A DNA stretch of 64,000 bases, from positions 1-64,000 of the IMG/VR virus record IMGVR_UViG_3300036715_000213; one strand, 5' to 3'. This document shows positions 1-64,000 of the stretch, piece after piece; positions within the stretch are counted from its first letter, which is position 1; every line of letters begins with the position of its first letter. The stretch is from a virus. Under the pieces are notes generated by a model. That model was given only the letters and a program-made list of their open reading frames with translations. It searched no databases and was not told where the DNA came from. A program made the translations under genes and the position numbers.

Positions 1-107
1 GTAGGTTCCCACAAATCTTTTCTCATGTTCGGAATGCCGTCAACGACTTCCCGAACTAGAACATTAGAACCTACTATGCTAATATTGGTATAGAACCTAG
101 AATTCAT
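1..107 (-). CDS. gp43: DNA polymerase (family B), 5' end; runs off the window
   Basis: Hand translation MNSRFYTNISIVGSNVLVREVVDGIPNMRKDLWEPT resembles the T4-like gp43 N-terminus (FY.....GN..L.R....G.......PT). GAGGA SD upstream; position downstream of regA/hsp20 fits. Confidence 0.85.
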   Translation of the reverse strand, partial: MNSRFYTNISIVGSNVLVREVVDGIPNMRKDLWEP

Positions 108-124
108 TGTTGTCCTCGAACAAG

Positions 125-706
125 TTACAAAACATCAAAAGCACAATCATGTGTTGGATGATGCTTAACGACTTGGTATTTGTCAAAATCTGGAATATCC
201 ACATAACCGCCTTTAGAGGTTTCACTGTAGATTAAATCTATAGCAGTGCGAACATCTCTATAGCAATTATACGGTATAAATGGATCAACTCCAAATGTTC
301 TCTGCAATGATTCTAAAATTAGTTGGTCTAGACTACCACGCGTCCAGATCGGCAGTTCTTTGTGGTTTGGAAATGATAACCAGAACTTCTTCAGTTTCTG
401 CAATCCAGGAATTGCCAGCATGTCAAGTTCTTTGTTAGGAATAAAGGATGCTTTCTTTTGAACATCACCTTGCTTCTCCCACCAATCCAATGTGCCACTA
501 TTAATTGAGCGTGGTTTGTATTCTGAATTAACTTGTTCTTTTGCGTTGAACTTAACAAATATGCTTTCATTAAGCAAATATGAATAGGCTTCATCATTAT
601 TTTCCGGAAGAACTTCTGGATCACAATAAACCATAGCAAGTGATAGACAAACCGAATTAGACTCAATACCTAAAGTCTCAACGTCAAAGACAAAAAAACC
701 ACTCAT
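125..706 (-). CDS. dexA: DexA-like DEDDh 3'-5' exonuclease
   Basis: FDVETLG (ExoI), WTRGSLD (ExoII), RDVRT, HHPTHDC (ExoIII H-x4-D). Confidence 0.8.
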   Translation of the reverse strand: MSGFFVFDVETLGIESNSVCLSLAMVYCDPEVLPENNDEAYSYLLNESIFVKFNAKEQVNSEYKPRSINSGTLDWWEKQGDVQKKASFIPNKELDMLAIPGLQKLKKFWLSFPNHKELPIWTRGSLDQLILESLQRTFGVDPFIPYNCYRDVRTAIDLIYSETSKGGYVDIPDFDKYQVVKHHPTHDCAFDVL

Positions 707-728
707 AGATTACTCCTCAATATCATTC

Positions 729-757
729 ATTATAAAGTGTTTTGGGTTGGTACCCAA
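729..757 (-). promoter_or_regulatory. sigma70-like promoter upstream of dexA-gp43
   Basis: TTGGGT-N17-TATAAT on the - strand. Confidence 0.45.
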
Positions 758-761
758 ATAA

Positions 762-956
762 TTATTCGAAGTGCTTACCCATCACGCACTCATCAATAAA
801 TACTCGCGCGTGGTCTTCATCTGTAAAATATCGCATTAGAAATTGGCTTTCGGGACCGAAACCAAAAACCATTATCTGTTCTTGGTTATAGACTGAAGCA
901 CGAAAGGTCCATTCAACTGTTTTGATGAGTGGAAAGATTCTAAGATTGTGCTGCAT
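762..956 (-). CDS. hypothetical protein
   Basis: 64-aa ORF co-oriented between hsp20 and dexA. Confidence 0.6.
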   Translation of the reverse strand: MQHNLRIFPLIKTVEWTFRASVYNQEQIMVFGFGPESQFLMRYFTDEDHARVFIDECVMGKHFE

Positions 957-960
957 GTTG

Positions 961-979
961 AAAGGGGCTTGCGCCCCTT
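961..979 (-). terminator. hairpin / probable terminator after hsp20
   Basis: AAGGGGC-GCAA-GCCCCTT followed by a short T run. Confidence 0.55.
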
Positions 980-982
980 GTA

Positions 983-1462
983 TTAAATGTCCGATTCTTC
1001 GTTTAACAATTGAGGATGGTACTCCGCTTTAGGAGCCTCAATATTTATACGGATCGGTTTCTTCTCTTCTGGAATATTATGTTCCAGGAAGATCTTCAAC
1101 AGTCCGTTTACAAACGTCGAACTAGAAACACGCACATCTTCTTTAATCCAGAACTTACGCATCCAATGCTTGTTAGTCAGTCCTTGATGGATAAACGAAT
1201 CCGCGGATTCTGTTTTCTCGGGTGCACATTTGATTACTAATTGCTCACCCTCAACTGTAACCTCAAAGTCACCCAGACTATAGCCAGCGGCAGCTAATTC
1301 GATAACATAATTGTTTTCGTTTAGCTTACGGATATTGTATGGTGGGAATGCGATTTTTGTTTGTTGGGAAAGTGTTTCCATCAACGTTTGACGTGTGCGA
1401 GCAATGTCTCCAAAACCCACCGCGAAACGGTCCCAACCAAAGTCTGTATTTGCGAATTGCAT
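983..1462 (-). CDS. hsp20: small heat-shock protein Hsp20 (IbpA-like)
   Basis: FPPYNI, IELAAAGY, FIHQG, NGLLKIFLEH.IPEEKKP..I.I; SD AAGGAG. Confidence 0.93.
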   Translation of the reverse strand: MQFANTDFGWDRFAVGFGDIARTRQTLMETLSQQTKIAFPPYNIRKLNENNYVIELAAAGYSLGDFEVTVEGEQLVIKCAPEKTESADSFIHQGLTNKHWMRKFWIKEDVRVSSSTFVNGLLKIFLEHNIPEEKKPIRINIEAPKAEYHPQLLNEESDI

Positions 1463-1545
1463 AGTTTTCTCCTTATAATTAGACTTTCGTCCTAATTTAA
1501 ATTAAGTGCCCCTTACGGCAGCACTATCCAGGATCCTCTCCTGAA

Positions 1546-1980
1546 TTACTTTGGCTTGCGCTCACTGCGCATAGCGTACTTTGATTGCAAGTTCCAATTT
1601 TTCTTTTCCTTATACGACACCACTTTGATTGCACTTAGTGGTACTCGCATAACAGTGTATTCATCCGTCTTTACAACGGAACACAATCCCCATTGTTCTA
1701 GAAGAGCCGCGATTGTGTTTCTGCGCGAAATGTCTTCATGGGAGATATCCGATGGACGACCATCAAGCTGAAACAATTCTTTAAACATCGCGCAATAGTA
1801 TTTACCACGCTTGTGAAGAATATGACATGTTTGATAGAGCGTATCGTCTCTCTTGCTTGCTACTCCGATACGGGTTAGCGTTTCTTTAATTTTCAGAAAG
1901 TCATCTGGAGTTAATAGCTCAATTTCCAATAGTGATTCTGCTGACCATGGATATAAGTCAAGTTCGTTTTTTGTTATCAT
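1546..1980 (-). CDS. regA: translational repressor RegA
   Basis: DDFLKIKETLTRIGVAS, LYQTCHILHKRGKYY, RRNTIA.LL.QWGL. Confidence 0.97.
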   Translation of the reverse strand: MITKNELDLYPWSAESLLEIELLTPDDFLKIKETLTRIGVASKRDDTLYQTCHILHKRGKYYCAMFKELFQLDGRPSDISHEDISRRNTIAALLEQWGLCSVVKTDEYTVMRVPLSAIKVVSYKEKKNWNLQSKYAMRSERKPK

Positions 1981-2354
1981 TTCCCACCACGAGTTGTCAT
2001 TTCTTTCAGAGTATTTAGTGAATCTGAATCTAACAGCTTGTGGAAGGAAAGTGCTCTTTGGCGATTAACCTTGTAAGTTTCCATGATCAATGTAATCATG
2101 TCATCTTTTTCCGGCTTGTGCCACTTAGCGAAACGCTTTTTCTTAGGATTGATAGCGATGCGGTAAAAGTCGTATTGCCACTTTTTGGGGATAGTAGTCA
2201 TACGATTCATCTCATTCGCAATCATCACGGTGTCATGATGAAGGCTAAATGCGCGATTAACCATGAAGGAATTGTAGTCTTTTTCGTCTAACTCATCCCA
2301 ATTGTCATTTTTGGACGTTGACAGTTGCCCAATTATTTCAAATGGGTTCGCCAT
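1977..2354 (-). CDS. gp62: clamp loader small subunit
   Basis: YNSFMVNRAFS...D....ANEMN, QYDFY, KKRFAKW; sits between gp44 and regA. Confidence 0.92.
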   Translation of the reverse strand: MANPFEIIGQLSTSKNDNWDELDEKDYNSFMVNRAFSLHHDTVMIANEMNRMTTIPKKWQYDFYRIAINPKKKRFAKWHKPEKDDMITLIMETYKVNRQRALSFHKLLDSDSLNTLKEMTTRGGK

Positions 2355-2640
2355 TATCGTCTACCACAATGTACATAAGGACTTGACCATCTTCCATGTC
2401 TGCGCGGCAGCGTTCTTTACCTTCATCAATTGTGCGTGTCTGAAACAAGAACTTGTTCTTCTCCAGATTATAGAACAAATAAGCACCGTCAGTTACAACA
2501 ATTTCAATGTTAATACATTTGCTTTTCTGCTCACGTTGCTTTGTGTTGTATCCAGAGATAACGCCGCGCCAGTAAAAGAAGCCACAGATCGCCATCCAGA
2601 ACAAAAATGCTCCGAGATTGTCTAATTCAAGCCAGTTCAT
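2338..2640 (-). CDS. hypothetical membrane protein inserted between gp44 and gp62
   Basis: Probable start MNWLELD overlaps the gp44 stop (ATGA); N-terminal hydrophobic helix. Confidence 0.6.
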   Translation of the reverse strand: MNWLELDNLGAFLFWMAICGFFYWRGVISGYNTKQREQKSKCINIEIVVTDGAYLFYNLEKNKFLFQTRTIDEGKERCRADMEDGQVLMYIVVDDNGEPI

Positions 2641-3581
2641 ACCCACTCCGCTTCTGCAGCAAATACTGCAAGGCAAGCTGTAATCAAGAGCTCAGTATCA
2701 GCAACTTGACTGCATTTATATAGATAGTCACCCAGAGTAACAACAATAGAGGGGAGACATCTTGGGGAAAGTAGTGGTGTAGTTTTTTCATATAAGCCTT
2801 TAAAAATATGTAAAGGTTCGATGTCTGAATTTGTTCCAACCCACTTACGCATGTCAGTAAAGTTTTTTGCCTTCAGAGCAACGACCAATTCGTTTAATTG
2901 AGCGTCAACCTGATTCACTAAAATACCAGAATCAATCTTGCCGCTTGAACTGTAACTTTGCAGCGCATTCAATGTGCTACGGAAGTCAGGATAGAACTTT
3001 TTAACCAACTCAGCGATGACTGGTTTGTCGTACTCAACACCTTCACTATCCAAGATGGTGAGAATACGTTTGAAGAAATGCGCTTGTAGTTTCGGCGCTT
3101 CTTCTTTGCTTACCTTAAAATCAATAACAAAACAACGGCTATGGATTGCGTCCATTACCTTGTTCTTAAAATTACAAGTAAAGATAAATCGTGTATTAGG
3201 AAATTGTTCAATAACGCCACGCAACGATTGTTGCTGGGCTGCTGATGCTCCGTCAAACTCATCAAGTAAGACAATCTTAATTCCATCGCCAAACGAAACA
3301 GATGATGCGAACTGAATTACATTCATCCGAACTGCGTCAATACCTTCAAGCGAAGCATTAATGTACATCAAGTCGGCGCCCAACTCATTAGCGATGACTC
3401 GTGCTAAAGTCGTCTTTCCTGTGCCTGCAGATCCAGTGAATAGGAAATGCGGGATGTTTCCGTTATCAATTAGATCCTGGATTGTTTTCTTTGTACCGTC
3501 TGGAAGAATTGCATCAGCCAGTTTGACTGGGCGATACTTCTCAGCCCACACGAGATTGTTCAATTTGTCGTTTTCAATCAT
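2637..3581 (-). CDS. gp44: clamp loader large subunit (RFC-like AAA+)
   Basis: WAEKYRP, Walker A GSAGTGKTT, LLDEFD, SRC. Confidence 0.97.
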   Translation of the reverse strand: MIENDKLNNLVWAEKYRPVKLADAILPDGTKKTIQDLIDNGNIPHFLFTGSAGTGKTTLARVIANELGADLMYINASLEGIDAVRMNVIQFASSVSFGDGIKIVLLDEFDGASAAQQQSLRGVIEQFPNTRFIFTCNFKNKVMDAIHSRCFVIDFKVSKEEAPKLQAHFFKRILTILDSEGVEYDKPVIAELVKKFYPDFRSTLNALQSYSSSGKIDSGILVNQVDAQLNELVVALKAKNFTDMRKWVGTNSDIEPLHIFKGLYEKTTPLLSPRCLPSIVVTLGDYLYKCSQVADTELLITACLAVFAAEAEWV

Positions 3582-3639
3582 GGATTGCTTTCATAATGTA
3601 GATGTCTTATTGTAATAGGAATTACAACGAAACAAAATA

Positions 3640-3900
3640 AAGTAAGAGGTTGATTTGGTTATATAGTCCAACCTCTAAAACACTACACTCTCGGTTTAGG
3701 CAACCAGAGAGAATCTTTCGTCGTTTGCATTTACTGCGATTTAGGTTTTACGTCCACTTTGACGATCTCTATAATTGTTTCCCTGCGCTGTCGAAACTAT
3801 GGCTGGCCCATCAAAAACATTTGAGTTGCTTTTGGTGGACCAGGGCGGTACTGCCCCGCCTTCCAACACATATACGCAATTACAGTTGCTAATTAAATAG
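3640..3900 (-). ncRNA. ssrA: circularly permuted (two-piece) tmRNA; tag ANDERFSLVA* at 3728-3696
   Basis: The acceptor piece ends GGCGG-GGCAGTA-CCGCC-CTGGTCC-A-CCA (CCA at 3833). A 23-nt spacer follows, then the coding piece starts GGGCCAG..TTTCGAC at 3809. GGGCCAG/CTGGTCC pair with a G3.U Ala determinant. Helix 2 pairs CAGCGCA/TGTGTTG and CAATTATAG/CTGTAATTG. Resume context is GTAAAT-GCA AAC GAC GAA. Outer ends are approximate. Confidence 0.92.
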
Positions 3901-4345
3901 CGGATTCTTTATTTAGTTTCTTTGAATGGAAATTCAATCCTGGATTGACTAACTTCTTTCCTTGACCTAATTTCCACCCATCGGGCTGTTCGTTTTCCAT
4001 AAAACAACCGCGCTTAGTCATATTGTCTGGATTATAGTACCAACGAGTTCCTTTAGTTCCTGCAGGATTTCTATTACCACCATTATCTAATTTCATTCCT
4101 TTGCGACTTTTTCTCGGTACTGTATGAGCTTTTTTACCAGCTTCATGTAACATTTGCTTGATGATTTCTTCACGGTTAATCATCTTAGCTAATCCCATCC
4201 ACGCTAACCTATCTTGCCAACGTCCATGCTGTTCAAACAAAACGCGATGTGCTTCTGCATGTTCTTCAATTGAAAGCTCTATCAAATTTTCTAGATTATC
4301 AGTTCCGCCGGCGTGTTTTGGTATGATGTGGTGTTTATGTTTCAT
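3893..4345 (-). CDS. free-standing HNH homing endonuclease
   Basis: HHIIPKHAGGTD...NLIELSIEEHAEAH HNH core; C-terminal GTRWYYN...PDGWKLG DNA-binding module. Confidence 0.88.
   Translation of the reverse strand: MKHKHHIIPKHAGGTDNLENLIELSIEEHAEAHRVLFEQHGRWQDRLAWMGLAKMINREEIIKQMLHEAGKKAHTVPRKSRKGMKLDNGGNRNPAGTKGTRWYYNPDNMTKRGCFMENEQPDGWKLGQGKKLVNPGLNFHSKKLNKESAI
3910..3917 (-). promoter_or_regulatory. late promoter-like ACTAAATA upstream of the tmRNA acceptor piece
   Basis: Matches the window's late consensus; lies in the last codons of the HNH gene. Confidence 0.5.
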
Positions 4346-4346
4346 T

Positions 4347-4381
4347 GTATCGATCCTATGTTTTATTTATAGGATCGATAC
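4347..4381 (-). promoter_or_regulatory. RBS-sequestering hairpin with embedded late promoter TATAAATA (4364-4371)
   Basis: Perfect 13-bp inverted repeat GTATCGATCCTAT/ATAGGATCGATAC; the 3' arm holds the AGGA SD of the HNH gene. Confidence 0.85.
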
Positions 4382-4388
4382 CTTAACA

Positions 4389-4676
4389 TCATATGATTGT
4401 AGTTTTATCAGGTTGCACAGGACGATAAGCCTGTGCAACAATAGGAGAGCTGATTCGAATCGTACTTCCATCTTTACAAGTCACTTCGTGCGGTGTAAAA
4501 GGTGGCCATGTTGTTGGACCCGCAGGTACAAAACCCGGCGGATAATACCCTGGACCAATTGGAGTCATTCGTTCCACATTTGGTTTCATATTGTAAACCA
4601 ATTGGCGGAGCGTTGCTATTTCCCGCTCTAGTGCTGTTACACGGCTGTCGAGAGTATGTTGTGCTAATGTGTTCAT
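4389..4676 (-). CDS. hypothetical protein (short coiled coil plus Pro-rich segment)
   Basis: AAGGA SD directly after the tRNA; 95-aa ORF. Confidence 0.6.
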   Translation of the reverse strand: MNTLAQHTLDSRVTALEREIATLRQLVYNMKPNVERMTPIGPGYYPPGFVPAGPTTWPPFTPHEVTCKDGSTIRISSPIVAQAYRPVQPDKTTII

Positions 4677-4686
4677 ATAAATCCTT

Positions 4687-4762
4687 TGGTGCGGCGTCTG
4701 GGAGTCGAACCCAATATCGGTGAATTATGAGTTCACTGCTTTTACCAATAAGCTACCGCCGC
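4687..4762 (-). tRNA. tRNA with CAT anticodon (elongator Met or Ile2)
   Basis: GCGGCGG-TA-GCTT..AAGC-A-GTGAA-CTCATAA-TTCAC..TTGGG-TTCGACT-CCCAG-ACGCCGC-A-CCA, 76 nt with encoded CCA; lacks initiator features. Confidence 0.93.
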
Positions 4763-4763
4763 A

Positions 4764-4870
4764 GTGGGCTCCTCTATAACTGCACATCCTGAGAAGGAAT
4801 TTATCGTCTTTGACAGCAGTTTATTAAGATTCAGCGGGATGTCTCGGTTACTAACCCGCTTAGAGCCTAC
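4764..4870 (-). ncRNA. putative structured RNA of unknown class in the tRNA 5' leader
   Basis: Closing stem GTAGGCTC/GAGCCCAC; internal stems AGCGGG/CCCGCT and AACTGC/GCAGTT; flanked by a late promoter and the tRNA. Confidence 0.5.
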
Positions 4871-4872
4871 TA

Positions 4873-4880
4873 TATTTAGC
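4873..4880 (-). promoter_or_regulatory. late promoter GCTAAATA
   Basis: Matches the N(A/C)TAAATA consensus; directly upstream of the structured RNA and tRNA. Confidence 0.6.
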
Positions 4881-5058
4881 CGTTCAGTTGTTGCTTACCG
4901 TCAGACTTTGTAGATTCATCAGTAGAATCAGCCAGCTTAACTATATCCTTAACCTGCTTCATTGCGTTGTTCAAAGATGTGTGTACATGTACACTATCTT
5001 GTTCACGAACAATATAACCGCCGTTTACAGCGGCGATAATTACAATTTTTTCTTCCAT
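4876..5058 (-). CDS. hypothetical protein
   Basis: 60-aa ORF with AGGA SD, downstream of gp45. Confidence 0.6.
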   Translation of the reverse strand: MEEKIVIIAAVNGGYIVREQDSVHVHTSLNNAMKQVKDIVKLADSTDESTKSDGKQQLNG

Positions 5059-5067
5059 GATATTTCC

Positions 5068-5724
5068 TTAAAGTTCAGAGGTAGATTCTAGTGCAACGTA
5101 AACAGTCATCTTGTCATCAACGCTAGTAAAGCGGCTAATCTTCTTAGATGAGATCGACACCTTATAGTCCTGTGACATCAACTTCAAGTTTTCAATCTTC
5201 AAGTTAGCTGTAAACTCTTTGTCGGTTGTACTGAGCTCCAAGTTATACGAGTTTGCTGTTGCGTTCTTCAAATCACCGATAACGATCGACAAGGTGCCGT
5301 CCTTACCAACAACCGAGACGTCAACTGCGCGCAATACGCTTGCCATCTTCTGGATAGTCGACAATTGTTGAGCTGACAGATCAAACTCAATATCGCTTGC
5401 CGGAAATACAACCTTCTTCTGTGGTACAGTCAATACAGATTCATCAGCTGCATAGAACTTAACACTAGATCCACCTTCCTTAAAGACAACGTATTTGTCC
5501 TTAAATTCCAGTTCAGGTTCGTTAAACGCACTAATGATTCCCAGGAACTCATTAGTGTCGTAGATACCAAACTGCTTTGGAAATGTCTCTGCTACAGTTG
5601 CTGAAGCAATAACGTTCTTCTGTACGTTGATTGTATTTAGTACGTTACCTTCTTTGATCAACAAATTTTGGTTGATGCTGGCGAAGTTACGCAATACCGC
5701 CATTGTGTCTTTGGAAATTCTCAT
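5068..5724 (-). CDS. gp45: DNA polymerase sliding clamp
   Basis: LRNFASINQNLLIKEG, FGIYD.NEFL, ENLKL....Y.V.IS, YVALE. Confidence 0.96.
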   Translation of the reverse strand: MRISKDTMAVLRNFASINQNLLIKEGNVLNTINVQKNVIASATVAETFPKQFGIYDTNEFLGIISAFNEPELEFKDKYVVFKEGGSSVKFYAADESVLTVPQKKVVFPASDIEFDLSAQQLSTIQKMASVLRAVDVSVVGKDGTLSIVIGDLKNATANSYNLELSTTDKEFTANLKIENLKLMSQDYKVSISSKKISRFTSVDDKMTVYVALESTSEL

Positions 5725-6329
5725 AGTTTTTCTCGGTTACGAATCATCTTATCAACGATATCGCCTAATGTTTCGTTCTTCTTGTTTCCGTAAATGAACA
5801 CGTTCAATTCCGGATTCCATTTCATTGGACTAGTGTACTTAGGTTGTGGTTTCATATCTTCAGCGTCAAAGTTTTCTTCCAACCACTTATGTAGTCTAGC
5901 GACTGAAACATCATCCCAAGAGAGTTGTTCAGCACCAACTTCATCCGGAGGATCTATATCTCCGTCAACAATGCCTGTTGGAAATGGCCATGATGTATTC
6001 TTTGGCAATTCAACTTTAGCGCAAGGATTAGATTCAATCTCTTCCTCTGCTTCCAGATCAGCAATAAACATCAAGCAACACAGAGCATGAGCCATATGCG
6101 GCAATCCAGTTTCCTGATCTTTCTTCTCACCCGTCATATACGCTGTAATATGACGCAGTGCAGCATCTAGATAACGCTCAGGACCGTTCTCTACATGCTT
6201 CCAATTATTTGGCAAATACTTCTTTGCACCAAATGTCAGCACATCCGAAACAAGACAAAGCGCACGTGGTGGCAAAAGCCCCATGCGTGCTTTCTCTTGG
6301 TCGAATTTCATCCCTAGAGTTTTCGTCAT
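5721..6329 (-). CDS. dATP/dGTP diphosphohydrolase-domain (DUF5664) protein
   Basis: KFDQEK.RMGLLP, VLTFGAKKY..NNWK, AALRH, D.ETGLPHMAHALCCLMF. Confidence 0.85.
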   Translation of the reverse strand: MTKTLGMKFDQEKARMGLLPPRALCLVSDVLTFGAKKYLPNNWKHVENGPERYLDAALRHITAYMTGEKKDQETGLPHMAHALCCLMFIADLEAEEEIESNPCAKVELPKNTSWPFPTGIVDGDIDPPDEVGAEQLSWDDVSVARLHKWLEENFDAEDMKPQPKYTSPMKWNPELNVFIYGNKKNETLGDIVDKMIRNREKL

Positions 6330-6340
6330 GGGTATTTTAC

Positions 6341-6583
6341 TTAGGAAGTAAAACCAGCGGCTTGCATTACTTGTGTTGGAGTACCAATACGATACTTTGT
6401 CACAATAGTGCCGTCGCGCAAGGTACGTTTGTTGCCATAAACTGCAACAAACTCGCGCTCACGTAGGTTACGAACTGCTGTGTACGGATTAGCAAACCCC
6501 ATTGCGGAGATTTGTGTCGCAGTTAGTTCTTTACCGGAACGGAGAGTCTTTAACAGTTTTGCTTGCTTTGTAATTGTCGTCAT
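6341..6583 (-). CDS. small winged-HTH-like protein conserved in T4-like phages
   Basis: LRSGKELTA.QI..ANP..AV..LR...VY.N...KYRIGTP. Confidence 0.7.
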   Translation of the reverse strand: MTTITKQAKLLKTLRSGKELTATQISAMGFANPYTAVRNLREREFVAVYGNKRTLRDGTIVTKYRIGTPTQVMQAAGFTS

Positions 6584-6631
6584 AATTATGCCTTCATCAG
6601 TGGGATTGAAAATTGAAATAGATTACCACTA

Positions 6632-6952
6632 TTATACTACTCCAAATTCTTTTAGCTCTTTGACATAGTCCGGATAAAACTCATGTGTCGTATCTGGATC
6701 AATCTGCGGAACTGATTCTGCTTGCGTTGGCAATTGGTAAACGCCACGATCAATTGCATTGTTCGTGATCAACCAAATAGGCCAGCCCGTTTTATATTTC
6801 TTATCTTCCTTCCGGAGTTCTAAGAAATGTTTATGAGCCGTAACTAATTGGGCATGTGTTATTCTACCCGATATATACGTTTCTGCAAAATAATATTCAA
6901 TCAACGCCAGCCATTTGGCTTGGGCTGGCGTCATCTTTTCGAAGGTAATCAT
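6632..6952 (-). CDS. hypothetical protein
   Basis: 106-aa ORF coupled (ATGA) to the upstream gene. Confidence 0.7.
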   Translation of the reverse strand: MITFEKMTPAQAKWLALIEYYFAETYISGRITHAQLVTAHKHFLELRKEDKKYKTGWPIWLITNNAIDRGVYQLPTQAESVPQIDPDTTHEFYPDYVKELKEFGVV

Positions 6953-7920
6953 GCTTCGATTTCGTAGTTTTCGAGAATGTAGTTGAATGCTTCATTCTTT
7001 TTAGTGTTACCAGTACCCCAGAATGTAGAGTTCAGGATACGGTTTGGGTTACGTCCAACGTGATGATCATGATACTCAGTGACTGCGTTCAACAGTCCCC
7101 AAGCAGTTTGTCCTGCCATATCGGAACCCATTGCACCACCTAGGTACAGATTGTGAACATCATTTGCCATTGCTACTTCTGCCTTTGTTGGGTCAGCTGC
7201 ATCATTTGCAAACAGTGTTAACAGGTCCGCGTATGCGTCCTTAACTGTAACCTTCTTAGACTTCATCTCCAACAGTTGACGTTGGAACTTGTCCCAAGAC
7301 GATTCAAACAAACCAAGTTCGTTCTTAACATTGTTAGGATTGAACGTAGAACGGTGATTAGTTGCTACGCGAGATTTGCGTTGGTCACCAACTGCGACGC
7401 TTAATGTGTTATTACACACGACGCGAACGCTGGTAAACTGTGCTGCGGTTGCCATTGAACCGTCACACGATGTAGACAAGAGCAAATAGCCGCCTACAAT
7501 GTCATTACCGCCAACTGCCACCTTTTGATTGGTGTCAGCCAGAGCCCAGAACTTCTTACCGCCGAACAATGTTCCGGCAGTAGACAGTTCCATTCCTGCA
7601 TCGCTAACGAGCGAGCGGAAGAATTCCAAAACTTCCTTCGGCTGGACAGCCTTGTACTTGTCGGAAACTACAGACAGGGCTTCACGGGTGTCACTACGAT
7701 ACAAGACGCGCTTGCCGTCAAAGATTTGAGTTGTTGAATCTTGATCGGTGAAGTTCAACTCTGAGGAATTGATTTCCCAATCCATACCAGCTTCGCGCTG
7801 CCATACTTCAATAGGAGAACCGCGGGTCAATTCTTGGCCAAGTCCGTGCCAAATCTCGGAACGGTTACCGACAAATGCCATTTCGTCTTTGCCGGCGGTG
7901 CGTGTAATTTCGTGTGCCAT
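6949..7920 (-). CDS. DUF932 (TIGR03299 phage/plasmid-like) protein
   Basis: WHGLG, AGMDW, VVSDKY.AVQP, TAG.L.GG, S.DGS, TSVRVVCNNTL, TAWGLLNAVTEY.DH. Confidence 0.9.
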   Translation of the reverse strand: MAHEITRTAGKDEMAFVGNRSEIWHGLGQELTRGSPIEVWQREAGMDWEINSSELNFTDQDSTTQIFDGKRVLYRSDTREALSVVSDKYKAVQPKEVLEFFRSLVSDAGMELSTAGTLFGGKKFWALADTNQKVAVGGNDIVGGYLLLSTSCDGSMATAAQFTSVRVVCNNTLSVAVGDQRKSRVATNHRSTFNPNNVKNELGLFESSWDKFQRQLLEMKSKKVTVKDAYADLLTLFANDAADPTKAEVAMANDVHNLYLGGAMGSDMAGQTAWGLLNAVTEYHDHHVGRNPNRILNSTFWGTGNTKKNEAFNYILENYEIEA

Positions 7921-7947
7921 AATATAAAGTCCTTCAAGTAAAACGTA

Positions 7948-7976
7948 AGTCTAACACAAATAATAATAAAAGTAAA
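7948..7976 (-). promoter_or_regulatory. early promoter (TTTACT-N17-TAGACT)
   Basis: Shares TTYACTTTTATT...TGTGTTA with the promoter at 8736-8764. Confidence 0.7.
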
Positions 7977-8168
7977 TCAGCTATTGAGCATCAAGCGATC
8001 GTAGTGCTCCAAGAACTCAATAACATTACGGCACATGGCTTTGAAAGCCTTTAGCTCATATTCGTTCAATTTCATTTCAGAAAGAGACTCAGCTCCTTCC
8101 ATGGCACCAACACAGTCATCCAAATCGCGTTGAGTATTTTCAAAGCGGCAGTAAGACATATTAGACAT
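7977..8168 (-). CDS. conserved phage hypothetical protein
   Basis: Begins MSNMSYCRFENT..DL.DC, a recurrent phage N-terminal motif. Confidence 0.7.
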   Translation of the reverse strand: MSNMSYCRFENTQRDLDDCVGAMEGAESLSEMKLNEYELKAFKAMCRNVIEFLEHYDRLMLNS

Positions 8169-8304
8169 TCTTATCCTTCATTCGGGCATCGTAACCCATT
8201 AAAAATAGTGACACAAGGGTGCTATGAATATCTGGATTCAATGCCACCCATTTAGCAAGTGCTTCTTCACGAGCCCTCAAATACTCGGGAGAGAATTCTT
8301 TCAC
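8161..8304 (-). CDS. small hypothetical protein (47 aa, GTG start; not in the ORF track)
   Basis: MKEFSPEYLRAREEALAKWVALNPDIHSTLVSLFLMGYDARMKDKNV fills the gap exactly and overlaps both neighbours. Confidence 0.6.
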   Translation of the reverse strand: MKEFSPEYLRAREEALAKWVALNPDIHSTLVSLFLMGYDARMKDKNV

Positions 8305-8729
8305 ATGTTCATCTTGTACTCGCATCGTTTGACCTCCTCGATATGCTCTGCCAGCACCATCTTCTCTTCCAACAGATTGCCAATATCTTCAGAAACTTGT
8401 TTTTGTACGGGAGCCTTCTTCATCTGTGCAGCCTCGAGTAGTTGACCCGCATACTTTGCGATGCGCGGCACGCCTTTTGTGTTTGGCTTTTTCCAATACG
8501 CGAGCTGCTTCTCGGACAAGCGGTTAAACTTAGCATAGAAGTTTGCCATTGACGTTCCCATGAACGCGTCTGCAGGGGTGAAGCCGCGACCATTTTGTAC
8601 GCGAGTAGATTGATTAACCTGCTCATCCGCTGTCTGGCGTTCATTGAGAACCAACAAAGCACGAGCGATAGCTTTATCGTTTGTACTGAGAAGCTGGGCA
8701 ATACTGTCTTTGGTAAGTGTTTGCGTCAT
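8301..8729 (-). CDS. conserved phage hypothetical early protein
   Basis: NDKAIARAL..L.ERQTADEQ....T...NGRGF..AD, KYAGQL. Confidence 0.75.
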   Translation of the reverse strand: MTQTLTKDSIAQLLSTNDKAIARALLVLNERQTADEQVNQSTRVQNGRGFTPADAFMGTSMANFYAKFNRLSEKQLAYWKKPNTKGVPRIAKYAGQLLEAAQMKKAPVQKQVSEDIGNLLEEKMVLAEHIEEVKRCEYKMNM

Positions 8730-8735
8730 GATGTT

Positions 8736-8764
8736 ATTATAACACAGAAACGAATAAAAGTGAA
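8736..8764 (-). promoter_or_regulatory. early promoter (TTCACT-N17-TATAAT, with TG extension)
   Basis: The -10 box ends 6 nt before the ATG at 8729. Confidence 0.75.
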
Positions 8765-8773
8765 TTAGGTGAT

Positions 8774-8971
8774 TTAGCGCATTGTCTCTTTGTGGTTCCG
8801 TTGGACTCGCTCAGCAACTAGGTCAGTTGCTTTCTTAAATCCACCACACCATGCTTCCCACATAGCTTGCTTTTTAGTCATTACAGTGTAACGGTTTTCT
8901 TCTGGATGCCAAACGGCATGAAGTTTGTGGAAGCGGACGTTGTACCATTCTTCGAATAGATCTCGTCTCAT
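8774..8971 (-). CDS. hypothetical protein
   Basis: Probable ATG start MRRDLFEEWY at 8971; F.EW...W.AW..G motif. Confidence 0.6.
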   Translation of the reverse strand: MRRDLFEEWYNVRFHKLHAVWHPEENRYTVMTKKQAMWEAWCGGFKKATDLVAERVQRNHKETMR

Positions 8972-9015
8972 TCTTTTTCGCAATCAAAAATTTCAGTTCC
9001 AGAACACCATCCCAT
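8968..9015 (-). pseudogene. 15-codon remnant MGWCSGTEIFDCEKE*
   Basis: Has a GGAG SD and ATG, and its stop is coupled to the next ATG; looks like an internally deleted gene. Confidence 0.45.
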
Positions 9016-9018
9016 TAT

Positions 9019-10722
9019 TTACTCCACGATGCTATAAACCGAGAAGTCGTTTGGCTTCTCTACATGTATGACGCGGTCATATGCCTCAGTGCTTGCATCA
9101 GCATGGCTGATAACAATCACATTCGAATCTGGGATACTAACTAGCATATCGTTAAACGCAGAACGAGCGTCCAAGTCAAAAGCGCCGTCAACAATTTCAT
9201 CCAGAATTAATACGTTAGTCTTTGCGCTGTTCTTTAGTGCAGCTAGTTGACGGAATGCCATCAGGATAGCAAAGTCGATACGGCGTTTTTCACCTTCGCT
9301 GAAACTGCTATAGGAGAACACATCGCGTCCACGACTCTTGATAACTTCGTTAAAACTTTCATCCAGAGTAAAGTCCACAAAGAAATCAAACATCGCCAGG
9401 TACTTGTTAATCAGCTGATTCATAACTGGTAGGTATTCTTTTACAACCGCAGTCTTAATACCAGTGTCCTTTAGCAATTGAGCAGCAACATCCTGCAGGT
9501 GTTTCTCTTCGGACAGTTCGCCTCTACGTGCTATGATTTTCAAAGCATGTTCGCCAATTGTCTTTAGCTTCTCTTGCTCTGCTTCCACGTCATTGGTGTT
9601 TAACATGATGGATTTAATAGCATCATCAATATTTGCTATCTGTTTCTCGACTGCCTTAGCATCGCGTTGCGCTATCAGCAACAGACCCGATATGCGCTTG
9701 TGTTCTTCTAGGTACTCATACAGCACGGAACGTTCAGTTTCCAATGTTACCTTTTGGGCTTCGAGAATTACGAGGTCTAAACGATGATCCGCAATTTCTT
9801 GCTTTATCGACTCGCCGACATTGTGAACATGGTCATCAGTAACTGCCTGCATACATGTCGGACATTCATCCATTGTATGCAAAGACTTAACACGAGTATC
9901 AAGTGTATTGATACGGCGCGTCTTTGCACTGGCATTAGTACAAACAGATTCGTATTTGTCAGTATCAAAGTCTGGCTCAACTAACTGATTCAGTTCATCC
10001 TCAAGCTCGTTACGTGCGCTACTGTGTGCTGCTAAATCTAATAGCAACTGAACACGTTGTGACTCATACTCAGCGATACGTGACTTAGTGTTATCTTGCA
10101 TCACACCAATCAATCTCTTTTGTGCAACTGCTTCAGTCTTTTTCAGTTCCAAGCGATGTTCGATTGTCTTAGACTCTTCGCGAGTTGCTGCAATACGGTC
10201 CTTGAGTACAGTGTTCATACGACTAAAGACTTCAATGTCCAAAATGCTTTCCACTAACTCGCGGCGTTGTGCTGCATTAAGTTGCATGAATGGAATGTAG
10301 GAAGCGGAACCCAATACAGCGATTTGCTTAAACGTGCGCTCGCTTACCTTCAGGATCTGCGATTCCAAAATGTCTTGGTAATCGCGGGCGGCTGCACTTT
10401 GTTCAACCAAGACACCGTCACGGTAGATATCAAACACGGATGGTTTCATTCCACGAACAACTTGGTACTCAATAGGTCCAATGCTGAAGAAGATCTCGAC
10501 CAGCATACCAGTCCGGTTAATAGAATTGATTAACTGCGGCTTACTAATATCGCGATACGGCTTGCCATACAGCGCGTACAGGATCAAATCCATTAGAGCT
10601 GATTTGCCATGACCGTTCTTGCCACGAACCAATGTCGCTTTGTGTGTGTTTAGATCAAACTCCGTTACTGAGTTCCCATAACTCAGGAAGTTCTTACATG
10701 TTACTTTCTTGATTAAAATCAT
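9019..10722 (-). CDS. gp46: recombination endonuclease ATPase subunit (Rad50/SbcC-like)
   Basis: KNFLSYGN, GKNGHGKS, CPTC zinc hook, FSEGEK.RID, LILDE. Confidence 0.97.
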   Translation of the reverse strand: MILIKKVTCKNFLSYGNSVTEFDLNTHKATLVRGKNGHGKSALMDLILYALYGKPYRDISKPQLINSINRTGMLVEIFFSIGPIEYQVVRGMKPSVFDIYRDGVLVEQSAAARDYQDILESQILKVSERTFKQIAVLGSASYIPFMQLNAAQRRELVESILDIEVFSRMNTVLKDRIAATREESKTIEHRLELKKTEAVAQKRLIGVMQDNTKSRIAEYESQRVQLLLDLAAHSSARNELEDELNQLVEPDFDTDKYESVCTNASAKTRRINTLDTRVKSLHTMDECPTCMQAVTDDHVHNVGESIKQEIADHRLDLVILEAQKVTLETERSVLYEYLEEHKRISGLLLIAQRDAKAVEKQIANIDDAIKSIMLNTNDVEAEQEKLKTIGEHALKIIARRGELSEEKHLQDVAAQLLKDTGIKTAVVKEYLPVMNQLINKYLAMFDFFVDFTLDESFNEVIKSRGRDVFSYSSFSEGEKRRIDFAILMAFRQLAALKNSAKTNVLILDEIVDGAFDLDARSAFNDMLVSIPDSNVIVISHADASTEAYDRVIHVEKPNDFSVYSIVE

Positions 10723-11777
10723 TCGGATAGAGATTCTATATAGAGACCACTCATGTAGTCTTTTAGGCGTTGTTTATCAACGGACGTTTCCAAGGCATCA
10801 ATGTATTGATGAATAATACTTTGCGCATTCTCAATGTGAATTGTCCCATCCACATCAACACTATGCAAGTCTTGGAAGTTTTCAATAATGTTTAGATCAT
10901 AGGGCTGTACTAGTTTAACACTGTCTATGAAGCGATCAAAATTATATAGGTCAGTCTTCTTCTCGACTACCAGTTTTACCGCTTTGCCGCGCAACGTTTC
11001 AATATCCCCATTCCAACCTTCGTTATAGACGATACGGTCAAACATGGTATTAGGATTAGGAATAAATTCAAGTTCACGAGTCTCTGTATCAAAGACGTGG
11101 AATCCTCTTGGATCGTGCATGTCAGCGAATGTGATTTCATATGGTGTTCCAACGTAACGGATTCGGTGATACTCGTCATAGCTTCTAGTGTGGTAGTGAC
11201 CGCTGAGTGTCATCTCAAAGTTTCCAAATAGTGAACGTGGCAGACCACCATGTCCAGCAACGCCGCGCATCATTTCGAATCCATCAATCTCAAAGTGGCC
11301 GCATACAATGTCAACAGAAGCTATATGAGGATTGTTAAAGAAGTTGAATGTTTCTTCCTTGTTGTCATCACATATCCATGGAATCATAGCAAACTGGGTA
11401 TTGTCCAGTTCCAAGATTGTTGGATGGTTAATGATAGTGATGTTATCTTTGTATTCGTTTGCAAGTAGCAACTCTGGAGTGTTTACCTTTAGTGTACTCT
11501 TGTAAAGGATATCGTGGTTTCCCAGCAACGTAGTCATATGGATTCCATGTTCCTTTAATGGATCAAACCAAACAGATTTACACGCATGGAATGCTTTGAT
11601 GCTTAATGCTGTTCTGTTATCAAACAAATCACCAAGCTGGAAGATTTCCTTGATGTTATGCTCTACCAAATACGGGTAAAAGACTTCCCGGAAGAACTTG
11701 TTAAAAAAATGGCTGTAATGCCCCGACGCATTGCGAGCACCCAAGTGAGTGTCGCCCAAAACAGCAATAAGAGCCAT
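10719..11777 (-). CDS. gp47: recombination endonuclease nuclease subunit (Mre11/SbcD-like)
   Basis: GDTHLG, LGDLFD, GNHD, GHFE, SGHYH. Confidence 0.97.
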   Translation of the reverse strand: MALIAVLGDTHLGARNASGHYSHFFNKFFREVFYPYLVEHNIKEIFQLGDLFDNRTALSIKAFHACKSVWFDPLKEHGIHMTTLLGNHDILYKSTLKVNTPELLLANEYKDNITIINHPTILELDNTQFAMIPWICDDNKEETFNFFNNPHIASVDIVCGHFEIDGFEMMRGVAGHGGLPRSLFGNFEMTLSGHYHTRSYDEYHRIRYVGTPYEITFADMHDPRGFHVFDTETRELEFIPNPNTMFDRIVYNEGWNGDIETLRGKAVKLVVEKKTDLYNFDRFIDSVKLVQPYDLNIIENFQDLHSVDVDGTIHIENAQSIIHQYIDALETSVDKQRLKDYMSGLYIESLSE

Positions 11778-11811
11778 AATTAAAAATCCTTTTTACTAAA
11801 TGGGATAAAAA

Positions 11812-12321
11812 TCATTCCATAAATCCTTCTAATGGACTAACTGGATCCGGCTTCTTCTCTTTTACTTTTGGTAAATCGTCTTCACCTAAGCCTTGGATGA
11901 ACTCGTTAATCTGTACAGTAAATTCCCCATCCTCATCTTGGCCTTGTAGTGAGAATGTATCGAATCCAGCACTGCTAACCAATGCACGTTTAATCTTACC
12001 CTGTTTCTTTTCCGCTGTAATTCTCCCAATAAAGCTATACCAGCACGTGGTAGTAAAGTAGCCGAACGGCGATTTGGAACGTTCCGGGTCAAACGACTTA
12101 ACATATTTCAAGCATGTCTCAATCGCATCGCCAATCATTTCATCGCGCCAACTATAACCCGAGAAGTTGGGTCTCTTGGCTAATCCCTCGGCGATCTTAA
12201 TAATGCAGTAGCCGATGTACTCCGGAACTTGGGGTGTTTCGTCAGGATTTGCATCGCAGAGCTTGCGATATTCAACTAACGCTTCGTAAAATTGTGTGTT
12301 ATCAATGTAGTGGGTTGCCAT
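11812..12321 (-). CDS. gp55: late-transcription sigma factor
   Basis: HYIDN..F, YIG.CI.KIAEGL..RPNF.GYS.RDEMI.D.IE.C..Y...FDP..S.SPF.YFT. Confidence 0.96.
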   Translation of the reverse strand: MATHYIDNTQFYEALVEYRKLCDANPDETPQVPEYIGYCIIKIAEGLAKRPNFSGYSWRDEMIGDAIETCLKYVKSFDPERSKSPFGYFTTTCWYSFIGRITAEKKQGKIKRALVSSAGFDTFSLQGQDEDGEFTVQINEFIQGLGEDDLPKVKEKKPDPVSPLEGFME

Positions 12322-12381
12322 AATCTCTCCTTGACTAATGGTAACATGAACATTACGAAATCAAAATAATGTGAAGATTAT

Positions 12382-12410
12382 TTGACCATACGGAAAAGTA
12401 TTGCTATAAT
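12382..12410 (+). promoter_or_regulatory. near-consensus sigma70 promoter on the + (antisense) strand
   Basis: TTGACC-N17-TATAAT with a TG extended -10. Confidence 0.6.
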
Positions 12411-12436
12411 TACTCTGTAGTGTTTAAGGATAGCAA

Positions 12437-12829
12437 CTATTGTAATGTTTGATGTGTCTCAAATGTAAAGACATCAGTTGATGGTTCTTCTAAAGTTTGA
12501 TTCATAGCTGATGGAATCTCCAGCTTATTCACTAATTTGACATACATCCGATGAGCATCAGGATGCATTGGTGACAATACCATAATAGACGTAGTCGGTA
12601 TAAAGAAGAGACGAGTCTTAGAGAATGGCATCCAGGACTGACTATTTATCTCATTACGCATTCCATTTTCATCCATAATAGGAATAGTTCGAACTAGAAC
12701 TGGACTTTCAACAATGATTCCATGCTCACGTTCGTCAACAAGAGTCACCATCAATTCCTCACCTGTGGTAAGTTTCATCGTATAAAGCAGTTGATTTGCT
12801 TGAGGAACTGATTCTAAGTTTTCGGTCAT
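12437..12829 (-). CDS. conserved hypothetical (Sm-like) protein downstream of uvsW
   Basis: KLTTGEEL, P.L, WMPFS motifs; ATGA overlap with the uvsW stop. Confidence 0.75.
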   Translation of the reverse strand: MTENLESVPQANQLLYTMKLTTGEELMVTLVDEREHGIIVESPVLVRTIPIMDENGMRNEINSQSWMPFSKTRLFFIPTTSIMVLSPMHPDAHRMYVKLVNKLEIPSAMNQTLEEPSTDVFTFETHQTLQ

Positions 12830-14172
12830 GTTATTGTTAGTTTTCTGAGTGTCCATGAAAAACTTTCCTTCTCATAGATGCTGATACGATCTTCTAAGTG
12901 ATTTTGTGTTGTATTCTTGAACGACTTCCAGCTAAGGTCATCAGCGATGTCGTACAATACGCACTTCTCCTTTCCCTTGTTCAAACGTAGTCCACGGCCG
13001 ATAGATTGACGAATGCGAATTGTTGATTTGCTTGGAATAGCAAAAATTATATTCCTGATGCTCGGTATGTTGACACCAGTAGACATTAGCGCGCTATTAG
13101 CAACAACAATTGCATCCGTCTCCGTACTTAGTATGTTACGAATACGTTCGCGTTCTTCAACGTCCACGCCACCGTGGATAAAGTAAACTTTCCGGTCAGT
13201 AATTTCCCGTATCATTTTCTCAATAATAGCGCCGTGACGATCCACGAAGTTGAACAGCACTAGAGTGTTACCCTTAACAACTGATGCTAGTTTTGCAATG
13301 AAACGATTCCGTGGTTCGTATGCAACCAAGAAAGCAATCTCCTCTTGGTATGTCATTCCCTTATAGGCTTTCCGTATGTGCTCTGGGTACTGTAACACTG
13401 TACAATTAATGTCCAATTGTGACACCTGTCCGTTGTCCATTAGTTCCTTAGTGGAAATAACTTTGTAGATTGGACCCATTAGTCCTTGTAAAACAAGTGC
13501 GTTAATCTTTGCATCGTCAATCGTACCCGTTGTTCCAATACGATACTTGGTAAGGATAAAACGTTCCATAACACTCGAAGCAATACCTGATTTTTGTGTG
13601 TGACAATTTGAAACCATTACACCATTAGCAAAATAATTATGATTATCTTTCACATGTAAATTATATGTATCTTCGTCATTGTTTATCAATTGTATTTCAC
13701 TAATACCAGACCACTCTACAAAATCTTCATACCAATAGCCAAGCTCGCGACGCGTTTTACCTAACATAGTTTTTGGTATTTTATTTTTACTTGCGTTAAT
13801 AGATTGACAAGTTATAATTTTTTGTGAATTTTTGCACCATTGTGCTTCACGTCCAATTAGACTTGTAAAAACTCCCGAAGGAGTATGGTATAATCCCTTA
13901 CATTGTATCGGGTACCATTCTTGCGATCCCCAATATTGCTTATCTACAATGTTTATAGTTTTTGTTTCATTAGAGTATCTATATTTTACTGTTAATTTTT
14001 CTTTTCTGTTAGTAGTAAGATCACTTCGATTATAAAAATCTTCCTTGGATACTGTTTCAACTAAGCCGCTAGCGTTTCTAGCTCTAACTTTATTTTTTTG
14101 TGCTATACTCATATTCAATCTCATTTTAGATGAGTCATAATTTAACCATCTAATTCTATTGTTCTTTACCAT
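12826..14172 (-). CDS. uvsW: UvsW C-terminal part: endonuclease remnant + C-intein + helicase C-extein
   Basis: TYNLHVKDNHNYFANGVMVSN|CH, then GTTGT, STGVNIP, QSIGRGLR (SF2 motifs III-VI). Confidence 0.9.
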   Translation of the reverse strand: MVKNNRIRWLNYDSSKMRLNMSIAQKNKVRARNASGLVETVSKEDFYNRSDLTTNRKEKLTVKYRYSNETKTINIVDKQYWGSQEWYPIQCKGLYHTPSGVFTSLIGREAQWCKNSQKIITCQSINASKNKIPKTMLGKTRRELGYWYEDFVEWSGISEIQLINNDEDTYNLHVKDNHNYFANGVMVSNCHTQKSGIASSVMERFILTKYRIGTTGTIDDAKINALVLQGLMGPIYKVISTKELMDNGQVSQLDINCTVLQYPEHIRKAYKGMTYQEEIAFLVAYEPRNRFIAKLASVVKGNTLVLFNFVDRHGAIIEKMIREITDRKVYFIHGGVDVEERERIRNILSTETDAIVVANSALMSTGVNIPSIRNIIFAIPSKSTIRIRQSIGRGLRLNKGKEKCVLYDIADDLSWKSFKNTTQNHLEDRISIYEKESFSWTLRKLTIT

Positions 14173-14460
14173 GCTTTATGATATACGAATTTTTGAATTA
14201 ATAGTTAATTCGTCTACTCTTACCCATCCACTAGCAGTCATAATTTTATGATTTCCAGTTACTTCAAGAAATTTTCCATTTTTTAATTTGATTTTATATT
14301 TCTGTTCTGTAGAAATATTTTTGTGAAGTTTTATGACTGGTTTGTACTCAACATTTAATGTAGTTTCATTAATTGTTTTTACCATATCTCCGACATTTAT
14401 TTCTTTAATTTTCTTGAAAATATTATTTTCCAATTCAATTAAAGAATCACCAGCCAAACA
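13606..14460 (-). mobile_element. intein in the UvsW DE|CH motif, interrupted by in-frame TAA at 14176-14178
   Basis: Block A CLAGDS, block B VTGNHKI, block F/G YNLHV..NYFANG.MVSN, +1 Cys; visibly more AT-rich than its flanks. Confidence 0.92.
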
Positions 14461-15186
14461 CTCATCCCAGATACCAACTTCAGTACGCTTTACGATTTCG
14501 TCGAACTTCTTTGGGTCGTTTTTCATCATAGATGCTAGCGATTGCCATGTGCTAATTACGACTGACTTTTCAAAGACACGTTCCTTGCCACTATACAGAG
14601 TGCTACAATGTTCTTCAGCATTCCATCCATTTTCACTGCTGTAATCTTCAAAGTCGCTAAACAATTGTTCCACTAGCATTGTAGTGGGTACAACAATCAT
14701 TAGCTTACGTCCATGCTCAATGTGCCAGCGAATGATACACATAATAATCATTGACTTACCGGAAGCTGTTGGGCTTAGCAATAGCTGGCGCTCATTGGAG
14801 ATTGCTTGCCAGACAGCTTCATATTGGTACTCGCGAATGTCTAACTTGTCACCGCGTCCATGTAGATCTAAACTGTCAACAAAATCCTTTGCCTTCTCAT
14901 AAGTTACTTCCAGAGCATTGGAGTTCTTTAAAGATTTGTCGATGAAAAGCTCGTAGTCACGGTTCTTGGCAAACTTGATTATCTCATGGATAAGACCTTT
15001 GTACAGTTGCTTGTTCCGCATGTTGAACAAACGAATCTTCCCGTCCCACATTTTGTTCTTGTAGGAAGGCATGAATCGATATCCCGGAGCCATGAACGTA
15101 AAATACTCGCTGATTTCTTGTTCAATGCCGTAGTCATCCGTCTCAATACGGATGTAGGTTTCGTTACATGGGATAACTTTTATCAT
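14176..15186 (-). CDS. uvsW: UvsW N-terminal part + 94-aa N-intein
   Basis: WDGKIRLF, REYQ, SPTASGKS, STWQS, GIWDE|CLAGD. Confidence 0.92.
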   Translation of the reverse strand: MIKVIPCNETYIRIETDDYGIEQEISEYFTFMAPGYRFMPSYKNKMWDGKIRLFNMRNKQLYKGLIHEIIKFAKNRDYELFIDKSLKNSNALEVTYEKAKDFVDSLDLHGRGDKLDIREYQYEAVWQAISNERQLLLSPTASGKSMIIMCIIRWHIEHGRKLMIVVPTTMLVEQLFSDFEDYSSENGWNAEEHCSTLYSGKERVFEKSVVISTWQSLASMMKNDPKKFDEIVKRTEVGIWDECLAGDSLIELENNIFKKIKEINVGDMVKTINETTLNVEYKPVIKLHKNISTEQKYKIKLKNGKFLEVTGNHKIMTASGWVRVDELTINSKIRIS

Positions 15187-15617
15187 GCGCCTGCTCTAAA
15201 TTTAGTCCAATCGATAGCTGCCCGAATTGACCAGTTACGGTTTTTAATTTCACTCAACACACTCTCAAGAAAATAGATTGTAGTTTTCATGTAAGATTCG
15301 CGAGCCATGAACTTCTGATACTCAGCATCCGCATCAATCAGTTCCGGAATGTCGCTCTTGAGTGTCCGGTATTGCCATTGTGTCCAACCACGATCAGTTA
15401 GTTCTTCCTTGGTCATTTCGCCGCGAAAATACTTTCCCTTGACTGCCTTTAGTTCAGCAATCTCATGAGTAATTTTTGTGTGCTTTAGTTTGGCTGTAAT
15501 CAACTCGTCCAGATACTTTGCGTGAAGCATTGGCGTGGATATTGCTGCGTTACCCAAGTCATCTTTGATGACGCAGTCGTTAGCCCATGATAGTTTCAGT
15601 TCATCAAGTGTCGCCAT
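15183..15617 (-). CDS. uvsY: recombination mediator
   Basis: W..D..I, LHAKYL, I.NR.W.IR.AIDW.KF.AG. Confidence 0.93.
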   Translation of the reverse strand: MATLDELKLSWANDCVIKDDLGNAAISTPMLHAKYLDELITAKLKHTKITHEIAELKAVKGKYFRGEMTKEELTDRGWTQWQYRTLKSDIPELIDADAEYQKFMARESYMKTTIYFLESVLSEIKNRNWSIRAAIDWTKFRAGA

Positions 15618-15638
15618 AATATAGAGTTCCTAAAAATG

Positions 15639-15646
15639 TATTTATG
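15639..15646 (-). promoter_or_regulatory. late promoter CATAAATA (uvsY-uvsW)
   Basis: Consensus match overlapping the gp3 stop. Confidence 0.55.
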
Positions 15647-16175
15647 ATACTGAATAATAGGAGTAGGAAATAGTTAGAGTTGCAACAAGGTACTGAACAT
15701 CGCTATTGTTAGCTTGGAATGTTAGTCCAGTTAGCGATACTGGGAACGCATCTGTAAAGGTAAAACGTTTCAGCGGCTTGTTATCGCTATCTAAGATAGT
15801 CAGTGAACAATCAGAAACAGCTTTGCTATTTTCACTGTAACCTTGTGCGTTGCGTTCTGCAGAAATCAATTCACGATACCATTTGTGTCCTTCGGGAAAT
15901 CCAAGTCCAATCATCCAATCGTGAATAGCAAGATAGTTTGCCATCTTTTCGTCCACTAGGAACTGGATAGTCAGGTCATCAAAGTCAAGTGCTTCGCCGG
16001 GCATGTTAAAGTCATGTACACTGTTTGCCATGACTGCTTTACCTAAAGTAATACCCGGCAATGGAGCCTCTTGGACAAAGTAAGTTAGCTCCGGGTATTT
16101 CTGAATCGAGAACAGAAACCCATTTGGATTTAAAGCACTGATATTATCAGGAACTGGGCATGTAAGAATTGGAAT
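15642..16175 (-). CDS. gp3: tail tube terminator / completion protein, probable ATT start
   Basis: Conserved N-terminus CPVPDN...LNPNGF.F.I.K.PEL.YF.Q...LPGI.LG extends upstream of the TTG in the ORF track; F.VDE...NY...HDW, DAFP.SL. Confidence 0.88.
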   Translation of the reverse strand: MPILTCPVPDNISALNPNGFLFSIQKYPELTYFVQEAPLPGITLGKAVMANSVHDFNMPGEALDFDDLTIQFLVDEKMANYLAIHDWMIGLGFPEGHKWYRELISAERNAQGYSENSKAVSDCSLTILDSDNKPLKRFTFTDAFPVSLTGLTFQANNSDVQYLVATLTISYSYYSVS

Positions 16176-16236
16176 TTTAGTTCTCCTTTAATTTACAATT
16201 ATCAGTAAGGTTTGTTTCTAACATACGCATACAATA
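16176..16236 (-). pseudogene. collapsed GIY-YIG-like homing endonuclease remnant
   Basis: Reads LYAYVRNKPY (cf. YAYLR..G.PYYIG) and, in another frame, DNCKLKEN*; carries the AAGGAG SD of gp3. Confidence 0.45.
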
Positions 16237-16770
16237 TTAGACGTAGTCCTTATTAATTGTTTCTGACTTGAAATTTGCTAGGTTAATAGACAACGAAATA
16301 TTAGCGGAATTTAGTTTGTCTTTGTAATAGTGTGCTTCTTCAACACTCATATTGTATCTTAGTGTAACATGCGGTCTGTACTCTGGAAAAGAGTGTTGCA
16401 TACCCATAGACTTTAGGTATTCATGCATTCTGTTTAGAAGTGGATTCTGTAGTTCCATGACAATACAACTCTTAGCTTCGTCACGAACACCTTCTTCCGG
16501 AAGCGAATCGAAGCATTCAAAATGTACGACTTCAGCTTTTATCTCTCTTGGAAACATAGAAGTGATATTAGCCATTGCTTTGTCTGGATTAACACTACTA
16601 TCAGTACTGTACATGAGGGTACAGTGATAATCGCCATTTGGTGGCGCTTTTCCAGACACTGGTTCTTGCATGCCTATTCTAGCGAAAAACGCGCCAAGAT
16701 CCTCCGAATCTATGCAGACATAGTTGCCTTTTCCAGTAGTTTCTATCAAATAATCCTTAAAAGTCTTCAT
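16237..16770 (-). CDS. 2H phosphoesterase, gp57B/Acb1-like (anti-CBASS candidate)
   Basis: Two HxT motifs, YHCTLMYS and YRPHVTL; G.YV N-terminus. An alternative start lies at 16806. Confidence 0.82.
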   Translation of the reverse strand: MKTFKDYLIETTGKGNYVCIDSEDLGAFFARIGMQEPVSGKAPPNGDYHCTLMYSTDSSVNPDKAMANITSMFPREIKAEVVHFECFDSLPEEGVRDEAKSCIVMELQNPLLNRMHEYLKSMGMQHSFPEYRPHVTLRYNMSVEEAHYYKDKLNSANISLSINLANFKSETINKDYV

Positions 16771-16818
16771 GATTTTATCCAGTATATTTTTAATGGTTTT
16801 GTACATAATTTTATCCAG

Positions 16819-16826
16819 TATTTAGC
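16819..16826 (-). promoter_or_regulatory. late promoter GCTAAATA
   Basis: Just downstream of the gp23 terminator. Confidence 0.6.
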
Positions 16827-16830
16827 CATG

Positions 16831-16859
16831 AAAAAGCCCAGCGGTTAAACTGGGCTTTT
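16831..16859 (-). terminator. rho-independent terminator after gp23
   Basis: AAAAGCCCAG-TTTAACCG-CTGGGCTTTTT. Confidence 0.85.
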
Positions 16860-16888
16860 GAAACTTAGTTAACTAAGTTAGTGGAAAC

Positions 16889-18157
16889 TTACATCAAATT
16901 CGCGACGGTCACCTTACGAAAATAAATGTTCTGACCAGATGCCAGCGATGTGAATGGGTTAGCTACGAAACCGTAACGTGTACGGAACGCAATCTTTGGC
17001 TGGAACGTAGCTGGGTCAACAGCACGGTACAGTTGCAATGGAACGTATGGGCAGTAGAATGCACCAGCGTCAAAGCTGCTTGTACCCTTGTAACCAACCA
17101 TCAGGAACTGAGAAGCAGTTTGGTTAGCAGCGAACGGATCCACATAAACCTTGTACTTACCATTCAACACACCAGCGAAAGTGCTGGAAGCTTCATCAAC
17201 GTTTAACTTAGTCGACAGTGCTGGAGCGTAGTCCAGAACACCAGCCATGCTCAGTGCGCTTGCAACGTCTGCAGAGCAAACGATGAAGTTACCACGACCA
17301 CGACGTGTTTGTTGATAAATCGCATTAGCTTCACGCTCGATTTGGAACAACAGACCCTTGAACTTTTCAACAGACCAACGACCGTTAGAGTCAACGTCCA
17401 AGTCGAAAGTACCAGCAGTAGCTGTACCAACTTGAGCACCTGGCTTAGCAGCACTGTAAACAGTACGGATAACTTCACGGTTGATTTCGTTCAAGATTTC
17501 TTGAGACAAAATGTTGCTCAGTTCAGCTTCAGCATCCAGACCGTGTACAGCCTTCAAGTCTTGAGCCAATTCAACGCTGTACTCTGCCTTCAACGCACGG
17601 CTTTGGGCTGTAACGGAAGTCTTTTCAATGCTGAATGCCATTTCACCGAAGTTAGTTGGCGATGCACCGGAACCTGTTTGAGTTTCAGCTGTTGCTGTTG
17701 AGTAAGCTGTACCAGTTGTAGCACCAGGACCTGCTGGGCCCATTGTACCGTCAGCGTGTGTACCTGTACCAGAGAAGTCAGTGTCTGCTTCGTTGAACAA
17801 CGCTTCAGTACCACCTTGTGTACCATACTTGCTCTTCATAGCAAAGATCAGGCCAGTTGGCTGAGTCATTGGCTGAACACCACACATGTCATATGCAATC
17901 ATTGCTGGCATTGCACGACGTACCAAGCTAATCAACACTGGGTCGAACTTAGCTACACCACCTGTATCAGGCATTGCACCAGCGGAGTTGGTTGGAGCAG
18001 CTTCGAACAGTGCTTGACGTTCGTCACGGTTAGCAATTTCTTGGTTCTCCAGCAAAACTGCTGTAACTTCACGGCGGTGTTGCTCAGTAATAGGAGCTGC
18101 GCCTTCGGCATCCAGAACTGGAGCCCACTTTTTAACTAGATCTGCACGAGATGTCAT
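16889..18157 (-). CDS. gp23: major capsid protein
   Basis: KKWAPVL, FDPVLISLVRRAMP, GVQPMT.PTGLIFAM, SRALKAEYS.ELAQDLKAVHGLDAE, FYCPYVPL; true start MTSR after AAGGA. Confidence 0.98.
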   Translation of the reverse strand: MTSRADLVKKWAPVLDAEGAAPITEQHRREVTAVLLENQEIANRDERQALFEAAPTNSAGAMPDTGGVAKFDPVLISLVRRAMPAMIAYDMCGVQPMTQPTGLIFAMKSKYGTQGGTEALFNEADTDFSGTGTHADGTMGPAGPGATTGTAYSTATAETQTGSGASPTNFGEMAFSIEKTSVTAQSRALKAEYSVELAQDLKAVHGLDAEAELSNILSQEILNEINREVIRTVYSAAKPGAQVGTATAGTFDLDVDSNGRWSVEKFKGLLFQIEREANAIYQQTRRGRGNFIVCSADVASALSMAGVLDYAPALSTKLNVDEASSTFAGVLNGKYKVYVDPFAANQTASQFLMVGYKGTSSFDAGAFYCPYVPLQLYRAVDPATFQPKIAFRTRYGFVANPFTSLASGQNIYFRKVTVANLM

Positions 18158-18188
18158 TTTATTTTCCTTTGTTGTTTTAGTTGACAGA

Positions 18189-19223
18189 TTACTTAATAGC
18201 CTTAACGTACTGTGCCATCGCTGGGTCAATACGCTTAACTTCTTCATTCAATGAACCTACTGGAGCGTTCGAATCTTGTGTAACGTCTTCAGTTAGTTCC
18301 TTAACTTCCTTCTTTGAACCTTTGTTAGAAACATAGTTCTCAGCAATTACTGCTAGCTTCTTAGTAAAAGATTCTTCATCGTCGAACTGAATTTCTTCAG
18401 ACAATAGTGCAAACTTTTCAGCATCGATATCAGTCATACCATTGGTAGCTTCGTCGATAGCGGTCTGCTTTGCATACTGCTTAATTATCTTGTTCAGTTC
18501 AATATTTTGAGCAACTTGCTCATCAAGAGTTTCTTCAATTGCTTCGACTTTTTCTTGCAGAGATTCTACAAGACTAAATTCGTCATCTGGAAGATTAATG
18601 TTGTGCTCAACGAACACGTCTTTCATCTTATCAATGAAGCTTTCAAAGATTTCAGCTTTGATGCCACGCTCAAGGGCGATTTCATTATTTTTCATCCATT
18701 GCTCGACGATGAAGTCGAGGTATCCATCAACTTTTTCAACTAACCCCTCTTTTAGTTCTTCGGACTCAGTTAGAGCACGGAGAGCCAATTCTTCTTCCAG
18801 TGATTCCTGAATTTGGGAAACACGAGCGGAAACTGCTGCTTCAAAAATTGTAGTAGCTTTTTCCTTAAATTCTTCTGTAAGTTCAACACCGTCGAATAGT
18901 GAGCCCAAATCAATAGCTTCCTTAACAGTGCCTGGCTTCATCTTAGGTTGTGGATCTTGTCCGCCAGCCTTACGCTTAATCTTTGCATTCTTAGTAGCAA
19001 CATCATCAGTTGTCTGATCAGTAGCTGCTTGAGACTGATTTGGATCAGTAGCTTCCTTAACGTCCTTCTTAGACTTAGTTTCGTCTTCCGAACCGTCTTC
19101 GATTTCGTCATCGCAACAATCGTCAGAATCGTCAGAATCGTCAGAATCTATATCCGACTTCTTGCTTGCTTTTAGAGCCATTGCAGCTTCCTGCAATGCT
19201 TTGATCTTATCTTCTAGTGCCAT
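18189..19223 (-). CDS. gp22: prohead core scaffold protein
   Basis: LTEEFKEKATTIFEAAV, VDGYLD...EQWM..NEIALE.GIK; acidic coiled coil. Confidence 0.95.
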   Translation of the reverse strand: MALEDKIKALQEAAMALKASKKSDIDSDDSDDSDDCCDDEIEDGSEDETKSKKDVKEATDPNQSQAATDQTTDDVATKNAKIKRKAGGQDPQPKMKPGTVKEAIDLGSLFDGVELTEEFKEKATTIFEAAVSARVSQIQESLEEELALRALTESEELKEGLVEKVDGYLDFIVEQWMKNNEIALERGIKAEIFESFIDKMKDVFVEHNINLPDDEFSLVESLQEKVEAIEETLDEQVAQNIELNKIIKQYAKQTAIDEATNGMTDIDAEKFALLSEEIQFDDEESFTKKLAVIAENYVSNKGSKKEVKELTEDVTQDSNAPVGSLNEEVKRIDPAMAQYVKAIK

Positions 19224-19241
19224 TTGGGAACTCCTTATTAT

Positions 19242-19249
19242 TATTTAGT
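19242..19249 (-). promoter_or_regulatory. late promoter ACTAAATA (gp22-gp23)
   Basis: Intergenic consensus match. Confidence 0.7.
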
Positions 19250-19260
19250 AGATTTTGTCT

Positions 19261-19917
19261 TTAACTCTTGATGGTCTTCAAGAACTTTTGAAACTGGCGA
19301 ATTGCCGTTTCTTCTAGTTGCTTCTTAGAGGCAGTATGAATTGCCTTCTTTGCTGCTTCAATTTCACGTTCTTCGTAACGTCCATCAATGTAAACCCAAT
19401 CACGGCTTTCGTTAATAGCATTAACCCAGCAATCAATACCACTTGGGTCTGATACTGCGTCAATAGCCATCATTGCAAAGTCGTCCTTCACGTAAGTAGT
19501 ACCAGCGCGTTCCTCAATGGAACCCAAACCACGTGTTGAAACACCCATTTGCACACCACCCTCAAGAAGTCCTTTTAGAACATTACCTTGTGGTGTGTTG
19601 AGTACTTTTGCTTTACCGTAAACGTCGTTGCCTTCGCAACGTAGTGTAGTAATCAAGTGTGATGCAAGTTCTGGTTTAACAGTTGGACGCGACTCTGGGT
19701 GACTTAGTTCCCCCAAAGCACGGCGATTATTAACAAACTCGTTAACATACTTGTTGACTGCATTTTCCATGATATCTCTTGGATAAATGCGTCCGTTGCG
19801 ATTCTTTTTCTCTGCTTGTGCAAAGATACCTTCAATGAACAGTGTCTTGCTATCACCAGTACCTTCGGTAATAATCTGCACATTATTAAAGTCGATTGAT
19901 TCTCTAAGGAATTTCAT
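19261..19917 (-). CDS. gp21: prohead protease
   Basis: IEGIF.QA..KNRNGRIYP, ALGEL.HP, GVSTRGLGS, DAVSDPS. Confidence 0.97.
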   Translation of the reverse strand: MKFLRESIDFNNVQIITEGTGDSKTLFIEGIFAQAEKKNRNGRIYPRDIMENAVNKYVNEFVNNRRALGELSHPESRPTVKPELASHLITTLRCEGNDVYGKAKVLNTPQGNVLKGLLEGGVQMGVSTRGLGSIEERAGTTYVKDDFAMMAIDAVSDPSGIDCWVNAINESRDWVYIDGRYEEREIEAAKKAIHTASKKQLEETAIRQFQKFLKTIKS

Positions 19918-19918
19918 T

Positions 19919-20329
19919 TTAGCTTCCTACCACTGCTGGGTTATCGTAAGAACCAAACTTCTCTGGCTCAACTGAACTAATATATCCAGACTTACGCAAT
20001 GTTACATATAGTTGAGCTGTACCAACGGATGTTACAACAAGGTCTGAACCTGATCCGATGTTATCAGCAAAACCGCCGTTACCACCAAAGTCCAGTTGAC
20101 CGTTTTGATATAGTTGAAGAATCTGCGTACCGCCGCGAGTAATAGTTACTTGATCAGAAGCTCCTGGACTATTTGCCCATGCAACAAAAACAATCGTTGC
20201 ATCTGGTGTGCCACCAATTTGTGTAGCAAGACGCAAAGCTGTGTTCAGCGTTAGCGTATCATTAAGTGTTATACCAGCAAACTTAACTACTGCCAAGTTA
20301 TGGGTATTTTTAAGGATTGAGATTGCCAT
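19919..20329 (-). CDS. virion/head-associated hypothetical protein
   Basis: Between gp20 and gp21; ends LRK.GY...E...FGSYDNP..VGS. Confidence 0.7.
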   Translation of the reverse strand: MAISILKNTHNLAVVKFAGITLNDTLTLNTALRLATQIGGTPDATIVFVAWANSPGASDQVTITRGGTQILQLYQNGQLDFGGNGGFADNIGSGSDLVVTSVGTAQLYVTLRKSGYISSVEPEKFGSYDNPAVVGS

Positions 20330-20338
20330 TTTATACTC

Positions 20339-20917
20339 TTACTTGGTAGACTTTGGTTTACGGTCATCAGCTGAGTTACGGCGCCCTGCGCGGGGATCGT
20401 ATGCAGAATCCTTAGGAGCATCCGGCACTGTCTTTGCAGAGAGTACATTACCATCCTTATCCTTCTTTACTGAACCAGGAACAACGGCTTCTTCAACGGC
20501 TTCTTCTTGTACGCTGAACAAGTTAGATGCAATTTCAATACGGTGATTGTCAATAGCTACAGATAACTTATTAGACATGATTTCGTTAAACGAAGCGTCA
20601 ATATCAAGTGTCTTACCAGCAGAGATTGCATCAATGAGTTCTCTAACTTCTTCTGTCAAAGTAAACTCTTCTTTAATGATGGAGTGTGTATCTGCTCCAC
20701 CCATCTTTGCTCGAGCGCGAACTGCGTCAGGGGCATTAGCGTGAGTAGACATGATCTTACCAGTAGTCTTGTTCTTTACGTGGTACTTGGACTTCTTTGC
20801 GACTATAGGAGCATTTGAGTGTTGTGATACAAACTCACGCTCCGCTGCGTACCCCATTGCTGCAGCACTAGCTTCGTTGATTTCCTCTTCAGTTAGTTCG
20901 ATTAAATTCTTTGCCAT
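20339..20917 (-). CDS. prohead core-like protein (gp67-like segment)
   Basis: LIDAI..G....F..IM..K..AI...R.EIA..LF; position after the portal gene. Confidence 0.6.
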   Translation of the reverse strand: MAKNLIELTEEEINEASAAAMGYAAEREFVSQHSNAPIVAKKSKYHVKNKTTGKIMSTHANAPDAVRARAKMGGADTHSIIKEEFTLTEEVRELIDAISAGKTLDIDASFNEIMSNKLSVAIDNHRIEIASNLFSVQEEAVEEAVVPGSVKKDKDGNVLSAKTVPDAPKDSAYDPRAGRRNSADDRKPKSTK

Positions 20918-20918
20918 T

Positions 20919-22637
20919 TTATTTTCCTGCCTTAGGTTTAGTTGGTGTTGGCTTCTTCATCTTATTTATACGTTCGCCATGCACTTCATCATTCTGGTCA
21001 AGCTTCTGTTGGTGCAACTCATCGCTTTGTTGCATCTCTTGGTCTTGGGCTTCTTGATCTTGTGCCATTTGATCTTGTTGCATTTGCAGCGCATCAACTG
21101 GATTACCATCAGCGTCAACTGTTGGTGTACCTGGAATAACTGGGTTAGCAGCAATACCTTCTTCAGCGATTTCCTCGGCAATTTCATCAATCTCTTCTTC
21201 GGTCATATTAAGGACATTACGTTGAATCCATGCCTTCGAGAAATACTTACCGGAGTACTGATCAACTTGTGCCAAAGCCCCGATCTTATTCTGTAGGATT
21301 TCCAAGTTCTTCAGTTCAGCAAAGTGATTGTCTTGGATAAAGTCGTAGCGGAGTTTTAACTTGATAGAATCCCAGTCTTGGAGACTAATAATGCCCTTTG
21401 CTACTAACTGTACCTTCAACAAATCGGTGAACAAGCTAGAGAACTTCATACGAAGCTTTCCAATAAACTTGCTAAACTTCAACTCGTCGCGAGTGATAGT
21501 CTGAGACTGTCCGAGTGTAAATCCGGATTCTTCTTTAGTGCGACTGTTTGGGACGTTCAACGATTGTTGAAGTTTCTTCTTGAAATACTCCAAGTCGTCA
21601 AGCTGGCTCATGTTTTGAGCGCCAGCTAATGTAGTAATTTCCGTACCCTTACCGCCTTCGCGACGTGGCATCCAGAAGTCTTCCATCATGGACATATGAC
21701 GTTTGCTGTCCGCAACTTCACCAGTGTGAGCATCATAAACAAGTTTGTTCTTAAACTTGTTCATCATGTCAGTAACGTATTGCTCAGCTTTGTGCTTTGG
21801 CAAGTTACCAACGTCAATGTAGAAAATACGACGTTCCGGGGCGCGAGTTAAACGATAGATAACTACCGCGTCCTCGATCATCCGGAGTTGGTTAGCTGGC
21901 TTGACCGCTTTGTCTAGGTGACCAACAACCATACCGTTATTGCCGTCAATGTTACCAGATGTACAGAGAACAACTGAATCCAAGGACATTTTAATACCTT
22001 GGATGTTTTGCTCTGTAATGCCCTTTTCATTGTAGATGTAATACTCGTCAATGGAGATAACAATGTCCAGACCTTGCTGGTTCTTACCTTTGTTGATTTG
22101 TTTTACACGTTTAATCTTACGTGGATCAATTAGACGAATTTCAGCGATACCTTCTTTTGTATTCTCTTTCTCAAACAAGATGTGAGCATACAAACGTCCG
22201 TCAACATACCATTGACGGAAGATGTCGTGACCCTTTTCGTTAAAGTCCAATACATTAAGCAGATTTTGAAATTCCTCTTGGAACTTCTTCTTGATGCCTG
22301 AAGGCGCTTGTAGTAGATCCAGTTGTAATTTAACTGGAAAGTCTTCTTGGTCAGTAACGATTGCTTCGTTAACGATATCCTCAATAGCCGAGTCAACCTC
22401 TTGAAATTTCGCAACGTTGCGATAGCGAGAGATTAACTCGTTTTCAGTCTTGACTTGGCCTTCAATATCAAACGTTAAACCATAATGTTGACCCATACTG
22501 CCCGTAGCAGTATCGACAACAATTGCGCCATTATCGCTCTGGGGAGCAATTATTGACGGTATTTGTTCTTGGTCACTAGTCTTTCGTTTAAACTGAAAGC
22601 CAAACAATTGTTGTAATAATGAATTAGCTGTTGACAT
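20919..22637 (-). CDS. gp20: portal protein
   Basis: EVDSAIEDIVNEAI, WYVDGR, RAPERRIFYIDVGNLPK.KAEQY, EDFWMPRREGGKGTEITTL. Confidence 0.98.
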   Translation of the reverse strand: MSTANSLLQQLFGFQFKRKTSDQEQIPSIIAPQSDNGAIVVDTATGSMGQHYGLTFDIEGQVKTENELISRYRNVAKFQEVDSAIEDIVNEAIVTDQEDFPVKLQLDLLQAPSGIKKKFQEEFQNLLNVLDFNEKGHDIFRQWYVDGRLYAHILFEKENTKEGIAEIRLIDPRKIKRVKQINKGKNQQGLDIVISIDEYYIYNEKGITEQNIQGIKMSLDSVVLCTSGNIDGNNGMVVGHLDKAVKPANQLRMIEDAVVIYRLTRAPERRIFYIDVGNLPKHKAEQYVTDMMNKFKNKLVYDAHTGEVADSKRHMSMMEDFWMPRREGGKGTEITTLAGAQNMSQLDDLEYFKKKLQQSLNVPNSRTKEESGFTLGQSQTITRDELKFSKFIGKLRMKFSSLFTDLLKVQLVAKGIISLQDWDSIKLKLRYDFIQDNHFAELKNLEILQNKIGALAQVDQYSGKYFSKAWIQRNVLNMTEEEIDEIAEEIAEEGIAANPVIPGTPTVDADGNPVDALQMQQDQMAQDQEAQDQEMQQSDELHQQKLDQNDEVHGERINKMKKPTPTKPKAGK

Positions 22638-22644
22638 TTAAGCC

Positions 22645-23190
22645 TTAAGCGATTTGAGCGCCTGCGGCACCTTCTGATAAGAAATAGTTGTAGTCAAACG
22701 TTACAGAGAAAGTACCGATCTGATTGTTTGTCTCCCAATCCAATGCAATGTTACCAACTTCAGTTGGGAATGCATCAATAAATGTATAAGTCTTAACAAC
22801 ACGGTCGTTACGGTCCAGCGCGCTAACTTGCAAATCTGCTTGATATACTGAAGGAAGCAAAGCACCACCAGTTGTAGCAGCATTTTGCATTGTGTCGATC
22901 CATGCTTCAAAAGCATTACGAACCACAAAGTCAGTGTCAGTGTAAACTTCGATTGTCCATGGTTGGAATTCACGTTCACCAGCAAACTTGACTGGACGTC
23001 CACGAAACGCAACTTGAATTGGAGATAAGCTGGAAGCTGGTAGAGAAGAAGACTTAGCTAAGAACTGAGTCTTTTGTCCAGCAAGCGCCCCACCCGGGAT
23101 TGCACTTGGGAATACGATTGAGCATTGGAACTGATTTGGGCGGAATCCACCAGAAATCATTTGTGCTTTGAAATCACTAATACTTGACAT
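22645..23190 (-). CDS. gp19: tail tube protein
   Basis: GG.RPN.F, LPAS, FRGR..K.AG.R.F..WT, D.DF..R.AFE.W, FPT.V..I.L.W. Confidence 0.96.
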   Translation of the reverse strand: MSSISDFKAQMISGGFRPNQFQCSIVFPSAIPGGALAGQKTQFLAKSSSLPASSLSPIQVAFRGRPVKFAGEREFQPWTIEVYTDTDFVVRNAFEAWIDTMQNAATTGGALLPSVYQADLQVSALDRNDRVVKTYTFIDAFPTEVGNIALDWETNNQIGTFSVTFDYNYFLSEGAAGAQIA

Positions 23191-23214
23191 TTTTATTATC
23201 CTTATTGGTTGAAT

Positions 23215-23222
23215 TATTTATG
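23215..23222 (-). promoter_or_regulatory. late promoter CATAAATA (gp19), preceded by a hairpin
   Basis: Consensus match in the gp18-gp19 intergenic region. Confidence 0.65.
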
Positions 23223-23242
23223 AGGCATCTCAGCCCCATTAA

Positions 23243-25411
23243 TTATGCGTTTGCTTTACCCGCAATTTCAGTAAAAGCTACACCAGTACGAGTAGCGATG
23301 AAATTCAACTGAATAAAGTTGATCGAACGGTTTGGCTTTAAGTAAATATCAGCTACAAAACGGTTTGTATCAATAACTTCACCGGTGTTGTTTGATTCGT
23401 CGCAAACAACCAAGAAGTCTGTCAAACCACGACGTCCACGTACATCACGCAAAAACGGTGTTACCATACCTACGAACTGTGCACGTGTAAATCCATCGTT
23501 AAACTCAAACAATTGGAACTTGGATGCAGTAGCGATTGCCTTTTCCAGCACAATAAACAAACGGCGTACATTAATACGATCGAATGCACTTGGCTTAGCC
23601 AAGGCTGTCTTGTCACCGTACAGAACAACACCTTGTCCTGGGAATGCTACAACAGGGTTAATACCGCTCTTGTACAGGTTATCACGGTCAGTACGCTTTG
23701 GAGAGAAAGCCAACTTAACAGTGTTCTTAATCTGACCGCGGTTGAAACCAGCTGGAGAGAACCAAGGATCATCAGTGTTGTCAGTACGAGCGCACAAACC
23801 AGCAACATCACCATTTAATGGAACCCAACGGTATTGGTCATTATACTTGTCGTATTGGTATTTGTAACCGCTATCAATAACACCGTATGAACTAGATGTA
23901 ATCAGTGCGCGATATGCAAGGATTGCAGTAGTAATGCTGCTATCGTTACCAATCAGTGGAGCTCCTGATGTAATGTTCTGTGGAGACACAAAAGCGATAC
24001 AGTCCTTACGAACTTCTGCAATGTTCTGGATAACATAGTTAGCCAAAGTTGCATCTGCTGGACCAACAGCAATCAGGTTAACGTCATACTGCTCGTCATT
24101 GTTGAACAAGTCAAATGCCAGCATCTTTTGTGCGTTAGTTGATGTGAAGTGGTCAACACCAGCAACCAAATCGTTCGTAACTGCGCCAGCAGCCTTGAAA
24201 CCTGCGGCTGTAACTGCTACGGCTGCATTAGCTGCCAAAGTAACCGCAGTTGCGCTTGTGAATGTCGCCACAGTACCAATCAAGGCACCTGTAAGATTGT
24301 ACAGCTTACGACCTACATCAGATGATGCGAATGCTGTACCAACACCAGTAATAGTTGCTGCACTAGTTGTGCAAGTAATTGTACCAGTTTGTGCGGTAAT
24401 CAGCGACTTGTATGTACCAGCAACAAGGTCAGTACTCCAACTCAATTCGCCAACTACAGCAGTCAATTGAACTGTATCATCAGTCCACAAAACATACTTG
24501 GAATTGTTGTTAATCACGTTTTTGTAGTAAGCCGATGTACCGTCTTCCTTACGTGTATTAGCCGCCTTGGAAATATATGGGTAAATTTCCAGAATACCAC
24601 CAGCGGTACCAGTCCAGCGACCAGCTTGGTCAATAACTACAACGTGCATTTCGTCGTTAGATGCGCCAACTTGTGCTGCGTCCGTAGATGTACCAGGAGC
24701 ACCGCTAAACAGATCTTTGTAGGCCCATGTAGCGTAAGAACTTGCGTCTGCCATCGAAACACGTAGCGAGTTACCAAGAGTACCTGGATACTTTGCAGCC
24801 CACTCACCAATAACGCCTTGACCACTGCTATAATTATTCGCATAATCAGAGTCGTTGTTAATCTTAATACCGCCTTGAGCGGTTACAACAGTACCGATAA
24901 CGGCAGGAGTTGTGTTTGTACCAGAAACAGTAACTACTGGAACTGTATCGTAACCAGTACCAGCGTTAGTGATAACGATACCAGTAATAATACCGCTAGC
25001 AACAGTAGCAGTAGCAGTAGCTTGAATACCACCGGTAGTTGTTGGGGCTGGAATATTAACTGTTACAGTACCAACGTAAACTGTACCACCGGAAGTTACT
25101 GGAATAGATGTGATAGAACCAGTAGTGTTGGAAACTGCATTACGCTGGTTAGTAGTATCGCTACGAACAACCAACAGGTTATTAGAATAAGCTAGAAAGT
25201 TTGCTGCATTAATCCATCCAGCTGCATTAGATGCGTTTGGCTTACCAAAACGGCTTGCGAGTGTATTTTCCGACTCAACTGTGGTAACGTCCATAACTGG
25301 ACCCCATGCTGCATCAATAACGGCGGCACCCACCGATGTTGAAACTGCTGGGATTACGTTGGTTAGGTCCTTTTCAGATACTGTAACTGATGGAGAAAGT
25401 GCGATTGCCAT
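23243..25411 (-). CDS. gp18: tail sheath protein
   Basis: LSP.V.V.E.DLT, RKDCIAFVSP, PWFSPAGFNRG, SAFDRINVRRLF, KPNRSINFI.LNF.ATRTG. Confidence 0.98.
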   Translation of the reverse strand: MAIALSPSVTVSEKDLTNVIPAVSTSVGAAVIDAAWGPVMDVTTVESENTLASRFGKPNASNAAGWINAANFLAYSNNLLVVRSDTTNQRNAVSNTTGSITSIPVTSGGTVYVGTVTVNIPAPTTTGGIQATATATVASGIITGIVITNAGTGYDTVPVVTVSGTNTTPAVIGTVVTAQGGIKINNDSDYANNYSSGQGVIGEWAAKYPGTLGNSLRVSMADASSYATWAYKDLFSGAPGTSTDAAQVGASNDEMHVVVIDQAGRWTGTAGGILEIYPYISKAANTRKEDGTSAYYKNVINNNSKYVLWTDDTVQLTAVVGELSWSTDLVAGTYKSLITAQTGTITCTTSAATITGVGTAFASSDVGRKLYNLTGALIGTVATFTSATAVTLAANAAVAVTAAGFKAAGAVTNDLVAGVDHFTSTNAQKMLAFDLFNNDEQYDVNLIAVGPADATLANYVIQNIAEVRKDCIAFVSPQNITSGAPLIGNDSSITTAILAYRALITSSSYGVIDSGYKYQYDKYNDQYRWVPLNGDVAGLCARTDNTDDPWFSPAGFNRGQIKNTVKLAFSPKRTDRDNLYKSGINPVVAFPGQGVVLYGDKTALAKPSAFDRINVRRLFIVLEKAIATASKFQLFEFNDGFTRAQFVGMVTPFLRDVRGRRGLTDFLVVCDESNNTGEVIDTNRFVADIYLKPNRSINFIQLNFIATRTGVAFTEIAGKANA

Positions 25412-25453
25412 TGATGTTCCTTATTATGAAATTATTATTTGGTGTCACTGATG

Positions 25454-25461
25454 TATTTAGT
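25454..25461 (-). promoter_or_regulatory. late promoter ACTAAATA (gp18)
   Basis: Intergenic consensus match. Confidence 0.7.
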
Positions 25462-25473
25462 GAAATTATAGTT

Positions 25474-27084
25474 TTAGAAGTTTAGTAGTTCATCCGCTTC
25501 ACGCTCTGTTCCATCCGAGAACCATCCAGTTGGGAGTTGTTCTAATTCAATAGATTCCATGCGACTCGCATATATTTCCTTACGCAAGTCAATGTCAATC
25601 AAGTCCTTAAAGTAAGCCTGAGTAGTTAACCATCCAAACAATACAAGGGTCATAGCTAAATCGTCGTGATATCCTTCGTCAGCAGCATAGCTGTCTTTTA
25701 CTTGGATAAACGTTGAAAGCTCGGAAATCATGTCGTTATCATGAATTTCCAGTTTGTTTTCTTCAATAATCGCTTTAATATTGGAGCATCCAATACGTTT
25801 TGTACGTTTATCCGTATTTACGCCTAATTGTAACGATTGTTGACTAAAGCCAGCAGTAATAGCCTGACCCTTGCTTCCGCGAGTAACAAAGAGGATGTTT
25901 TCGTATTCAAGTTCGTGATACATGATATGCGGGACTTGCTCAGTCGCATTAATTTCAAACAACAGATACGCATTGTTGTAATCGCGGGCGACCTTGTGAA
26001 TGATATTTGGGAATAGCATTGGGGAAACTTTATTGTTTCGATACTTACCAACTAAGCGATATGGTATCACGGATGCGTCAATAATTGAGAACGTCGAGTA
26101 GTCTCCTCCCACACCCTTTGCTGTATCAATGGTCATAACATAAGAATGGTCCTTTGTCCCTAGTTCCTTGTTACCCTTAATTGGCTTTTCGTAAATGTCC
26201 AATCCATCCTTGCTGAAGATAATCGGCTTTCCAAACATCTTCGCGATTGTGTCCGCAGCGATAAGAGTTGCGCTTGAACCCAAGAATGAGCACAAAACCT
26301 CTTGGTTAAACTTGAGTTCACCCAATAATGACTTCTGTTTGTTTGCCCATACGTCATCGCGATCAGGGTGTTCGCTGTAATGTACATCAACTGGCTTGAA
26401 TTCGTTTACGCCAGTAAGAGCTTCATTCCAGAACTTCCAGAAGTGATTGTAACCCAAAGGAGTCGATGTGAGTACAATCTTAGTTGTCTTACCTGCAGAA
26501 ATTGTTGGATATGTGGAAGTAAAGAACTCTTCTGCTACGTTGTTTGGGATAATCGCTGCTTCGTCAACGTACAAGAAGTTAACCGATTTACCACGAATAC
26601 CGCTAGAGCTAGTTGCACCAGTGAAAACTTTGGAACCGTTCTCCAGTTTAATGTCACCCTTGTTCCATGTCTTTACACCTTGTTGCAAAAAGAATGGAAC
26701 GTACTCGTACATCAATTGGAAACGACTCATAATTTCACGAGCTGCTGCTCCCTTGTTAGCTAGAATAGCAACAGTCTTGGATGCATTAAACAAACAATAC
26801 CAAAGGATGTAAGCCGCTACTGTCTGGGTCTTTCCCATCTGACGCGGCATCTTCGCGATAACACGACGCTCATCTTCCAGCGAACGGATAAAGCGAACTT
26901 GATATCCGTACAGTTCAAATGGAACTAAACCATGATCTAGAGAAACAATCTTACAATGCTTTGTGATAAAGTAGACAGGATCTTGTTTACACTTGACGTA
27001 TTCGTTCAGCTCTTCCTCAGTGTATCCAATTGGATTACCGACACCTTTTAACTGGGGATTCCCTAGGTAATAAACATGAGACAT
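25474..27084 (-). CDS. gp17: terminase large subunit
   Basis: YLGNP.LK, PRQMGKT, LYVDEAA, STPLGYNHF, D.AKGVGGDYS, HDDLAM.LV.F.W. Confidence 0.98.
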   Translation of the reverse strand: MSHVYYLGNPQLKGVGNPIGYTEEELNEYVKCKQDPVYFITKHCKIVSLDHGLVPFELYGYQVRFIRSLEDERRVIAKMPRQMGKTQTVAAYILWYCLFNASKTVAILANKGAAAREIMSRFQLMYEYVPFFLQQGVKTWNKGDIKLENGSKVFTGATSSSGIRGKSVNFLYVDEAAIIPNNVAEEFFTSTYPTISAGKTTKIVLTSTPLGYNHFWKFWNEALTGVNEFKPVDVHYSEHPDRDDVWANKQKSLLGELKFNQEVLCSFLGSSATLIAADTIAKMFGKPIIFSKDGLDIYEKPIKGNKELGTKDHSYVMTIDTAKGVGGDYSTFSIIDASVIPYRLVGKYRNNKVSPMLFPNIIHKVARDYNNAYLLFEINATEQVPHIMYHELEYENILFVTRGSKGQAITAGFSQQSLQLGVNTDKRTKRIGCSNIKAIIEENKLEIHDNDMISELSTFIQVKDSYAADEGYHDDLAMTLVLFGWLTTQAYFKDLIDIDLRKEIYASRMESIELEQLPTGWFSDGTEREADELLNF

Positions 27085-27108
27085 TAAACATAATCCTTGT
27101 TAGTAAAT

Positions 27109-27834
27109 TCATGGAGTCCAGGTGTCAATTGTGATATTGCCAGTAGTTTGATTACCAACAGCGTGATATTTCAGTTCGCCTTGCCCCAGAGTCTTAGTAT
27201 CAACATCAGCCTGCACATCAGTAATTATCTTACCAGTTTTGACTGGTCCGTATAGATTAATCTTAGCAGTGAAGTTGTAGGTATGTGTTACAAAACGACG
27301 TGTCTGGAAGTCACCTTCGTAGTCATCTTGTACAGTAACACCGTTCAGGATGATTGGGACGTCCTGTTTGATGTTCATTTCCGGAATCGCATTGAGATTC
27401 AGATTGTACTCGGGAGCAAACAGTGGAAGGATCTGTTCCAGAATAGCTAGTCCATCTTCAGTACCCTTTGTCTGGGTATAGAGTTGAATGTCCAAATTGT
27501 AAGGAACTGGTGCGTATGTTGACGTTAGAGTTCCGTCATTGGCAAAGCACTTGATAATGTTGTTACGGTTTACCATGCGTTGCGGATCATAGTTGTATCC
27601 AGTAATCTCAAATCCCATGCGTGGGAGTGTAGTGTAGACTTCGTTAGTCAGCTCCGGATCTTGATCAACACGGACATGCCATTTTTCTTTAGGTGCGTAA
27701 GCTAAAGGTACTTTTACTAGCTGCGCAGTCGCTCCAGTAGAGTCAGCACGAATAATTTGAATGTTACTGAATAGTGTTCCAAAGCCGATGATCGTCTTTT
27801 TAATCAACCCATTATAAAATGGTACCTCAAACAT
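27109..27834 (-). CDS. gp15: tail sheath stabilizer / completion protein
   Basis: FGTLF.NI, KVPLAYAPKEK, LPRM.FE, PVPYN, EQILP.F.P, DDYEGDF..RR. Confidence 0.96.
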   Translation of the reverse strand: MFEVPFYNGLIKKTIIGFGTLFSNIQIIRADSTGATAQLVKVPLAYAPKEKWHVRVDQDPELTNEVYTTLPRMGFEITGYNYDPQRMVNRNNIIKCFANDGTLTSTYAPVPYNLDIQLYTQTKGTEDGLAILEQILPLFAPEYNLNLNAIPEMNIKQDVPIILNGVTVQDDYEGDFQTRRFVTHTYNFTAKINLYGPVKTGKIITDVQADVDTKTLGQGELKYHAVGNQTTGNITIDTWTP

Positions 27835-27898
27835 ATTTCGTACCTACTTTTTTACAATTATCAAAATGAAACCTTTTCATATTACCGCCTTTCCTTTT
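27827..27898 (-). pseudogene. C-terminal remnant of a homing endonuclease (KGGNMKRFHFDNCK)
   Basis: Matches the second half of the CPHC...MKR(W/Y)HFDNCK module at the end of phage HNH/GIY-YIG endonucleases. Confidence 0.55.
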
Positions 27899-27905
27899 TA
27901 AGAGT

Positions 27906-28559
27906 TCAGAGATTACCAAAAGGATTACCCGGGTTGAAGAAGTGATCAGATTTCTTAGCTTTAAACTTCTCATTATCGCCAAAACTGTTTGCAGTATCGG
28001 CACTTGGGTTAATAACTGGATCGTGGCTCTTTAGTGATTCAAACACGTCAATATCCGATACGCCAGTATTAATCATTTCTGACGAGTAGCGGAATGTTTC
28101 TACGTTCAATTGATACACGTATAGTTGACCTGCTTGATAGAATGGAGTTTGATGCTGTACAAAAGTAACCTCAAACAATCCACCAGTCATTGGAAAGTAA
28201 ATCAAGTCACCCTCAGATGGACGATTTGGTAGCTGCCCGTCATTGTATTGTCCACATAGTTTTGACCATTCGCGACGGGCGACTGTTAGGGTTGCTGACT
28301 GTTCCATCTGCAGACCGAATTTGGATGCGAACGCTTGCTGTCCTTCAAATCCACCATCACTATTTTCCATATACATTGGAATTGGATAAGCACTCTTGAA
28401 TTGGCTTAGGCGATCTTCACCAAGTAATTTATCTAGAGCAACTAGCTTTCGCGGCATGTAGAAGAAGTCACATGCGTACATGCGGATCGCTTCAGTAATG
28501 AGCGATTCAATAACCAGATTTTGATTATTTGATACTGATGGGTGAAGTCTTAATGTCAT
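27906..28559 (-). CDS. gp14: neck protein
   Basis: YMPR......LLGED..S.F..AY.I.MY, SKFG, RP.EGDLIYFP, FYQ.G..Y.Y.L..E.F.YS.E, NPFG. Confidence 0.95.
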   Translation of the reverse strand: MTLRLHPSVSNNQNLVIESLITEAIRMYACDFFYMPRKLVALDKLLGEDRLSQFKSAYPIPMYMENSDGGFEGQQAFASKFGLQMEQSATLTVARREWSKLCGQYNDGQLPNRPSEGDLIYFPMTGGLFEVTFVQHQTPFYQAGQLYVYQLNVETFRYSSEMINTGVSDIDVFESLKSHDPVINPSADTANSFGDNEKFKAKKSDHFFNPGNPFGNL

Positions 28560-31500
28560 GTAATAGTTCCAGAACCAACAAGATCACGGTCAAAGCTGTG
28601 ATCTACTACGATATTTATAAGGTAAGTACGAGTGATTGGAATGAGAGGACCACCATCGTCGTAGATGCCTTTCATCTCAAATTCGAGACGTAAAACTTTG
28701 TTCGCCTCAATTTTGTAGATGTCGTTATCTGCTGGCACATCCTTATAGAACAATGCCTCACCGTAATTACCCTTTTGGTCCACATAGTAGAGTTTCGAGT
28801 CCTCAAAGCTACCCGGAGTGTTTAGACGGATCCAAGCACGATTGTCGCGGTGGTAAACTTCAATTACTGGGCTAGAGCAGTTAATACACTCAAAGCTCTG
28901 TATGAAGGAGAACTCACCTTCAAGCGTCAATGAGTATCCACGTGGAATTTCCACTTCGTGATGTTCGCCTAACTCAATGACATCCGGTTCAAGTGCTTTG
29001 TATAGTTTACCAGTTGAACTATTACCAACCAAGGTACGCATATAGTCTTGACGAAATCCAACATTACCAACAGAAGTATTACGTTCATTTCCAATGAGAC
29101 TAAACGAGCGCACAAATTTAACGCTACCAACACTAGAAATACTCTGCACACCTAAACTGTGTTGGACGTCTGCATAATTGTTGATTAGACCGTTGAATGT
29201 AGTTCCAACCAGCGCAACTGTTTGTGTAGCGAATACAACCCCAGTTTGTCCAGTAGAGTGGTTACCGCTTGGGTACTCTGACTTGAGTACAAAGAAGTCC
29301 ATAGCGTTAATTTGACATACAGCACGCACACCATATGAGTGTGTATCAACTAATGAGTTGCTGCTTAACGTAGACTCTATACCAGTCAGCGGGCTATATT
29401 TGTAATTGCGTACTGAGCCGATTCCAGTATTTGATTGGCTACTGTTCAATAAGGTAACACAATCTTGTGATGTAACAACACTACCAACACGACAATCAGC
29501 CTTGACACCAATTGATTGTCGTGTGTTGATGAATCCAGGAACTATTGAGCTTTGGTTACCAGTTAGGTTGGCAAACTTCGTGCTGATCAAAATACCAGTG
29601 TAGCCCAACATTGACGAGCCAAACAATGCTAGTAGACCGTCATTTTGCAATCTAATCGTACCAACTGCTAATGTAGATGATATACCTGCGGCAAAGTTCT
29701 CAGTTACTGACGTCGTAAAAGACCCAACGTCATTTGTGTTGGATACACCAGTTAACAATGTTGTATTAGTTGGGCTAATTGTACCTGCATATAACGTAGT
29801 CAGACTACGGTAACTCTGACTATTCAACGCCTTAACTTGAGTATTAGTTGACACTAAAGATCCAATACCCGTTACTGATACATTAGCAGTCGCATAGTTT
29901 TGGGTCAATGATGTTGTAATGTTTCCAACATTTCTAGTTAATTCAACCCCAGTTAACGGTGTTAGGAACAATTGATAAAAACCGCCGGGTAAACCAACAC
30001 CCAGCACTGATGTAATTGCTCTTGTGTAATTAGAAGTGACAGTGATGTTACCAACTGTACCAACGGCTGCATTGCTAATATTAGCTTGCAATTGCATACT
30101 GTTGATTGCAAAGAATGAACCATTACCAGTCAAGTTAACTTGCAAGCTACCAATAACATATCCAGTCGCACCGTTAAACTGATTGCCAGTAAGAGCACGA
30201 GTTAGATCGCTTTTAGCCAATATCGTGCCACGTTGCCCAGCACTGGATACTCCAGTAACAAAATAAGAATTAGCACCGACTGTAACCGTACCAACTTGAC
30301 CTGTAGAAAATACGCCAGCTGGGAATATCTCAGTACCAATATTATATGTACCTAGGTTAACTACAGTCTGAACGCCGTTTAAAGCACGATTTAATGCTTG
30401 TTGTGCTGTTAGAAAACCTGTTTGTCCGATAATTGCGCTGGGAGTCTGTTGCGTCGTAATTATACCAATCGCAGTATTCAAACTCATATTAGATAGTTGA
30501 GTTTGGTTTCCAAGAAACACACTATTAATAGATGTCTTGATATCTAAGTCAAGGTACCGTGAAACTCCGGTTGTTAGACGGAAGTCATCAATGTACATAT
30601 TAGATGACAAACTATATGTCGGATTTCCACCAACATTTATTGCGCTTCCAGATGGTTGGAACGTTGTTGGTGCAGTAGTACCGTTAAGTACACCGTCAAC
30701 ATATAGACGAATGCTTTCATTATCTTGAGCTACCGCAATGTGATACCATTGATTAGTATTAATTGTAGTGGTTCCAGTAATAACGGTGGCGATTAGCGGT
30801 TTCGATATTTGAATCTTACCGCTCGCGATACCCATAGTGAATGTACCATAACCGGATCCAATCCACTGAGTATCAGTAGATGCATCAAGCAAGTAAATCC
30901 AATAGTCAAGTGTATAGACTGATGCACTTGTAAAATCCCATGCGTTATCCGCATTTGGAATAGAAATATACGAGTAATTGGTGTTGAGCGATGTTCCACC
31001 GAACTTACTTTGTGTGGCGGAAATGATAGTGCTGTTTGGCGTTATGGTTTTGGCACTCAAACTATCATCAGTATAGTTACTATCAAAACTCAGCTGAGTG
31101 TTAACGTTTAGCCAGTATGGATCACTACCAGTACCGGAAAATAATTGTGGTTCAGTTCCGGGAACTGAAAAATCACCGCCCGTATAACGACTTACACCAA
31201 TAGTGATACGAACATCATCCATGTAGCACAACGATTGCTGGTATTGAATCAGTCCACCGAAGCTAGTGTAATATGGTTGAAGTGTAAAATCGCATGTTAC
31301 TGGATTACCACTTAGTCGTAGAGTATCGGCAACAAGCTGAACACCGTTGACAAACATTCGGAATATGCCCGATGTTCTTGTTACTGCTAAGTGGTACCAA
31401 GTGTTAGTGCTAAATGTAAACGTACATGCAACGTTTTTATCCGGTGATCGTGTAAGCTCATGGAATGACATTCCGCTACCAGTGTCAAAGTACCAAGCAA

Positions 31501-32887
31501 AACAACCAGTAGCACCGTCTTGTTCATAACGGTTTGTGATGATTGGATTGTAGCTATTGTCAGCCGTATAATACCATGTTTCCATAGTAAAATCACCAAG
31601 ACCGAGAACAGGTCCTTGACTTGGCGGTATAACGAAACACGACCCAGTAGAGCCGTTCGACTTTAATGAAGAACCACCGAACTTAGATTGGTTAGTCGAT
31701 ATCGATGCACCGCTTGTATAACGACTAATTTTCTTATTGCCGTAGTTCTTGATTATGGTGCTGTTATTAGCACCGTCGCCATGCAACATCAAAACAACAT
31801 CACTTAGGTATGGATCGTTATTTGAATAAGGTACTGTTGGTAGTGTGAAATTGGCACTATAACGAGCAGTACCAAGTGTTAGGCGGTACTCATCAAGTCC
31901 ACCAGACCCCATACTGCTTGAATCTGGATCACCATTAATCCATGTATTACTTGGAATTCCTGGATATCCTGTTGCAGTATTGAAACCATATGGTCCAGAC
32001 ACGTTCGATTTTAAAATTCCATCAATGAAGAACTTAATTGTATTTCCGGCGCGCACAATAGCATAATGGACCCAATTTGTGCTGGACACAGTAGTTACGA
32101 CACAAGAAAACTCTTGAAATGCGTAACCGTTAGCTGGTCCCCATTGTTGATAAATTAGACGTGCAGTTGTTGTTGATTGGCGATCGAGCGATGCTAAGTA
32201 GCCGCTCGATCCAGTGTGACGCCCTAAAAGTGTTCCATTGTATGCTGGAGATGCCCACCCCTCAAGGGTGAAGTCAGTGTTGAGGTCAATTAGTCCCGGC
32301 TCAATTCGTGATGAAGTATCGAACAGAATCGACGACCCGCCAAACTTTGAGTCAGCGGTTGTGATTTTTGTGTTACCAACAACCGTTAGATTTGTGGATG
32401 TATCAGCTTCGTTTACAGCGTATGCAGTTCCATCAGCAGCATTCCCGCGCATTAGCAACCAAACGTTATTCCAATAAGCATCACCGCTAATAATGTTAGC
32501 ACCTGGAGGGGTAAATCCAATGCTTGATATTGACCGGAAAAACGATTGCGCCCCGGATGTTGAACCAACTGACGTGGTTAATCCATTACCAGTAATAGCA
32601 AAGGTAGATGTACTGCTAGTTGCAATCGTTCCAACAGCAGTTGTAGATACGCTGCCGGTTAACGCATTCACATATCCAACTAATGGGAAACTAACAAGTT
32701 GTCCGGTAGCAGTATTTCCGGTAATCGGGAACGAGCTAGTTGTAATCGTTGGCGTTATAACACCGGTTTGTCCAAGAATAATAACCGATGAAAAAATTGG
32801 GGTGGACGGATCATTACCACCGAAGAATAGCGGCGTTGGTGTACCCGCTATTGGGGTACTATTGAAAAATAGATTTGTATCAGCCAT
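28556..32887 (-). CDS. large virion protein with 3 LamG/ConA-like domains and many Gly/Thr beta repeats
   Basis: Three repeats of SKFGG.S..DFT.E.W..W.H.A..R....F.DG...DD.R.T.G.RY, plus many (L/I)TG(V/N)..TG.VG repeats. Confidence 0.8.
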   Translation of the reverse strand: MADTNLFFNSTPIAGTPTPLFFGGNDPSTPIFSSVIILGQTGVITPTITTSSFPITGNTATGQLVSFPLVGYVNALTGSVSTTAVGTIATSSTSTFAITGNGLTTSVGSTSGAQSFFRSISSIGFTPPGANIISGDAYWNNVWLLMRGNAADGTAYAVNEADTSTNLTVVGNTKITTADSKFGGSSILFDTSSRIEPGLIDLNTDFTLEGWASPAYNGTLLGRHTGSSGYLASLDRQSTTTARLIYQQWGPANGYAFQEFSCVVTTVSSTNWVHYAIVRAGNTIKFFIDGILKSNVSGPYGFNTATGYPGIPSNTWINGDPDSSSMGSGGLDEYRLTLGTARYSANFTLPTVPYSNNDPYLSDVVLMLHGDGANNSTIIKNYGNKKISRYTSGASISTNQSKFGGSSLKSNGSTGSCFVIPPSQGPVLGLGDFTMETWYYTADNSYNPIITNRYEQDGATGCFAWYFDTGSGMSFHELTRSPDKNVACTFTFSTNTWYHLAVTRTSGIFRMFVNGVQLVADTLRLSGNPVTCDFTLQPYYTSFGGLIQYQQSLCYMDDVRITIGVSRYTGGDFSVPGTEPQLFSGTGSDPYWLNVNTQLSFDSNYTDDSLSAKTITPNSTIISATQSKFGGTSLNTNYSYISIPNADNAWDFTSASVYTLDYWIYLLDASTDTQWIGSGYGTFTMGIASGKIQISKPLIATVITGTTTINTNQWYHIAVAQDNESIRLYVDGVLNGTTAPTTFQPSGSAINVGGNPTYSLSSNMYIDDFRLTTGVSRYLDLDIKTSINSVFLGNQTQLSNMSLNTAIGIITTQQTPSAIIGQTGFLTAQQALNRALNGVQTVVNLGTYNIGTEIFPAGVFSTGQVGTVTVGANSYFVTGVSSAGQRGTILAKSDLTRALTGNQFNGATGYVIGSLQVNLTGNGSFFAINSMQLQANISNAAVGTVGNITVTSNYTRAITSVLGVGLPGGFYQLFLTPLTGVELTRNVGNITTSLTQNYATANVSVTGIGSLVSTNTQVKALNSQSYRSLTTLYAGTISPTNTTLLTGVSNTNDVGSFTTSVTENFAAGISSTLAVGTIRLQNDGLLALFGSSMLGYTGILISTKFANLTGNQSSIVPGFINTRQSIGVKADCRVGSVVTSQDCVTLLNSSQSNTGIGSVRNYKYSPLTGIESTLSSNSLVDTHSYGVRAVCQINAMDFFVLKSEYPSGNHSTGQTGVVFATQTVALVGTTFNGLINNYADVQHSLGVQSISSVGSVKFVRSFSLIGNERNTSVGNVGFRQDYMRTLVGNSSTGKLYKALEPDVIELGEHHEVEIPRGYSLTLEGEFSFIQSFECINCSSPVIEVYHRDNRAWIRLNTPGSFEDSKLYYVDQKGNYGEALFYKDVPADNDIYKIEANKVLRLEFEMKGIYDDGGPLIPITRTYLINIVVDHSFDRDLVGSGTIT

Positions 32888-32894
32888 CTACTAT

Positions 32895-35800
32895 TTAAGT
32901 AGATGTTGGGAACGGTGTGATTAGCGGTTTAAATGCAGCCGTGTAACGAGCAGTCTTGCTAATGCGAACTTCGTCAATATAACCATTCCAGTTATTGCTG
33001 TTTGGTTGCCCAGATTCGTAACCAACTAGTAAAGGACGACCATTATCTACTATAGTTGGTTTAGCAGCACTGGTTGTCAAAGCGCCATTAACATATAGTG
33101 AGACTGTTCCGCCGCTATTGACTACAGCAATATGATACCAACGTTTTGGGACCATAGTAACACCAGATGCGTATGTTGTTCCTGTTGCTGATAGATTATT
33201 ACCACCAACAGTAGCTTGAATCAATCCAGCTGGCGTGATATAGATTGTATATTGTGGGTATGCAGTACCTGATGCACCATCTTTATTAATGATGTACATG
33301 TTAGTAGCTGACTGAGTATCTAACCATGTCCACAATTCAATAGTAAAATCACCAGTAGTCAGACTCAATAATGAATTATGTGGAATACTTAAATAACTCC
33401 CAATACCGTCACAGTATAATGATGAACGATCAAAACGTGCTTGTAAGTTTGTTGTCTTTGCGTTGCCAATAGCAGTCACAGTATTAATAGCAGTAGCATC
33501 ACTAAATGTTGTCCCATTTACTGTACCATTCATCTTCAGTAGCAAGCTATTAGTTCCAAATTGTATATCGTTGTAGCTTGGGATAATTGGCGATAGCTTA
33601 TCAATTAGAGTAAATCCAGTGGTATAGCGACCAATACCCTTAGTGATACGAATGTCATCCATATATCCACCAAAGAAATTACCCGAACCGTCATCATCTC
33701 TTCCGATTGATAGTTGATATGTACTTGTTAGATTATACGACGAAGTAGTTGTAGCAACTTGTATTCCATCAATAAATGCGTACATTGTTCCGGAGGTACG
33801 TGAAATGGCTAAGTGGTGCCACACGTCATTAGTTGGTGTAGTCCAAGTCATTAGAGTATTTGGACCTTGCAATTCTTGGAAATTGCTGTAGTTTAATCGG
33901 AACGAACCTGCACCAGCACCGCCAGCGCGCTTACACATGTAGGTACCGTTACCAAGTCCGGTAACACGATAGAACCAAAACTCAATAGTAAAATCGCCAG
34001 TACCAAAGTCAAAATCGGTATTTGAGGGAACAGTCAAGCCTGAATCGTTTGACAATGATGCTAACGAAGTTGTCCCAAACTTTGTAATGGTAGTTGATGT
34101 TGTTGGGCTACCAACTGTTCCGATTGTCTTAGTATAACGGCTTGCATCTTTAAATGATGTACCAGAATTAACACCCTCACAATCTAGCAATAATGATACA
34201 TTCTCAAAGTATGTATCGGATGGGACTGCTTGATGAAAATCACTTGGTGCTTGATATGAAGTAAAATTAGCAGTATAACGAGCAATACCTTTAGTGATGC
34301 GGAAATCACTCATATAACCGTTATAACAAAATCCAGTGCTATAGTAAGCACCGATAGTCAAGTAAGTGTTTGCTCCAGATAGTGTTCCAGTAAATGTGGA
34401 ATCAGTTCCAATCGATACACCATTCTTATAGAATGTGAATGTGTCACCAACTCGTATTAGTGCATAATGAGCCCAGACATTTGCTGTTGGGACATTAGAT
34501 GATATTAATACGTTGGTTGTATTGTGGTAAATCAGCCAACCTGTTGTTCCATCATTACCGATAGCTACACCGTCAACAAATGGGCTACCAGCAGTAAACA
34601 CGGTATTTGATATATGGAAACGACCGCGGTTAGCTGCGTCGGATGGGCGCTCCCACCACTCAATAGTAAATGCGTCAGATCCCAGATTAAAGTCTTGGTG
34701 GCTTGCGTATTGTACATAGCACCCTGCTCCACTAAAATAGTTTGCATTACCAAACTTCCCGTCTAGTGAATTAAGAACTGTTCCAAATATCGTTGGAGTC
34801 TTTGTAACTGGACTAATATCATTAGCTGTCCCATTGTCTTGCAGATAACTAACATTGTCTTTAAAATATGGGTCAGCAATAACACGCATATTGTTGGCGT
34901 ATTCTATTGGTGGTGTAAATGTGGTAGTATAACGAGCAACACCTTTAGTGAATCTAAAATCGTCTATGTATCCAAGGAATGGTAATTCACCAGCGGATGC
35001 TAAAGCACCAACCGCAAATGGTTGTGCTGACTGATAATCAAGTCCCGCACTAAACGATATTGACATATCTGAAACACCATTGATATAAGCTGTATATGTG
35101 CTAGCAGTTTTTACAAATGCAACATGAACCCATGTATTTGTTGGGATAGTAGCTATTGATAATTGACGGTCAACGTAACTTTGACCGATGATTACCCCAC
35201 CGGTATATAATTGACCTGTATTTCGTATGTAAAAACACCAACCCGAGCCCGAACTATTAGCTCGTGCACCACAAATACCATAATGGTTTGACGCATTAGG
35301 TACATTAATCCATGCTTCAACAGTAAAATTGCCACCAGCAGATAAATCAAATGCACTTACATTTGGTGTTGTTATATAACTTGAGCCATCAAATGTTAAA
35401 GAACTGCCACCAAATTTACTCTGTGTTGTGCTGATTTTTGCATTACTAACAGTTGTAAATGTTTTAGAAACAGGAGACTTGTCAAATATCGTTGTTTGAT
35501 TGTTAGCACCATTAGCATTAACTGCTAATGATACGCTTGTAAAATATGTATCATATGAATATTCGTCTAGTGTCGCAGTAACACCGCTGATACCAATAGT
35601 CGTAAAATTACCAGTCACGCTTGCATACAGATATAGGATATCAGGAATATATGGAAGTTGATTCGATGCGATAACAGAATTGTATTGTCCAGTGTAATCA
35701 TAACCTAGCACAGTATAACGGTGGTACGGGTTCAAATTACTGAATTCGTAATAACCAGTTACTGGGGCAGATATAGCAGATGCAACAATTGTATTAGTCG

Positions 35801-36710
35801 ATTCATCTAAACACATCACTTTACGCGCATCAAAATATGATGGAGTGCCCTTAATAAGAGTAGTACCAGTGATTAGACCAAATCTGAATTTTGTAGTTAG
35901 CGTATTATTTTTAAATTTATCAGTGCTGACAGATTCAGTTTTTACTGCTAGATTATCACTATTGATCAACGGATCAAAGTCAGCCATTGTTTTGTTCTTA
36001 CTCAAGAACGTGGTAACTGCTTTATGTGTTGGATTGCTTGGAGACACATAACCAGTAGTTTCACTTAATTTGAAATTAGCTGGTGAATTATCAGTAAATG
36101 CTATAAGCGCAGTTTGTGGAGCATCCCATACCTTTACTGAGTAAACTCGTGTGCTACATTGATTAATATAAACTGCGGGCCGGAATGATGTAATAGCACC
36201 AAAGTACGAATATACTAATTTAGTGTCAACACGAATTTCAATTGTTGGTTTTTTAGCAGCTATTCCACCTGTTGAATCCCAACGCATATTAATAACGCGC
36301 CGATCGGCAACTGTATTAAATTGTAGCAAATTTAGTGAATTTGGGATGTTTGCGTTTACTGCATTACCAGCCCATGATGTGCCACCAGTCCAAGTCTGCA
36401 GAGTCCAGTTAAATGCATTATGTGTAAATGATACACCGTTAGAAACTGCGGCTGCACCAGTCACTAACCATAATCCAGCATATCCCCCAGCATTTTGTAA
36501 TGCAAGTATACCAATATCAATCTCAGCTTCTCCTGTTGAGTACAATGATGAAGAAGTGATATCCCAAAGATTTTGTGCTGCTGTAGAATTTGCTAAGTCG
36601 TAAGAAACACCCGCATTGTATGTTGCGGTTAGAGTCCCAGATTGTGCTCGAATTGTTGCAAAAGACCCACCTGGATCGGATGCGAAATTCTGATTAATTA
36701 TTAATGCCAT
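32895..36710 (-). CDS. virion protein with 4 LamG/ConA-like domains
   Basis: Four LamG repeats preceded by a RKV.CLD...G.Y.F.NL...Y.V.GYD....YN.VI module typical of phage tail proteins. Confidence 0.8.
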   Translation of the reverse strand: MALIINQNFASDPGGSFATIRAQSGTLTATYNAGVSYDLANSTAAQNLWDITSSSLYSTGEAEIDIGILALQNAGGYAGLWLVTGAAAVSNGVSFTHNAFNWTLQTWTGGTSWAGNAVNANIPNSLNLLQFNTVADRRVINMRWDSTGGIAAKKPTIEIRVDTKLVYSYFGAITSFRPAVYINQCSTRVYSVKVWDAPQTALIAFTDNSPANFKLSETTGYVSPSNPTHKAVTTFLSKNKTMADFDPLINSDNLAVKTESVSTDKFKNNTLTTKFRFGLITGTTLIKGTPSYFDARKVMCLDESTNTIVASAISAPVTGYYEFSNLNPYHRYTVLGYDYTGQYNSVIASNQLPYIPDILYLYASVTGNFTTIGISGVTATLDEYSYDTYFTSVSLAVNANGANNQTTIFDKSPVSKTFTTVSNAKISTTQSKFGGSSLTFDGSSYITTPNVSAFDLSAGGNFTVEAWINVPNASNHYGICGARANSSGSGWCFYIRNTGQLYTGGVIIGQSYVDRQLSIATIPTNTWVHVAFVKTASTYTAYINGVSDMSISFSAGLDYQSAQPFAVGALASAGELPFLGYIDDFRFTKGVARYTTTFTPPIEYANNMRVIADPYFKDNVSYLQDNGTANDISPVTKTPTIFGTVLNSLDGKFGNANYFSGAGCYVQYASHQDFNLGSDAFTIEWWERPSDAANRGRFHISNTVFTAGSPFVDGVAIGNDGTTGWLIYHNTTNVLISSNVPTANVWAHYALIRVGDTFTFYKNGVSIGTDSTFTGTLSGANTYLTIGAYYSTGFCYNGYMSDFRITKGIARYTANFTSYQAPSDFHQAVPSDTYFENVSLLLDCEGVNSGTSFKDASRYTKTIGTVGSPTTSTTITKFGTTSLASLSNDSGLTVPSNTDFDFGTGDFTIEFWFYRVTGLGNGTYMCKRAGGAGAGSFRLNYSNFQELQGPNTLMTWTTPTNDVWHHLAISRTSGTMYAFIDGIQVATTTSSYNLTSTYQLSIGRDDDGSGNFFGGYMDDIRITKGIGRYTTGFTLIDKLSPIIPSYNDIQFGTNSLLLKMNGTVNGTTFSDATAINTVTAIGNAKTTNLQARFDRSSLYCDGIGSYLSIPHNSLLSLTTGDFTIELWTWLDTQSATNMYIINKDGASGTAYPQYTIYITPAGLIQATVGGNNLSATGTTYASGVTMVPKRWYHIAVVNSGGTVSLYVNGALTTSAAKPTIVDNGRPLLVGYESGQPNSNNWNGYIDEVRISKTARYTAAFKPLITPFPTST

Positions 36711-38114
36711 TTAGTACCATGGACCAGTAATATCAAACGCCACACGGCTTGCTGGGTATGATACATAGCCAACCCCACCCTGTGCTGTGTAGGTTTGAAC
36801 ATACATAAATTTTCTACCGGCGAAGTTTGATACTGTATCAATAATAGCATGATCATATAACGGTTGGTTATTTGCTGAGAACATTATGCCCGGCATTGTC
36901 CCACGTAAACAGTTTCCAGTTACTCCAGGTGCTGTGCCAACTAGATAATACGGAAACAGAATAAAAGAATAATCAGAACCATTAACTGCTGGCACACCAG
37001 TTGCCGCCCCAGAAACGGCTTGTAGTGTAGTAATACCACTATACGATGTGAATGCGACATTATTATTTAGCCCAGGAGCAGCTCCTAGTGGATCACGTAA
37101 AGTAACTTTACCAGCAAAATTCAAATTTAGCGTTGAATATGTTTGATAATCAGCTGCATTATTGGGATAGCTAAAATTAGCTGTTTGATACATATCAGTT
37201 GCAGTCAAAACTGCATTATATGTATCTCCCGATTTATTACTAAGGAAATCGGTGAAAGTGTACATGACTTTACCGTAGGCTATGGTGCCAGCAATTGTGC
37301 CGTTTCCTGGACCATAATCGACAAACAAATAAAATCCGCGATCATCACCAACTAATGACCATGCTCGATTACCAGAAGTCTCAGCATTTACTGACCCAAC
37401 CGCTGATGCTTGTGCCATAAATCCTGCATTGGTAGATGGAATGCCTGTAGTATAGTACCAAATGCTAGTAAACCATTTATACCAACCATTAACCGCAGTC
37501 GCACCAGATCCTGTTCCTACTCTGTTTTTAGTTGGTAAATTAGGATCAAAAGGTGCTGGCGTACCAACTGGAGTATCAATATCGGAATATGACGATGCCA
37601 TTTCTACCTTACCGAATTTAGCATAGGTTGTAGTCCATACCGCATCCAGAGAATTATCAATACGTAGACAAATGCCAGTGCTCGCTGGATTGTTTGATTT
37701 AAATACTCGCTTATTAGTACCAGTGAATAATGTTGTGAAACCATAACCGTTGGATGCAGTTTGCAAACCTGGAGTCTTCATTAATATTGTTCCGGTTGCT
37801 GGACTAGTCGGGTTGTTTAAAATATCAAAAGTAACAGTAGTGGATGTTATTGACTTCACACGGAAATCACCATTAAAGTCAGCTTGAGCAGCGCCCGAAA
37901 TATTGATAATTTGATCAACTAGGAATCCGTGCCCTGCTGCTAGAGTTGCGATTGCGACGTTACTAGTTTGAGTAAGAGTAGTTACTGTTTGGCTGTTAAA
38001 TCCATTGATTAAAACTGCGTCCAGGAATGTAGTTAGCGAGCCCCATGCTGCTGTGATTGTTGGCGCATTCTTCATTAAAGAATGCGACCATTTTACGGGA
38101 AGAAATTGACCCAT
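36711..38114 (-). CDS. virion structural protein, paralog 3
   Basis: PVKW..S.M..AP....G.L...LDAVL.NGFN, HG.....I.ISGA...NG.F.V, LR.DN, W.LVGDDRGFY, RG.MPG, AFDITGPW. Confidence 0.75.
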   Translation of the reverse strand: MGQFLPVKWSHSLMKNAPTITAAWGSLTTFLDAVLINGFNSQTVTTLTQTSNVAIATLAAGHGFLVDQIINISGAAQADFNGDFRVKSITSTTVTFDILNNPTSPATGTILMKTPGLQTASNGYGFTTLFTGTNKRVFKSNNPASTGICLRIDNSLDAVWTTTYAKFGKVEMASSYSDIDTPVGTPAPFDPNLPTKNRVGTGSGATAVNGWYKWFTSIWYYTTGIPSTNAGFMAQASAVGSVNAETSGNRAWSLVGDDRGFYLFVDYGPGNGTIAGTIAYGKVMYTFTDFLSNKSGDTYNAVLTATDMYQTANFSYPNNAADYQTYSTLNLNFAGKVTLRDPLGAAPGLNNNVAFTSYSGITTLQAVSGAATGVPAVNGSDYSFILFPYYLVGTAPGVTGNCLRGTMPGIMFSANNQPLYDHAIIDTVSNFAGRKFMYVQTYTAQGGVGYVSYPASRVAFDITGPWY

Positions 38115-38117
38115 CTG

Positions 38118-39446
38118 TTACCACCATTTAAAGTTATTTGACGGATCGCCAGTTATATCAAATGCTATTCTTATAACGTTACCATTTTGTAACCAACCTA
38201 AAGACACGATAAAAAATGTACGACCAGCATACCCAGCAACATTTATAACAGTATCACGATTATTGAACGGACTATTGTTATTCATTATCCAAAATAGCCC
38301 AGGCATCATTCCGCGTATTGACCCACTACTACCGCCTCCAGAATCTTGTAACGTTACTGGAAAGAAATTTGCGCCGCCAGTAACTGGATCCGGATACGCC
38401 ATACCAGTTGCGTAGCCGGGTGTCTCCTGCGTCGCAAGGCCTTGGAATGTATTAAGAACCCCTTTACATGGAACTGTAGAAGTCACATCACGCATTATCC
38501 ATTTTCCACTTGTATCGTTTGACAAACAAAAATTAGAGTATGGATTTGGTCCACCAATACTACTATAACTCCATGTTCCAGAATTTGCTGCGATTTGAAG
38601 ATCGGTTGCTTGGAAGAACGTGTTATAAATGTCGTTAGTCCGAAATGATGGGAATTCTGTGAAAGCATAACCGGCTTTTCCGTATGAGAAGTTAAACTCT
38701 GTGAAGAAATAGAACCCGCGGTCATCACCAACAATAGTCCACGATCTATTACCTGAAGAAGGTGTTGTTGATTCTGAGTTATTTGATGCATCAGCACGAG
38801 CATAGTACCATTTGTGCCATCCAAGCTGGGCAGTAGCACCAGATCCGGATTGAATAGTTTGATTTGCGGCTAGTGAATTTGTAATTGATGTTGAGAACGG
38901 GATGTAATCAATACCTGTTGGTGTAAATCCATCTGGTTTGAAAGCAGGTGCTACCCCAACGCGCGCAAACTTTGCATATGTACCTGTCCATCCAGCATCA
39001 AGAGAATTGTCAACACGCAATTGTGGTTTTGTGCTACTTGAATTGGTACTACGATAGATACGGATGTTTGTTGCACTATATGTGATTTCAAATGTCAGCG
39101 GTGCTGTAATAGTATTTGGCGTTCCAGTAGCAAGAGTGGCTGGCAATCCGGTAACTGCAAATGTTAGTGTAGTAGATGTTGGTACTGATACTACACGTTG
39201 TTCACCGTTGTATTCAGTCTCATTACAGCCCGACACTTTGATAATTTGATCTTGCAGATAACCATGCGCTGTTGCGTATGTAGCAGTTGCAACAGATCCA
39301 GATCGAGAAATAGTAGTCGGATTGAGCGAATTAAATCCGTTAACAAGAACTGCATCAAGCATTGTTGTTAAAACGCCGTGAGCATCAGATAGCTGCGGCG
39401 CGCCCGCCATTCCAGAGTGGAAATATTTTACTGGATATGTTGCCAT
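38118..39446 (-). CDS. virion structural protein, paralog 2
   Basis: Same motif set as 36711-38114. Confidence 0.75.
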   Translation of the reverse strand: MATYPVKYFHSGMAGAPQLSDAHGVLTTMLDAVLVNGFNSLNPTTISRSGSVATATYATAHGYLQDQIIKVSGCNETEYNGEQRVVSVPTSTTLTFAVTGLPATLATGTPNTITAPLTFEITYSATNIRIYRSTNSSSTKPQLRVDNSLDAGWTGTYAKFARVGVAPAFKPDGFTPTGIDYIPFSTSITNSLAANQTIQSGSGATAQLGWHKWYYARADASNNSESTTPSSGNRSWTIVGDDRGFYFFTEFNFSYGKAGYAFTEFPSFRTNDIYNTFFQATDLQIAANSGTWSYSSIGGPNPYSNFCLSNDTSGKWIMRDVTSTVPCKGVLNTFQGLATQETPGYATGMAYPDPVTGGANFFPVTLQDSGGGSSGSIRGMMPGLFWIMNNNSPFNNRDTVINVAGYAGRTFFIVSLGWLQNGNVIRIAFDITGDPSNNFKWW

Positions 39447-39447
39447 C

Positions 39448-40776
39448 TTAGTACCAAGGTCCTGTTAAATCAAATGCCATATTGGCGCGTGCAATATAAT
39501 TGTTGGTACCGCTCGCACTTTGGCCCACTGCTGGTTGTACGTTCATATATAATCTTCCATCATTACCATACCATTGCATATGTTCGGGAATTGATGTATT
39601 TATGTTACCAATCATATATTTTATGCCGGGCATTTTTCCTCGGATAAAACCACTTGTGTTTTCAGAAATAAATAAATCAGCAATCATGAAATTATTGTCA
39701 ATCTTACTTGGGAATGTCACATTAGTCTGGTATCCGCTAATTGGCCAAAGCGTGCCTGGATTAAATGCTAATGTATCAATACTTTGGAACGATACTTGAA
39801 TTGGTAAACCAGTGTTGGTATAATCTTTCATGACTATTTTACCCGAGCCAGTTGCCTTTAATGTATGCATCCAGCAACCTGAATCAGTTTGATTGTATGC
39901 GCCGATATTCGCATTTGCAGCCGCATATCGTTCAGTTGCACATAGAATGCTGTTGTATTTGTCGCTACCCTTGAAGCTGATAAAGTCAGTAAAACAGTAT
40001 CCGCCCTTACCTATGTTTTGCTGAAACTCATTCATCAAGTAGAAGCCACGACTATCACCGATGATTGTCCATTGTTTAGCAGATGTTTGATTACCTAGAG
40101 ATTCTGTTGTATTGCTACCGCTGTTCCATGCTAACCAAGAGTAATACCATTTATACCAACCGTTAACTACCGTTGCACCAGATCCACTTGACACCCAATT
40201 CTTTGTTGGGCTGATAATATCAAACGGCATTTGATTTCCAGTGAATGTGTCAATATCAGTCATTGTATCAGCAACGCCGACTTTAGCATACTTACCGTAA
40301 GCACTTGAATAGTTTGCGTCAAGAGCATCATCAACACGCAGATATTGTTGAGTACCTGCTATATCAGAACTACGGTAAACACGCTTGTTTGTTCCACTGA
40401 AAGCAATAGTAAATCCAAGTCCGGGAGTTTTCATCGTCAGAGTGCCAGTAGCAGCTAACATACCAGCTGGATTTGCTACTAGAGTAACTGTAAACAGATT
40501 TGTAGTTGATGTGCTAGTAACACGGAACTGACCAACATAAGCATCATCAGAAGCGCCTATCAACTCAACTACTTGGTTAATTTGCATACCATGACTAGTA
40601 GCAGTAACTACTGCACTTAATGGTCCTTGCATCACAATACTAGTTACTGATAGAGTATTGAAACCGTTAACCAAAACTGAATCAAGTGCGTTTACCAAAT
40701 CGCCATTGCTGTTATTGATAACAGGCGAACCTTGCATTGTATTATTGTACCATTTGACTGGAAGTGTAGTAGGCAT
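39448..40776 (-). CDS. virion structural protein, paralog 1
   Basis: Same motif set as 36711-38114. Confidence 0.75.
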   Translation of the reverse strand: MPTTLPVKWYNNTMQGSPVINNSNGDLVNALDSVLVNGFNTLSVTSIVMQGPLSAVVTATSHGMQINQVVELIGASDDAYVGQFRVTSTSTTNLFTVTLVANPAGMLAATGTLTMKTPGLGFTIAFSGTNKRVYRSSDIAGTQQYLRVDDALDANYSSAYGKYAKVGVADTMTDIDTFTGNQMPFDIISPTKNWVSSGSGATVVNGWYKWYYSWLAWNSGSNTTESLGNQTSAKQWTIIGDSRGFYLMNEFQQNIGKGGYCFTDFISFKGSDKYNSILCATERYAAANANIGAYNQTDSGCWMHTLKATGSGKIVMKDYTNTGLPIQVSFQSIDTLAFNPGTLWPISGYQTNVTFPSKIDNNFMIADLFISENTSGFIRGKMPGIKYMIGNINTSIPEHMQWYGNDGRLYMNVQPAVGQSASGTNNYIARANMAFDLTGPWY

Positions 40777-41361
40777 TTAAATTAACTCTATTTGTAAGCG
40801 AAGTCCCTGACTTGGTCCAACTCGCTGTAATTGTCTTTTGCTATTACCAACAAAGTACTCAATATCATATCGATCACGTTGACGACGGTAATACACTCTA
40901 TTATTTAACGTATAGACAAACATAACATCCGAGTTTTGATTATAAAAATCACGACTATCATCAACACAGACTCGGCATGCTGTTGCTCCAGGAAAAGAAC
41001 GAGTAATGAAGTTCTGCGTCAGTGTATCACGATAATACATGTAACATCCGTCATCTTTCTTCCAAGCGATAACCTGACTCATGTTATTGTCAAACGCACA
41101 TGACACTGATCGAACGTCGTTTTCAGAACGGGTCCACACGATGTCACCATCAGCAGGCTTCAAACGGATTACATTATCTACATACGAAACATTCCATAGC
41201 TTGAACATACGACCGCGAGAGCCATCACCCAAATTTATTCCACCGAGAATGTTCTGCGAATACGGAGTGTATTTCTCATTGTATGGAGCAAGGAATGTAC
41301 TTGGGACTGGGACATCAGTCCACTCATGCGTACCACTTCCATCAACATGTTGTGGAATCAA
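40777..41361 (-). CDS. virion structural protein (siphophage-type)
   Basis: GG..L.D.S.G.....W, S.AFD.NM, DD.R, YR.QRDRY.IEY motifs recalled from tail modules of Pseudomonas/Xanthomonas siphophages. Confidence 0.65.
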   Translation of the reverse strand: MIPQHVDGSGTHEWTDVPVPSTFLAPYNEKYTPYSQNILGGINLGDGSRGRMFKLWNVSYVDNVIRLKPADGDIVWTRSENDVRSVSCAFDNNMSQVIAWKKDDGCYMYYRDTLTQNFITRSFPGATACRVCVDDSRDFYNQNSDVMFVYTLNNRVYYRRQRDRYDIEYFVGNSKRQLQRVGPSQGLRLQIELI

Positions 41362-42317
41362 ATTCTACCCCATGAAATGCGAGTTGTTAGTGAAAGTACA
41401 TTTGTCGTATCCTTCGGAATAGCACGATCCAGAACAATTTGATATGCAAACACCGCAGTACTCTGACCCCATGATGCACGAATAGCTGCAATACCACCAG
41501 TAGAATTCGCTAGTTGAATACCAAATGTCCATGTTGCATCAATGTAATAAGATCCACCAACATATGTGCCGTTACCAGCAGATCCATATGAGCTACCTTG
41601 ACTCCACCCGGACCCGGTTTGTGTGCCGCTTGGTCCACTTGCTGATACGTCTTGAATAGTTGGATATGATGGGGATGCTCCGTAGAAGCTCATACCCCAT
41701 GGACCTAACCAACCATAGTAAAACGCTAAAGTCGATGCACCAAAACTGGCTGCGGAACATAATTTGGATGTGTAGTTATACGATGTACCGTTAATTGAGA
41801 ACGAACCATATGATTCAGTTAGATTTGGAATTACCTTCACACGATAGTAGACAGTCAACTGGTCAATTGCAATTAGTGTAATGGAAATAGGATTACCAAA
41901 TGTGTCAGTAATTAAAGCTCGAGAAAATAAATTACCCGCTGCGGCTGCCCATCCAACACCAATCTCAGATATGTTACCAACAACCGCACCTTGGGTAAAC
42001 GTCCATGCAAAAGTGTAGATACACGAATAACCATCTGCAGCTCCCTGATTAACTGCTGATGTAGCCGAGCTATTGCCAGCAGTTGACGATACAAGTTGCG
42101 CATCTAATGCTGTTTGTGTTTCAACAGGAGTGCTAACACCAGTACCTAATTTACAGTAAGAGAACACCTGTCCACCAGCAGTATAGAGTGCATCTAATCC
42201 TTGGTTAAGAACAAGGTTGTCAAACCATCCAGTCTCCTGAACTACTTTCTCGCCGCGTCGTATAACGAGTTTATACTCGCCAGCGACTTTGTTGTGCATT
42301 TGTAAATTGATTGTCAT
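41358..42317 (-). CDS. virion structural protein (tail-collar-like fold, siphophage-type)
   Basis: WFDNL.LNQGLD, GTG.S.P...QT.L, GN.SE.GVG, LFSRALI.D..G.P..IT....DQL.V.Y, IPK.....L......SWGR. Confidence 0.7.
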   Translation of the reverse strand: MTINLQMHNKVAGEYKLVIRRGEKVVQETGWFDNLVLNQGLDALYTAGGQVFSYCKLGTGVSTPVETQTALDAQLVSSTAGNSSATSAVNQGAADGYSCIYTFAWTFTQGAVVGNISEIGVGWAAAAGNLFSRALITDTFGNPISITLIAIDQLTVYYRVKVIPNLTESYGSFSINGTSYNYTSKLCSAASFGASTLAFYYGWLGPWGMSFYGASPSYPTIQDVSASGPSGTQTGSGWSQGSSYGSAGNGTYVGGSYYIDATWTFGIQLANSTGGIAAIRASWGQSTAVFAYQIVLDRAIPKDTTNVLSLTTRISWGRI

Positions 42318-42775
42318 GTTAGAGTTCCTGAAATAATACCCACCCCGCCCAATTCATATTGCTCGATAGGTGTTGTATTTGTTACATAATTTATGGTTAC
42401 TGTTAAAGTGCCGCTGAGAATATGTGGATGTCGCGCTTCCCATTCTTCCGGTGGGTTGTGATCAATTGTCTTATACGCGATGACTGTTTGTAGAGTACCG
42501 CTTAAGATTCGACTATCTCCACGACCAACCTCCTCTGGGGGTTGGTGGTCATATACTGGATAACGAATTACCTCAGTCAATGTCCCGGAAATAATATGGG
42601 GATGTCGGGCCTCATATTCATCTTCGGGTTGAGTCATATCTATTCCGTGAGTAATTCCCGGCGGATTTTGACGGATTGACTCATCGTATGCATGGGGGTA
42701 TAAATTGCTCGTGAAGAACTGGGGTCTATGTTCTCGAGAACAGATAACTCCAATTGTTGCAACTGCATTCATCAT
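42314..42775 (-). CDS. repeat-containing virion protein
   Basis: TS.LYP start; four ~28-aa repeats ending I(I/L)SGTL. Confidence 0.7.
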   Translation of the reverse strand: MMNAVATIGVICSREHRPQFFTSNLYPHAYDESIRQNPPGITHGIDMTQPEDEYEARHPHIISGTLTEVIRYPVYDHQPPEEVGRGDSRILSGTLQTVIAYKTIDHNPPEEWEARHPHILSGTLTVTINYVTNTTPIEQYELGGVGIISGTLT

Positions 42776-42797
42776 ACAACGATACTCCCCTGTCGTA

Positions 42798-42805
42798 TAT
42801 TTATG
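42798..42805 (-). promoter_or_regulatory. late promoter CATAAATA driving the fibre island
   Basis: Consensus match followed by a GGGGAG SD. Confidence 0.6.
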
Positions 42806-43454
42806 TCGCGATTGCTAAATTGCCTTCGAGTTCCCAGTAGTCAGGACCTGTTTTGATTGCAGTGACTTTACCATAACGGCGAGCGATATCGAAAGTATCG
42901 GGAGACACTAGAGTCACTCCAGGTTTGGCTGCAACCGTTACAATTCCATCAGTACTACCGTTCCATGATACTAGAATTGCGCTACCAATTGGTAACTTTA
43001 CGTCAGCTTGCATTGGTAGCCAAACTGTTACAAAATCATTAGCAAAACTACGGATTAGAGTATTGTACGAATCCTCTTCAACTAAAGTATAATCTTCAGT
43101 AATGTCTTTGATTTGGATGAAGCGATTCGCAATGATTGCTCGAGCCCATTCCAGTTCCTCAGCCCAGCTGATAAGACCGTCTTGGAGGACTTTAAAGTTT
43201 GCATCAATCTCTTCATTAGTTAGAGTTGTACCTTTTACTGAGCTAAATTTGGGAATTTGTGGAAGCCATGTTTCACGATATGTGATTGGGAGGACGTCGG
43301 AGATTTTAACACCATCCCAGCCGACCGGAAAGTGCCAGGTTTGTCCTGTAGCTTGATTACCAGTGATGGCAGTTGTCTGGTTCTTAATTGTACAGAAGGA
43401 TCCAGGAGCCGCTCGGAACCAGTTACCTTGTACGGATAACGTTACATTTGCCAT
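42801..43454 (-). CDS. short fibre/adaptor protein
   Basis: KGT.LTN.EIDANF anchor motif; C-terminal YTL...D...V.LP....P.G...W.L.GNL beta domain. Confidence 0.7.
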   Translation of the reverse strand: MANVTLSVQGNWFRAAPGSFCTIKNQTTAITGNQATGQTWHFPVGWDGVKISDVLPITYRETWLPQIPKFSSVKGTTLTNEEIDANFKVLQDGLISWAEELEWARAIIANRFIQIKDITEDYTLVEEDSYNTLIRSFANDFVTVWLPMQADVKLPIGSAILVSWNGSTDGIVTVAAKPGVTLVSPDTFDIARRYGKVTAIKTGPDYWELEGNLAIAT

Positions 43455-43457
43455 TTA

Positions 43458-44204
43458 TCATCCCATAATAAAATCAAGGGGCGATAGTTTACCCATGATT
43501 TCGTTTTCAATATCTTCAGCCTCTTGTTTTCCTTCTTCGTACAATGCTTGTCCGTCTAGTGTTACACCACCGGGCAATGTAATACCACCGAATTTCTTGA
43601 TGTTGCCACCCCATTGACGTTTTAGCAATGCAGTAACATAGTGTTTTAGATTGTTGTCGTTCCAGAACTTTGTCGCATCATCTGGATCCAACGCTCTATA
43701 GCAATCAATGAGAATGTACTCGCCCTCAGCAATTTTAGCATTCCAGTTTTGATCGATGTACAATTTGCTAGTTAGCTTGTTCCAACGGAATTGCTTTTGA
43801 GTGTTTAAAATCTGATCAAGCAAATCTAAATGCATCATTGATTGTACATAGTATATCATTGATGTAGATGTCAAATCTCGGAGATCGTTCATACGCAATT
43901 GATACTGGACGTCAAAAATATTAGCATCAGAATTAGCTTGTGTTCCAGTAGTTGGGAATACACGATTTACACCAAAAATTAAATCCGGAAGTGTGATGTA
44001 TTTGTTAGTGATATCAGTAGCGGTTACTAAATGCTTTAGGTACACGCGCTCAATACCATCCCAATAGTAATCGCGGAAATATGCGATTGCATCGTCAACT
44101 ACATCGTCAGCTTGTTCATCAGTGATATTGATTTCAACAAGAGGTGCTCCAAGTTTACGGTAGCAATATTGAATTAGTTCGTCGCGACTTGTAACATTAG
44201 CCAT
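43458..44204 (-). CDS. gp13: neck protein
   Basis: SR.EL..YC.R.LG.P..EIN, YQLR.ND, Y.TAL.KRQWG.N..KF.G..LPGGVTL.G. Confidence 0.96.
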   Translation of the reverse strand: MANVTSRDELIQYCYRKLGAPLVEINITDEQADDVVDDAIAYFRDYYWDGIERVYLKHLVTATDITNKYITLPDLIFGVNRVFPTTGTQANSDANIFDVQYQLRMNDLRDLTSTSMIYYVQSMMHLDLLDQILNTQKQFRWNKLTSKLYIDQNWNAKIAEGEYILIDCYRALDPDDATKFWNDNNLKHYVTALLKRQWGGNIKKFGGITLPGGVTLDGQALYEEGKQEAEDIENEIMGKLSPLDFIMG

Positions 44205-44611
44205 TATTCTTCTCCAGAATTTACACTCAACGTTTTGTTCAGTGCTTCAAGAACTCGGTAGTTCTTTACTGTACATAATTCACACAATATTAGATTCTCA
44301 TGGTGTGCTGTAATGCCAACCATACGTGCTTCCATCTCGGAAAGCTTTTTGAGCAACTCAGTGATTTGTACCGATTGGGCAACATAAGCAGCTTCCATCG
44401 TAGATAAACGCTCACGTACTGCCTTAATTTCTTTGGCTTGTTCTTCGTAAGTATTGGACTGGATGTTATCGGCGGTGACTGATTTATGTGCTTTTGCTGA
44501 CTCGACGCGTTCCCGACGCATCCACCATCCAATAGATGTGGCGATTACAGCAATACCAGCAATTATTGTCCCACCAGTCTCCCCAAGTTCATTAATAAAA
44601 CTAGCTAGCAT
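44204..44611 (-). CDS. N-terminal TM + coiled-coil protein (possible lysis accessory)
   Basis: IIAGIAVIATSIGWW TM helix followed by a heptad coiled coil. Confidence 0.6.
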   Translation of the reverse strand: MLASFINELGETGGTIIAGIAVIATSIGWWMRRERVESAKAHKSVTADNIQSNTYEEQAKEIKAVRERLSTMEAAYVAQSVQITELLKKLSEMEARMVGITAHHENLILCELCTVKNYRVLEALNKTLSVNSGEE

Positions 44612-44776
44612 TGTCTTCCCATTCGCGATGTGTTAGATATCTTATTAGTAACCATAGTGAAATCATTGCCCAATATAGGTGAACCCAATTGAAAAGTCTA
44701 AAAAGCCCTTGACTGTAGTGGTAGCACCTGGAACTATTGGGGTAGTTGACTGACGGTATGATATTTGTGTTGGCAT
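44601..44776 (-). pseudogene. chimeric deletion remnant: fibre-gene 5' end joined to a membrane-protein 3' end
   Basis: MPTQISYRQSTTPIVPGATTTVKG matches the start of the 435-aa fibre. The -1 frame then reads LFRLFNWVHLYWAMISLWLLIRYLTHREWEDNAS*. Confidence 0.6.
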
Positions 44777-44780
44777 ACCG

Positions 44781-44788
44781 TATTTATA
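44781..44788 (-). promoter_or_regulatory. late promoter TATAAATA
   Basis: Exact T4 late consensus. Confidence 0.8.
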
Positions 44789-44792
44789 TCAA

Positions 44793-46100
44793 TCAACCAC
44801 GCGATACTAGAACGCCTGCGAAGTTGGTTACGTTAGTACCGAAGGCGACGACTGGTGTTGTACCAGTAGCCGTAACACGCAATTCGAATGTATCACCAAC
44901 TGCTGTGGTTTTAAACAGGTCAGTAATGCTTGCTGTGAGAGATGTAACTGATGCTCCGGTTACAGTCTTAGTGTAAACTGCTGCAGCATTCATCCATAAT
45001 TCTATAGTCATTGCAGTCAGTGCAGTTCCAGTAACTTGGACGTTACCAGTTAATTGATAGTAACCAATTACACCTGGAGTCCAACGGAATGTAGTTGTGC
45101 TATCGAAAACGCTAACGCTATCGAATGTTTCACCGTTGAATGGTAATACGACTGATGCTGCTGCACTTGTCAACGCAAATGTGGTTGTATTACGAAATGC
45201 ACGGAACACAGGTTCTGCTAAAGAGCCGTGCACGTGATCTTGACGTGCGAAACGAGTTGATGTACCAACAACTGCTGTTGCTGCTGCCGATACTGGAGTA
45301 GCTGAACCCGCTTGCCCAATAACAAACGCAGTAGTCGCTAATAATAGAGAACTGTTATCAACTGCTGGAGTTGATGTTGCTGTTGGAGTAACAAGAGCGG
45401 GACTTGAGTTATTTGCTTTTGTTGCAATGTTACCGTCTAGCTTATTGATAGCTTGGAGGATCGTATCAGTAACTGCTACAGTACCAGAACCTGATGCAAA
45501 ACCAGTTAGAACCTTACTAATTACAGATGCATTAGTTACAGTCGTTGCATTACCAGTTGAAGTAACTTCACCAGTTAGATTAGCGTTAGTAGCATCGTTT
45601 CCAATCAACTTATTGATAGCTTGGAGGATCGTATCAGTGGAAGCAACTACACCAGCGCCTGGAGATAATCCAGTTAGAACCTTACCAATTACAGTTGCAT
45701 TTGGAACTATAGTAGAATTACCAGTTGAAGTAACTTCACCAGTTAGATTAGCGTTTGTTGTTACAGTAGAAGCTAGAGTGGCGGTATTAGCATTTCCACT
45801 GAAGTTTGCGGCATACAAAGTGTCAGTGGATGGCTTGTAACGTAGATTAGTAGAGCTGATACGATACGGGACAGCACCAGTACCATTCGATGCAGTTGCA
45901 CCAAATGCCCACATCGGGAACACAAATGCTGTATTTGTAACGTCATCAGTAATCGCAGTGTTGGTTGTCAACAGATCTAACTGATCGGCAATTGACTTGA
46001 TATTTCCATCAATTTCCAGATTAGTCAGCGGCGTACCCTTAACCGTTGTGGTTGTTGGTACTGTCGGTGTTGACGACGCGCGGTATTTAATTTTTGCCAT
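44793..46100 (-). CDS. trimeric fibre with C-terminal C1q/TNF-like head
   Basis: KGTPLTN.EIDGN anchor, 56-aa repeat, FAR.DHVH motif; C-terminal F.A....LPF..E.FD....FD....FTP...GYYQ...F.G.LV. Confidence 0.75.
   Translation of the reverse strand: MAKIKYRASSTPTVPTTTTVKGTPLTNLEIDGNIKSIADQLDLLTTNTAITDDVTNTAFVFPMWAFGATASNGTGAVPYRISSTNLRYKPSTDTLYAANFSGNANTATLASTVTTNANLTGEVTSTGNSTIVPNATVIGKVLTGLSPGAGVVASTDTILQAINKLIGNDATNANLTGEVTSTGNATTVTNASVISKVLTGFASGSGTVAVTDTILQAINKLDGNIATKANNSSPALVTPTATSTPAVDNSSLLLATTAFVIGQAGSATPVSAAATAVVGTSTRFARQDHVHGSLAEPVFRAFRNTTTFALTSAAASVVLPFNGETFDSVSVFDSTTTFRWTPGVIGYYQLTGNVQVTGTALTAMTIELWMNAAAVYTKTVTGASVTSLTASITDLFKTTAVGDTFELRVTATGTTPVVAFGTNVTNFAGVLVSRG
45441..45757. repeat. 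tandem 168-bp duplication in the fibre shaft
   Basis: CTTATTGATAGCTTGGAGGATCGTATCAGT at 45441 and 45609; ACCAGTTGAAGTAACTTCACCAGTTAGATTAGCGTT also occurs twice. Confidence 0.9.
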
Positions 46101-46287
46101 TTATGTGTTCCAGTATTTTCTGCATCTGTTTCTTTAGTGTATTTACTTCATTCTGTAGACTATCAAAAGCGTCATGCTGCATCCGACTCTTCATGAAAGC
46201 CGCTTTGTCAACTACAACGATACTCCTATCGTCTTTCTTGTACAGCCCCTTGAGCGGTGATCCGTTACGATCAACTATCTGCTTCAT
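46087..46287 (-). CDS. small conserved coiled-coil protein downstream of VrlC
   Basis: GLYK.....IV..D...F + L..EV..LK pattern. Confidence 0.7.
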   Translation of the reverse strand: MKQIVDRNGSPLKGLYKKDDRSIVVVDKAAFMKSRMQHDAFDSLQNEVNTLKKQMQKILEHINGKN

Positions 46288-48443
46288 GTTGCGACGATAA
46301 TGCTACGGTATTGGTCAATAACCGGATATGAAATCTTATCATTCGAACTCAATACAATCTTAATGTCGTACATGTCGAATCCATCGAGATCGTCAATCTT
46401 AAACTCGTAGTCTTGATATTCGCCAAGTTTGCGTGCTAAGTTGCGGGCTGTGTCGCATGTCATCTCAACCCAATTACCACTCTTATGTGGTACAGTGCTG
46501 GCTGCTAATGAACTACGGAAGTAGACATTAAAAGATGTTGTTGCAATGCTACTAGCAGTAACAATAACGCGAGCGCCCTTGGAAATAGTTTCCAATTGGA
46601 ATGGCTGGCTAATGTAACGCGCATAAGCAGTCCCACCGCTTGGAGTCAACTCAGTTGCTTTGTCGAATGTCGATGCTGGGTTAGTCAGAATGTCATTGAC
46701 GTTATTATTTTCCAGTACCAAACGCGGTGTTGCACGTAAATCTAGCATTGGGGAAACGTTAACATTCTTTGATTCAAAATATAATAGCATTTCTGCGGAA
46801 GAATCACTACCGAAGAACAATTGCTCATTATCCAATGTAGCAATAACTGCTTCTTTGTCTAGGATAGTTGCTTGGCTCAATGAGATGTTTTCGTGTAAAC
46901 CAACAAGGTAGTTCTCATCAGTTGTGCGTAGGGTAGCGCTCAATCCTGTTTCATTCGGAACTATAGTATTCAACAGTGGAGCAACTGCTTGGTAACGACG
47001 GTTTAAACTTGTCGCGAAGATCGCTTCATCAATAACAGTTAAAGATGCACCGGATCCAGTTCCATCAGTAATCTTTACAGTTGGTGTAGTCATGTAACCA
47101 GTACCAGCATTTGTGATAGTCACAGTGTTAATCTTACCACCAGAAGTTGTAACTGTTGCTGTTGCACCAGTACCATCGCCAATGATTTGTACTGTTGGAG
47201 CCGAGTAATTGATACCACCATCGTCAATCTCAATCGCTTCCATACGTCCTGTTGATGACAAGATTCCAGTAGATGTTGCGTTGGTAGCGCCCAAGCTAAA
47301 TGTGAATGTGAAATCGTTAACCCGAGTTACAGTATATCCAGTTGAACTTGACAATATAGCAGATGGGATCCCACGGTATGTAGCACCTGTCAATCCACGT
47401 AGGATAATCGTATCACTAGTCTTAAAACCGTGTTGCATTGGCAACGTGCAAGTCACCAGAGGTGAGCTGTTTGTAACTGAGAAATACTTACCGGGAATAC
47501 GATCGTTTGGAGCAACTGCGCGCAACTTCAACGATGCTTGAGAAGAGATATCAAATTTGGCGCGATATATGTTGAACTTAATGTCTTGCGTTTGCTCAGC
47601 AGTCCATGTAATGTTGTTTTCCGATTTAAACATGGAACCAACGAATGGTTGTTCACTAATCGTCTTACCAGTTTCTATAGACTTTGCACCCATCTCAGAT
47701 GTGAAGGCATAGTATGAATTTGAGTTGGACAGCAGGACGAAACAGAAATCCTTATCTTCAGGCAAGTAGATTGGACGTGGGAAGATAAACTTTGTACCAA
47801 CCAATGCAGTATTGCTTGTGTTAACTGAGCTTGGATTTAACGAAACAAAAGACCATTCATTAACCAAGTCAGCTGCTGGATAACCGTTTTCTACATTACG
47901 CAATTCACAACGCACTGGAATTGACGCATCCTTCGCTTGAAAGAACACTTCAATCATCGTTACAAAACAACCACCCTTGATACCATAGGTGAAGAATGTC
48001 TGAGCAAGCGGATCGCCCGGCGGACGGGTTGTATTAACACGCACTACATTTTGTGTAATAACATTAATAGTTTTCTGAAATGTATCCAAGAAACCATTAG
48101 CAGTAAACAATGTAGTCGCAGAGCTAACTGCGCTTCCAGCAAATGCTTCAGTTTCATAGTTGGATGTATCAAGCAATTTGAAAATACGCTCACCAGTGTT
48201 AAATGTGTTCCCCGGCATGCGGAACTCACCAGTAATTTTACCAGCAGCGTCTGATACAATCTGATCACCTAAGTTCTTACCGTCTTGTTTAATAAATTCA
48301 TCCACGCTCTTAGTATCAAAGAATGCGTAGAATTTACTATTTGGTTTCAAGTCAGTTGCAGCAAACTTAATCGTCTGTGGACGAATAAAAGAAAGTGATT
48401 TATAACCAACCAAACTGGTACGTGATTTTGTACGTGTTACCAT
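46284..48443 (-). CDS. VrlC/DUF4815-like virion protein, C-terminal half
   Basis: FIRPQ.I.F....LKPN..FYAFFD, DPLAQTF, FF..KD...PV, GSMFKS.N..TWT..Q..D.KF, NVSP..D, ARYIS. Confidence 0.85.
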   Translation of the reverse strand: MVTRTKSRTSLVGYKSLSFIRPQTIKFAATDLKPNSKFYAFFDTKSVDEFIKQDGKNLGDQIVSDAAGKITGEFRMPGNTFNTGERIFKLLDTSNYETEAFAGSAVSSATTLFTANGFLDTFQKTINVITQNVVRVNTTRPPGDPLAQTFFTYGIKGGCFVTMIEVFFQAKDASIPVRCELRNVENGYPAADLVNEWSFVSLNPSSVNTSNTALVGTKFIFPRPIYLPEDKDFCFVLLSNSNSYYAFTSEMGAKSIETGKTISEQPFVGSMFKSENNITWTAEQTQDIKFNIYRAKFDISSQASLKLRAVAPNDRIPGKYFSVTNSSPLVTCTLPMQHGFKTSDTIILRGLTGATYRGIPSAILSSSTGYTVTRVNDFTFTFSLGATNATSTGILSSTGRMEAIEIDDGGINYSAPTVQIIGDGTGATATVTTSGGKINTVTITNAGTGYMTTPTVKITDGTGSGASLTVIDEAIFATSLNRRYQAVAPLLNTIVPNETGLSATLRTTDENYLVGLHENISLSQATILDKEAVIATLDNEQLFFGSDSSAEMLLYFESKNVNVSPMLDLRATPRLVLENNNVNDILTNPASTFDKATELTPSGGTAYARYISQPFQLETISKGARVIVTASSIATTSFNVYFRSSLAASTVPHKSGNWVEMTCDTARNLARKLGEYQDYEFKIDDLDGFDMYDIKIVLSSNDKISYPVIDQYRSIIVAT

Positions 48444-48461
48444 TGTATTCCTATTTTCTAG

Positions 48462-48469
48462 TATTTATT
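48462..48469 (-). promoter_or_regulatory. late promoter-like AATAAATA for the VrlC C-half
   Basis: In the 34-nt gap between the halves, followed by an AGGA SD. Confidence 0.55.
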
Positions 48470-48477
48470 ATACACTA

Positions 48478-51400
48478 TTAGAGTGATTTGTTGGAGTAAA
48501 AGTCCACGGATTTAATATTATGGTGCAAGATGAAGTTTCTATTAACATCACCAGCTAAGAAGCATTTGTTACCGCATGTAATGTGGCGAACTAATCCCAT
48601 ACCAATAAACTTAACATCAATAATCTCTTCCCAACGCAAAACACCGTTTAATTCAGTAACAGTGTGCTTGCCTAGCATATCCGGAGCATTGACTAAAGTT
48701 CCATTAATAGTTGGGATGGGTGCAGTAGAAGAACATGTTAATTTGACACCTAAAGTGGATGTCAGGCAATACAGAGGTTGTTCTTTAGTTTCAGCGAATG
48801 TAACTTCGTCAAAAGAACGTTTCCATGTATTTGGATCAACTGTTGGTATGATCATACCAACATTGATATCTTTAGCTTGCATTCCATTTTCCAGCCATGC
48901 ATCAAGAACAACACAGCCACCTCCACCATAGCTAGGAATTATAACTTGAAGCGGTAATGATGGAGGTAAGTATGCCCATCCCCATGGTCCTAGAACTGGA
49001 GGTGGAGGTGGAGCAATAATTGGTGCCGGCGCTGGAATTGGCGCTGGCGCTGGTGGAGGTGGAACAACTACTGGTGGCGCTGGGATTGGAATAATCACAG
49101 GAACTGGTGGTGTTGCTGCCACTGGTGGAGGTGTTACCTTAATCTCAACCTTTGGTACTGGTGGGATAATTACAACCGCTGGAGTGATGATTGGTGGAGT
49201 AATAATCACTGGACGTGGTGGTTGGATAAACACAAACTCAGTGATAGTCTCAGTTGATGTCTTAACGATATCAGCTAAGTTTTCAACTTCAGTCCAAGTG
49301 TCATCCTTTGGTACAATTTCCAGCGCGCCTTGCCAGCTAAACACAGCAAACGGGTTAATGTTGGTAATACGACTCGATACGCCTTGTGAAGCAAGGATAA
49401 CGTTTTCATAGTTCAGTGTTGCGATATCATTGATAATGGATACGTTAGTACCAACCGATACTGGAGATAACATTGTTTCAATACGATCAAACAATGGTTT
49501 AATCTTACCAGAAACATACGATACCTTAAATCCTGGATCAGTTACATCCGAGATAGCATCAGCATCGCTAAAGTTATCGACTAAGTAACCGCTCTTGTAA
49601 CGTGATAGTCCAGTTGTTGTGTCAACAATGTCATAGTTAACTGCGCTCTGTTCTGCTTCGGATAGAGTGATGTAATCTTCGATGTTAGCCACACGCTTGT
49701 CTAGAGAAGCAACATCGCGCATAGTGTAAACACGGTTATCATTCTTCTTAACTGTACAATCAATTGCCTTGGCAGTATAAGGAGGAACTGTAATAGTTGC
49801 CAGCTTGATAGAATCTGCTGGCAGTGGCTTCTCTTTTGGTACGTCAGCTGGAGTACCTGTTATAATACTTAATGTACCATCCTTGCTGAAGATAACAGAG
49901 TCAATACGACCAACATAGTGGCGAACAGTTGCAGTAATACGGGAATCATTCTGAACTAGCTTGCTTACAGAAGCGCCAGTACCGGTAAATGTTCCATCAG
50001 TACCAACGCGCGGACGGAAGTCTAACACATTGCGTAGGTTGTATGTCTTACGGTCGTTTTTACTAGTGTAAGATAACAGTGGAGAATCATAGTAACCAGA
50101 CATTGTGGTGTACGAGTCAACGCTGAAGTAATCTCCAGAATTATGGCTAAAGTAATCGTATGTGACTGTCACATTGTATGCTGGAGTTTGTGCTCCAGCT
50201 TTCAAAGTAATTGATCCACGATCGTAAAAATAATCAGTTTGACCATTATCGTATGAGTAGCTAGCAGTTACATCAAGTTCGTTTGCTCCACCAGCGTCTT
50301 GCACAACCTTAGTAACACGAACCAAGTCAGCATGTGGCAACACAAGTGTCGCAGAACTTGGATTTATTGCAGCAGATACAACATTCTGGACTAGAGTTTT
50401 TGTCTTTGGAGCACGTGATGCACCAGTTACAGTAGCAGCACAAAATACGCTCAATGTGCTACTTGCTGGGCTAATGCCGCTAAAGGATACAGATAGCCCG
50501 TCTGGAGCGACTGTTGCTGTTGACAATGCTTGGATACCGCTGGAAGTAACCAGCAACATGTTGCCTTCTTCCTTTGGATTGATTGTCATACCAGTTACAG
50601 TCATTGTACCAGCACCACCAGTAATAGTCACAGTTTGTTCATGATAAACAGTGTAAGAAATATCACTAACTTCGCTGTCACCCTTGGCGCTGTATGTGTA
50701 ATCATATGGAAGTGGAACTAGCAGATTGTTAGTTACATTCTTAACGATAACTTCTTTGTCAATAACCTTAGCAGTTCCGCCGGATGTCATACCAAGAATG
50801 GTATCACCAATCAGTGGAGTTGATTCACCCACGCAACGAGTGTTAACGTACAAGACGCCTTCAGGGCGCAGGTACTTTATAACGTTACCGCAGCGAGCTT
50901 CTGATTCAACTTCTTCGTTTAGAGTAAACGCCAAGCTGTTAGTCGAAACCACAGTTAATTTATGCAATACAGTAGCAATCTCTGATGCACCATATGTGAT
51001 GATACCAATCTCATCTACTGAGTGTGTTGGTCCCACAGCAATGTCAGTAACAAACATCTTGTAGATTGCATTGGTTGTGGTTGTGTTGGATTCAACAAAA
51101 TCAACTGCCAACAATGTAGCTGAACCAATAACAGTTCCAGCCGTAATATCCTTCAGTGTAACTGGCGAATGCAGCTTAAAGCTAGGTAGATTAGACAGTC
51201 CAGTAACGTAAAACGCTTGTCCAAAGGATGGGACAATATTAATAACGTTCTCTTGGATGGATTCAACATCACGCGCTTTGTTAACAGTCAGCAACGTATC
51301 TGCTATCTTTTCGTTCTCGAATCCCTTGATGTATGCCTTACCAGCAGCAATAGTGTAAATCATCTTAGATGAATCACCGCCAGCTGTAGAAACATAACGA

Positions 51401-52320
51401 CCGTCGTTCAGTTCTGATTTCAAGTGTTCACGAGTTGTTACTTTCAAACCAGTTGTAACATAGTCACCGTTTGTGTCATAGTTACGACGAGCCAGACCCT
51501 TGTCCAACTCATTATATTTTGGATAGCGGCTATGCTCTTCAAGAACGCCTTCATTATAGCGCATCAACTCGATGTAATCGTCATTTACAGCTACACTTAA
51601 ATCCAGAGTAACTAGGTTCAATGTAATTTGTAGACGATCTGCGCCTGGAGCCGCATAATTATATGAGCCCTGAGCTGGATCCAGCAACGTTGCGTCGTCA
51701 TCCGATGTTACAACGCTTTCAACGATTTGTAGCAATACGCGAGTGCTTGGAGATGCGCTGTACTTGGAAATAACAACTGATTGCTTATTAACAGTCGCGA
51801 ACGTGCCGTTTACATAGTAAACACCTTGGTCGATATTAGCAACTGCGGCTGCACCACATGGTGTTCCGCTTGCTGTGGTAAATGTAGTCGAGATGCCTTC
51901 AACAGTCAACACTTCACTCGCCAGGAATACCTTTTCACCGTTTGTACCGGAATTGCTATAGGAAACATACAGAGTATCAGGATCAGTCAAAGTCTTAGCA
52001 ATGCCCTTACGGATGATACCGCGCAAACCGGAAGTCGCACCAACAACAAACTTGCCTTCAAGTGTAGCAATATCGTAGGATGTATCAACCAACTTCACAT
52101 AACATACATTGAAGTCGGAATTGATGTTACCCGGAATAACTACGGAGCCATGCTTAAACACGTGATTGCCAAACTTAGCAATCTGATTCTTCAGTATTGA
52201 TTGAATCTGTGTTAGTTCACGAGCCTGAATACTATTACCCGGCTTAAACAGGATTTGATAGAATTGTTTAGACTCATCAAAGTCGTCATAGTATGGATTC
52301 GAATTTAAATTGATTGTCAT
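48478..52320 (-). CDS. VrlC/DUF4815-like virion protein, N-terminal half, with Pro-rich linker and C-terminal Hint domain
   Basis: NPYYDDFD, LFKPG..IQARELTQ.Q, APGADR, LDFRP, YTMRD..L..R, R.KSG..VD.F, NINPF.V; ends GGGG|C...HHN. Confidence 0.9.
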   Translation of the reverse strand: MTINLNSNPYYDDFDESKQFYQILFKPGNSIQARELTQIQSILKNQIAKFGNHVFKHGSVVIPGNINSDFNVCYVKLVDTSYDIATLEGKFVVGATSGLRGIIRKGIAKTLTDPDTLYVSYSNSGTNGEKVFLASEVLTVEGISTTFTTASGTPCGAAAVANIDQGVYYVNGTFATVNKQSVVISKYSASPSTRVLLQIVESVVTSDDDATLLDPAQGSYNYAAPGADRLQITLNLVTLDLSVAVNDDYIELMRYNEGVLEEHSRYPKYNELDKGLARRNYDTNGDYVTTGLKVTTREHLKSELNDGRYVSTAGGDSSKMIYTIAAGKAYIKGFENEKIADTLLTVNKARDVESIQENVINIVPSFGQAFYVTGLSNLPSFKLHSPVTLKDITAGTVIGSATLLAVDFVESNTTTTNAIYKMFVTDIAVGPTHSVDEIGIITYGASEIATVLHKLTVVSTNSLAFTLNEEVESEARCGNVIKYLRPEGVLYVNTRCVGESTPLIGDTILGMTSGGTAKVIDKEVIVKNVTNNLLVPLPYDYTYSAKGDSEVSDISYTVYHEQTVTITGGAGTMTVTGMTINPKEEGNMLLVTSSGIQALSTATVAPDGLSVSFSGISPASSTLSVFCAATVTGASRAPKTKTLVQNVVSAAINPSSATLVLPHADLVRVTKVVQDAGGANELDVTASYSYDNGQTDYFYDRGSITLKAGAQTPAYNVTVTYDYFSHNSGDYFSVDSYTTMSGYYDSPLLSYTSKNDRKTYNLRNVLDFRPRVGTDGTFTGTGASVSKLVQNDSRITATVRHYVGRIDSVIFSKDGTLSIITGTPADVPKEKPLPADSIKLATITVPPYTAKAIDCTVKKNDNRVYTMRDVASLDKRVANIEDYITLSEAEQSAVNYDIVDTTTGLSRYKSGYLVDNFSDADAISDVTDPGFKVSYVSGKIKPLFDRIETMLSPVSVGTNVSIINDIATLNYENVILASQGVSSRITNINPFAVFSWQGALEIVPKDDTWTEVENLADIVKTSTETITEFVFIQPPRPVIITPPIITPAVVIIPPVPKVEIKVTPPPVAATPPVPVIIPIPAPPVVVPPPPAPAPIPAPAPIIAPPPPPVLGPWGWAYLPPSLPLQVIIPSYGGGGCVVLDAWLENGMQAKDINVGMIIPTVDPNTWKRSFDEVTFAETKEQPLYCLTSTLGVKLTCSSTAPIPTINGTLVNAPDMLGKHTVTELNGVLRWEEIIDVKFIGMGLVRHITCGNKCFLAGDVNRNFILHHNIKSVDFYSNKSL
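48517..48915 (-). other. Hint (intein-like/BIL-type) domain, 133 aa
   Basis: CVVLDAW...AKDINVG, L.CSSTAPI (block B without His), V..IT.G...F.AG....ILHHN; +1 residue is Ile. Confidence 0.82.
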
Positions 52321-52321
52321 T

Positions 52322-54130
52322 TTAACACTTTATGTATGTTTTGAGTGCCAGGCTTTGTTCCGATGTAAACTTGAACGGTACCTCGGATGCTACTGTTAGG
52401 ATGTCACCACTGTATTTATTGACTGCCGGAGAGGATATTAAATCAGTCGCAAACCAAGTTGTTGTACCATCTGATAGCGAACCCAACGGTGGAACATTGT
52501 TTCCCGATAGCGGTTGCAGGTATGCTGTTGTTGCATCAAACTTTACAACCAAATAGCGATAGTTATTCGCCGAGCGTAGTTCCATATCAGATGCCATTCC
52601 AGAAGTTGACAACATAGTCATCTTGTATGCCAACAATGCTTCTGATGTTGATGTAAACGAGTTGCTGTACAGTTGACGTGGATTCTTAATGACACCGTAT
52701 TGGCGGAAGTCTTGATTAATATCTGAGATTATCGAGTTAGCACTTAGAACTGAGCTGATACAAATCACATCTGCTCCCAGTTCATTCACTGCATCGTATC
52801 CATGTCCATAATATGGAGCCTTAATTGCGCTTACTGTTGCTGTTACTGGACTTCCACCTGTTGGCGCTTCTACTACAAAATCCGCATAGCTGTAACCAGA
52901 ACCAAATGTCAGCATCTTCACGCCAACCAATGTTCCAGTACTCATAATAGCCAGTGCAGTTGCACCCTTACCGTCACCAGTGATAGTAATCTTTGGTGTA
53001 ATTAGCGGATCGTACCCATTACCCGCAGTAGTAACCTTTGCTGCATAAATTCCACCAGCCACTGCTAGCTGCTCAACTACAGATTGGTCAGAGATTGTAT
53101 CGTTCAATCCAATGTTAGCTGTCAGACTTGCACCAGTACCTGTCCCACCAACTGTTAAAATCATGTAAGAGTAGCCAGTTCCATTGTTCTCAATAACAAC
53201 ATCAACAATTCCACCAGCGTAAACCACTGGAGTCAATACAGCGCCAGATCCATCGCCCTTTACAGCAATAGTGGAACTGTTGTTGCTTACATAGCTAATG
53301 CCTGGATCAACAACCAGAACTGATTGAATAACACCAGCAGAAACTATAGCAGTTAGGATTGCTCCACCACTATTCTCTGGATACTTGTGAGTTCCTGCTC
53401 CCGCAATAACAATTGTTGGAGCAGTTGTATATCCGGATCCGCCACTAACAATCTTAACACGGATAATGCTACCCGCTGCATCAATAACTGGAATCAGTAC
53501 AGCACCGCTCCCATCACCAGATACAGATAATGTAGTTGCGGATGCGCTTGAGTATCCAGAACCGGGAGCATTGATAATAATATCTTCAACTGCTCCACGA
53601 TTGTAGAAGGAATCACTGATCGCATTTTGAACTGGAATGTATTGACTATTTGTAAACTTGAATTGCTTAAAAGATGGGATTGAATACATGTATTTCCACA
53701 CGTAACCATCAGCGGCGCGGAACACTTCTAGCCCATCACCCGCTGATGGTTCAACTGTAGAAGCAACTCCACCATTGTTATCCAAGCACTTGTAAACACG
53801 AAAAGAGGTGTTTACAACGTAGAAGTTCAAATCCTCCATTGCTACTGTATCATCCCAACGGGCATAGGTAGTTCCAGTCACCCAATCGTAACGATTAGCA
53901 CATAGAGAAACATCGTTTGGCATGATTTTATTCATGTATAGCATATTCTCACGGATGCTTGAATCATTAGATAATGTCAATGCAGTAGTGCTTTCTGGCG
54001 GAAAATCCGGTACGCCCCAGCTAGATGCTTTACCTAGATAGTAGTAAAGGTTGCTCTTTTGGAGTTGAACTTCCTTAACAAACTGAGATGCTAGATTTGT
54101 GTGAAATTCTTGTTTGAGAATTTGTGACAT
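52322..54130 (-). CDS. gp8: baseplate wedge subunit with inserted beta repeats
   Basis: RYDW..GT.Y..WDD, FYV.N..F.VYKCLDNN.G..STVEP, DGY.WKYMY.I, GHG.DAV.EL, DFRQ.G..KNP, YSGDIL. Confidence 0.88.
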   Translation of the reverse strand: MSQILKQEFHTNLASQFVKEVQLQKSNLYYYLGKASSWGVPDFPPESTTALTLSNDSSIRENMLYMNKIMPNDVSLCANRYDWVTGTTYARWDDTVAMEDLNFYVVNTSFRVYKCLDNNGGVASTVEPSAGDGLEVFRAADGYVWKYMYSIPSFKQFKFTNSQYIPVQNAISDSFYNRGAVEDIIINAPGSGYSSASATTLSVSGDGSGAVLIPVIDAAGSIIRVKIVSGGSGYTTAPTIVIAGAGTHKYPENSGGAILTAIVSAGVIQSVLVVDPGISYVSNNSSTIAVKGDGSGAVLTPVVYAGGIVDVVIENNGTGYSYMILTVGGTGTGASLTANIGLNDTISDQSVVEQLAVAGGIYAAKVTTAGNGYDPLITPKITITGDGKGATALAIMSTGTLVGVKMLTFGSGYSYADFVVEAPTGGSPVTATVSAIKAPYYGHGYDAVNELGADVICISSVLSANSIISDINQDFRQYGVIKNPRQLYSNSFTSTSEALLAYKMTMLSTSGMASDMELRSANNYRYLVVKFDATTAYLQPLSGNNVPPLGSLSDGTTTWFATDLISSPAVNKYSGDILTVASEVPFKFTSEQSLALKTYIKC

Positions 54131-54573
54131 TAATTGACCCTTACGTTCCAGGTAATAACTAAATTATCGGATGTTGTCTTTGTGATAGCGTTGAACGCAG
54201 TTCGGCACATCATAATACCACCAGTAGATGCAGTAAACAATCCAGCTTCGCGATAAACACCGCTTGTACCTGTTGGATATGTTGTAACAAATGTAGCAAC
54301 ATTTAGAACAGATGCCCCACTATTAAACACACGGCGAGTCCCACCCATTTCCGCGTCCAGTGTTGTTTGGTCTGCCGCTGCGGCTACATTGGAACTTCCC
54401 AGAGCAACGTAAGTTGCCTTTGTAGATCCACCAGCGATTAGACCCGCAATTAAGTTCTTGCCAGTATCCACAACCATGTTATGGATTTCGCGAGTGTCTT
54501 TAACAACGCCATTAGCATCGATGATTTGGATAGTCAAGTCGCCTATCAGTTTGACGTTATCACTAAAACTCAT
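54130..54573 (-). CDS. tail-collar-fold structural protein
   Basis: N.VV..G...IA, ALG.S..A....QT.L..E, EAGLF.A..GG.M..R..F..ITK...D.L..TW. Confidence 0.75.
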   Translation of the reverse strand: MSFSDNVKLIGDLTIQIIDANGVVKDTREIHNMVVDTGKNLIAGLIAGGSTKATYVALGSSNVAAAADQTTLDAEMGGTRRVFNSGASVLNVATFVTTYPTGTSGVYREAGLFTASTGGIMMCRTAFNAITKTTSDNLVITWNVRVN

Positions 54574-56225
54574 GAACCTACTCCTGTGGCGCTTACTCCG
54601 CTAACACCTAAGCGGAAGTTGACTGTTACATTGTTGATAGCTGTATTAGCTACAACACCATCCGGATTTGGAGATCCGTGAGTGTTGATAATAGCTACTT
54701 CACTATTTATTAACTCGAATTTCTTTATCAAAGTGCTACTGAACTTAGTTCCCGCTGGGTGAATCAAGTCAATAGAACTGCGGTACTCGTTGATGTCACG
54801 AGTAGTTTGTAATGAATATGCGTAGGCTTGGTAATACAGATTGTCGTGGATACGACTATTCTGATTAGAAATCAAACTACTATCATCACTGTATGTTGAC
54901 TTCTCTTTTGCGTAAGCTGAGTTGACTACTTTGATAGTCGCATAGGATGCTTCCCAAACGACTGGATCTTGTGTTTGTGATTCTTTAACCGGATCCAATA
55001 GCGGCTGATATGCTTGTAGAGTACCCATGTAATCTTCAAGTTGATAGTCTTCGTTGAAGAATTCACTGCCTCCAAGCTGGGTTAGAGAAATAACAACACC
55101 GTCACCAACTGGATCAGTGTTATCGTATATCGTTAGAGCTTGCTCATAGTGACCGTCATCCTGTTGAACTTGGGTAAATGTGTTTGAGTTACTTGAATTA
55201 TCCGCAATTGATTTGTACGATGAAATTGAGTATTGTTCTGCAGATAGTGGATATCCGTATTGTAGAATCTCAATACCTTCAAGTCCAGTATCAGCGTTTA
55301 CCTTTGTGACACGACAGATCGTAGACAATCCGCCAGTTGTTGCTGGAAGCTGGATAATCTGTCCTTTACGCCAATCAGCACCCTTGGTAACAGGAACAAC
55401 ACTGCTTGGAGTCGGCTTAACAACACCGGTGAATGTCTCAATGCTATTCTTAGTTACAGTAACCTTGTCTCCGATTTCAGCAGCATAGCCAACTGGCGGA
55501 ACAAAGTAGACAGCGTATGTATTTGTGTCTAGTGTTTTAATCTTCACTAGTTCAATAAGGTTCTTGGATGTACCGCTAACAAAGTGAAAGCCTAAGACTT
55601 CCGCATCAAGATTCGAATTGCGAGTGAGTACTACGTTCTGACTATCAGTAATGGAATCAATAACACCAACAAGCTCGCTATTGATATACAGGGAATTACC
55701 AATATTCGTAGAATCAAAAGCAGGCTTGCTGCTATGTATATTCTTAGAAGCCTTGCTAGCAGTGATACCGCCGACACCAGCCTTTTTAACTTGGGTTGTG
55801 ACAACAATTGGGTCATGCTCTAACAGTGTTCCAGTTTTCTTGGTTACATAGAAAAAGAAGTCACCAACTGCCTTTGCTCCAGACGCAACCAAATAGTCTG
55901 GACGAATGATTTCAACGTCATCACCAAAGTACGCATTAAAGAAATATGTGAACGCTTCTTCTGTACCCTTACGCGAGAAGAAATCCTTATTATTAAGGAT
56001 AAAATCCTTCACGCTCATGTTCTTTGGATCGCTAAATCCCTTGGCTACAATGTTCTTGTATAGATGGATGTAATCAGCATCCGCATTATCCAGAAATGCA
56101 GAGTCAATGGTCTGCAGACTTTCCATGTAGCGATAATACGCTTCAATGAAAGCTACAAGACCCGGATACTCTGCCTGGATAAACTCAGGCAGTTTTATAC
56201 TCGATAAGAGTGCTAATTTATTCAT
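54570..56225 (-). CDS. baseplate wedge protein (gp7-like)
   Basis: LPEFI..EYP..V.F.EAYY.YM, KGTE.AF..FF...F, IHD..YYQ.Y.Y, HPAG. Confidence 0.75.
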   Translation of the reverse strand: MNKLALLSSIKLPEFIQAEYPGLVAFIEAYYRYMESLQTIDSAFLDNADADYIHLYKNIVAKGFSDPKNMSVKDFILNNKDFFSRKGTEEAFTYFFNAYFGDDVEIIRPDYLVASGAKAVGDFFFYVTKKTGTLLEHDPIVVTTQVKKAGVGGITASKASKNIHSSKPAFDSTNIGNSLYINSELVGVIDSITDSQNVVLTRNSNLDAEVLGFHFVSGTSKNLIELVKIKTLDTNTYAVYFVPPVGYAAEIGDKVTVTKNSIETFTGVVKPTPSSVVPVTKGADWRKGQIIQLPATTGGLSTICRVTKVNADTGLEGIEILQYGYPLSAEQYSISSYKSIADNSSNSNTFTQVQQDDGHYEQALTIYDNTDPVGDGVVISLTQLGGSEFFNEDYQLEDYMGTLQAYQPLLDPVKESQTQDPVVWEASYATIKVVNSAYAKEKSTYSDDSSLISNQNSRIHDNLYYQAYAYSLQTTRDINEYRSSIDLIHPAGTKFSSTLIKKFELINSEVAIINTHGSPNPDGVVANTAINNVTVNFRLGVSGVSATGVGS

Positions 56226-58027
56226 CTTGACAATGAGAAGACGTGTTCAGTACGTGCGTTGCGGACTTGGGATAGCTTATCAACTAGGATATTTACCTTC
56301 ACATGTTCCGGCTTCATACGGACAATAACACCATTTGGTGGAATAACGTCGTACGAGCTTGGATAAAATACAAATTCAAACTGCTCATCGTATAGCGATG
56401 TTAATGTGATATTGTTTAGGTTAATCTTACCGTTGAAGTCAATAGTACCTACTGTCTCTTGATAGAAAGGTACACCGTTCGCATCTTCAGTGTAGAATTC
56501 AATATCAGATCCATTGTTCTTCAAGTATCCACGATCAGTATATCCCTTCATGTAGAAGCGAGTGCTAAAGAACGTTGCAGTATTACTTGATGCAATTGGG
56601 TTATAGAAGTTGATACTATAGTTCTTCTCTACATTATACATCGGCTTTATTGTGTAACGGATACGGATTGTGTTGATTGAGCTAACAATTGACAGCTCTG
56701 TTGAGTCAATCTTTGTAGTCAACACCGAGTGGCGATATGCGCTCTCAAACTTAGCTAGTGTATTTCCATAGTCGTTGATAACTGCGGTAACTTGATTAGC
56801 CAGTTCTCCAGCAGTGTAAGCAGTCTTACCTGGAGCGTAGTAAACGTTCGCTTCAATTTCTATGTTATAGTATGCTGGATCTACGAACTCTGGAGTTACT
56901 GTAACCATGCTACGACGTCCCAGAATACCTTGCTTAATCTCATTCTTTTCCAGCGCACTAAACACATCGCGACCGTAAGGTTTCGCTGAGATAAACACCT
57001 TACCGTATTGTGGTGGAATGTTATCTTGTCCGCCCCATACGTTAATCGACTCAATCTGCGGATACATTTCGGATACGACTGCTGCGTAGTCATTAGCAGT
57101 TACAGCACGGTTCTGGGCTTGATAGCTTAGTGGAGCAAAGAAGCGGATTGATTCCTTATCCTCTTCATCGGATCCCATTGCGCTTGCCAAGTTAGTGACA
57201 ATGTCATAACCCTTAGTAGAATCTAGTCCACCTGCGTATGAGAAGATAGCTGCTGCGTTTGCTGCAGCACCGCTCGAGATCAAATAACGCATTGTAACGA
57301 CGCAACCGTTTGGAACAACGGTACCAAATGTACCGTCACCGAATGTTACTTCGTACAAGTTATCCTCAACATGACGAATAAAGAACACGTTATCAGTGGA
57401 CTTTGTGTCAACAGTAGATTTAGCATTGTTGTATATTGTAGTGCTGCTATTTGATGGATCGAATACTGAGATCTTGATGGTAGTCGTATCTACGTTCAGT
57501 TCCGGAACAACATAGCGAGTCTCTGGATTAGCGACGTATGTAATCTTACCTAGAGAACCTTCGTATATTAGAACGTTTGAAAATGTGAAGAATGACTCGC
57601 TTGGGAGTTTAGTTATGCTAATTGGCTCAATTAGATTGAACGTAAACTGAGTATTATTTACTTCAGTTGTGAACGTTGCTCCGGCATCTAGAGTCAGGGC
57701 GTTGGAGCTAATTCCGTAGGTTCCAACGGTAATATCCACGTTTGCACGCGCGCTTGAAACGCTACGTGGAACATAGCCTAGCAGTTTAGCTAGTGAGGAA
57801 ATACTACTACGCTTGGATGCGCTATCAATAAACATCTCATTGATAGCCATATTCGTGTAAAGAGCATTGTAGTGCGTATTGTACGCCAACAGATCAATTA
57901 CAGTGGAAATAACAGAGCCGTCAAAGTCGTAATCAGCGAGCTCATCCTGATCTGATAGAAACATCTTTAGATTTTGCTTAATACTAGAAAAATCCAAGTC
58001 TCCAGTATTGATTAAACGGCTTGTCAT
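56222..58027 (-). CDS. gp6: baseplate wedge subunit
   Basis: LDF..IK.NLK.FL, DYDF.GS, LAYNTHYN, FGDG.FG, QNRAVT..DY, WGG.D..PP.YGKVFIS.KP. Confidence 0.95.
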   Translation of the reverse strand: MTSRLINTGDLDFSSIKQNLKMFLSDQDELADYDFDGSVISTVIDLLAYNTHYNALYTNMAINEMFIDSASKRSSISSLAKLLGYVPRSVSSARANVDITVGTYGISSNALTLDAGATFTTEVNNTQFTFNLIEPISITKLPSESFFTFSNVLIYEGSLGKITYVANPETRYVVPELNVDTTTIKISVFDPSNSSTTIYNNAKSTVDTKSTDNVFFIRHVEDNLYEVTFGDGTFGTVVPNGCVVTMRYLISSGAAANAAAIFSYAGGLDSTKGYDIVTNLASAMGSDEEDKESIRFFAPLSYQAQNRAVTANDYAAVVSEMYPQIESINVWGGQDNIPPQYGKVFISAKPYGRDVFSALEKNEIKQGILGRRSMVTVTPEFVDPAYYNIEIEANVYYAPGKTAYTAGELANQVTAVINDYGNTLAKFESAYRHSVLTTKIDSTELSIVSSINTIRIRYTIKPMYNVEKNYSINFYNPIASSNTATFFSTRFYMKGYTDRGYLKNNGSDIEFYTEDANGVPFYQETVGTIDFNGKINLNNITLTSLYDEQFEFVFYPSSYDVIPPNGVIVRMKPEHVKVNILVDKLSQVRNARTEHVFSLSR

Positions 58028-58416
58028 CTTGTTCTATCCAATGCGAATGTTATGTTGAACGGCTTCTCAGTGTTCTTGATCTTGAAGTTAATGTTGACCA
58101 TAACTTCGTTATTATCGGGCTTTGCATCAATATTTATTGATGTGACAGTTACTCTCGGTTCATGGTTTGTGATTGCATTCAGTATCACCTGCTTCATTAT
58201 AATGATAGTCGTGTCGTCGATTAATTCAAACAGGAAACGGTTTAGCTGCGATCCAATGCTACTATCAAACGGGCGCTCATAGTTACGAGTCAGAACAAGG
58301 TTCTTAATCGAGAATTTGATTGCCTGCTCATCCTTGCGTAGAGAGATGTCACCAGTAATTGGATTAGCTGCAAACGTTGCATCTATGTCTGAGTAATTTC
58401 TATATTTGCGTGCCAT
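58024..58416 (-). CDS. gp25: baseplate wedge subunit
   Basis: YSD.D..F..NP.T.D, AIK.S.KNL.LT..YERPF...G, EPRV. Confidence 0.95.
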   Translation of the reverse strand: MARKYRNYSDIDATFAANPITGDISLRKDEQAIKFSIKNLVLTRNYERPFDSSIGSQLNRFLFELIDDTTIIIMKQVILNAITNHEPRVTVTSINIDAKPDNNEVMVNINFKIKNTEKPFNITFALDRTR

Positions 58417-58781
58417 TAGTATTTCGCTTCCAAATCTGATATATCCGCAAACTGTTGTGCGAACGTTCCATCGGAGAATCCAGGTTTAGTTCCACCACCA
58501 TCGCCAGCGATTACATTTGGCGATCCTTCTGCATTAAAAGAACCACAAGCAATTTGATCCCCAACTCTTGCCAGCGACTTACCGTTAACAAATACAGTTG
58601 GTGCTCCCTTTGCTTGATGTGAATCGTGGCATTTACCGGAACAATGCACAATCCAATGATCACCAACTCGATGTGCCCCAAGATTATTTATGAACACATC
58701 TCCGGACGCTGAATCGTTTGGGCGCGGTGGCCAGGGTCCATGACCCGTACATATATCACCTAATCTTACTGCTGCTGGCAT
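58416..58781 (-). CDS. PAAR spike-tip protein (gp5.4-like) with short C-terminal extension
   Basis: MPAA.RLGD..TGH, AHRVGD, VFVNG...ARVGD..CGS...GSPNV. Confidence 0.92.
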   Translation of the reverse strand: MPAAVRLGDICTGHGPWPPRPNDSASGDVFINNLGAHRVGDHWIVHCSGKCHDSHQAKGAPTVFVNGKSLARVGDQIACGSFNAEGSPNVIAGDGGGTKPGFSDGTFAQQFADISDLEAKY

Positions 58782-61303
58782 TATGCTACCGAGATGATTG
58801 TTGTTAGGTTCGGGCTAACACGTTTGTCGTTTACCATTGTAAACTTCTCCATACGCAATCCACGCTTGTCGTTAAACGCAACATGAATCCATGTTGATGA
58901 TCCACGAGTCTCAAAAATCAACTGAGTATATGCTGGCAATAGTTTAGCGATTTCAACGGCTGCTTCGTAATGTTGCATACGGTTAAATCCGCTCAACTGG
59001 AAGTCACAAGCACACCCATATAGGTGATCGGATGTTGTAGATCCGCCTTTTGGAACGCTATTACGGAATCCGCTGGTTGGGTGCATGTTTGGATACGCCT
59101 TCTTGATTGGCTCGAGACAGTTTTCAGCCAGCTTCTTTAGGTTACATACTGCTTCAGCTCGAGTGAGTTGAACTGCTGGAGGTGAGCTTAGACGATCTCC
59201 ATTCAAGTCTCTCAACTTAAAGTTTGGACTCAACTGGAACGACAAGTCAACAGGACCTTCGTTTGGAATCATCGAGCAGTCAGTTACCTTTGGATTTGGT
59301 TTTTTCTGATCAGTTGTGTCTTTAATTTCTTCAGTTTGTGGCGCACTATCATTTGGTGCTTGAGTTGGATCCGAGCTGTCAGTTACACCACTTGCTTCCA
59401 GCTTCTTATTGTAATCTGTTGGATCTCCATCCTCTGGAGTTTCATATTGAGCAACTTGTTCATCGCTACGAGTCGGAACTTGAAGTGTTGGGAAGTCTGG
59501 CAAGCCACCAGCCGAACCTTTTCCAGTTACATTACTGAGACTCTGTCCTTTACCGCTGTTCAAGTCAAGACGGCTTCCATCCCATGAACCAGATCCGCCA
59601 GTATTGATCATAGTGTTACCGCCAGAAGCGATGTTAATATCACCCTTGACATTCATGTTCAAATCACCAGTAATACCCAGGTTAAAATCGCCACCAACTG
59701 TTTGGTTAACGTTACCAAGTACATCAATGTTAGCATCGTTTTCGACGCGAATATTATTATTCCCAATGATTGTCACGTTCAACGATCCACGAATTAGAAC
59801 GTTACCGTTCCGTTCCAGGATTTCATATGCGTCACCAACAATACGATTAACTCGTGTTCCGTTAACATCAATTTCCTCATATGTTCCGGAGCGGTGATAT
59901 GTATGGATACGTTCGTTACCCTCTGTATCATCAAACTCTTGTACGTGTCCGCTTTCAGTTACACGCGCATGATTATATGGATACTTGGCATTGTATGGGA
60001 TTGGAGGTTGACTCCATTTACCGTCGCCTCCCGAGATAACACCCTTTGCGCGTGCTGACTCTTTAGCAAACACAATAGTCTGGTCAATCTTTTCGTGACG
60101 TGCTAGACGATGTGTATCCGGCTCATCGAAGAACTTTGGATAAACGCCGTTTGGATCCTTAAATCCTTCTAGCTTACGAGTTTCAGTAGTCGTTGATCCA
60201 GTTTGTTTCGCATCAGCTGCACCTGGTTGTTCCCCGGGCGCGTATGGAGTGACAACTGGATTTTGAGTTGCGGCATCAACTACTGGTTGTGTTTGCTCTG
60301 GAGGTGGAGTAACACTACTCATGTCCTTTGTTGGGAATCCATCCTTACTAAACAGAGCTTTTTCACGACCGCGGCGCGCAGCTAATGTGCCTTTGTTGTT
60401 TCGAAATGTAGTAATCAAGGCAGCAGCTTGTTCGTAGTTTGCCGCATTGACTGCACTGAATACTGCGGAACTTGTCATGCCATCAACACCCGCATTGTAC
60501 GCCATGGATACAAGCGCATCAAACATACTTTGAGTAACTGGAGCAGTCAGCTTCTTCTGTATCTGTGGACCAAAAAAGTTGTTAACTGCATCCTTCATCA
60601 ACGCATCCGCTTCATCCTTTGTTAGACGAGTTTCTGATGTAACTGGATTCGATTTACCACCATTGAGAAACGTAGATCCCCACCCAATAGTCCAGATACC
60701 CTTTGTATCTTGATATGGATATATTGGAGTATTTCCAGCTAAAGCATTGAACTTCTCGACACGGATGTAATTGTTCTTACCTTCAACAGTGCTACTGAAC
60801 GCTTCTTCATCTCGGATGCTAGTAAAGCAATCAGGACCAGGAACTAAGGCAGACGTTGGCTTCTTGATTGTCGAATCAACTGCGCTTAACTTACCTTCTG
60901 GAGCCTTTGGCGTTCCAGATTGTACTGGATCACCCGAGCTGTCTTTGAGAATAAAACCGTCGGATGTTGTCCAAACTGCTGACTCAGTAGTAAGAACAAC
61001 CTCTACTGACTTATCAACAGGTTTAACAGGAATACCAGCAACTGATCCAATGATGATTGGTTGCTGTTGATTTTCATCGCGGAAAATAACAATAACAGTC
61101 GTACCCTCAACCAATCCTGTTGGCGATTGTCCAATACCGCTATTAGCAGCACTAGTGATTGGCTGCATAATTGTAGCCCAAGGTAAATCTGCTGTTGGTA
61201 ACTCTACTTTGTCTGGCGAGTGTAATCCCAAGACACGGACACGGCAACGGCCCAGTTTTAGCGGGTCGTTTAGACGATCTTCAACTACTCCAACATAGTA
61301 CAT
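58781..61303 (-). CDS. gp5: baseplate hub / tail lysozyme with extra C-terminal M15 peptidase
   Basis: OB fold GVVEDR.DPL.LGR.RVR..G.H; lysozyme Y.D..G.WTIG.G, FDAL.S..YN.G; YPYNH..ESGH..E.DDT..ERI..HR.GT; beta-helix; SGFR..SDH..G.A.D..WIHV. Confidence 0.93.
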   Translation of the reverse strand: MYYVGVVEDRLNDPLKLGRCRVRVLGLHSPDKVELPTADLPWATIMQPITSAANSGIGQSPTGLVEGTTVIVIFRDENQQQPIIIGSVAGIPVKPVDKSVEVVLTTESAVWTTSDGFILKDSSGDPVQSGTPKAPEGKLSAVDSTIKKPTSALVPGPDCFTSIRDEEAFSSTVEGKNNYIRVEKFNALAGNTPIYPYQDTKGIWTIGWGSTFLNGGKSNPVTSETRLTKDEADALMKDAVNNFFGPQIQKKLTAPVTQSMFDALVSMAYNAGVDGMTSSAVFSAVNAANYEQAAALITTFRNNKGTLAARRGREKALFSKDGFPTKDMSSVTPPPEQTQPVVDAATQNPVVTPYAPGEQPGAADAKQTGSTTTETRKLEGFKDPNGVYPKFFDEPDTHRLARHEKIDQTIVFAKESARAKGVISGGDGKWSQPPIPYNAKYPYNHARVTESGHVQEFDDTEGNERIHTYHRSGTYEEIDVNGTRVNRIVGDAYEILERNGNVLIRGSLNVTIIGNNNIRVENDANIDVLGNVNQTVGGDFNLGITGDLNMNVKGDINIASGGNTMINTGGSGSWDGSRLDLNSGKGQSLSNVTGKGSAGGLPDFPTLQVPTRSDEQVAQYETPEDGDPTDYNKKLEASGVTDSSDPTQAPNDSAPQTEEIKDTTDQKKPNPKVTDCSMIPNEGPVDLSFQLSPNFKLRDLNGDRLSSPPAVQLTRAEAVCNLKKLAENCLEPIKKAYPNMHPTSGFRNSVPKGGSTTSDHLYGCACDFQLSGFNRMQHYEAAVEIAKLLPAYTQLIFETRGSSTWIHVAFNDKRGLRMEKFTMVNDKRVSPNLTTIISVA

Positions 61304-62592
61304 TATTTGGTCTTTCCAATAGAATCGCGAATTAGCTCAAGCGTGCATTCATGTTTACCAGTACGGTCAAACCGATGTGCCACTGCGGATATTAGATATT
61401 TACCGCTCAGCATTGGATCGTAAATGTCGTCTTTTGATGTCTTATTGTCGAATTGGCGTAGCGCATTAATGTCAACCTTTACAGTACGTCCAACCGTGTA
61501 ATCAGTACGTCCAAACACAGTGATCTCAATACGGTGTTGCTGCATCTGATTGATAATTCCAATACGTTGCTGTTTCACTTTGTAATCAGATACTTCAGTC
61601 GTATTGTCGTACAGCTTCATGTGGTGTGCTTGATTGAGCATCACGGTACTATTTGTACCCTTAAAGGATCCGCTAATCAGCTTCTCCGTGTAGAACTTGT
61701 TTGGATTTGCACGTGCACGAGTATCATCATTTGCAGTGTATGTTGTATCAGTAAACTTCTTTGTCACTGTATCGTAAGAAAACATACGAGTGCTTAGAGC
61801 ACCGTTTGCCTTGTCCTTGATGTAATCGTAAAGTGCTGGAATGCGAACTAGCAATATGTTACGGTAATCATTAGCTAAATCTTTAAACACATCACCGGAG
61901 TTCATTCCGTCTGTAGCGATAGACGACAAACTGTTATCAGTCGTAAAGTACAATTTTGGTTCTTCATTGCTCATTTTAGCTAATGATTTGAAATTAAATC
62001 CCTTACGGTTCTCGAAGAATATCATACTTGGAGTATTGTCTTCGGAGCATACAGCTAAATCAGCATTATAAGAAAAGTTCTTAATCGGACTCCAATAGTT
62101 GGAAGTGTATGTTATATCGCTAGTAGTTGAATCGATATTGAACGGTACGCTAGTAGATATGTCATCCGTTAGAATCTTCTTGATATTGTCTTCTGCCTTA
62201 CCGCGGAATGTACGACTCAAGTTCATCCCAGATTCAATCAGGCTTTCTAAAGCGACAAAGTGATACACGTATGTTTGTGCTCGCTCGCCAGTCTTTTGTT
62301 GATCAGATAAGCGATAGATGTGAAACAAACGATTAATTTCCTGCTCTTTGTTAATCGTTGGTGTCTTAATTACTAAACGAAGCAAATCAGTACCGGAATC
62401 ACCAAACAAAGCAGGTAAATCCACTGTATCTGACATAACCAAGTTACCGCTCATGAATGGGCTAAATAAGTCCTCATAGATAGTAATCAAACTAACTTGA
62501 TCGCGAATGTCAACAGCAAGCCCACCGTTTGGCTGTAATATATCAATAGCAATTAAAGAGTATTGCCCTGCATAGACTAGTGAATCGCTCAT
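61303..62592 (-). CDS. baseplate hub protein (gp27-like position)
   Basis: IYEDLFSPFMSG, FFEN..GFNFKS, G.T..TVG, SGKYLI.A..H.F...H...LE..RDS. Confidence 0.75.
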   Translation of the reverse strand: MSDSLVYAGQYSLIAIDILQPNGGLAVDIRDQVSLITIYEDLFSPFMSGNLVMSDTVDLPALFGDSGTDLLRLVIKTPTINKEQEINRLFHIYRLSDQQKTGERAQTYVYHFVALESLIESGMNLSRTFRGKAEDNIKKILTDDISTSVPFNIDSTTSDITYTSNYWSPIKNFSYNADLAVCSEDNTPSMIFFENRKGFNFKSLAKMSNEEPKLYFTTDNSLSSIATDGMNSGDVFKDLANDYRNILLVRIPALYDYIKDKANGALSTRMFSYDTVTKKFTDTTYTANDDTRARANPNKFYTEKLISGSFKGTNSTVMLNQAHHMKLYDNTTEVSDYKVKQQRIGIINQMQQHRIEITVFGRTDYTVGRTVKVDINALRQFDNKTSKDDIYDPMLSGKYLISAVAHRFDRTGKHECTLELIRDSIGKTK

Positions 62593-63119
62593 TTAGTGAA
62601 AGCCTCATCTAAATCTTTAATAAAAATACCGATTAGGTTTGGTAACACGATACGAATTCGACGTTTAGTATCATTCAATGTACGTTCGTAATCCGTATTG
62701 GTAATTGGTGTAAGAATACTATCCACTGGATTAAGCGGAGCATCCACAATCTTACCGCTTGGATCAACCCAATGTTGACGTCCATACAGCAAGTGGATAT
62801 CATTCTCATGTCCTTCACCGTATTTCATAGTGATATACTCGTCCAATTTGTTTTGTGGCATTGGCCAATCATCCAAGTAATTGTACTTTTCGTTAACCAA
62901 CATCAAAATCCAGTGTAATTCTGGATTACCATACAAACGCTCCGCGATAACTTCTGGAGTGTCCATATCATTGATGTCATAGTCACCGTAATACAATGTA
63001 TTCTCAAGAATGCGTTTTACTGGGCGGACGTTAGCAGTTATATCCGTGACAGCACGAACACCCAGCTTGTCGCCAATCTGGAAGGCATACTGTAACTTCT
63101 TGAATTTGCTGAAATACAT
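62589..63119 (-). CDS. gp53: baseplate wedge component
   Basis: MYFSKF, Y.I.D..TPE.IA..LYG....HW...L.N, DWP, YE...N..KR.I. Confidence 0.92.
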   Translation of the reverse strand: MYFSKFKKLQYAFQIGDKLGVRAVTDITANVRPVKRILENTLYYGDYDINDMDTPEVIAERLYGNPELHWILMLVNEKYNYLDDWPMPQNKLDEYITMKYGEGHENDIHLLYGRQHWVDPSGKIVDAPLNPVDSILTPITNTDYERTLNDTKRRIRIVLPNLIGIFIKDLDEAFTK

Positions 63120-64000
63120 TTATGCTCCTGAACGCATGCTTGGGCTAGTTTCTTTACTTGGGGTACCAAGTTCCTTGAATCGTAATGTCACACTGATGTG
63201 TGTCGGCATACCATTGTCAAACGTTGAGTACTGACCGTTTGGTGTATAGTTGATAGTCATATTAGTTAGCACCGCGGTGATATGGTGTTCCAGATACTTA
63301 TTTTCTTCAACACCATGGTAATAACGAATCTCAAACTCCGATGGATAGATGTAGATGAATTTTCCAGAATCCAAAAACTCCGGCAACATATGATGGCGGA
63401 ATGTACGGATAATCTCTAATACGTTACCAGCTTCTGATTCAGTTTTCGGAGCGAACTTGTAATCGAACGTAAACTCACCAAAATCAACGGAGCGGAACAA
63501 TAATTGCGCCTTGCTATTTCCCGGTGTCAATCCAGCGGCTTTTTGGGCGTACTTTTGTCCGCCCAGTACCTTGGATGCTAATCCACCCAATGCGTTTTCT
63601 TTGATTTCTTCTGTCCCATCTTCTCGTGTACTTTTGTTGAATAGCTTAACACCACCCAACAGTATTCCGGACCATATTTCACCAGTAACCATGGAATCGC
63701 CATCCTCCATGTTCCAATCGACACTATACGCCTTTGTAAGTGATTCCGGAACATACAGAGAAATGGCACGCGATAAACGACGCTTTGGCTTAGTTATATT
63801 CAGCTCTTCATCCAATTGAGTTGCATTTTTCTTCAATTCGTCGCCGGATGATGTTATGTAACGATATGGCTCAAGCTCAATGGTTGGGAAAGAATCTTGA
63901 GTACCACCTTTTGCAATTTTGCCAGCACCTTGCACGTTGATATAAAACAATACTCGGTTCTTACCGTATTCATCGGAATTGCCGGATAGTGTTTCTGGAT
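63120..64000 (-). CDS. gp48: baseplate tail-tube cap; start lies beyond the window edge
   Basis: LF..V.F..F.F.YKF.PK...EA..V..II..F..HM.PE, YPSEF.I, LTNM..NY.PNG, G.P..I...L.FKE; frame stays open to 64000. Confidence 0.9.
   Translation of the reverse strand, partial: PETLSGNSDEYGKNRVLFYINVQGAGKIAKGGTQDSFPTIELEPYRYITSSGDELKKNATQLDEELNITKPKRRLSRAISLYVPESLTKAYSVDWNMEDGDSMVTGEIWSGILLGGVKLFNKSTREDGTEEIKENALGGLASKVLGGQKYAQKAAGLTPGNSKAQLLFRSVDFGEFTFDYKFAPKTESEAGNVLEIIRTFRHHMLPEFLDSGKFIYIYPSEFEIRYYHGVEENKYLEHHITAVLTNMTINYTPNGQYSTFDNGMPTHISVTLRFKELGTPSKETSPSMRSGA

What the first reader, a model, noticed from the sequence alone, without database searches (positions are those of the whole stretch)
3640..3917. 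Phage-encoded circularly permuted (two-piece) tmRNA with its own degradation tag
Seen: on the - strand the tmRNA 3' half (T-arm with GGCAGTA loop, CTGGTCC-A-CCA) comes before the 5' half (GGGCCAG..TTCGAC), separated by 23 nt. The acceptor stem with G3.U and two helix-2 segments pair across the halves. The tag frame ANDERFSLVA* has its stop in a hairpin loop, and a late-promoter-like ACTAAATA sits just upstream. Established: two-piece tmRNAs occur in alphaproteobacteria, some cyanobacteria and a betaproteobacterial lineage. The GGCAGUA-type T-loop is the alphaproteobacterial form, while ANDERF-type tags are typical of Betaproteobacteria. Inference: this is a very compact (~260 nt), chimeric-looking permuted tmRNA that may let the phage restore or retune trans-translation late in infection, for example against host RNase toxins or defence-induced stalling. 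The tag ends in LVA rather than LAA.
Basis: partly seen in the sequence, partly recalled or inferred. Interest (0 to 1): 0.9.

Follow-up and report, generated by a model that had tools for sequence, protein, structure and literature searches.

The report
Two-piece tmRNA gene in T4-like phage
An uncultured T4-like phage carries a real, intact-looking gene for the ribosome-rescue RNA (tmRNA) written in swapped, two-piece order, but such phage genes are already published and very common in viral metagenomes, so this is an ordinary new member with a few local quirks.

Summary
Window 3903-3630 (- strand) holds a circularly permuted tmRNA gene. It scores 96.7 bits on Rfam tmRNA_permuted (cut-off 47) and 92.2 on beta_tmRNA (cut-off 84). 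ARAGORN calls the same gene and the tag ANDERFSLVA only at a lowered threshold.

The gene lies between the clamp (gp45) and clamp-loader (gp44) genes of an IMG/VR T4-like myophage.

It is not a new kind. Two-piece tmRNAs of marine T4-like phages are published (Melnitz; PMC9004378). One narrow pattern found at least 120 IMG/VR contigs with them. This scan has noted phage permuted tmRNAs many times on other DNA.

The "alpha loop plus beta tag" mix is normal for this phage clade. The closest phages (gp44 79% identical) carry a tmRNA at the same position, also ending in LVA, but with a different tRNA-like domain. The window alone has an HNH homing-endonuclease gene abutting the tmRNA gene, which suggests allele mosaicism.

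The late-promoter idea gains moderate support. Neither this record nor the complete related genomes searched encode SmpB. No RNA data exist, so function is inferred.

The parts
3910..3917 (-). ACTAAATA, a late-promoter-like octamer. The predicted transcript start is near 3903.
   Evidence: The same octamer lies 42 nt upstream of the tail sheath gene and 18 nt upstream of the head scaffold gene. L312 and L313 have CATAAATA 14 nt before their acceptor piece. The overall count of 5 is not above chance, 3.8 expected.
3833..3903 (-). Acceptor piece (3' tRNA-like half). It holds the P2b strand 3885-3877, P2a strand 3870-3864, T-arm 3860-3844, acceptor 3' strand 3843-3837, discriminator A 3836 and CCA 3835-3833. 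The 5' end is predicted, not shown.
   Evidence: Rfam RF04321 alignment starts at 3893. Sequence read. ARAGORN -ps result. Family covariation.
3810..3832 (-). Intervening segment of 23 nt, presumably excised. It forms a 6-8 bp stem-loop that extends the acceptor stem in the precursor.
   Evidence: Precursor fold. It is the third shortest of 121 phage spacers, which range 5-373 nt with median 89.
3630..3809 (-). Coding piece. It holds the acceptor 5' strand 3809-3803, the D-loop analogue 3802-3791, the P2a partner 3790-3784, the P2b partner 3777-3769, a 4-bp hairpin at the PK1 position 3764-3751, the tag frame, and the 3' hairpin with a U-run.
3696..3728 (-). Tag reading frame: GCA resume codon through TAA, encoding ANDERFSLVA*.
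   Evidence: The stop codon lies in the loop of hairpin 3711-3688. In the family, identical peptides are encoded by up to 8 different nucleotide sequences.
3630..3676 (-). 3'-terminal hairpin: 8-bp stem 3676-3669 with 3652-3645 and a 16-nt loop containing UAACCAAAU, followed by a U-rich tail. It is a likely terminator and a homologue of the alpha/phage-type AACAGAA-loop hairpin.
   Evidence: The consensus terminator scan did not list it, because it counts loops of 3-8 nt only.
3893..4345 (-). Free-standing HNH homing endonuclease gene. Its stop codon abuts the start of the tmRNA gene. It is absent from the syntenic relatives.
   Evidence: Pfam HNH. phrog_655 at 5.8e-12. L312 and L313 lack it. 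Its relatives sit in or beside phage tmRNA genes.
4347..4381 (-). Perfect 13-bp hairpin that buries the AGGA ribosome-binding site of the HNH gene. TATAAATA (4371-4364) spans the 5' arm and loop, so late transcripts from here would also read into the tmRNA gene.
4687..4762 (-). tRNA-Met (CAT), part of the conserved order gp45, small ORF, tRNA, ORF, tmRNA, gp44.
   Evidence: A tRNA lies at the same position in L312.
2637..3581 (-). gp44 clamp-loader gene, the downstream neighbour that anchors synteny.
   Evidence: Pfam Gp44_lid and AAA. L312 and L313 are 79% identical at the protein level.
5068..5724 (-). gp45 sliding clamp gene, the upstream anchor.
   Evidence: Pfam gp45-slide_C.

Best explanation
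This is a genuine and probably working two-piece (circularly permuted) ssrA/tmRNA gene of an uncultured lytic T4-like myophage.

Shown:
- The gene has every sequence feature of a permuted tmRNA.
- It belongs to a large phage-borne family whose stems covary and whose tag peptide is under selection.
- It is conserved at the same genomic position in the nearest phages.

Inferred mechanism:
- The gene is transcribed on the - strand, most likely late. Candidate promoters are ACTAAATA at 3917-3910 and the TATAAATA promoter of the adjacent HNH gene. Transcription would end at the 3' hairpin and U-run near 3630.
- Host RNase P cuts 5' of G3809, and host 3' trimming exposes the encoded CCA at 3833. This discards the 23-nt stem-loop spacer.
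- The acceptor piece (about 71 nt) and the coding piece (about 175 nt) stay together through the 7-bp acceptor stem and helices P2a and P2b.
- Host AlaRS charges the RNA through the G3.U pair.
- Host SmpB and EF-Tu deliver it to stalled ribosomes. Translation resumes on GCA and appends ANDERFSLVA. An LVA end is degraded in E. coli nearly as fast as LAA.
- The likely benefit to the phage is to keep ribosomes free and clear truncated products when the host can no longer renew its own tmRNA and mRNA fragments abound.
For: - Covariance models: RF04321 96.7 bits against a cut-off of 47, and RF01850 92.2 against 84. ARAGORN -ps calls a permuted tmRNA with the same tag.
- Anatomy read directly from the sequence.
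- Family size: one pattern for the 5' half hit at least 120 IMG/VR contigs. Of 127 matches, 120 are permuted and 98 are unique.
- Covariation: the T stem is 98% paired (36-59% when slid) and P2a is 83% paired (27-42% when slid), both with compensatory changes.
- Tag selection: identical tag peptides are encoded by up to 8 synonymous nucleotide versions.
- Synteny: L312 (164.8 kb, 100% complete) and L313 carry a permuted tmRNA directly upstream of gp44, at 82.7 and 84 bits. Their tag ANIAQNDEVFALVA also ends in LVA.
- Promoter: ACTAAATA also precedes the tail sheath and scaffold genes.
- No integrase in the record or in L312's complete genome, so this is not an attachment-site remnant.
- LVA-tagged LacI has a half-life of about 13 min, against about 8 min for LAA, in E. 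coli (PMC3511798).
- Phage two-piece tmRNA is published in related marine myophages (PMC9004378).
Against: - There is no expression, processing, charging or tagging datum.
- No SmpB gene in this 43%-complete record or in two complete related genomes, so function depends on compatibility with an unknown host's SmpB and AlaRS.
- The gene lacks the sigma-70-type promoter and the outermost GGUUGU/ACAAC helix seen in several other family members inspected.
- The octamer ACTAAATA is not enriched overall.
- The T-loop GGCAGUA departs from the canonical T-loop. This form works in Alphaproteobacteria, by established knowledge, but has not been tested here.
- A pseudoknot at the PK1 position could not be drawn by hand; only a 4-bp hairpin is evident.
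Confidence: 0.82

Rival explanations
1. It acts as a decoy rather than a rescuer. The RNA would soak up host SmpB or AlaRS and so block host trans-translation. This has been proposed for the tag-less tRNA-like-domain RNA of mycobacteriophage DS6A.
For: No phage SmpB. A tRNA-like-domain-only tmRNA is reported to inhibit tmRNA, perhaps by titrating SmpB (PMC4131195; PMC11915505).
Against: The tag frame is intact, with a canonical resume context. It is conserved at the peptide level across the family through synonymous changes. The LVA end is kept in the syntenic relatives. A decoy needs none of this.
Confidence: 0.05
2. It is a passenger of selfish DNA. The gene would persist mainly as the landing site or cargo of HNH homing endonucleases, and would be neutral or decaying in this phage.
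For: An HNH gene abuts it. Relatives of that HNH sit inside or beside permuted tmRNA genes in 17 of 80 loci, of 9 distinct types. The gene has lost the family's usual promoter and outer helix.
Against: The relatives without the HNH keep a tmRNA at the same place. All stems, G3.U, CCA and the tag frame are intact. The family shows compensatory changes and selection on the tag.
Confidence: 0.08
3. It is a host-derived fragment or an attachment-site remnant picked up by imprecise excision, as seen in temperate phages that integrate into ssrA.
For: ssrA is a common integration site (PMC4383910 abstract; discussed in PMC9004378).
Against: The gene is complete, not a 3' fragment. The phage is T4-like and has no integrase. 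Its T-arm and acceptor combination matched no tmRNA among the 38 pattern hits in 185,579 species genomes, whereas all 8 viral hits are tmRNAs.
Confidence: 0.02

Closest known systems
Two-piece tmRNA (ssrA) of OM43 myophage Melnitz and related pelagimyophages (Buchholz et al. 2022, PMC9004378). That study also counted 53 ARAGORN-called two-piece tmRNAs among 18,146 phage genomes.
   Same: A permuted ssrA carried by a lytic T4-like myophage, with a complete tag frame. Alpha-type features appear regardless of host class.
   Different: No detectable nucleotide similarity to any record in the phage isolate collection. No glnA riboswitch hit. A late-type promoter motif instead of the early promoter reported for Melnitz. 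The tag ends in LVA. The site differs: between gp45 and gp44, with an HNH gene abutting. The phage itself is distant, with gp44 47% identical to that of HTVC008M.
Uncultured phage permuted tmRNAs with a GGGCCNG 5' strand (IMG/VR; for example L051, L094, L382)
   Same: Acceptor stem type. The T-arm is identical to that of L051 and L149. Short ANDxxF-type tag. Spacer closed by a stem. 3' hairpin with a UAAC...AA loop.
   Different: Overall identity is only about 70%. The window lacks the sigma-70-type promoter and the GGUUGU 5' helix. Its spacer is among the shortest. It is the only LVA end among 50 unique tags.
Syntenic tmRNA of the nearest phages, L312 and L313 (IMG/VR)
   Same: Same position: gp45, small ORF, tRNA, ORF, tmRNA, gp44. 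The PK1-to-resume segment is the best match of 102 comparators, at 0.76-0.78. The tag ends in LVA. An NATAAATA-type motif lies upstream.
   Different: Canonical T-loop GGTTCGATTCC and a GGGGCTG acceptor strand. The T-arm and acceptor strand rank last of 121 comparators, and the first 19 nt of the coding piece rank 112th. Spacers are 78-89 nt. The tag is longer. There is no HNH gene.
Betaproteobacterial two-piece tmRNA (Rfam RF01850; lineage described by Sharkady and Williams 2004, cited in PMC9004378)
   Same: ANDE.F tag. GUUUCGACAG D-loop analogue. CGUC...GACG hairpin and UAAAUGC resume context. Spacer length. 3' hairpin.
   Different: The score is only 92 bits, against 160-331 for sampled bacterial members. 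The T-loop is not canonical. The acceptor is GGGCCAG, not GGGGGUG. The outer P2 helices are absent.
Alphaproteobacterial two-piece tmRNA (Rfam RF01849; Caulobacter type, Keiler et al. 2000, cited in PMC9004378)
   Same: T-loop GGC[A/G]GUA. Encoded CCA. Two pieces joined by the acceptor stem and P2.
   Different: The D-loop analogue is AGUUUCGAC, not AGGAUCGAC. The tag is short. The coding piece is only 30-41% identical to sampled alpha genes.

Membership tests
Permuted (two-piece) tmRNA, Rfam RF04321 | Covariance-model score above the curated gathering score | tested here: met
   96.7 bits against 47, E 1.6e-17, full model 1-213. Sampled alpha bacteria score 89-166 bits.
Permuted (two-piece) tmRNA, Rfam RF04321 | Gene order: the 3' tRNA-like half ending in CCA lies upstream of the 5' half | tested here: met
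   CCA ends at 3833 and G1 is at 3809 on the - strand. ARAGORN -ps labels the gene 'Permuted'.
Permuted (two-piece) tmRNA, Rfam RF04321 | 7-bp acceptor stem with G3.U (alanine identity), discriminator A, and a T-arm | tested here: met
   GGGCCAG pairs with CTGGTCC, giving G3.U, followed by A and CCA. The T stem has 5 bp and the loop 7 nt. In 98 relatives the T stem is 98% paired, with several pair types.
Permuted (two-piece) tmRNA, Rfam RF04321 | Helix 2 joining the two pieces | tested here: met
   P2a has 7 bp and P2b 9 bp. In the family, P2a is 83% paired against 27-42% when slid. The outermost helix of the model is not formed.
Permuted (two-piece) tmRNA, Rfam RF04321 | Tag reading frame with an Ala resume codon and a hydrophobic C-terminal end | tested here: met
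   GCA...TAA encodes ANDERFSLVA*. It ends in LVA instead of the usual LAA.
Permuted (two-piece) tmRNA, Rfam RF04321 | Processing into two RNAs, alanylation, SmpB binding and tagging activity | not testable with these tools
   No sequencing run on record as RNA holds the stretch. See Tried and rejected.
Betaproteobacterial two-piece tmRNA, Rfam RF01850 | Score typical of members | tested here: inconclusive
   92.2 bits is just above the cut-off of 84. Complete sampled bacterial members score 160-331 bits.
Betaproteobacterial two-piece tmRNA, Rfam RF01850 | Canonical T-loop (GGUUCGAUUCC) and a GGGGGUG-type acceptor strand | tested here: not met
   The window has GGCAGUA and GGCCAG-type strands, GGGCCAG in full. 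All 12 sampled beta genes have the canonical loop.
Betaproteobacterial two-piece tmRNA, Rfam RF01850 | Outer P2 helices starting at GGUUGU | tested here: not met
   These pairs are gapped or marked non-canonical in the model alignment.
Alphaproteobacterial two-piece tmRNA, Rfam RF01849 | T-loop GGC[A/G]GUA | tested here: met
   The model consensus is GGCgGUA. The 31 sampled alpha genes agree.
Alphaproteobacterial two-piece tmRNA, Rfam RF01849 | D-loop analogue A(A/C)AGGAUCGAC and an acceptor strand of the GGGGGCG type (GGGGGUG or GGGGAUG in some) | tested here: not met
   The window has CCAUAGUUUCGAC and GGGCCAG. Beta was the best-scoring model of the clan.
HNH homing endonuclease (Pfam PF01844; phrog_655), neighbouring gene | HNH motif (HH...N...H) and a match to the family profile | tested here: met
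   Motif HHIIPKHAGGTDNLENL...HAEAH. PF01844 scores 21.8 bits against 21.4. phrog_655 at 5.8e-12.

The most novel reading that the evidence does not exclude
The window's tmRNA may be a natural domain swap made by a homing endonuclease. In this reading, an HNH gene entered the tmRNA locus of an L312-like ancestor. It brought, or co-converted, a different tRNA-like domain (GGCAGUA loop, GGGCCAG acceptor) that escapes cleavage. The ancestral messenger part (PK1 hairpin, resume context, LVA tag end) was kept. If so, homing endonucleases would be shuffling tmRNA modules among phages. The two halves of a two-piece tmRNA would then be freely exchangeable in nature.
Probability: 0.3. Interest if true: 0.55.

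Novelty: new member of a known kind. Interest (0 to 1): 0.3.

Why it matters
The class is already known, so the finding adds one divergent member. Four points are useful.

- Annotation. ARAGORN at default settings misses this gene, while Rfam's new permuted model finds it. Surveys based on ARAGORN therefore undercount phage tmRNAs.
- Origin markers. In phages, T-loop type and tag type do not travel together. This weakens the use of "alpha-like ssrA" as a marker of a phage's past host.
- The tag. This lineage keeps an LVA tag end, seen in none of 49 other unique phage tags. That could reflect the host's proteases.
- The locus. A homing endonuclease sits at a stable-RNA gene, and relatives with and without it allow the consequences for the RNA to be read directly.

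Tried and rejected
- Sequencing runs: no RNA holder listed. The four holders appear to be DNA runs, from sediment and microbial mat metagenomes. I did not lay reads, because contigs cannot show RNA ends.
- blastn of the locus against 50,697 phage isolate records: no match.
- Search for closer tmRNA relatives with window-specific patterns. It gave one contig (L166) that shares the 5' half but has an unrelated tag. The ANDERF pattern hit 84 viral contigs, which I did not analyse further.
- The genome-contig scan with the T-arm/acceptor pattern gave 38 loci, none of them a tmRNA by Rfam. This shows only that the exact combination is absent from species-representative genomes. It does not show that the loop type is phage-specific.
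- The sigma-70 promoter and terminator scan found nothing on the - strand.
- My first heuristic missed the L312 and L313 tmRNAs because their linker is one base longer. I corrected this after the Rfam search of the whole records.
- MAFFT misaligned the acceptor pieces of the window and L312, so I compared segments by landmarks instead.
- I looked for a remnant of an older acceptor piece upstream of the window's HNH gene, as seen in L382. None was evident.
- Host identification was not pursued. No close cultured relative exists.
- The idea that the HNH gene and the acceptor piece form one conserved mobile cassette is weakened. The window and L382 HNH proteins share only the N-terminal 93 residues. 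HNH genes sitting in the spacer occur with every T-loop type.
- One of the 31 alpha comparators (L290) comes from an unpublished genome. It enters only the group averages.

Full report
**What is there**

- The T-arm is GGCGG / GGCAGTA / CCGCC at 3860-3844.
- It is followed by the acceptor 3' strand CTGGTCC, discriminator A and CCA, ending at 3833.
- After a 23-nt spacer (3832-3810) comes the 5' strand GGGCCAG, starting at 3809. It pairs with the 3' strand and gives a G3.U pair.
- Two further helices join the halves: P2a (3870-3864 with 3790-3784, 7 bp) and P2b (3885-3877 with 3777-3769, 9 bp).
- The frame 3728-3696 reads ANDERFSLVA*. Its stop codon lies in the loop of hairpin 3711-3688.
- An 8-bp hairpin with a 16-nt loop (3676-3645) and a U-rich tail close the gene.

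Rfam scores the region at 96.7 bits on tmRNA_permuted (RF04321, cut-off 47) and 92.2 bits on beta_tmRNA (RF01850, cut-off 84). ARAGORN misses it at the default threshold. With -ps it calls a permuted tmRNA with the same domains and tag. A two-strand fold recovers the T-arm and the inter-piece acceptor stem.

**Context**

The window is part of a 75,996-bp IMG/VR virus record, estimated 43% complete.
- Neighbouring genes are the gp45 sliding clamp, the gp44 and gp62 clamp loader and RegA. Tail sheath, tail tube, scaffold and head-closure genes lie further along. This is a T4-like myophage.
- The best cultured match of gp44 is Pelagibacter phage HTVC008M, at 47%.
- The runs that hold the DNA come from sediment and microbial mat metagenomes.
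- There is no integrase and no SmpB gene.

**Already known as a kind**

- Buchholz et al. 2022 (PMC9004378) described a two-piece ssrA in the OM43 myophage Melnitz and in related pelagimyophage contigs. They counted 53 two-piece tmRNAs among 18,146 phage genomes, 50 of them aquatic.
- The 2025 tmRNA database lists 79 bacteriophage sequences (PMC11915505).
- Huge phages also carry tmRNA and SmpB (PMC7162821).
- This scan has many earlier notes on phage permuted tmRNAs on other DNA.

**How common, and is the structure conserved**

- A pattern for the T-arm and acceptor found 8 viral contigs, all of them Rfam-confirmed permuted tmRNAs.
- The same pattern in 185,579 species genomes gave 38 loci, none of them a tmRNA.
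Of 127 matches, 120 have the permuted layout and 98 are unique.
- In these 98, the T stem is 98% paired against 36-59% when slid. P2a is 83% paired against 27-42%. Both show GC/CG/AU/UA exchanges.
- The same tag peptide is encoded by up to eight synonymous versions.

This is a family under selection for both structure and tag.

**Is it chimeric between alpha and beta**

- The alpha model consensus loop is GGCgGUA, and 31 sampled alpha genomes have GGC[A/G]GUA.
- The 12 sampled beta two-piece genes have the canonical loop, a GUUUCGACAG D-loop analogue and ANDE.F tags, including ANDERFALAA.

But in the phage family the loops are GGCAGUG (51 sequences), GGCAGUA (25) and GGCGGUA (14). The tags are mostly ANDxxFALAA. 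The mixture is therefore the family norm. Closely similar phage genes even differ in loop type, for example L079 against L070 and L138.

Segment by segment, the window is closer to other phage tmRNAs (best 0.64-0.75) than to any sampled alpha (best 0.34-0.61) or beta gene (best 0.43-0.58). True beta genes score 160-331 bits on RF01850, so 92 bits is a marginal hit. I do not file the gene under the beta or the alpha family. It belongs to the general permuted family and to a phage clade.

**The nearest phages**

Two contigs have gp44 at 79% identity: L312 (164,769 bp, 100% complete) and L313.
- Both carry a permuted tmRNA directly upstream of gp44, at 82.7 and 84 bits.
- The gene order is the same: gp45, small ORF, tRNA, ORF (56% identical to the window's 95-residue ORF), tmRNA, gp44.
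- Their tag ANIAQNDEVFALVA also ends in LVA. None of 49 other unique phage tags does.
- Their tRNA-like domain differs: a canonical loop GGTTCGATTCC and a GGGGCTG acceptor strand.

Among 121 comparators, L312 ranks last for the T-arm and the acceptor strand and 112th for the first 19 nt of the coding piece. L313 and L312 rank first and second of 102 for the 45 nt before the tag. The window's T-arm is identical to that of unrelated contigs L051 and L149. This is a mosaic pattern. The segments are short, and the 3' tail does not follow a single-crossover model.

**The HNH gene**

Only the window has an HNH homing endonuclease gene (3893-4345) between the 95-residue ORF and the tmRNA. Its stop codon abuts the start of the Rfam hit.

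Of 80 loci with relatives of this protein, 17 (9 distinct types) hold a permuted tmRNA.
- In most of these the HNH gene lies inside the spacer, which is then 482-531 nt. Rfam confirms four of the six tested.
- In L382 the HNH gene lies upstream of a GGCAGUG-type acceptor piece, as in the window. Upstream of that HNH gene sits the 5' part of an older acceptor piece, cut off in a canonical T-loop.

This supports, but does not prove, the idea that homing events replace parts of phage tmRNA genes. Two points weigh against one fixed cassette. The two HNH proteins share only their first 93 residues. And HNH genes in the spacer occur with every loop type.

**Expression**

No sigma-70-type promoter precedes the gene, unlike L002, L003, L094, L142 and L152.
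- NATAAATA occurs 17 times. Six or seven of these lie within 60 nt upstream of gene starts (tail tube, head closure, prohead, UvsY, the HNH gene).
- NCTAAATA occurs 9 times. Four lie upstream of genes, including tail sheath and scaffold, where the exact octamer ACTAAATA is used.
- Control motifs give 0-2 of 8-14.
- L312 and L313 have CATAAATA 14 nt before their acceptor piece.
- A canonical TATAAATA inside a 13-bp hairpin that hides the HNH ribosome-binding site (4381-4347) would also send late transcripts into the tmRNA gene.

Late expression is therefore plausible, but it has not been shown.

**Mechanism and function**

The best reading is a working two-piece tmRNA that uses host RNase P, 3' trimming, AlaRS, SmpB, EF-Tu and proteases. 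No SmpB gene is found in the complete related genomes. An LVA end supports degradation in E. coli: LacI-LVA has a half-life of about 13 min against about 8 min for LAA (PMC3511798). A role against host RNase toxins or defence systems is untested speculation.

**Verdict**

The gene is real. It is a new and divergent member of a known kind. Interest is low to moderate, and rests mainly on the homing-endonuclease and mosaic angle and on the lineage-specific LVA tag.

Noticed in passing
window 4347-4381 (- strand): A perfect 13-bp hairpin buries the AGGA ribosome-binding site of the HNH gene. TATAAATA (4371-4364) spans the 5' arm and loop. This is the T4-style design that allows translation only from late transcripts. 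Related HNH genes in other contigs show similar hairpin-plus-ATAAATA leaders.
   Followed up: partly
L375, L376, L385-L390, L403/L405/L409, L416/L418/L419, around 2425-2975 in each: Relatives of the window's HNH protein are encoded inside the intervening segment of permuted phage tmRNA genes, giving spacers of 482-531 nt. Rfam confirms L376, L385 and L416.
   Followed up: partly
L382 about 2395-2460 and 3000-3274: Upstream of an HNH gene lies the promoter and 5' part of an older acceptor piece, cut off within a canonical T-loop. Downstream of the HNH gene lies a complete tmRNA with a GGCAGUG loop. This looks like a scar of allele replacement.
   Followed up: partly
L312 3143-3220 and L313 3132-3220: These two near-identical phages have unrelated tmRNA spacers (78 and 89 nt) between near-identical flanks. 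The L312 spacer contains a T-arm-like fragment. The spacer appears to be a hypervariable slot.
   Followed up: no
L004-L009 (for example L007 3875-4828): In this group of contigs the permuted tmRNA sits at the end of a tRNA gene array. The array includes a hit at the gathering score of the tRNA-Sec model.
   Followed up: no
Phage isolate records OQ427096.1, PQ569993.1, ON331942.1, ON758385.1, ON615601.1: Cultured Xanthomonas, Stenotrophomonas and Synechococcus phages have short blastn matches to parts of a common phage tmRNA, mostly the acceptor piece. The matches lie in stretches with no annotation or marked 'hypothetical protein'. These may be unannotated tmRNA genes.
   Followed up: no
window 3640-3930: ARAGORN 1.2.41 at default settings does not report this tmRNA. 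It appears only with the lowered threshold (-ps). Surveys based on ARAGORN will undercount such genes.
   Followed up: yes
G276 (record of L316) 7489-7734: A complete T4-like genome of 147,921 bp with terminal repeats has a strong permuted tmRNA hit (137.5 bits) far from its gp44 gene. The position of the tmRNA is therefore not fixed among T4-like phages.
   Followed up: no

Follow-up and report, generated by a model that had tools for sequence, protein, structure and literature searches.

The window analysed here, 64,000 nucleotides long, makes up the opening 64 kb of an IMG/VR viral record of 76 kb that is itself about 43% complete, and it carries on its minus strand a uvsW helicase gene divided between two adjacent open reading frames. 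The upstream one, ORF A (15186..14176, minus strand), encodes 336 aa, composed of a 242-aa N-extein and the 94-aa N-terminal half of an intein (IntN). The N-extein (14461..15186, minus strand) comprises the UvsW_N domain, Walker A and motif Ia, and terminates within helicase motif II, its last residues being ...GIWDE. IntN (14179..14460, minus strand) follows without interruption, reads CLAGDS...KIRIS, and includes Cys1, block A (CLAGDSLIEL) and block B (TGNH); it is closed by the TAA stop of the N-half gene (14176..14178, minus strand), which lies at the canonical intein split site. Three nucleotides, AGC (14173..14175, minus strand; AGA in one strain variant), separate this stop from the ATG at 14172 with which ORF B (14172..12826, minus strand; 448 aa) opens, in the frame that it shares with ORF A. 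The order in ORF B is 150 extra residues, a 39-aa C-terminal intein half (IntC) ending in ...HNYFANGVMVSN and the C-extein, which starts with CHTQKS. The extra residues (13723..14172, minus strand), at the N-terminus of the C-half gene and with an alternative start at Met21 (14112-14110), form what we describe below as a headless homing-endonuclease module. IntC proper (13606..13722, minus strand) carries blocks F/G, ...YNLHVKDNHNYFANGVMVSN, with the terminal Asn, and the C-extein (12826..13605, minus strand; 259 aa plus the stop) has as its first residue the +1 Cys, which belongs to the CH of motif II, and retains motifs III-VI intact. A predicted RNA stem-loop (14132..14219, minus strand) has the stop/start junction at its tip.

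The Pfam matches agree with this layout: UvsW_N (at 2.7e-17), DEAD/ResIII and Hint in ORF A, the UvsW_N, ResIII and DEAD matches all falling in the N-extein, and Intein_splicing (its C-terminal part) and Helicase_C in ORF B. The two ORFs together thus hold the UvsW_N, DEAD/ResIII and Helicase_C cores that identify UvsW. The intein is compositionally foreign and AT-rich, with a GC content of 25% in IntN, 32% in the insert and 26% in IntC, against 41-42% in the exteins and in the window. The UvsW_N match and the neighbouring ORFs point to a T4-like phage; one of these neighbours (11812..12321) we take, from inspection of its translation by eye, to be gp55-like. The preliminary description of this DNA had reported an in-frame TAA at the end of IntN followed by AGC and then by an ATG 3 nt on, pieces of 94 and 189 aa, an insert of about 150 aa, insertion at the DE/CH of motif II and GIWDECHTQK as the peptide expected at the splice junction, and all of these readings and counts are reproduced by the sequence and by the translated ORFs.

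The stop codon and the intein chemistry

The stretch is present in four public metagenome runs; none of the sequencing runs listed as holding it is an RNA run. The TAA at 14176-14178 is unchanged in the Logan contigs of three samples (X1, X2 and X3), which come from three studies and represent sediment and microbial mat. These are contigs assembled at low depth (about 3-5) and not raw reads, and one of the runs may be the window's own source. X2 corresponds to a strain variant that departs from the window in four places, including the spacer, where AGC has become AGA; both the TAA and the ATG are retained. The preliminary description had called for the TAA to be confirmed in raw reads and in relatives: it is retained in the contigs, rather than the raw reads, of three runs, and the IntN genes of the relatives stop at the same alignment position. 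An origin of the TAA as an artefact of a single assembly is very unlikely. The differences among strains also bear on constraint. Both of the extein SNPs are synonymous (2/2), whereas those in the module and at the edge of IntC are all non-synonymous (3/3; R108H, C122R and V152A), which suggests, on tiny SNP numbers, a relaxation of constraint on the module in comparison with the helicase.

When translated through the TAA, the 285-aa element scores 67.5 bits against Pfam Intein_splicing (66.9 bits in the genome search), the cut-off of this family being 35.8 bits. Block A, CLAGDSLIEL, comes directly after the DE and aligns with block A of the intein structures 4o1r and 1mi8; block B is the TGNH in ...LEVTGNHKIMT, whose T and H are kept in all the relatives; and blocks F/G read ...DNHNYFANGVMVSN followed by the +1 C, with the N and the C invariant in our alignment A1 of C-halves. 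In this alignment, NLHVK.NHNYFANG...N/CH is invariant across four UvsW C-halves. The penultimate residue of the intein is Ser and not His, as is likewise the case in Npu DnaE. The earlier statement that IntN contains complete N-terminal splicing blocks is upheld by the presence of Cys1, block A and TGNH, and by the Pfam Hint match.

The position of the break was placed by comparison with known structures. In phmmer searches of PDB sequences, the Npu DnaB mini-intein (4o1r) is matched in two segments, its residues 5-98 by intein residues 2-93 and its residues 107-142 by intein residues 249-285, with Ssp DnaB (1mi8) giving a similar result. It follows that the stop, which comes after residue 94, and the sequence from there to residue 248 fall in a short linker; this is the place at which inteins harbour an endonuclease and at which splits, natural or engineered, are made. 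The layout is accordingly that of a split intein, with two ORFs, each made of one extein and one intein half, and with the break at the endonuclease-insertion loop. Structure prediction for the 285-aa read-through intein was poor (AF2, mean pLDDT 54, with IntN alone confident), and a fragment alignment made on this model (A5) was set aside for that low pLDDT; MAFFT, in turn, placed the IntN tails wrongly onto IntC. As far as sequence can tell, the proposal that uvsW carries a natural split intein appears well founded, in view of the full set of splicing residues, the canonical break loop and the homologous split UvsW inteins at DE/CH.

How the C-half is started is less clear. No Shine-Dalgarno sequence is found before the ATG at 14172. 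The gene call of the source database (P0024, 428 aa) starts at Met21 (14112), and a second gene call (P0001), on a short contig of 1,384 bp, starts at Met136, in which case IntC would be a simple piece of 54 aa. It is therefore uncertain whether translation of the C-half begins at the ATG at 14172, at Met21 or at Met136. The stem-loop predicted between 14219 and 14132 has a folding energy of -25.4 kcal/mol (z -3.6; 0/200 shuffles as stable), and at its tip the U of the UAA is predicted to pair with the A of the AUG. It is possible that this hairpin acts as a translational coupling device, which would fit termination-reinitiation; hairpins before the downstream ORF in fractured loci have been discussed by Dassa et al. 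2009 (PMC2677866).

The endonuclease module fused to IntC

A phmmer search of 1.8 billion proteins with the 150-aa module retrieved 18 relatives, the best of them (P0004) with an E value of 5.8e-20 and 44% identity. The module always matches the last ~135 aa of proteins of 260-430 aa, and the N-terminal parts of these proteins consist of HNH or GIY-YIG heads with NUMOD3, as recognised by motif, by PHROGs and by weak Pfam matches. Both boundaries of the module coincide with those of the family: the homologues end 2-4 residues past GKTxRELG(Y/F)W.E, which is exactly where IntC starts in the window, and ORF B starts just past the point where the HNH head ends in the homologues. All 14 of the family's 14 invariant columns are kept, the family motifs (YHTPxGxF ... 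WCxNxxK ... GKTxRELGYW) are present, and the AF2 model of the module has a pLDDT of 85-97 over residues 20-150. Residues 1-150 of ORF B gave no significant nuclease match in Pfam or PHROGs, an HNH head is absent throughout the 76-kb record, and in the window, where the two ORFs are 3 nt apart, no separate endonuclease ORF lies between the halves. The relationship to these proteins identifies the module as the C-terminal domain of a free-standing homing endonuclease of the HNH/GIY-YIG type from which the nuclease head has been deleted; a role in DNA binding is presumed from its position in homing endonucleases. The preliminary description had likewise seen in the insert an endonuclease-like module devoid of a catalytic motif, in agreement with the phmmer E value of 5.8e-20 and with the lack of a nuclease match. 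We know of no natural split intein that has been tested for splicing with a 150-aa domain on IntC.

Other searches returned little. That the module might be a degenerate form of the PD-(D/E)xK endonuclease of the relatives described below was considered and rejected (hhalign probability 0.9%), phmmer having given real relatives elsewhere. With the AF2 model of residues 1-189 of ORF B as the query, neither Foldseek against the PDB nor VIA-align wide gave anything above noise (best Z 2.6); no usable match came from the ESM Atlas. Against the same 50,697 phage records, neither the locus (Megablast) nor the 150-aa module (tblastn) gave a match. The module family was seen here in metagenomes only. 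One family member of the HNH type lies directly downstream of an intein-less uvsW (locus L084).

The most informative comparator is P0018, a protein of 562 aa from a Logan assembly in which an HNH head, the same module, IntC and the UvsW C-extein follow one another in a single ORF. Its PHROGs assignments reflect this composition, with phrog_655 'homing endonuclease' at residues 6-245, phrog_12434 'HNH' at 5-95 and phrog_9690 'DNA helicase' at 269-555. P0018 is colinear with ORF B over residues 32-447 and through the module/IntC junction (43% identity, E 8e-116), which means that the fusion of the module to IntC is shared and is not a private accident of the window. By this alignment, the window architecture is that of P0018 minus the head. 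Since P0018 starts at the normal N-terminus of the free-standing homologues, its IntN is presumably encoded in a separate upstream gene, as judged from the endonuclease-type N-terminus by itself. When P0018 was used as a query against viral and metagenome contigs, relatives were retrieved, the P0018 locus not being among them.

Split UvsW inteins in other phages

The same intein occupies the same DE/CH site of uvsW in at least 14 related phage loci. Intein-bearing loci always have a Cys after the DE, the T and the H of block B and the N/C pair at the C-terminal junction, and the IntN genes of the relatives end within a few residues of the stop of the window's IntN, which is 42-49% identical to the IntN of loci L002-L009. 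A tblastn search of cultured phages with the element matched the Salmonella S16-type phages and Proteus phage PM2 at uvsW. In these phages the annotation shows the gene in pieces: (i) a gene of 327 aa that ends in IntN (...IVEWK-stop); (ii) a 291-aa 'hypothetical protein' that consists of NUMOD3 and a TnsA-like nuclease and belongs to a phrog annotated as 'endonuclease'; and (iii) a gene that opens with a 35-aa IntC (MRLKSIKE...HNYFANGALAHN, then CH).

Further UvsW loci, obtained by scanning viral and metagenome contigs, differ in what accompanies the intein. A free-standing endonuclease ORF lies between the halves in L002, L003, L006-L009 and L097-L099; it is of the PD-(D/E)xK type in the fractured loci L006-L009, L097 and L099, to which L005 and L091 can be added as partial cases, and of the HNH type in L098. 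The endonuclease is broken into pieces in L092 and L094. In L096 the intein is split and the C-terminal tail of the endonuclease alone is left, fused to IntN, and L004 is split with no endonuclease. L093 has a contiguous mini-intein, and L010 and L084 are intein-less alleles with DECH intact. Two database proteins, P0002 and P0003, represent additional C-halves of UvsW; each begins with a Met of its own, and their IntC is 40-44 aa long. The 189-aa C-piece, used as a query, found no related loci in viral contigs.

The closest UvsW relative found is that of the intein-less L084, with 46-52% extein identity (46% for the N-extein). The same split point occurs in distant relatives, including the S16-type phages and PM2, whose extein identity to the window is 25-48%, which argues that the split is ancestral. 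The suggestion in the preliminary description that the window captures a split intein in the making is therefore not supported.

Proposed trans-splicing, its alternatives and the known systems

We consider it probable, from the sequence features set out above, that a naturally split class-1 intein (Cys1/Asn/Cys+1) breaks uvsW of this phage into two adjacent cistrons on the same strand. In the scheme that we propose, one transcript would carry both cistrons, and ribosomes would stop at the UAA and re-initiate at the AUG 3 nt downstream or, alternatively, start at Met21. IntN (94 aa) and the module-IntC piece (189 aa) would then dock into a HINT fold, and splicing would proceed through an N-S shift at Cys1, trans-thioesterification to Cys+1, Asn cyclisation and an S-N shift. 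The product would be a UvsW of 501 aa with the DECH of motif II restored, and the by-product a complex of IntN with module-IntC that would be unable to cut DNA, hence no homing. The IntC extension of 150 aa could slow or block docking. As to the history of the element, a mini-intein, still contiguous in L093, would have been broken by free-standing endonuclease genes; in one lineage an HNH endonuclease would have lost its stop and fused to IntC, giving the state seen in P0018, and the HNH head would later have been deleted in the lineage of the window. The locus is thus more aptly seen as a split intein whose IntC carries a fused endonuclease in decay, a step later than the split itself.

Other explanations of the locus have to be weighed against trans-splicing. 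The two halves might dock through their intein pieces and act as a two-chain helicase held together without splicing, and a module as bulky as that on IntC might indeed disfavour the chemistry. We regard this as unlikely: every splicing residue is present and is invariant in 14 or more diverged relatives, a conservation that would hardly be expected if splicing were not under selection, and an unremoved intein of ~280 aa would occupy the ATPase site, given that the break is inside motif II. A similarly small probability attaches to the intein or the C-half having ceased to function, with uvsW a tolerated pseudogene. The loss of the endonuclease head, the exclusively non-synonymous SNPs (3/3) of the module and IntC edge and a restart ATG that lacks a Shine-Dalgarno sequence would all suit a decaying gene, and since the UvsW of T4 is not strictly essential, a dead uvsW could persist. 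However, both reading frames stay open over their full length in DNA that is very rich in AT, the helicase motifs and intein blocks are all intact, the extein SNPs are synonymous, the module keeps 14/14 of its family's invariant columns, and P0018 has the same layout with an intact endonuclease.

Two further alternatives would remove the split as such. One is that occasional read-through of the TAA yields a contiguous precursor that splices in cis, as the in-frame TAA-AGC-ATG and the 67.5 bits of the read-through translation on Pfam Intein_splicing would allow. It is, in our judgement, highly improbable: the halves of the relatives are in different frames or whole genes apart, so that read-through is not the mechanism of the family, a UAA with an A after it terminates translation efficiently, and tRNA-Met is the sole tRNA in the 64-kb window, with no suppressor seen in what is part of a record about 43% complete. 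The other, to which we give the least credence of all, is that an assembly or sequencing error hides a sense codon in an intein that is really contiguous. The sequence does come from a metagenome assembly, and the public runs offer little depth (about 3-5), but the TAA is common to three runs from three studies, it is retained by a strain variant that has four other differences, and the end point of IntN coincides with that of all the split relatives.

Trans-splicing of two UvsW halves thus seems to us the best account of the locus, and it leads to a more general idea, which we hold tentatively and which may well prove wrong. There may exist a class of natural split inteins whose homing endonuclease has no separate gene and is not part of an unbroken intein either, being attached instead to the N-terminus of IntC, as in P0018; its supply would then be tied to the synthesis and trans-splicing of the C-half. 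The headless form could persist through its presumed DNA-binding module, for example by occupying the homing site in uvsW and shielding that site from related endonucleases, or by tuning expression.

With these loci the range of hosts for natural split inteins is extended to UvsW, with motif II as a new insertion site. Members of this large and diverse family occur in phages that are in culture and viable, the S16-type phages and PM2, which makes wet-lab testing straightforward. Within what is one orthologous intein, the loci cover almost every proposed stage of the split-intein life cycle, spanning states from the empty site to the IntC-fused endonuclease and including fracture by two unrelated endonuclease families; the IntC-fused states correspond to intermediates that were merely postulated by Dassa et al. 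2009 (step IIIa; PMC2677866). As orthogonal ligation tools of the Cys type, the relatives with a short IntC (35-41 aa) are better candidates than the 189-aa C-piece of the window. Our literature search, whose scope excluded subscription articles (the one on the S16 genome among them), turned up nothing that combines 'split intein' with UvsW; the literature that names both an intein and UvsW draws, as far as examined, no link between them, and the combination of S16, uvsW and endonuclease gave nothing. New here are the host gene and the site, together with the endonuclease fused to IntC, intact in P0018 and headless in the window.

The closest known systems are the fractured genes, in which split inteins (gp41-1, NrdJ-1, IMPDH-1 and others) lie on either side of the gene for a free-standing homing endonuclease (Dassa et al. 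2009, PMC2677866). As in those, the gene broken here is a phage gene of DNA metabolism, the break is at the endonuclease-insertion site, and the two halves lie next to each other on the same strand (PMC2677866). The order of IntN gene, endonuclease gene and IntC gene that characterises the loci of Dassa et al. is found in the S16-type phages, PM2, L006-L009 and L097-L099, and the loss of the endonuclease in gp41-7 resembles the situation in L004 and L096 (PMC2677866). The window and its relatives nevertheless differ from the loci of Dassa et al. in several respects (PMC2677866): (i) UvsW is absent from their eight host enzymes. (ii) In the window, what is left of the endonuclease shares one reading frame with IntC, to which it is fused, and lacks the nuclease domain, which corresponds to half of the hypothetical step IIIa. 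(iii) The module of the window is of a kind paired with HNH or GIY-YIG heads, whereas the fractured loci and most of the relatives have a Vsr/TnsA-like endonuclease. Among cultured phages, S16 and CF-SP2 (Gelderlandvirus) and PM2 share with the window the host gene, the DE/CH point and the end of IntN, with identities of 42-46% for IntN and ~52-55% for IntC. In contrast to the window, they have a free-standing 291-aa gene for NUMOD3 plus a TnsA-like domain and a 35-aa IntC, and their loci are annotated as 'DNA helicase / hypothetical protein / uvsW_1-3' and not as a split intein.

A different comparison is offered by the canonical bifunctional inteins and the DnaB mini-inteins (4o1r, 1mi8), which have the same HINT blocks and the same loop for an extra domain. 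Unlike in the bifunctional inteins, the polypeptide of the window is interrupted between IntN and the inserted domain, and the insert is the presumed DNA-binding part of an endonuclease of the free-standing type, not a LAGLIDADG enzyme. Finally, in nrdA-a / mobE / nrdA-b of phage Aeh1, a phage replication or repair gene is likewise split by a mobile endonuclease, and its halves must reassemble. The halves of the Aeh1 nrdA have no splicing residues, and their assembly is regarded as non-covalent (PMC3045599), whereas the uvsW intein of the window has all of its splicing residues.

Endonuclease module outside the split gene

The C-terminal module of homing endonucleases that in the window is fused to IntC, the C-terminal intein half, also occurs elsewhere. 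In locus L084 (1065-3471, + strand), an intein-less uvsW is directly followed by a free-standing HNH endonuclease gene, and the C-terminal module of this endonuclease is the same as the window's insert. Since this gene adjoins a uvsW lacking an intein, the endonuclease family bearing the module may be linked to uvsW even in the absence of one. uvsW has been given as the target of T4 segE (PMC2988022). Another locus, L090 (28-3219, +; read by eye), carries a terminase-like ORF, within which there seems to be a mini-intein (C...SHN|C; by eye), and then a GIY-YIG-type endonuclease ending in the same module.

Intein halves and possible further interruptions

We have identified in L093 (2909-4855, +) a UvsW whose mini-intein is unbroken, lacks an endonuclease and lies at DE|CH, as in the window. 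The ORF upstream (1047-2471, +) encodes, by eye, a RecA/UvsX-like ATPase, and seems to contain a second intein directly ahead of the P-loop (...SSHN|SGKSF). P0002, a UvsW C-half of 258 aa from an ENA contig of 148,935 bp, diverges from the family past helicase motif IV/V (...GKLLFFGSNSIRITLYES...), which may represent a second interruption of uvsW.

When the intein fragments were aligned with MAFFT (alignment A7), the second half of IntN (..YE.h.e.G....TGNHK) was placed onto IntC (..YNLHVKDNHN), a pitfall for intein-fragment alignments; our guess is that an internal repeat within the HINT fold is responsible. The window's IntC coding region also includes a near-consensus sigma-70-like promoter sequence (TTGATA-18-TATAAT, 13689..13660, - strand; 11/12 match) directed into the C-extein, which in such AT-rich DNA may be a chance match.

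Apparent endonuclease decay in split loci

In L092 (2725-3853, +) and L094 (2784-3996, +), the two parts of uvsW flank an endonuclease gene that frameshifts have split into two or three ORFs, while both intein halves are intact; these endonucleases look like genes decaying within split loci. In L096 (2246-3412, +), the IntN of the UvsW N-half is extended by ~25 aa similar to the C-terminal tail of the relatives' PD-(D/E)xK endonucleases (...RLKWLKKA). Here nearly all of the endonuclease has been deleted, and what is left of it, the tail, is joined to IntN; the window, where the fusion is to IntC, shows the mirror-image arrangement.

What the first reader, a model, noticed from the sequence alone, without database searches (positions are those of the whole stretch)
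46284..52320. VrlC/DUF4815 virion gene split in two, with the N-half ending Pro-linker-GGGG-Hint: possible self-processing or ligation system
Seen: motifs I recall as one DUF4815 polypeptide are divided between a 1280-aa and a 719-aa ORF, and the second has its own late-promoter-like motif and SD. At the break the first ORF carries ~95 aa of Pro/Val/Ile-rich linker, then YGGGG|C, a 133-aa Hint domain ending HHN, and a 12-aa tail starting with Ile. Block B lacks the usual His (CSSTAP). Established: Hint domains without a +1 Cys/Ser/Thr (BIL or hedgehog type) cannot splice canonically. They cleave, or activate the upstream residue as a thioester for transfer to an external nucleophile. Inference: a virion protein with an activated C-terminal poly-Gly on an extended arm could be covalently joined to the C-half, another virion protein or a host molecule, in a ubiquitin- or hedgehog-like manner.
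Basis: partly seen in the sequence, partly recalled or inferred. Interest (0 to 1): 0.8.

Follow-up and report, generated by a model that had tools for sequence, protein, structure and literature searches.

The report
Self-processing Hint cap on split baseplate protein
In an uncultured marine T4-like phage, the front half of a split baseplate protein ends in a proline stalk, four glycines and a genuine intein-like (Hint) domain from a large family that no library I searched names; it most likely cuts itself off, but no processing has been shown.

Summary
ORF1 (48478-52320, minus, 1280 aa) and ORF2 (46284-48443, minus, 719 aa) cover the front and back of one family profile (phrog_358). Melnitz and P-SSM4 encode the same protein as a single 2127/2415-aa chain.

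ORF1 ends in a 98-aa stalk (39% Pro), then YGGGG, Cys1136, a 133-aa domain ending HHN1268, and a 12-aa tail. With an alignment, AlphaFold gives pLDDT 90.5, and the model matches inteins, BIL domains and Hedgehog (Z 16-18). No Pfam, NCBIfam or PHROG model detects the domain.

It belongs to a family of at least 700 clusters. The shared signature is a Gly run, Cys1, block B Ser-x-x-Ala (no His), HHN, a hydrophobic +1 and Lys at +2, mostly with a short tail.

The split is clade-wide and mostly Hint-less: of the 120 nearest stand-alone front halves, only this one carries this family. That C-terminus is a hypervariable site, where 12 relatives carry a different, Hedgehog-type Hint-like module. A 62%-identical relative has the stalk and no Hint. 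Nothing points to ligation to the back half.

Best reading: a type-A-BIL-like self-cleaving cap. Lys-directed ligation remains open. This scan has found the same module before on other phage DNA.

The parts
49225..52320 (-). Front half of VrlC/DUF4815 baseplate protein, conserved core (ORF1 residues 1-1032)
   Evidence: Pfam PF16075 at 195.6 bits. phrog_358 positions 4-1121. 62% identical to the stand-alone relative P0278. Aligns to the fused Melnitz and P-SSM4 VrlC proteins.
48931..49224 (-). Pro/Val/Ile/Ala-rich stalk (residues 1033-1130, 98 aa)
   Evidence: 39% Pro and 79% P+V+I+A. A similar stalk is present in the Hint-less relatives P0278 and P0279. It therefore belongs to the host protein, not to the Hint module.
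48916..48930 (-). Tyr-Gly-Gly-Gly-Gly (residues 1131-1135). Gly1135 is the -1 residue at the predicted scissile bond.
   Evidence: Read directly. In the family, -1 is Gly in 84 of 138 domains, and 105 of 138 have at least 3 Gly in the 8 residues upstream.
48517..48915 (-). Hint domain, Cys1136 to Asn1268 (133 aa). Block B is Ser-x-x-Ala at 1197-1200. It ends His-His-Asn.
   Evidence: AlphaFold2 with alignment A1 gives pLDDT 90.5. Foldseek against PDB: NpuDnaB intein E 3.8e-8, with BIL2, Cth BIL and Hedgehog also matched. VIA-align: Z 18.4 to 1at0, 17.9 to 6riz, 17.7 to 4o1r. The window's copy carries all 20 invariant or near-invariant residues of alignment A1.
48481..48516 (-). 12-aa tail IKSVDFYSNKSL (+1 Ile, +2 Lys), followed by TAA TAG at 48475-48480
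   Evidence: In the family, +1 is L/I/V/A/M in 108 of 138 and +2 is Lys in 111 of 138, with Lys at +1 in 15 more. The median tail is 15 aa.
48444..48474 (-). Intergenic spacer with a late-promoter-like ATAAATA (48462-48468) and AGGA (48449-48452) before the ORF2 ATG
   Evidence: The motif is not statistically enriched in the window, so this is promoter-like only.
46284..48443 (-). Back half of VrlC as a separate gene (ORF2, 719 aa)
   Evidence: Matches phrog_358 in three stretches at E 4.6e-116, the best at positions 1316-1583. 98% coverage of the rear of the fused Melnitz protein. More than 120 stand-alone homologues at 36-62% identity. The N-terminus is conserved across the clade.

Best explanation
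ORF1 is made as a precursor. It consists of the VrlC front half, a ~100-aa polyproline-type stalk, Gly4, and a 133-aa Hint domain with type-A-BIL-like termini (Cys1, His-His-Asn, no +1 nucleophile).

Shown: the fold, the family signature and the genomic setting.

Inferred: Cys1136 makes an N-to-S acyl shift at Gly1135-Cys1136, and the thioester is resolved mainly by hydrolysis. This frees a mature 1135-residue front half ending ...YGGGG, and releases the Hint plus tail. Asn1268 cyclisation can independently cut off the 12-aa tail. As in type A BILs, a fraction may be re-joined to the tail.

The Hint is a portable C-terminal cap sitting at a hypervariable, probably exposed end of the protein. 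It is not the cause of the VrlC split, nor a repair for it. The split is an older, clade-wide feature, and the back half is translated from its own start.
For: - Fold: the model is confident (pLDDT 90.5). It matches mini-inteins, BIL domains and Hedgehog over the whole domain.
- Catalytic-type positions are kept across a family that is otherwise 30-45% identical. The counts are Cys1 138/138, HHN 133/138 and Gly at -1 84/138. All A1 invariants are present in the window's copy.
- The family is large and sits at C-termini. It has 700 representative clusters at E<=1e-3, with a median tail of 15 aa.
- It caps unrelated proteins. Examples are hypothetical proteins in baseplate/virion gene blocks of Xanthomonas phages, a Phage-tail_3/Rcc01698-like protein, and bacteriocin-like small proteins.
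- The same site carries other modules. 12 of the 120 nearest relatives have a second, Hedgehog-type Hint-like module there. It has a Gly/Ser run before CFTG.T and a T-x-x-H motif but no HN, with sub-threshold Pfam Hint hits. What both types share is the element needed for cleavage at the domain's N-terminus.
- Mechanism precedent: type A BILs mostly cleave and can splice (PMC4031507; PMC7765530).
Against: - No processing has been observed for any family member.
- The block-B His, which normally helps the first acyl shift, is replaced by Ala in 129 of 138 domains. The chemistry may therefore differ or be slow.
- Lys at +1 or +2 is present in 126 of 138 domains, and the tails of VrlC-linked copies have semi-conserved ends (aromatic-x-D/E/N-K-K). 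Neither is explained by simple hydrolysis and discard.
- Hydrolytic removal gives no obvious benefit to the phage.
Confidence: 0.55

Rival explanations
1. Cis-ligation (BIL-type splicing). The Gly1135 thioester is captured within the same chain. The nucleophile is either the alpha-amine of Ile1269, freed by Asn cyclisation (the type A BIL route), or the epsilon-amine of Lys1270 (an isopeptide, as in BUBL BIL2). The mature front half would then keep the 12-aa tail on its Gly4 end, and only the Hint would be lost.
For: - Lys at +2 in 111 of 138 domains, and at +1 in 15 more. It lies outside the part of the model that aligns to inteins (model residues up to about 143-146; Lys is 145).
- The terminal Asn is kept in all 138 full-length domains, 133 of them as HHN.
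- Tails show subgroup conservation. Examples are EYDKK, YWDKK and NFEKK in VrlC-linked copies, and the Cys-rich CCYCG...PNCC tails in another subgroup.
- The closest relatives P0278 and P0279 end in GGG plus 12-13 aa after the same stalk, like a Hint-less allele.
- Precedents: PMC4031507 and PMC8616854.
Against: - In tested type A BILs cleavage products dominate (PMC4031507).
- The tail of P0278 shows no clear similarity to the window's tail.
- Gly-rich ends are common in this clade anyway.
- Lys could instead serve Asn cyclisation or folding.
Confidence: 0.2
2. Trans-conjugation. The activated Gly4 end on the stalk is transferred to an external nucleophile, such as the VrlC back half, another virion protein or a host surface molecule. 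This would be a ubiquitin-, Hedgehog- or thioester-adhesin-like reaction, and it is the first reader's idea.
For: - BIL2 conjugates a Gly-ended domain to lysines of other proteins (PMC8616854).
- The Gly run is part of the module family-wide.
- Front half with Hint, followed at once by the back half, recurs in L037 and L034.
- The Hedgehog-type modules at the same site end in an amphipathic helix-like stretch, reminiscent of a sterol-recognition-type adduct-binding region. This last point is my inference.
Against: - Most relatives with the same split have no Hint at all.
- The back half's N-terminus follows the clade consensus, with Val at position 2 and no Cys/Ser/Thr.
- The module caps many proteins that have no split partner.
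- No acceptor has been identified.
Confidence: 0.08
3. Non-catalytic Hint. The domain has lost processing activity (no block-B His). It stays on the virion as a knob at the end of the stalk and acts as a binding or display domain.
For: - The block-B His is absent.
- The same site carries display-type modules in relatives, namely Calx-beta in P0370 and DUF4214 in P0360 (precomputed Pfam).
Against: The conservation falls on Cys1, Gly at -1 and the terminal His-His-Asn, in a family otherwise 30-45% identical. That pattern is hard to explain without chemistry at both junctions.
Confidence: 0.12
4. Artefact. The split is an assembly or sequencing error, or the two ORFs are joined by frameshifting or readthrough, which would make the Hint an internal intein of a fused protein.
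For: Fused VrlC is the norm in isolated Kyanoviridae.
Against: - Two consecutive stops, and a different reading frame for ORF2.
- The ORF2 start aligns with the conserved start of more than 120 stand-alone homologues.
- The same stop-then-restart arrangement is seen in L004, L005, L034 and L037.
- Short tails after the domain are the family norm.
Confidence: 0.02

Closest known systems
Type A bacterial intein-like (BIL) domains (Pfam PT-HINT PF07591; e.g. Clostridium thermocellum BIL, PDB 2LWY)
   Same: - Hint fold (Z 16.6, rmsd 2.1 over 129 residues).
- Cys1, C-terminal His-Asn and no +1 nucleophile.
- Sits in a variable region of a non-conserved protein.
- Expected to cleave at either end and possibly to re-ligate its flanks (PMC4031507).
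   Different: - No member of the alignment hits PF07591 or any Hint Pfam model.
- Block B has Ala instead of His.
- It has a Gly run upstream and a near-invariant Lys at +2.
- It usually lies within about 15 residues of the protein's C-terminus.
BIL2 domain of the Tetrahymena thermophila BUBL1 polyubiquitin-like locus (PDB 6Y75, 6TMM)
   Same: - Hint fold (Foldseek E 2.2e-7; Z 16.1).
- Gly-Gly type residues precede Cys1.
- There is a lysine in the C-flank.
- It is documented to join a C-terminal Gly to a Lys epsilon-amine (PMC8616854).
   Different: - The N-flank here is a Pro-rich stalk of a baseplate protein, not a ubiquitin-like domain.
- BIL2 keeps a catalytic block-B His (H69).
- Sequence identity is only 14%.
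- No conjugation is shown here.
Mini-inteins (NpuDnaB 4O1R, gp41-1 6QAZ/6RIZ, Ssp DnaB 1MI8)
   Same: - These are the best structural and sequence matches. They have 22-24% identity, Foldseek E as low as 3.8e-8, and Z 17.7-17.9.
- Cys1 and a terminal (H)HN.
- The size is similar, about 130-140 aa.
   Different: - The +1 residue is Ile, and Cys/Ser/Thr occurs in only 6 of 138 family members.
- There is no block-B His.
- It is not inserted in a conserved catalytic site of a replication-type protein.
- It has no homing endonuclease.
Hedgehog/Hog autoprocessing domain (PDB 1AT0) and type B BILs
   Same: - Top VIA-align match (Z 18.4, rmsd 1.9 over 128 residues).
- It sits at the C-terminus of a precursor and is preceded by Gly-Cys.
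- It would release an N-terminal product.
   Different: - The window's domain keeps the His-Asn end.
- It lacks a sterol-recognition-type extension.
- A different, Hedgehog-like module does occur at the same site in 12 relatives.
C-terminal intramolecular-chaperone autoprocessing domains of phage tail spikes and fibres (Peptidase S74 type; from my own knowledge)
   Same: A C-terminal domain of a phage tail protein that removes itself after it has served during folding or assembly.
   Different: The fold and chemistry are unrelated (Ser-Lys dyad, trimer-dependent). No similarity to it was found here.

Membership tests
Hint (Hedgehog/intein) superfamily | Hint beta-fold over the whole domain | tested here: met
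   AlphaFold2 pLDDT 90.5. 60 PDB matches at E<=1e-3; every row of the best-50 table printed is an intein, BIL or Hedgehog entry. 30 chains at Z>=8, every one a Hint-fold entry.
Hint (Hedgehog/intein) superfamily | Nucleophile (Cys/Ser) as the first residue of the domain | tested here: met
   Cys1136. Cys1 is present in 138 of 138 full-length family domains.
Hint (Hedgehog/intein) superfamily | Block B Thr-x-x-His | tested here: not met
   The Ser is kept, but the His is Ala (Ser-x-x-Ala in 129 of 138). This was aligned to the SEEH motif of the gp41-1 intein.
Hint (Hedgehog/intein) superfamily | Autoprocessing activity | not testable with these tools
   This needs expression with Cys1136Ala and Asn1268Ala controls.
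Canonical (class 1) intein | Cys/Ser/Thr at +1 of the C-extein | tested here: not met
   The +1 residue is Ile1269. In the family only 6 of 138 have Cys/Ser/Thr at +1.
Canonical (class 1) intein | C-terminal His-Asn | tested here: met
   His-His-Asn at 1266-1268. HHN is present in 133 of 138.
Canonical (class 1) intein | Inserted within a conserved host protein that has intein-free alleles | tested here: inconclusive
   The domain lies after a linker, 12 aa from the C-terminus. The 62%-identical P0278 has the stalk, then GGG and 12 aa, with no Hint. The two tails are not clearly homologous.
Type A BIL / Pfam PT-HINT (PF07591) | Cys1, C-terminal His-Asn and no +1 nucleophile | tested here: met
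   The definition is taken from PMC4031507 and PMC7765530.
Type A BIL / Pfam PT-HINT (PF07591) | Recognised by the family's sequence model | tested here: not met
   No Pfam hit for the window's domain at E<=10. None of the 39 aligned members hits any Hint model at E<=0.1.
Type A BIL / Pfam PT-HINT (PF07591) | Located in variable regions of non-conserved proteins | tested here: met
   The appendage after the front-half core varies from 0 to 446 aa among the 120 relatives and falls into many unrelated types.
BUBL-type conjugating BIL | Ubiquitin-like domain ending Gly-Gly as the N-flank | tested here: not met
   The Gly4 is present, but the N-flank is a stalk with 39% Pro, not a ubiquitin-like domain.
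BUBL-type conjugating BIL | Lysine nucleophile that captures the thioester | tested here: inconclusive
   Lys1270 (+2) is present and is conserved in 111 of 138. Its role is unknown.
VrlC / DUF4815 baseplate protein | Pfam PF16075 above its cut-off, and phrog_358 coverage | tested here: met
   195.6 bits against a cut-off of 30. ORF1 covers the front of phrog_358 (positions 4-1121) and ORF2 matches its rear, best stretch 1316-1583.
VrlC / DUF4815 baseplate protein | Position after the wedge genes in a T4-type baseplate block | tested here: met
   gp5-like, gp6-like and wedge-subunit genes lie upstream. The order is the same in Melnitz and P-SSM4. VrlC is described as replacing gp7 in PMC7029224.

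The most novel reading that the evidence does not exclude
The Gly-run / Hint / hydrophobic-Lys module is a natural single-turnover protein ligase. The Gly thioester made by Cys1 would be captured by the conserved lysine just behind the domain, or by a lysine of another virion or host protein. This would leave an isopeptide-branched or cross-linked end on a phage baseplate protein. It would amount to enzyme-free, ATP-free, ubiquitin-like conjugation that is widespread in phages and in bacteriocin-like bacterial proteins.
Probability: 0.17. Interest if true: 0.85.

Novelty: new variant of a known kind. Interest (0 to 1): 0.6.

Why it matters
If the module is active, it defines a large Hint class (at least 700 clusters at 50% identity). 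I found it in no domain library or paper that I searched. It works without the block-B histidine and has a signature lysine behind the domain.

That would extend the known chemistry of intein-like domains. It could also give a compact natural tool for C-terminal cleavage or Gly-to-Lys ligation.

For phage biology, it shows that the C-terminus of the VrlC front half is a hot spot for exchangeable modules. VrlC is a core baseplate protein of abundant marine myophages.

Tried and rejected
- Single-sequence AlphaFold2 gave an unusable model (pLDDT 30).
- Pfam, NCBIfam and PHROG scans of the domain and of 39 members gave no Hint family.
- Megablast of the locus against isolated phages found no match.
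- Sequence searches against PDB gave only weak intein hits, at E 0.18-0.9.
- The search for related loci with alignment A1 failed, because it had no conserved 7-10 column stretch.
- The genome contigs pattern scan was mostly chance. Only 10 of 120 loci hold the true domain. Those I matched to a record title (8 of 10) are beta- or gammaproteobacteria.
- I asked whether VrlC-linked Hints were acquired independently. The Hint tree scatters them (5 changes for 6 rows, and well-supported branches force at least 2). The AU test does not reject a single clade (p 0.10). The result is inconclusive.
- Base composition gives no clear sign of recent transfer. Hint GC is 0.38, against 0.42 for the core.
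- I rejected the idea that readthrough or frameshifting joins the ORFs (and the family tail lengths).
- The ESM Atlas gave only sub-0.9 leads, to unnamed clusters and to viral PT-HINT/Intein_splicing clusters.
- The cluster look-up gave only 'hypothetical protein' names.
I could therefore not fetch the contexts of the database proteins.
The Hint and back-half pairing was never tested.
- I found no paper describing this module.

Full report
**Setting.** The window is the first 64 kb of a 76-kb IMG/VR viral contig, estimated 43% complete. The genes around the finding lie on the minus strand and form a T4-type baseplate block. It holds a gp5-like hub/lysozyme (58781-61303), a gp6-like wedge protein (56222-58027) and a further wedge subunit (52322-54130). 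The nearest isolated phage for the back half is the marine Methylophilales phage Melnitz, family Kyanoviridae. In pelagimyophages and cyanomyophages VrlC is described as replacing T4 gp7 in a two-layer baseplate (PMC7029224).

**Observation.**
- Pfam DUF4815 hits ORF1 only. The PHROG family phrog_358 has 2056 profile positions; ORF1 covers 4-1121, and ORF2 matches it in three stretches, the best at 1316-1583.
- In Melnitz and P-SSM4 the gene is one ORF of 2127 and 2415 aa, directly after the wedge gene.
- BLAST places ORF1 up to Melnitz residue 1300 and ORF2 from residue 1398. The break therefore falls in an inter-domain linker of about 100 aa.
- The junction reads TAA TAG, then 34 nt containing ATAAATA and AGGA, then ATG in another frame.
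- The promoter-like motif is not enriched in the window overall, so I call it promoter-like only.
- ORF1 residues 1033-1130 are 39% proline. They are followed by YGGGG, Cys1136, 133 residues ending His-His-Asn1268, and the tail IKSVDFYSNKSL.

**Is it a Hint domain?**
- No Pfam, NCBIfam or PHROG model sees it, in the window or in 38 relatives.
- A single-sequence fold failed.
- With a 39-sequence alignment (A1), AlphaFold2 gave pLDDT 90.5.
- Foldseek matched the NpuDnaB intein (E 3.8e-8), the Ssp DnaB mini-intein, Tetrahymena BIL2, the C. thermocellum BIL and Hedgehog.
- An independent all-against-all structural search gave Z 18.4 to Hedgehog 1AT0, 17.9 to the gp41-1 intein and 17.7 to NpuDnaB. 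All 30 chains at Z>=8 are Hint folds, and the next unrelated fold scores 3.8.
- The profile alignment to gp41-1 puts the family's Cys-Ser-x-x-Ala-Pro on the intein's block B (Ser-Glu-Glu-His). The block-B histidine is therefore replaced by alanine.

**The family.** A full HMMER scan of 1.84 billion representatives found 700 clusters at E<=1e-3 and 306 at E<=1e-10. I analysed 138 full-length domains.

| Feature | Count (of 138) |
|---|---|
| Cys at position 1 | 138 |
| Gly at -1 | 84 |
| At least 3 Gly in the 8 residues upstream | 105 |
| Block B Ser-x-x-Ala | 129 |
| Ends His-His-Asn | 133 |
| +1 is L/I/V/A/M | 108 |
| +1 is Cys/Ser/Thr | 6 |
| +2 is Lys | 111 |
| Lys at +1 instead | 15 |
| Tail longer than 60 aa | 30 |

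- The median tail is 15 aa.
- The window's copy has every invariant and near-invariant residue of A1.
- The module caps unrelated proteins. Examples are hypothetical proteins inside baseplate/virion blocks of Xanthomonas jumbo phages, a Phage-tail_3/Rcc01698-like tail protein, other large virion proteins in viral contigs, and small bacterial proteins with double-glycine-type leaders and glycine zippers.
- In bacterial genomes the true domain occurred in 10 of the 120 pattern loci. Those I matched to a record title (8 of 10) are beta- or gammaproteobacteria.
- Database names are only 'hypothetical protein'.

**Is the Hint tied to the split?** Front half, Pro-rich linker, Gly run, Hint, stop and a separate back half recur in two divergent viral contigs. 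These are L037 (3080-7600 then 7619-10789) and L034 (4685-10396 then 10410-13229). Even so, the split itself is a clade character.
- More than 120 stand-alone back halves were listed at 36-62% identity with mostly full coverage, together with the 120 best stand-alone front halves at 39-64%.
- After the conserved core, these front halves carry appendages of 0-446 aa of many unrelated kinds.
- 18 front halves have fewer than 30 aa of appendage.
- 12 have a different, Hedgehog-type Hint-like module. It has a Gly/Ser run before CFTG.T and a T-x-x-H motif but no His-Asn, with sub-threshold Pfam Hint hits at E 7e-7 to 1e-4. L005 is an example.
- 10 have a 'GGGKIIC' module, and 7 have a 'GKILCT' module.
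- Precomputed Pfam lists Calx-beta on one relative (P0370) and DUF4214 on another (P0360).
- Only the window carries this Hint family among those 120.
- The closest relative, P0278, is 62% identical into the stalk. It has the same Pro-rich stalk, then GGG and 12 residues, with no Hint.
- L004 has the split and no Hint.
- The back half's N-terminus in the window follows the clade consensus and offers no Cys/Ser/Thr at position 2.

The Hint is therefore one of several exchangeable caps at a hypervariable end. It is not a device linked to the split.

A tree of Hint domains scatters the six VrlC-linked copies, but the AU test does not reject one origin (p 0.10).

**Mechanism.** The termini match type A BIL domains: Cys1, His-Asn and no +1 nucleophile. 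Type A BILs form the N-terminal thioester, cleave at either end, and can re-ligate their flanks through the freed alpha-amine, with cleavage products dominating (PMC4031507; PMC7765530).
- I take Cys1136-dependent self-cleavage at Gly1135|Cys1136 as the most likely outcome (0.55). It would leave a stalk ending in Gly4.
- Two different Hint types recur at this site, and both share the elements needed for cleavage at the domain's N-terminus. This favours release of the N-terminal product as the selected activity.
- The near-invariant Lys behind the domain is not explained by plain hydrolysis. Nor are the retained Asn and the subgroup-conserved tails.
- With BIL2 as a documented Gly-to-Lys isopeptide precedent (PMC8616854), cis-ligation to the tail stays a serious rival (0.2). 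Transfer to another protein is a minor rival (0.08).
- A non-catalytic knob (0.12) is disfavoured by where the conservation falls.

**Novelty.** The fold and the general logic are known. This family's signature appears in no library or paper that I could search. Its occurrence on a core baseplate protein of abundant marine myophages is new in that sense too. The earlier-findings index shows that this scan has met the same Gly-Hint-Lys module at least eight times on other phage DNA. Those notes agree with what I found independently.

**Limits.** The contexts of the database proteins and a Hint/back-half model were therefore not obtained.

Noticed in passing
Relatives P0047, P0052, P0068, P0086, P0092, P0105, P0128: These small bacterial proteins combine a double-glycine-type leader (MREL..EL..VSGG), a glycine-zipper region, a Gly run, this Hint domain and a Trp/Asp-rich tail. 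They look like bacteriocin-like precursors whose C-terminus is processed by the same module.
   Followed up: partly
P0034, P0043; L008:1-1353, L009, L011:909-2267, L016: A sub-family with no Gly run. Its -1 residue is Cys, and its 20-24-aa tail is Cys-rich (IKCCYCG..PNC.W..PNCC). It is found in 170-350-kb viral contigs.
   Followed up: no
P0010, P0014, P0029, P0035, P0041, P0046, P0101: These proteins carry tandem copies of the domain. The second Cys1 lies only 5-6 residues after the first His-His-Asn (HHN-KK-x-G-F/Y-C).
   Followed up: no
Relatives P0299, P0302, P0315, P0320, P0335, P0336, P0342, P0346, P0390, P0394, and P0280, P0282, P0316, P0317, P0322, P0331, P0369: Two further recurrent C-terminal modules occur on VrlC front halves. 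Each begins with a Gly run and then K-I-I/L-C ('GGGKIICxELY', 'GKILCTAMNDYYG'), and each ends in a basic amphipathic stretch. Pfam does not recognise them, and their function is unknown.
   Followed up: partly
L005:4077-6626 and relatives P0308, P0310, P0326, P0328, P0330, P0332, P0333, P0340, P0344, P0347, P0351, P0378: A Hedgehog-type Hint-like module sits at the same site as the window's Hint. It has a Gly/Ser run before CFTG.T and a T-x-x-H motif, with no terminal His-Asn. It is followed by ~80 aa ending in a hydrophobic/basic helix-like stretch (..ILFGFLKFVGSILLKKK). It was not folded here.
   Followed up: partly
L005:2732-4255 and 4077-6626: In this related contig the front half is itself in two overlapping ORFs (507 and 849 aa). 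tblastn coverage is continuous across them. This is either a frameshift or a sequencing error.
   Followed up: no
Tails of VrlC-linked copies: window 48481-48516; L037, L034, L022, L035; P0005, P0007, P0009: The tails end in an aromatic residue, then x-D/E/N-K-K (EYDKK, YWDKK, NFEKK, NYDKN, SWKKK, LDKK). The window's tail ends FYSNKSL. This suggests selection on the extreme C-terminus.
   Followed up: no
window 44793-46100 (-) and 44204-44611 (-): Two ORFs (435 and 135 aa) directly downstream of the VrlC back half have no PHROG match. They sit where pelagimyophages carry their variable host-recognition cluster (PMC7029224).
   Followed up: no
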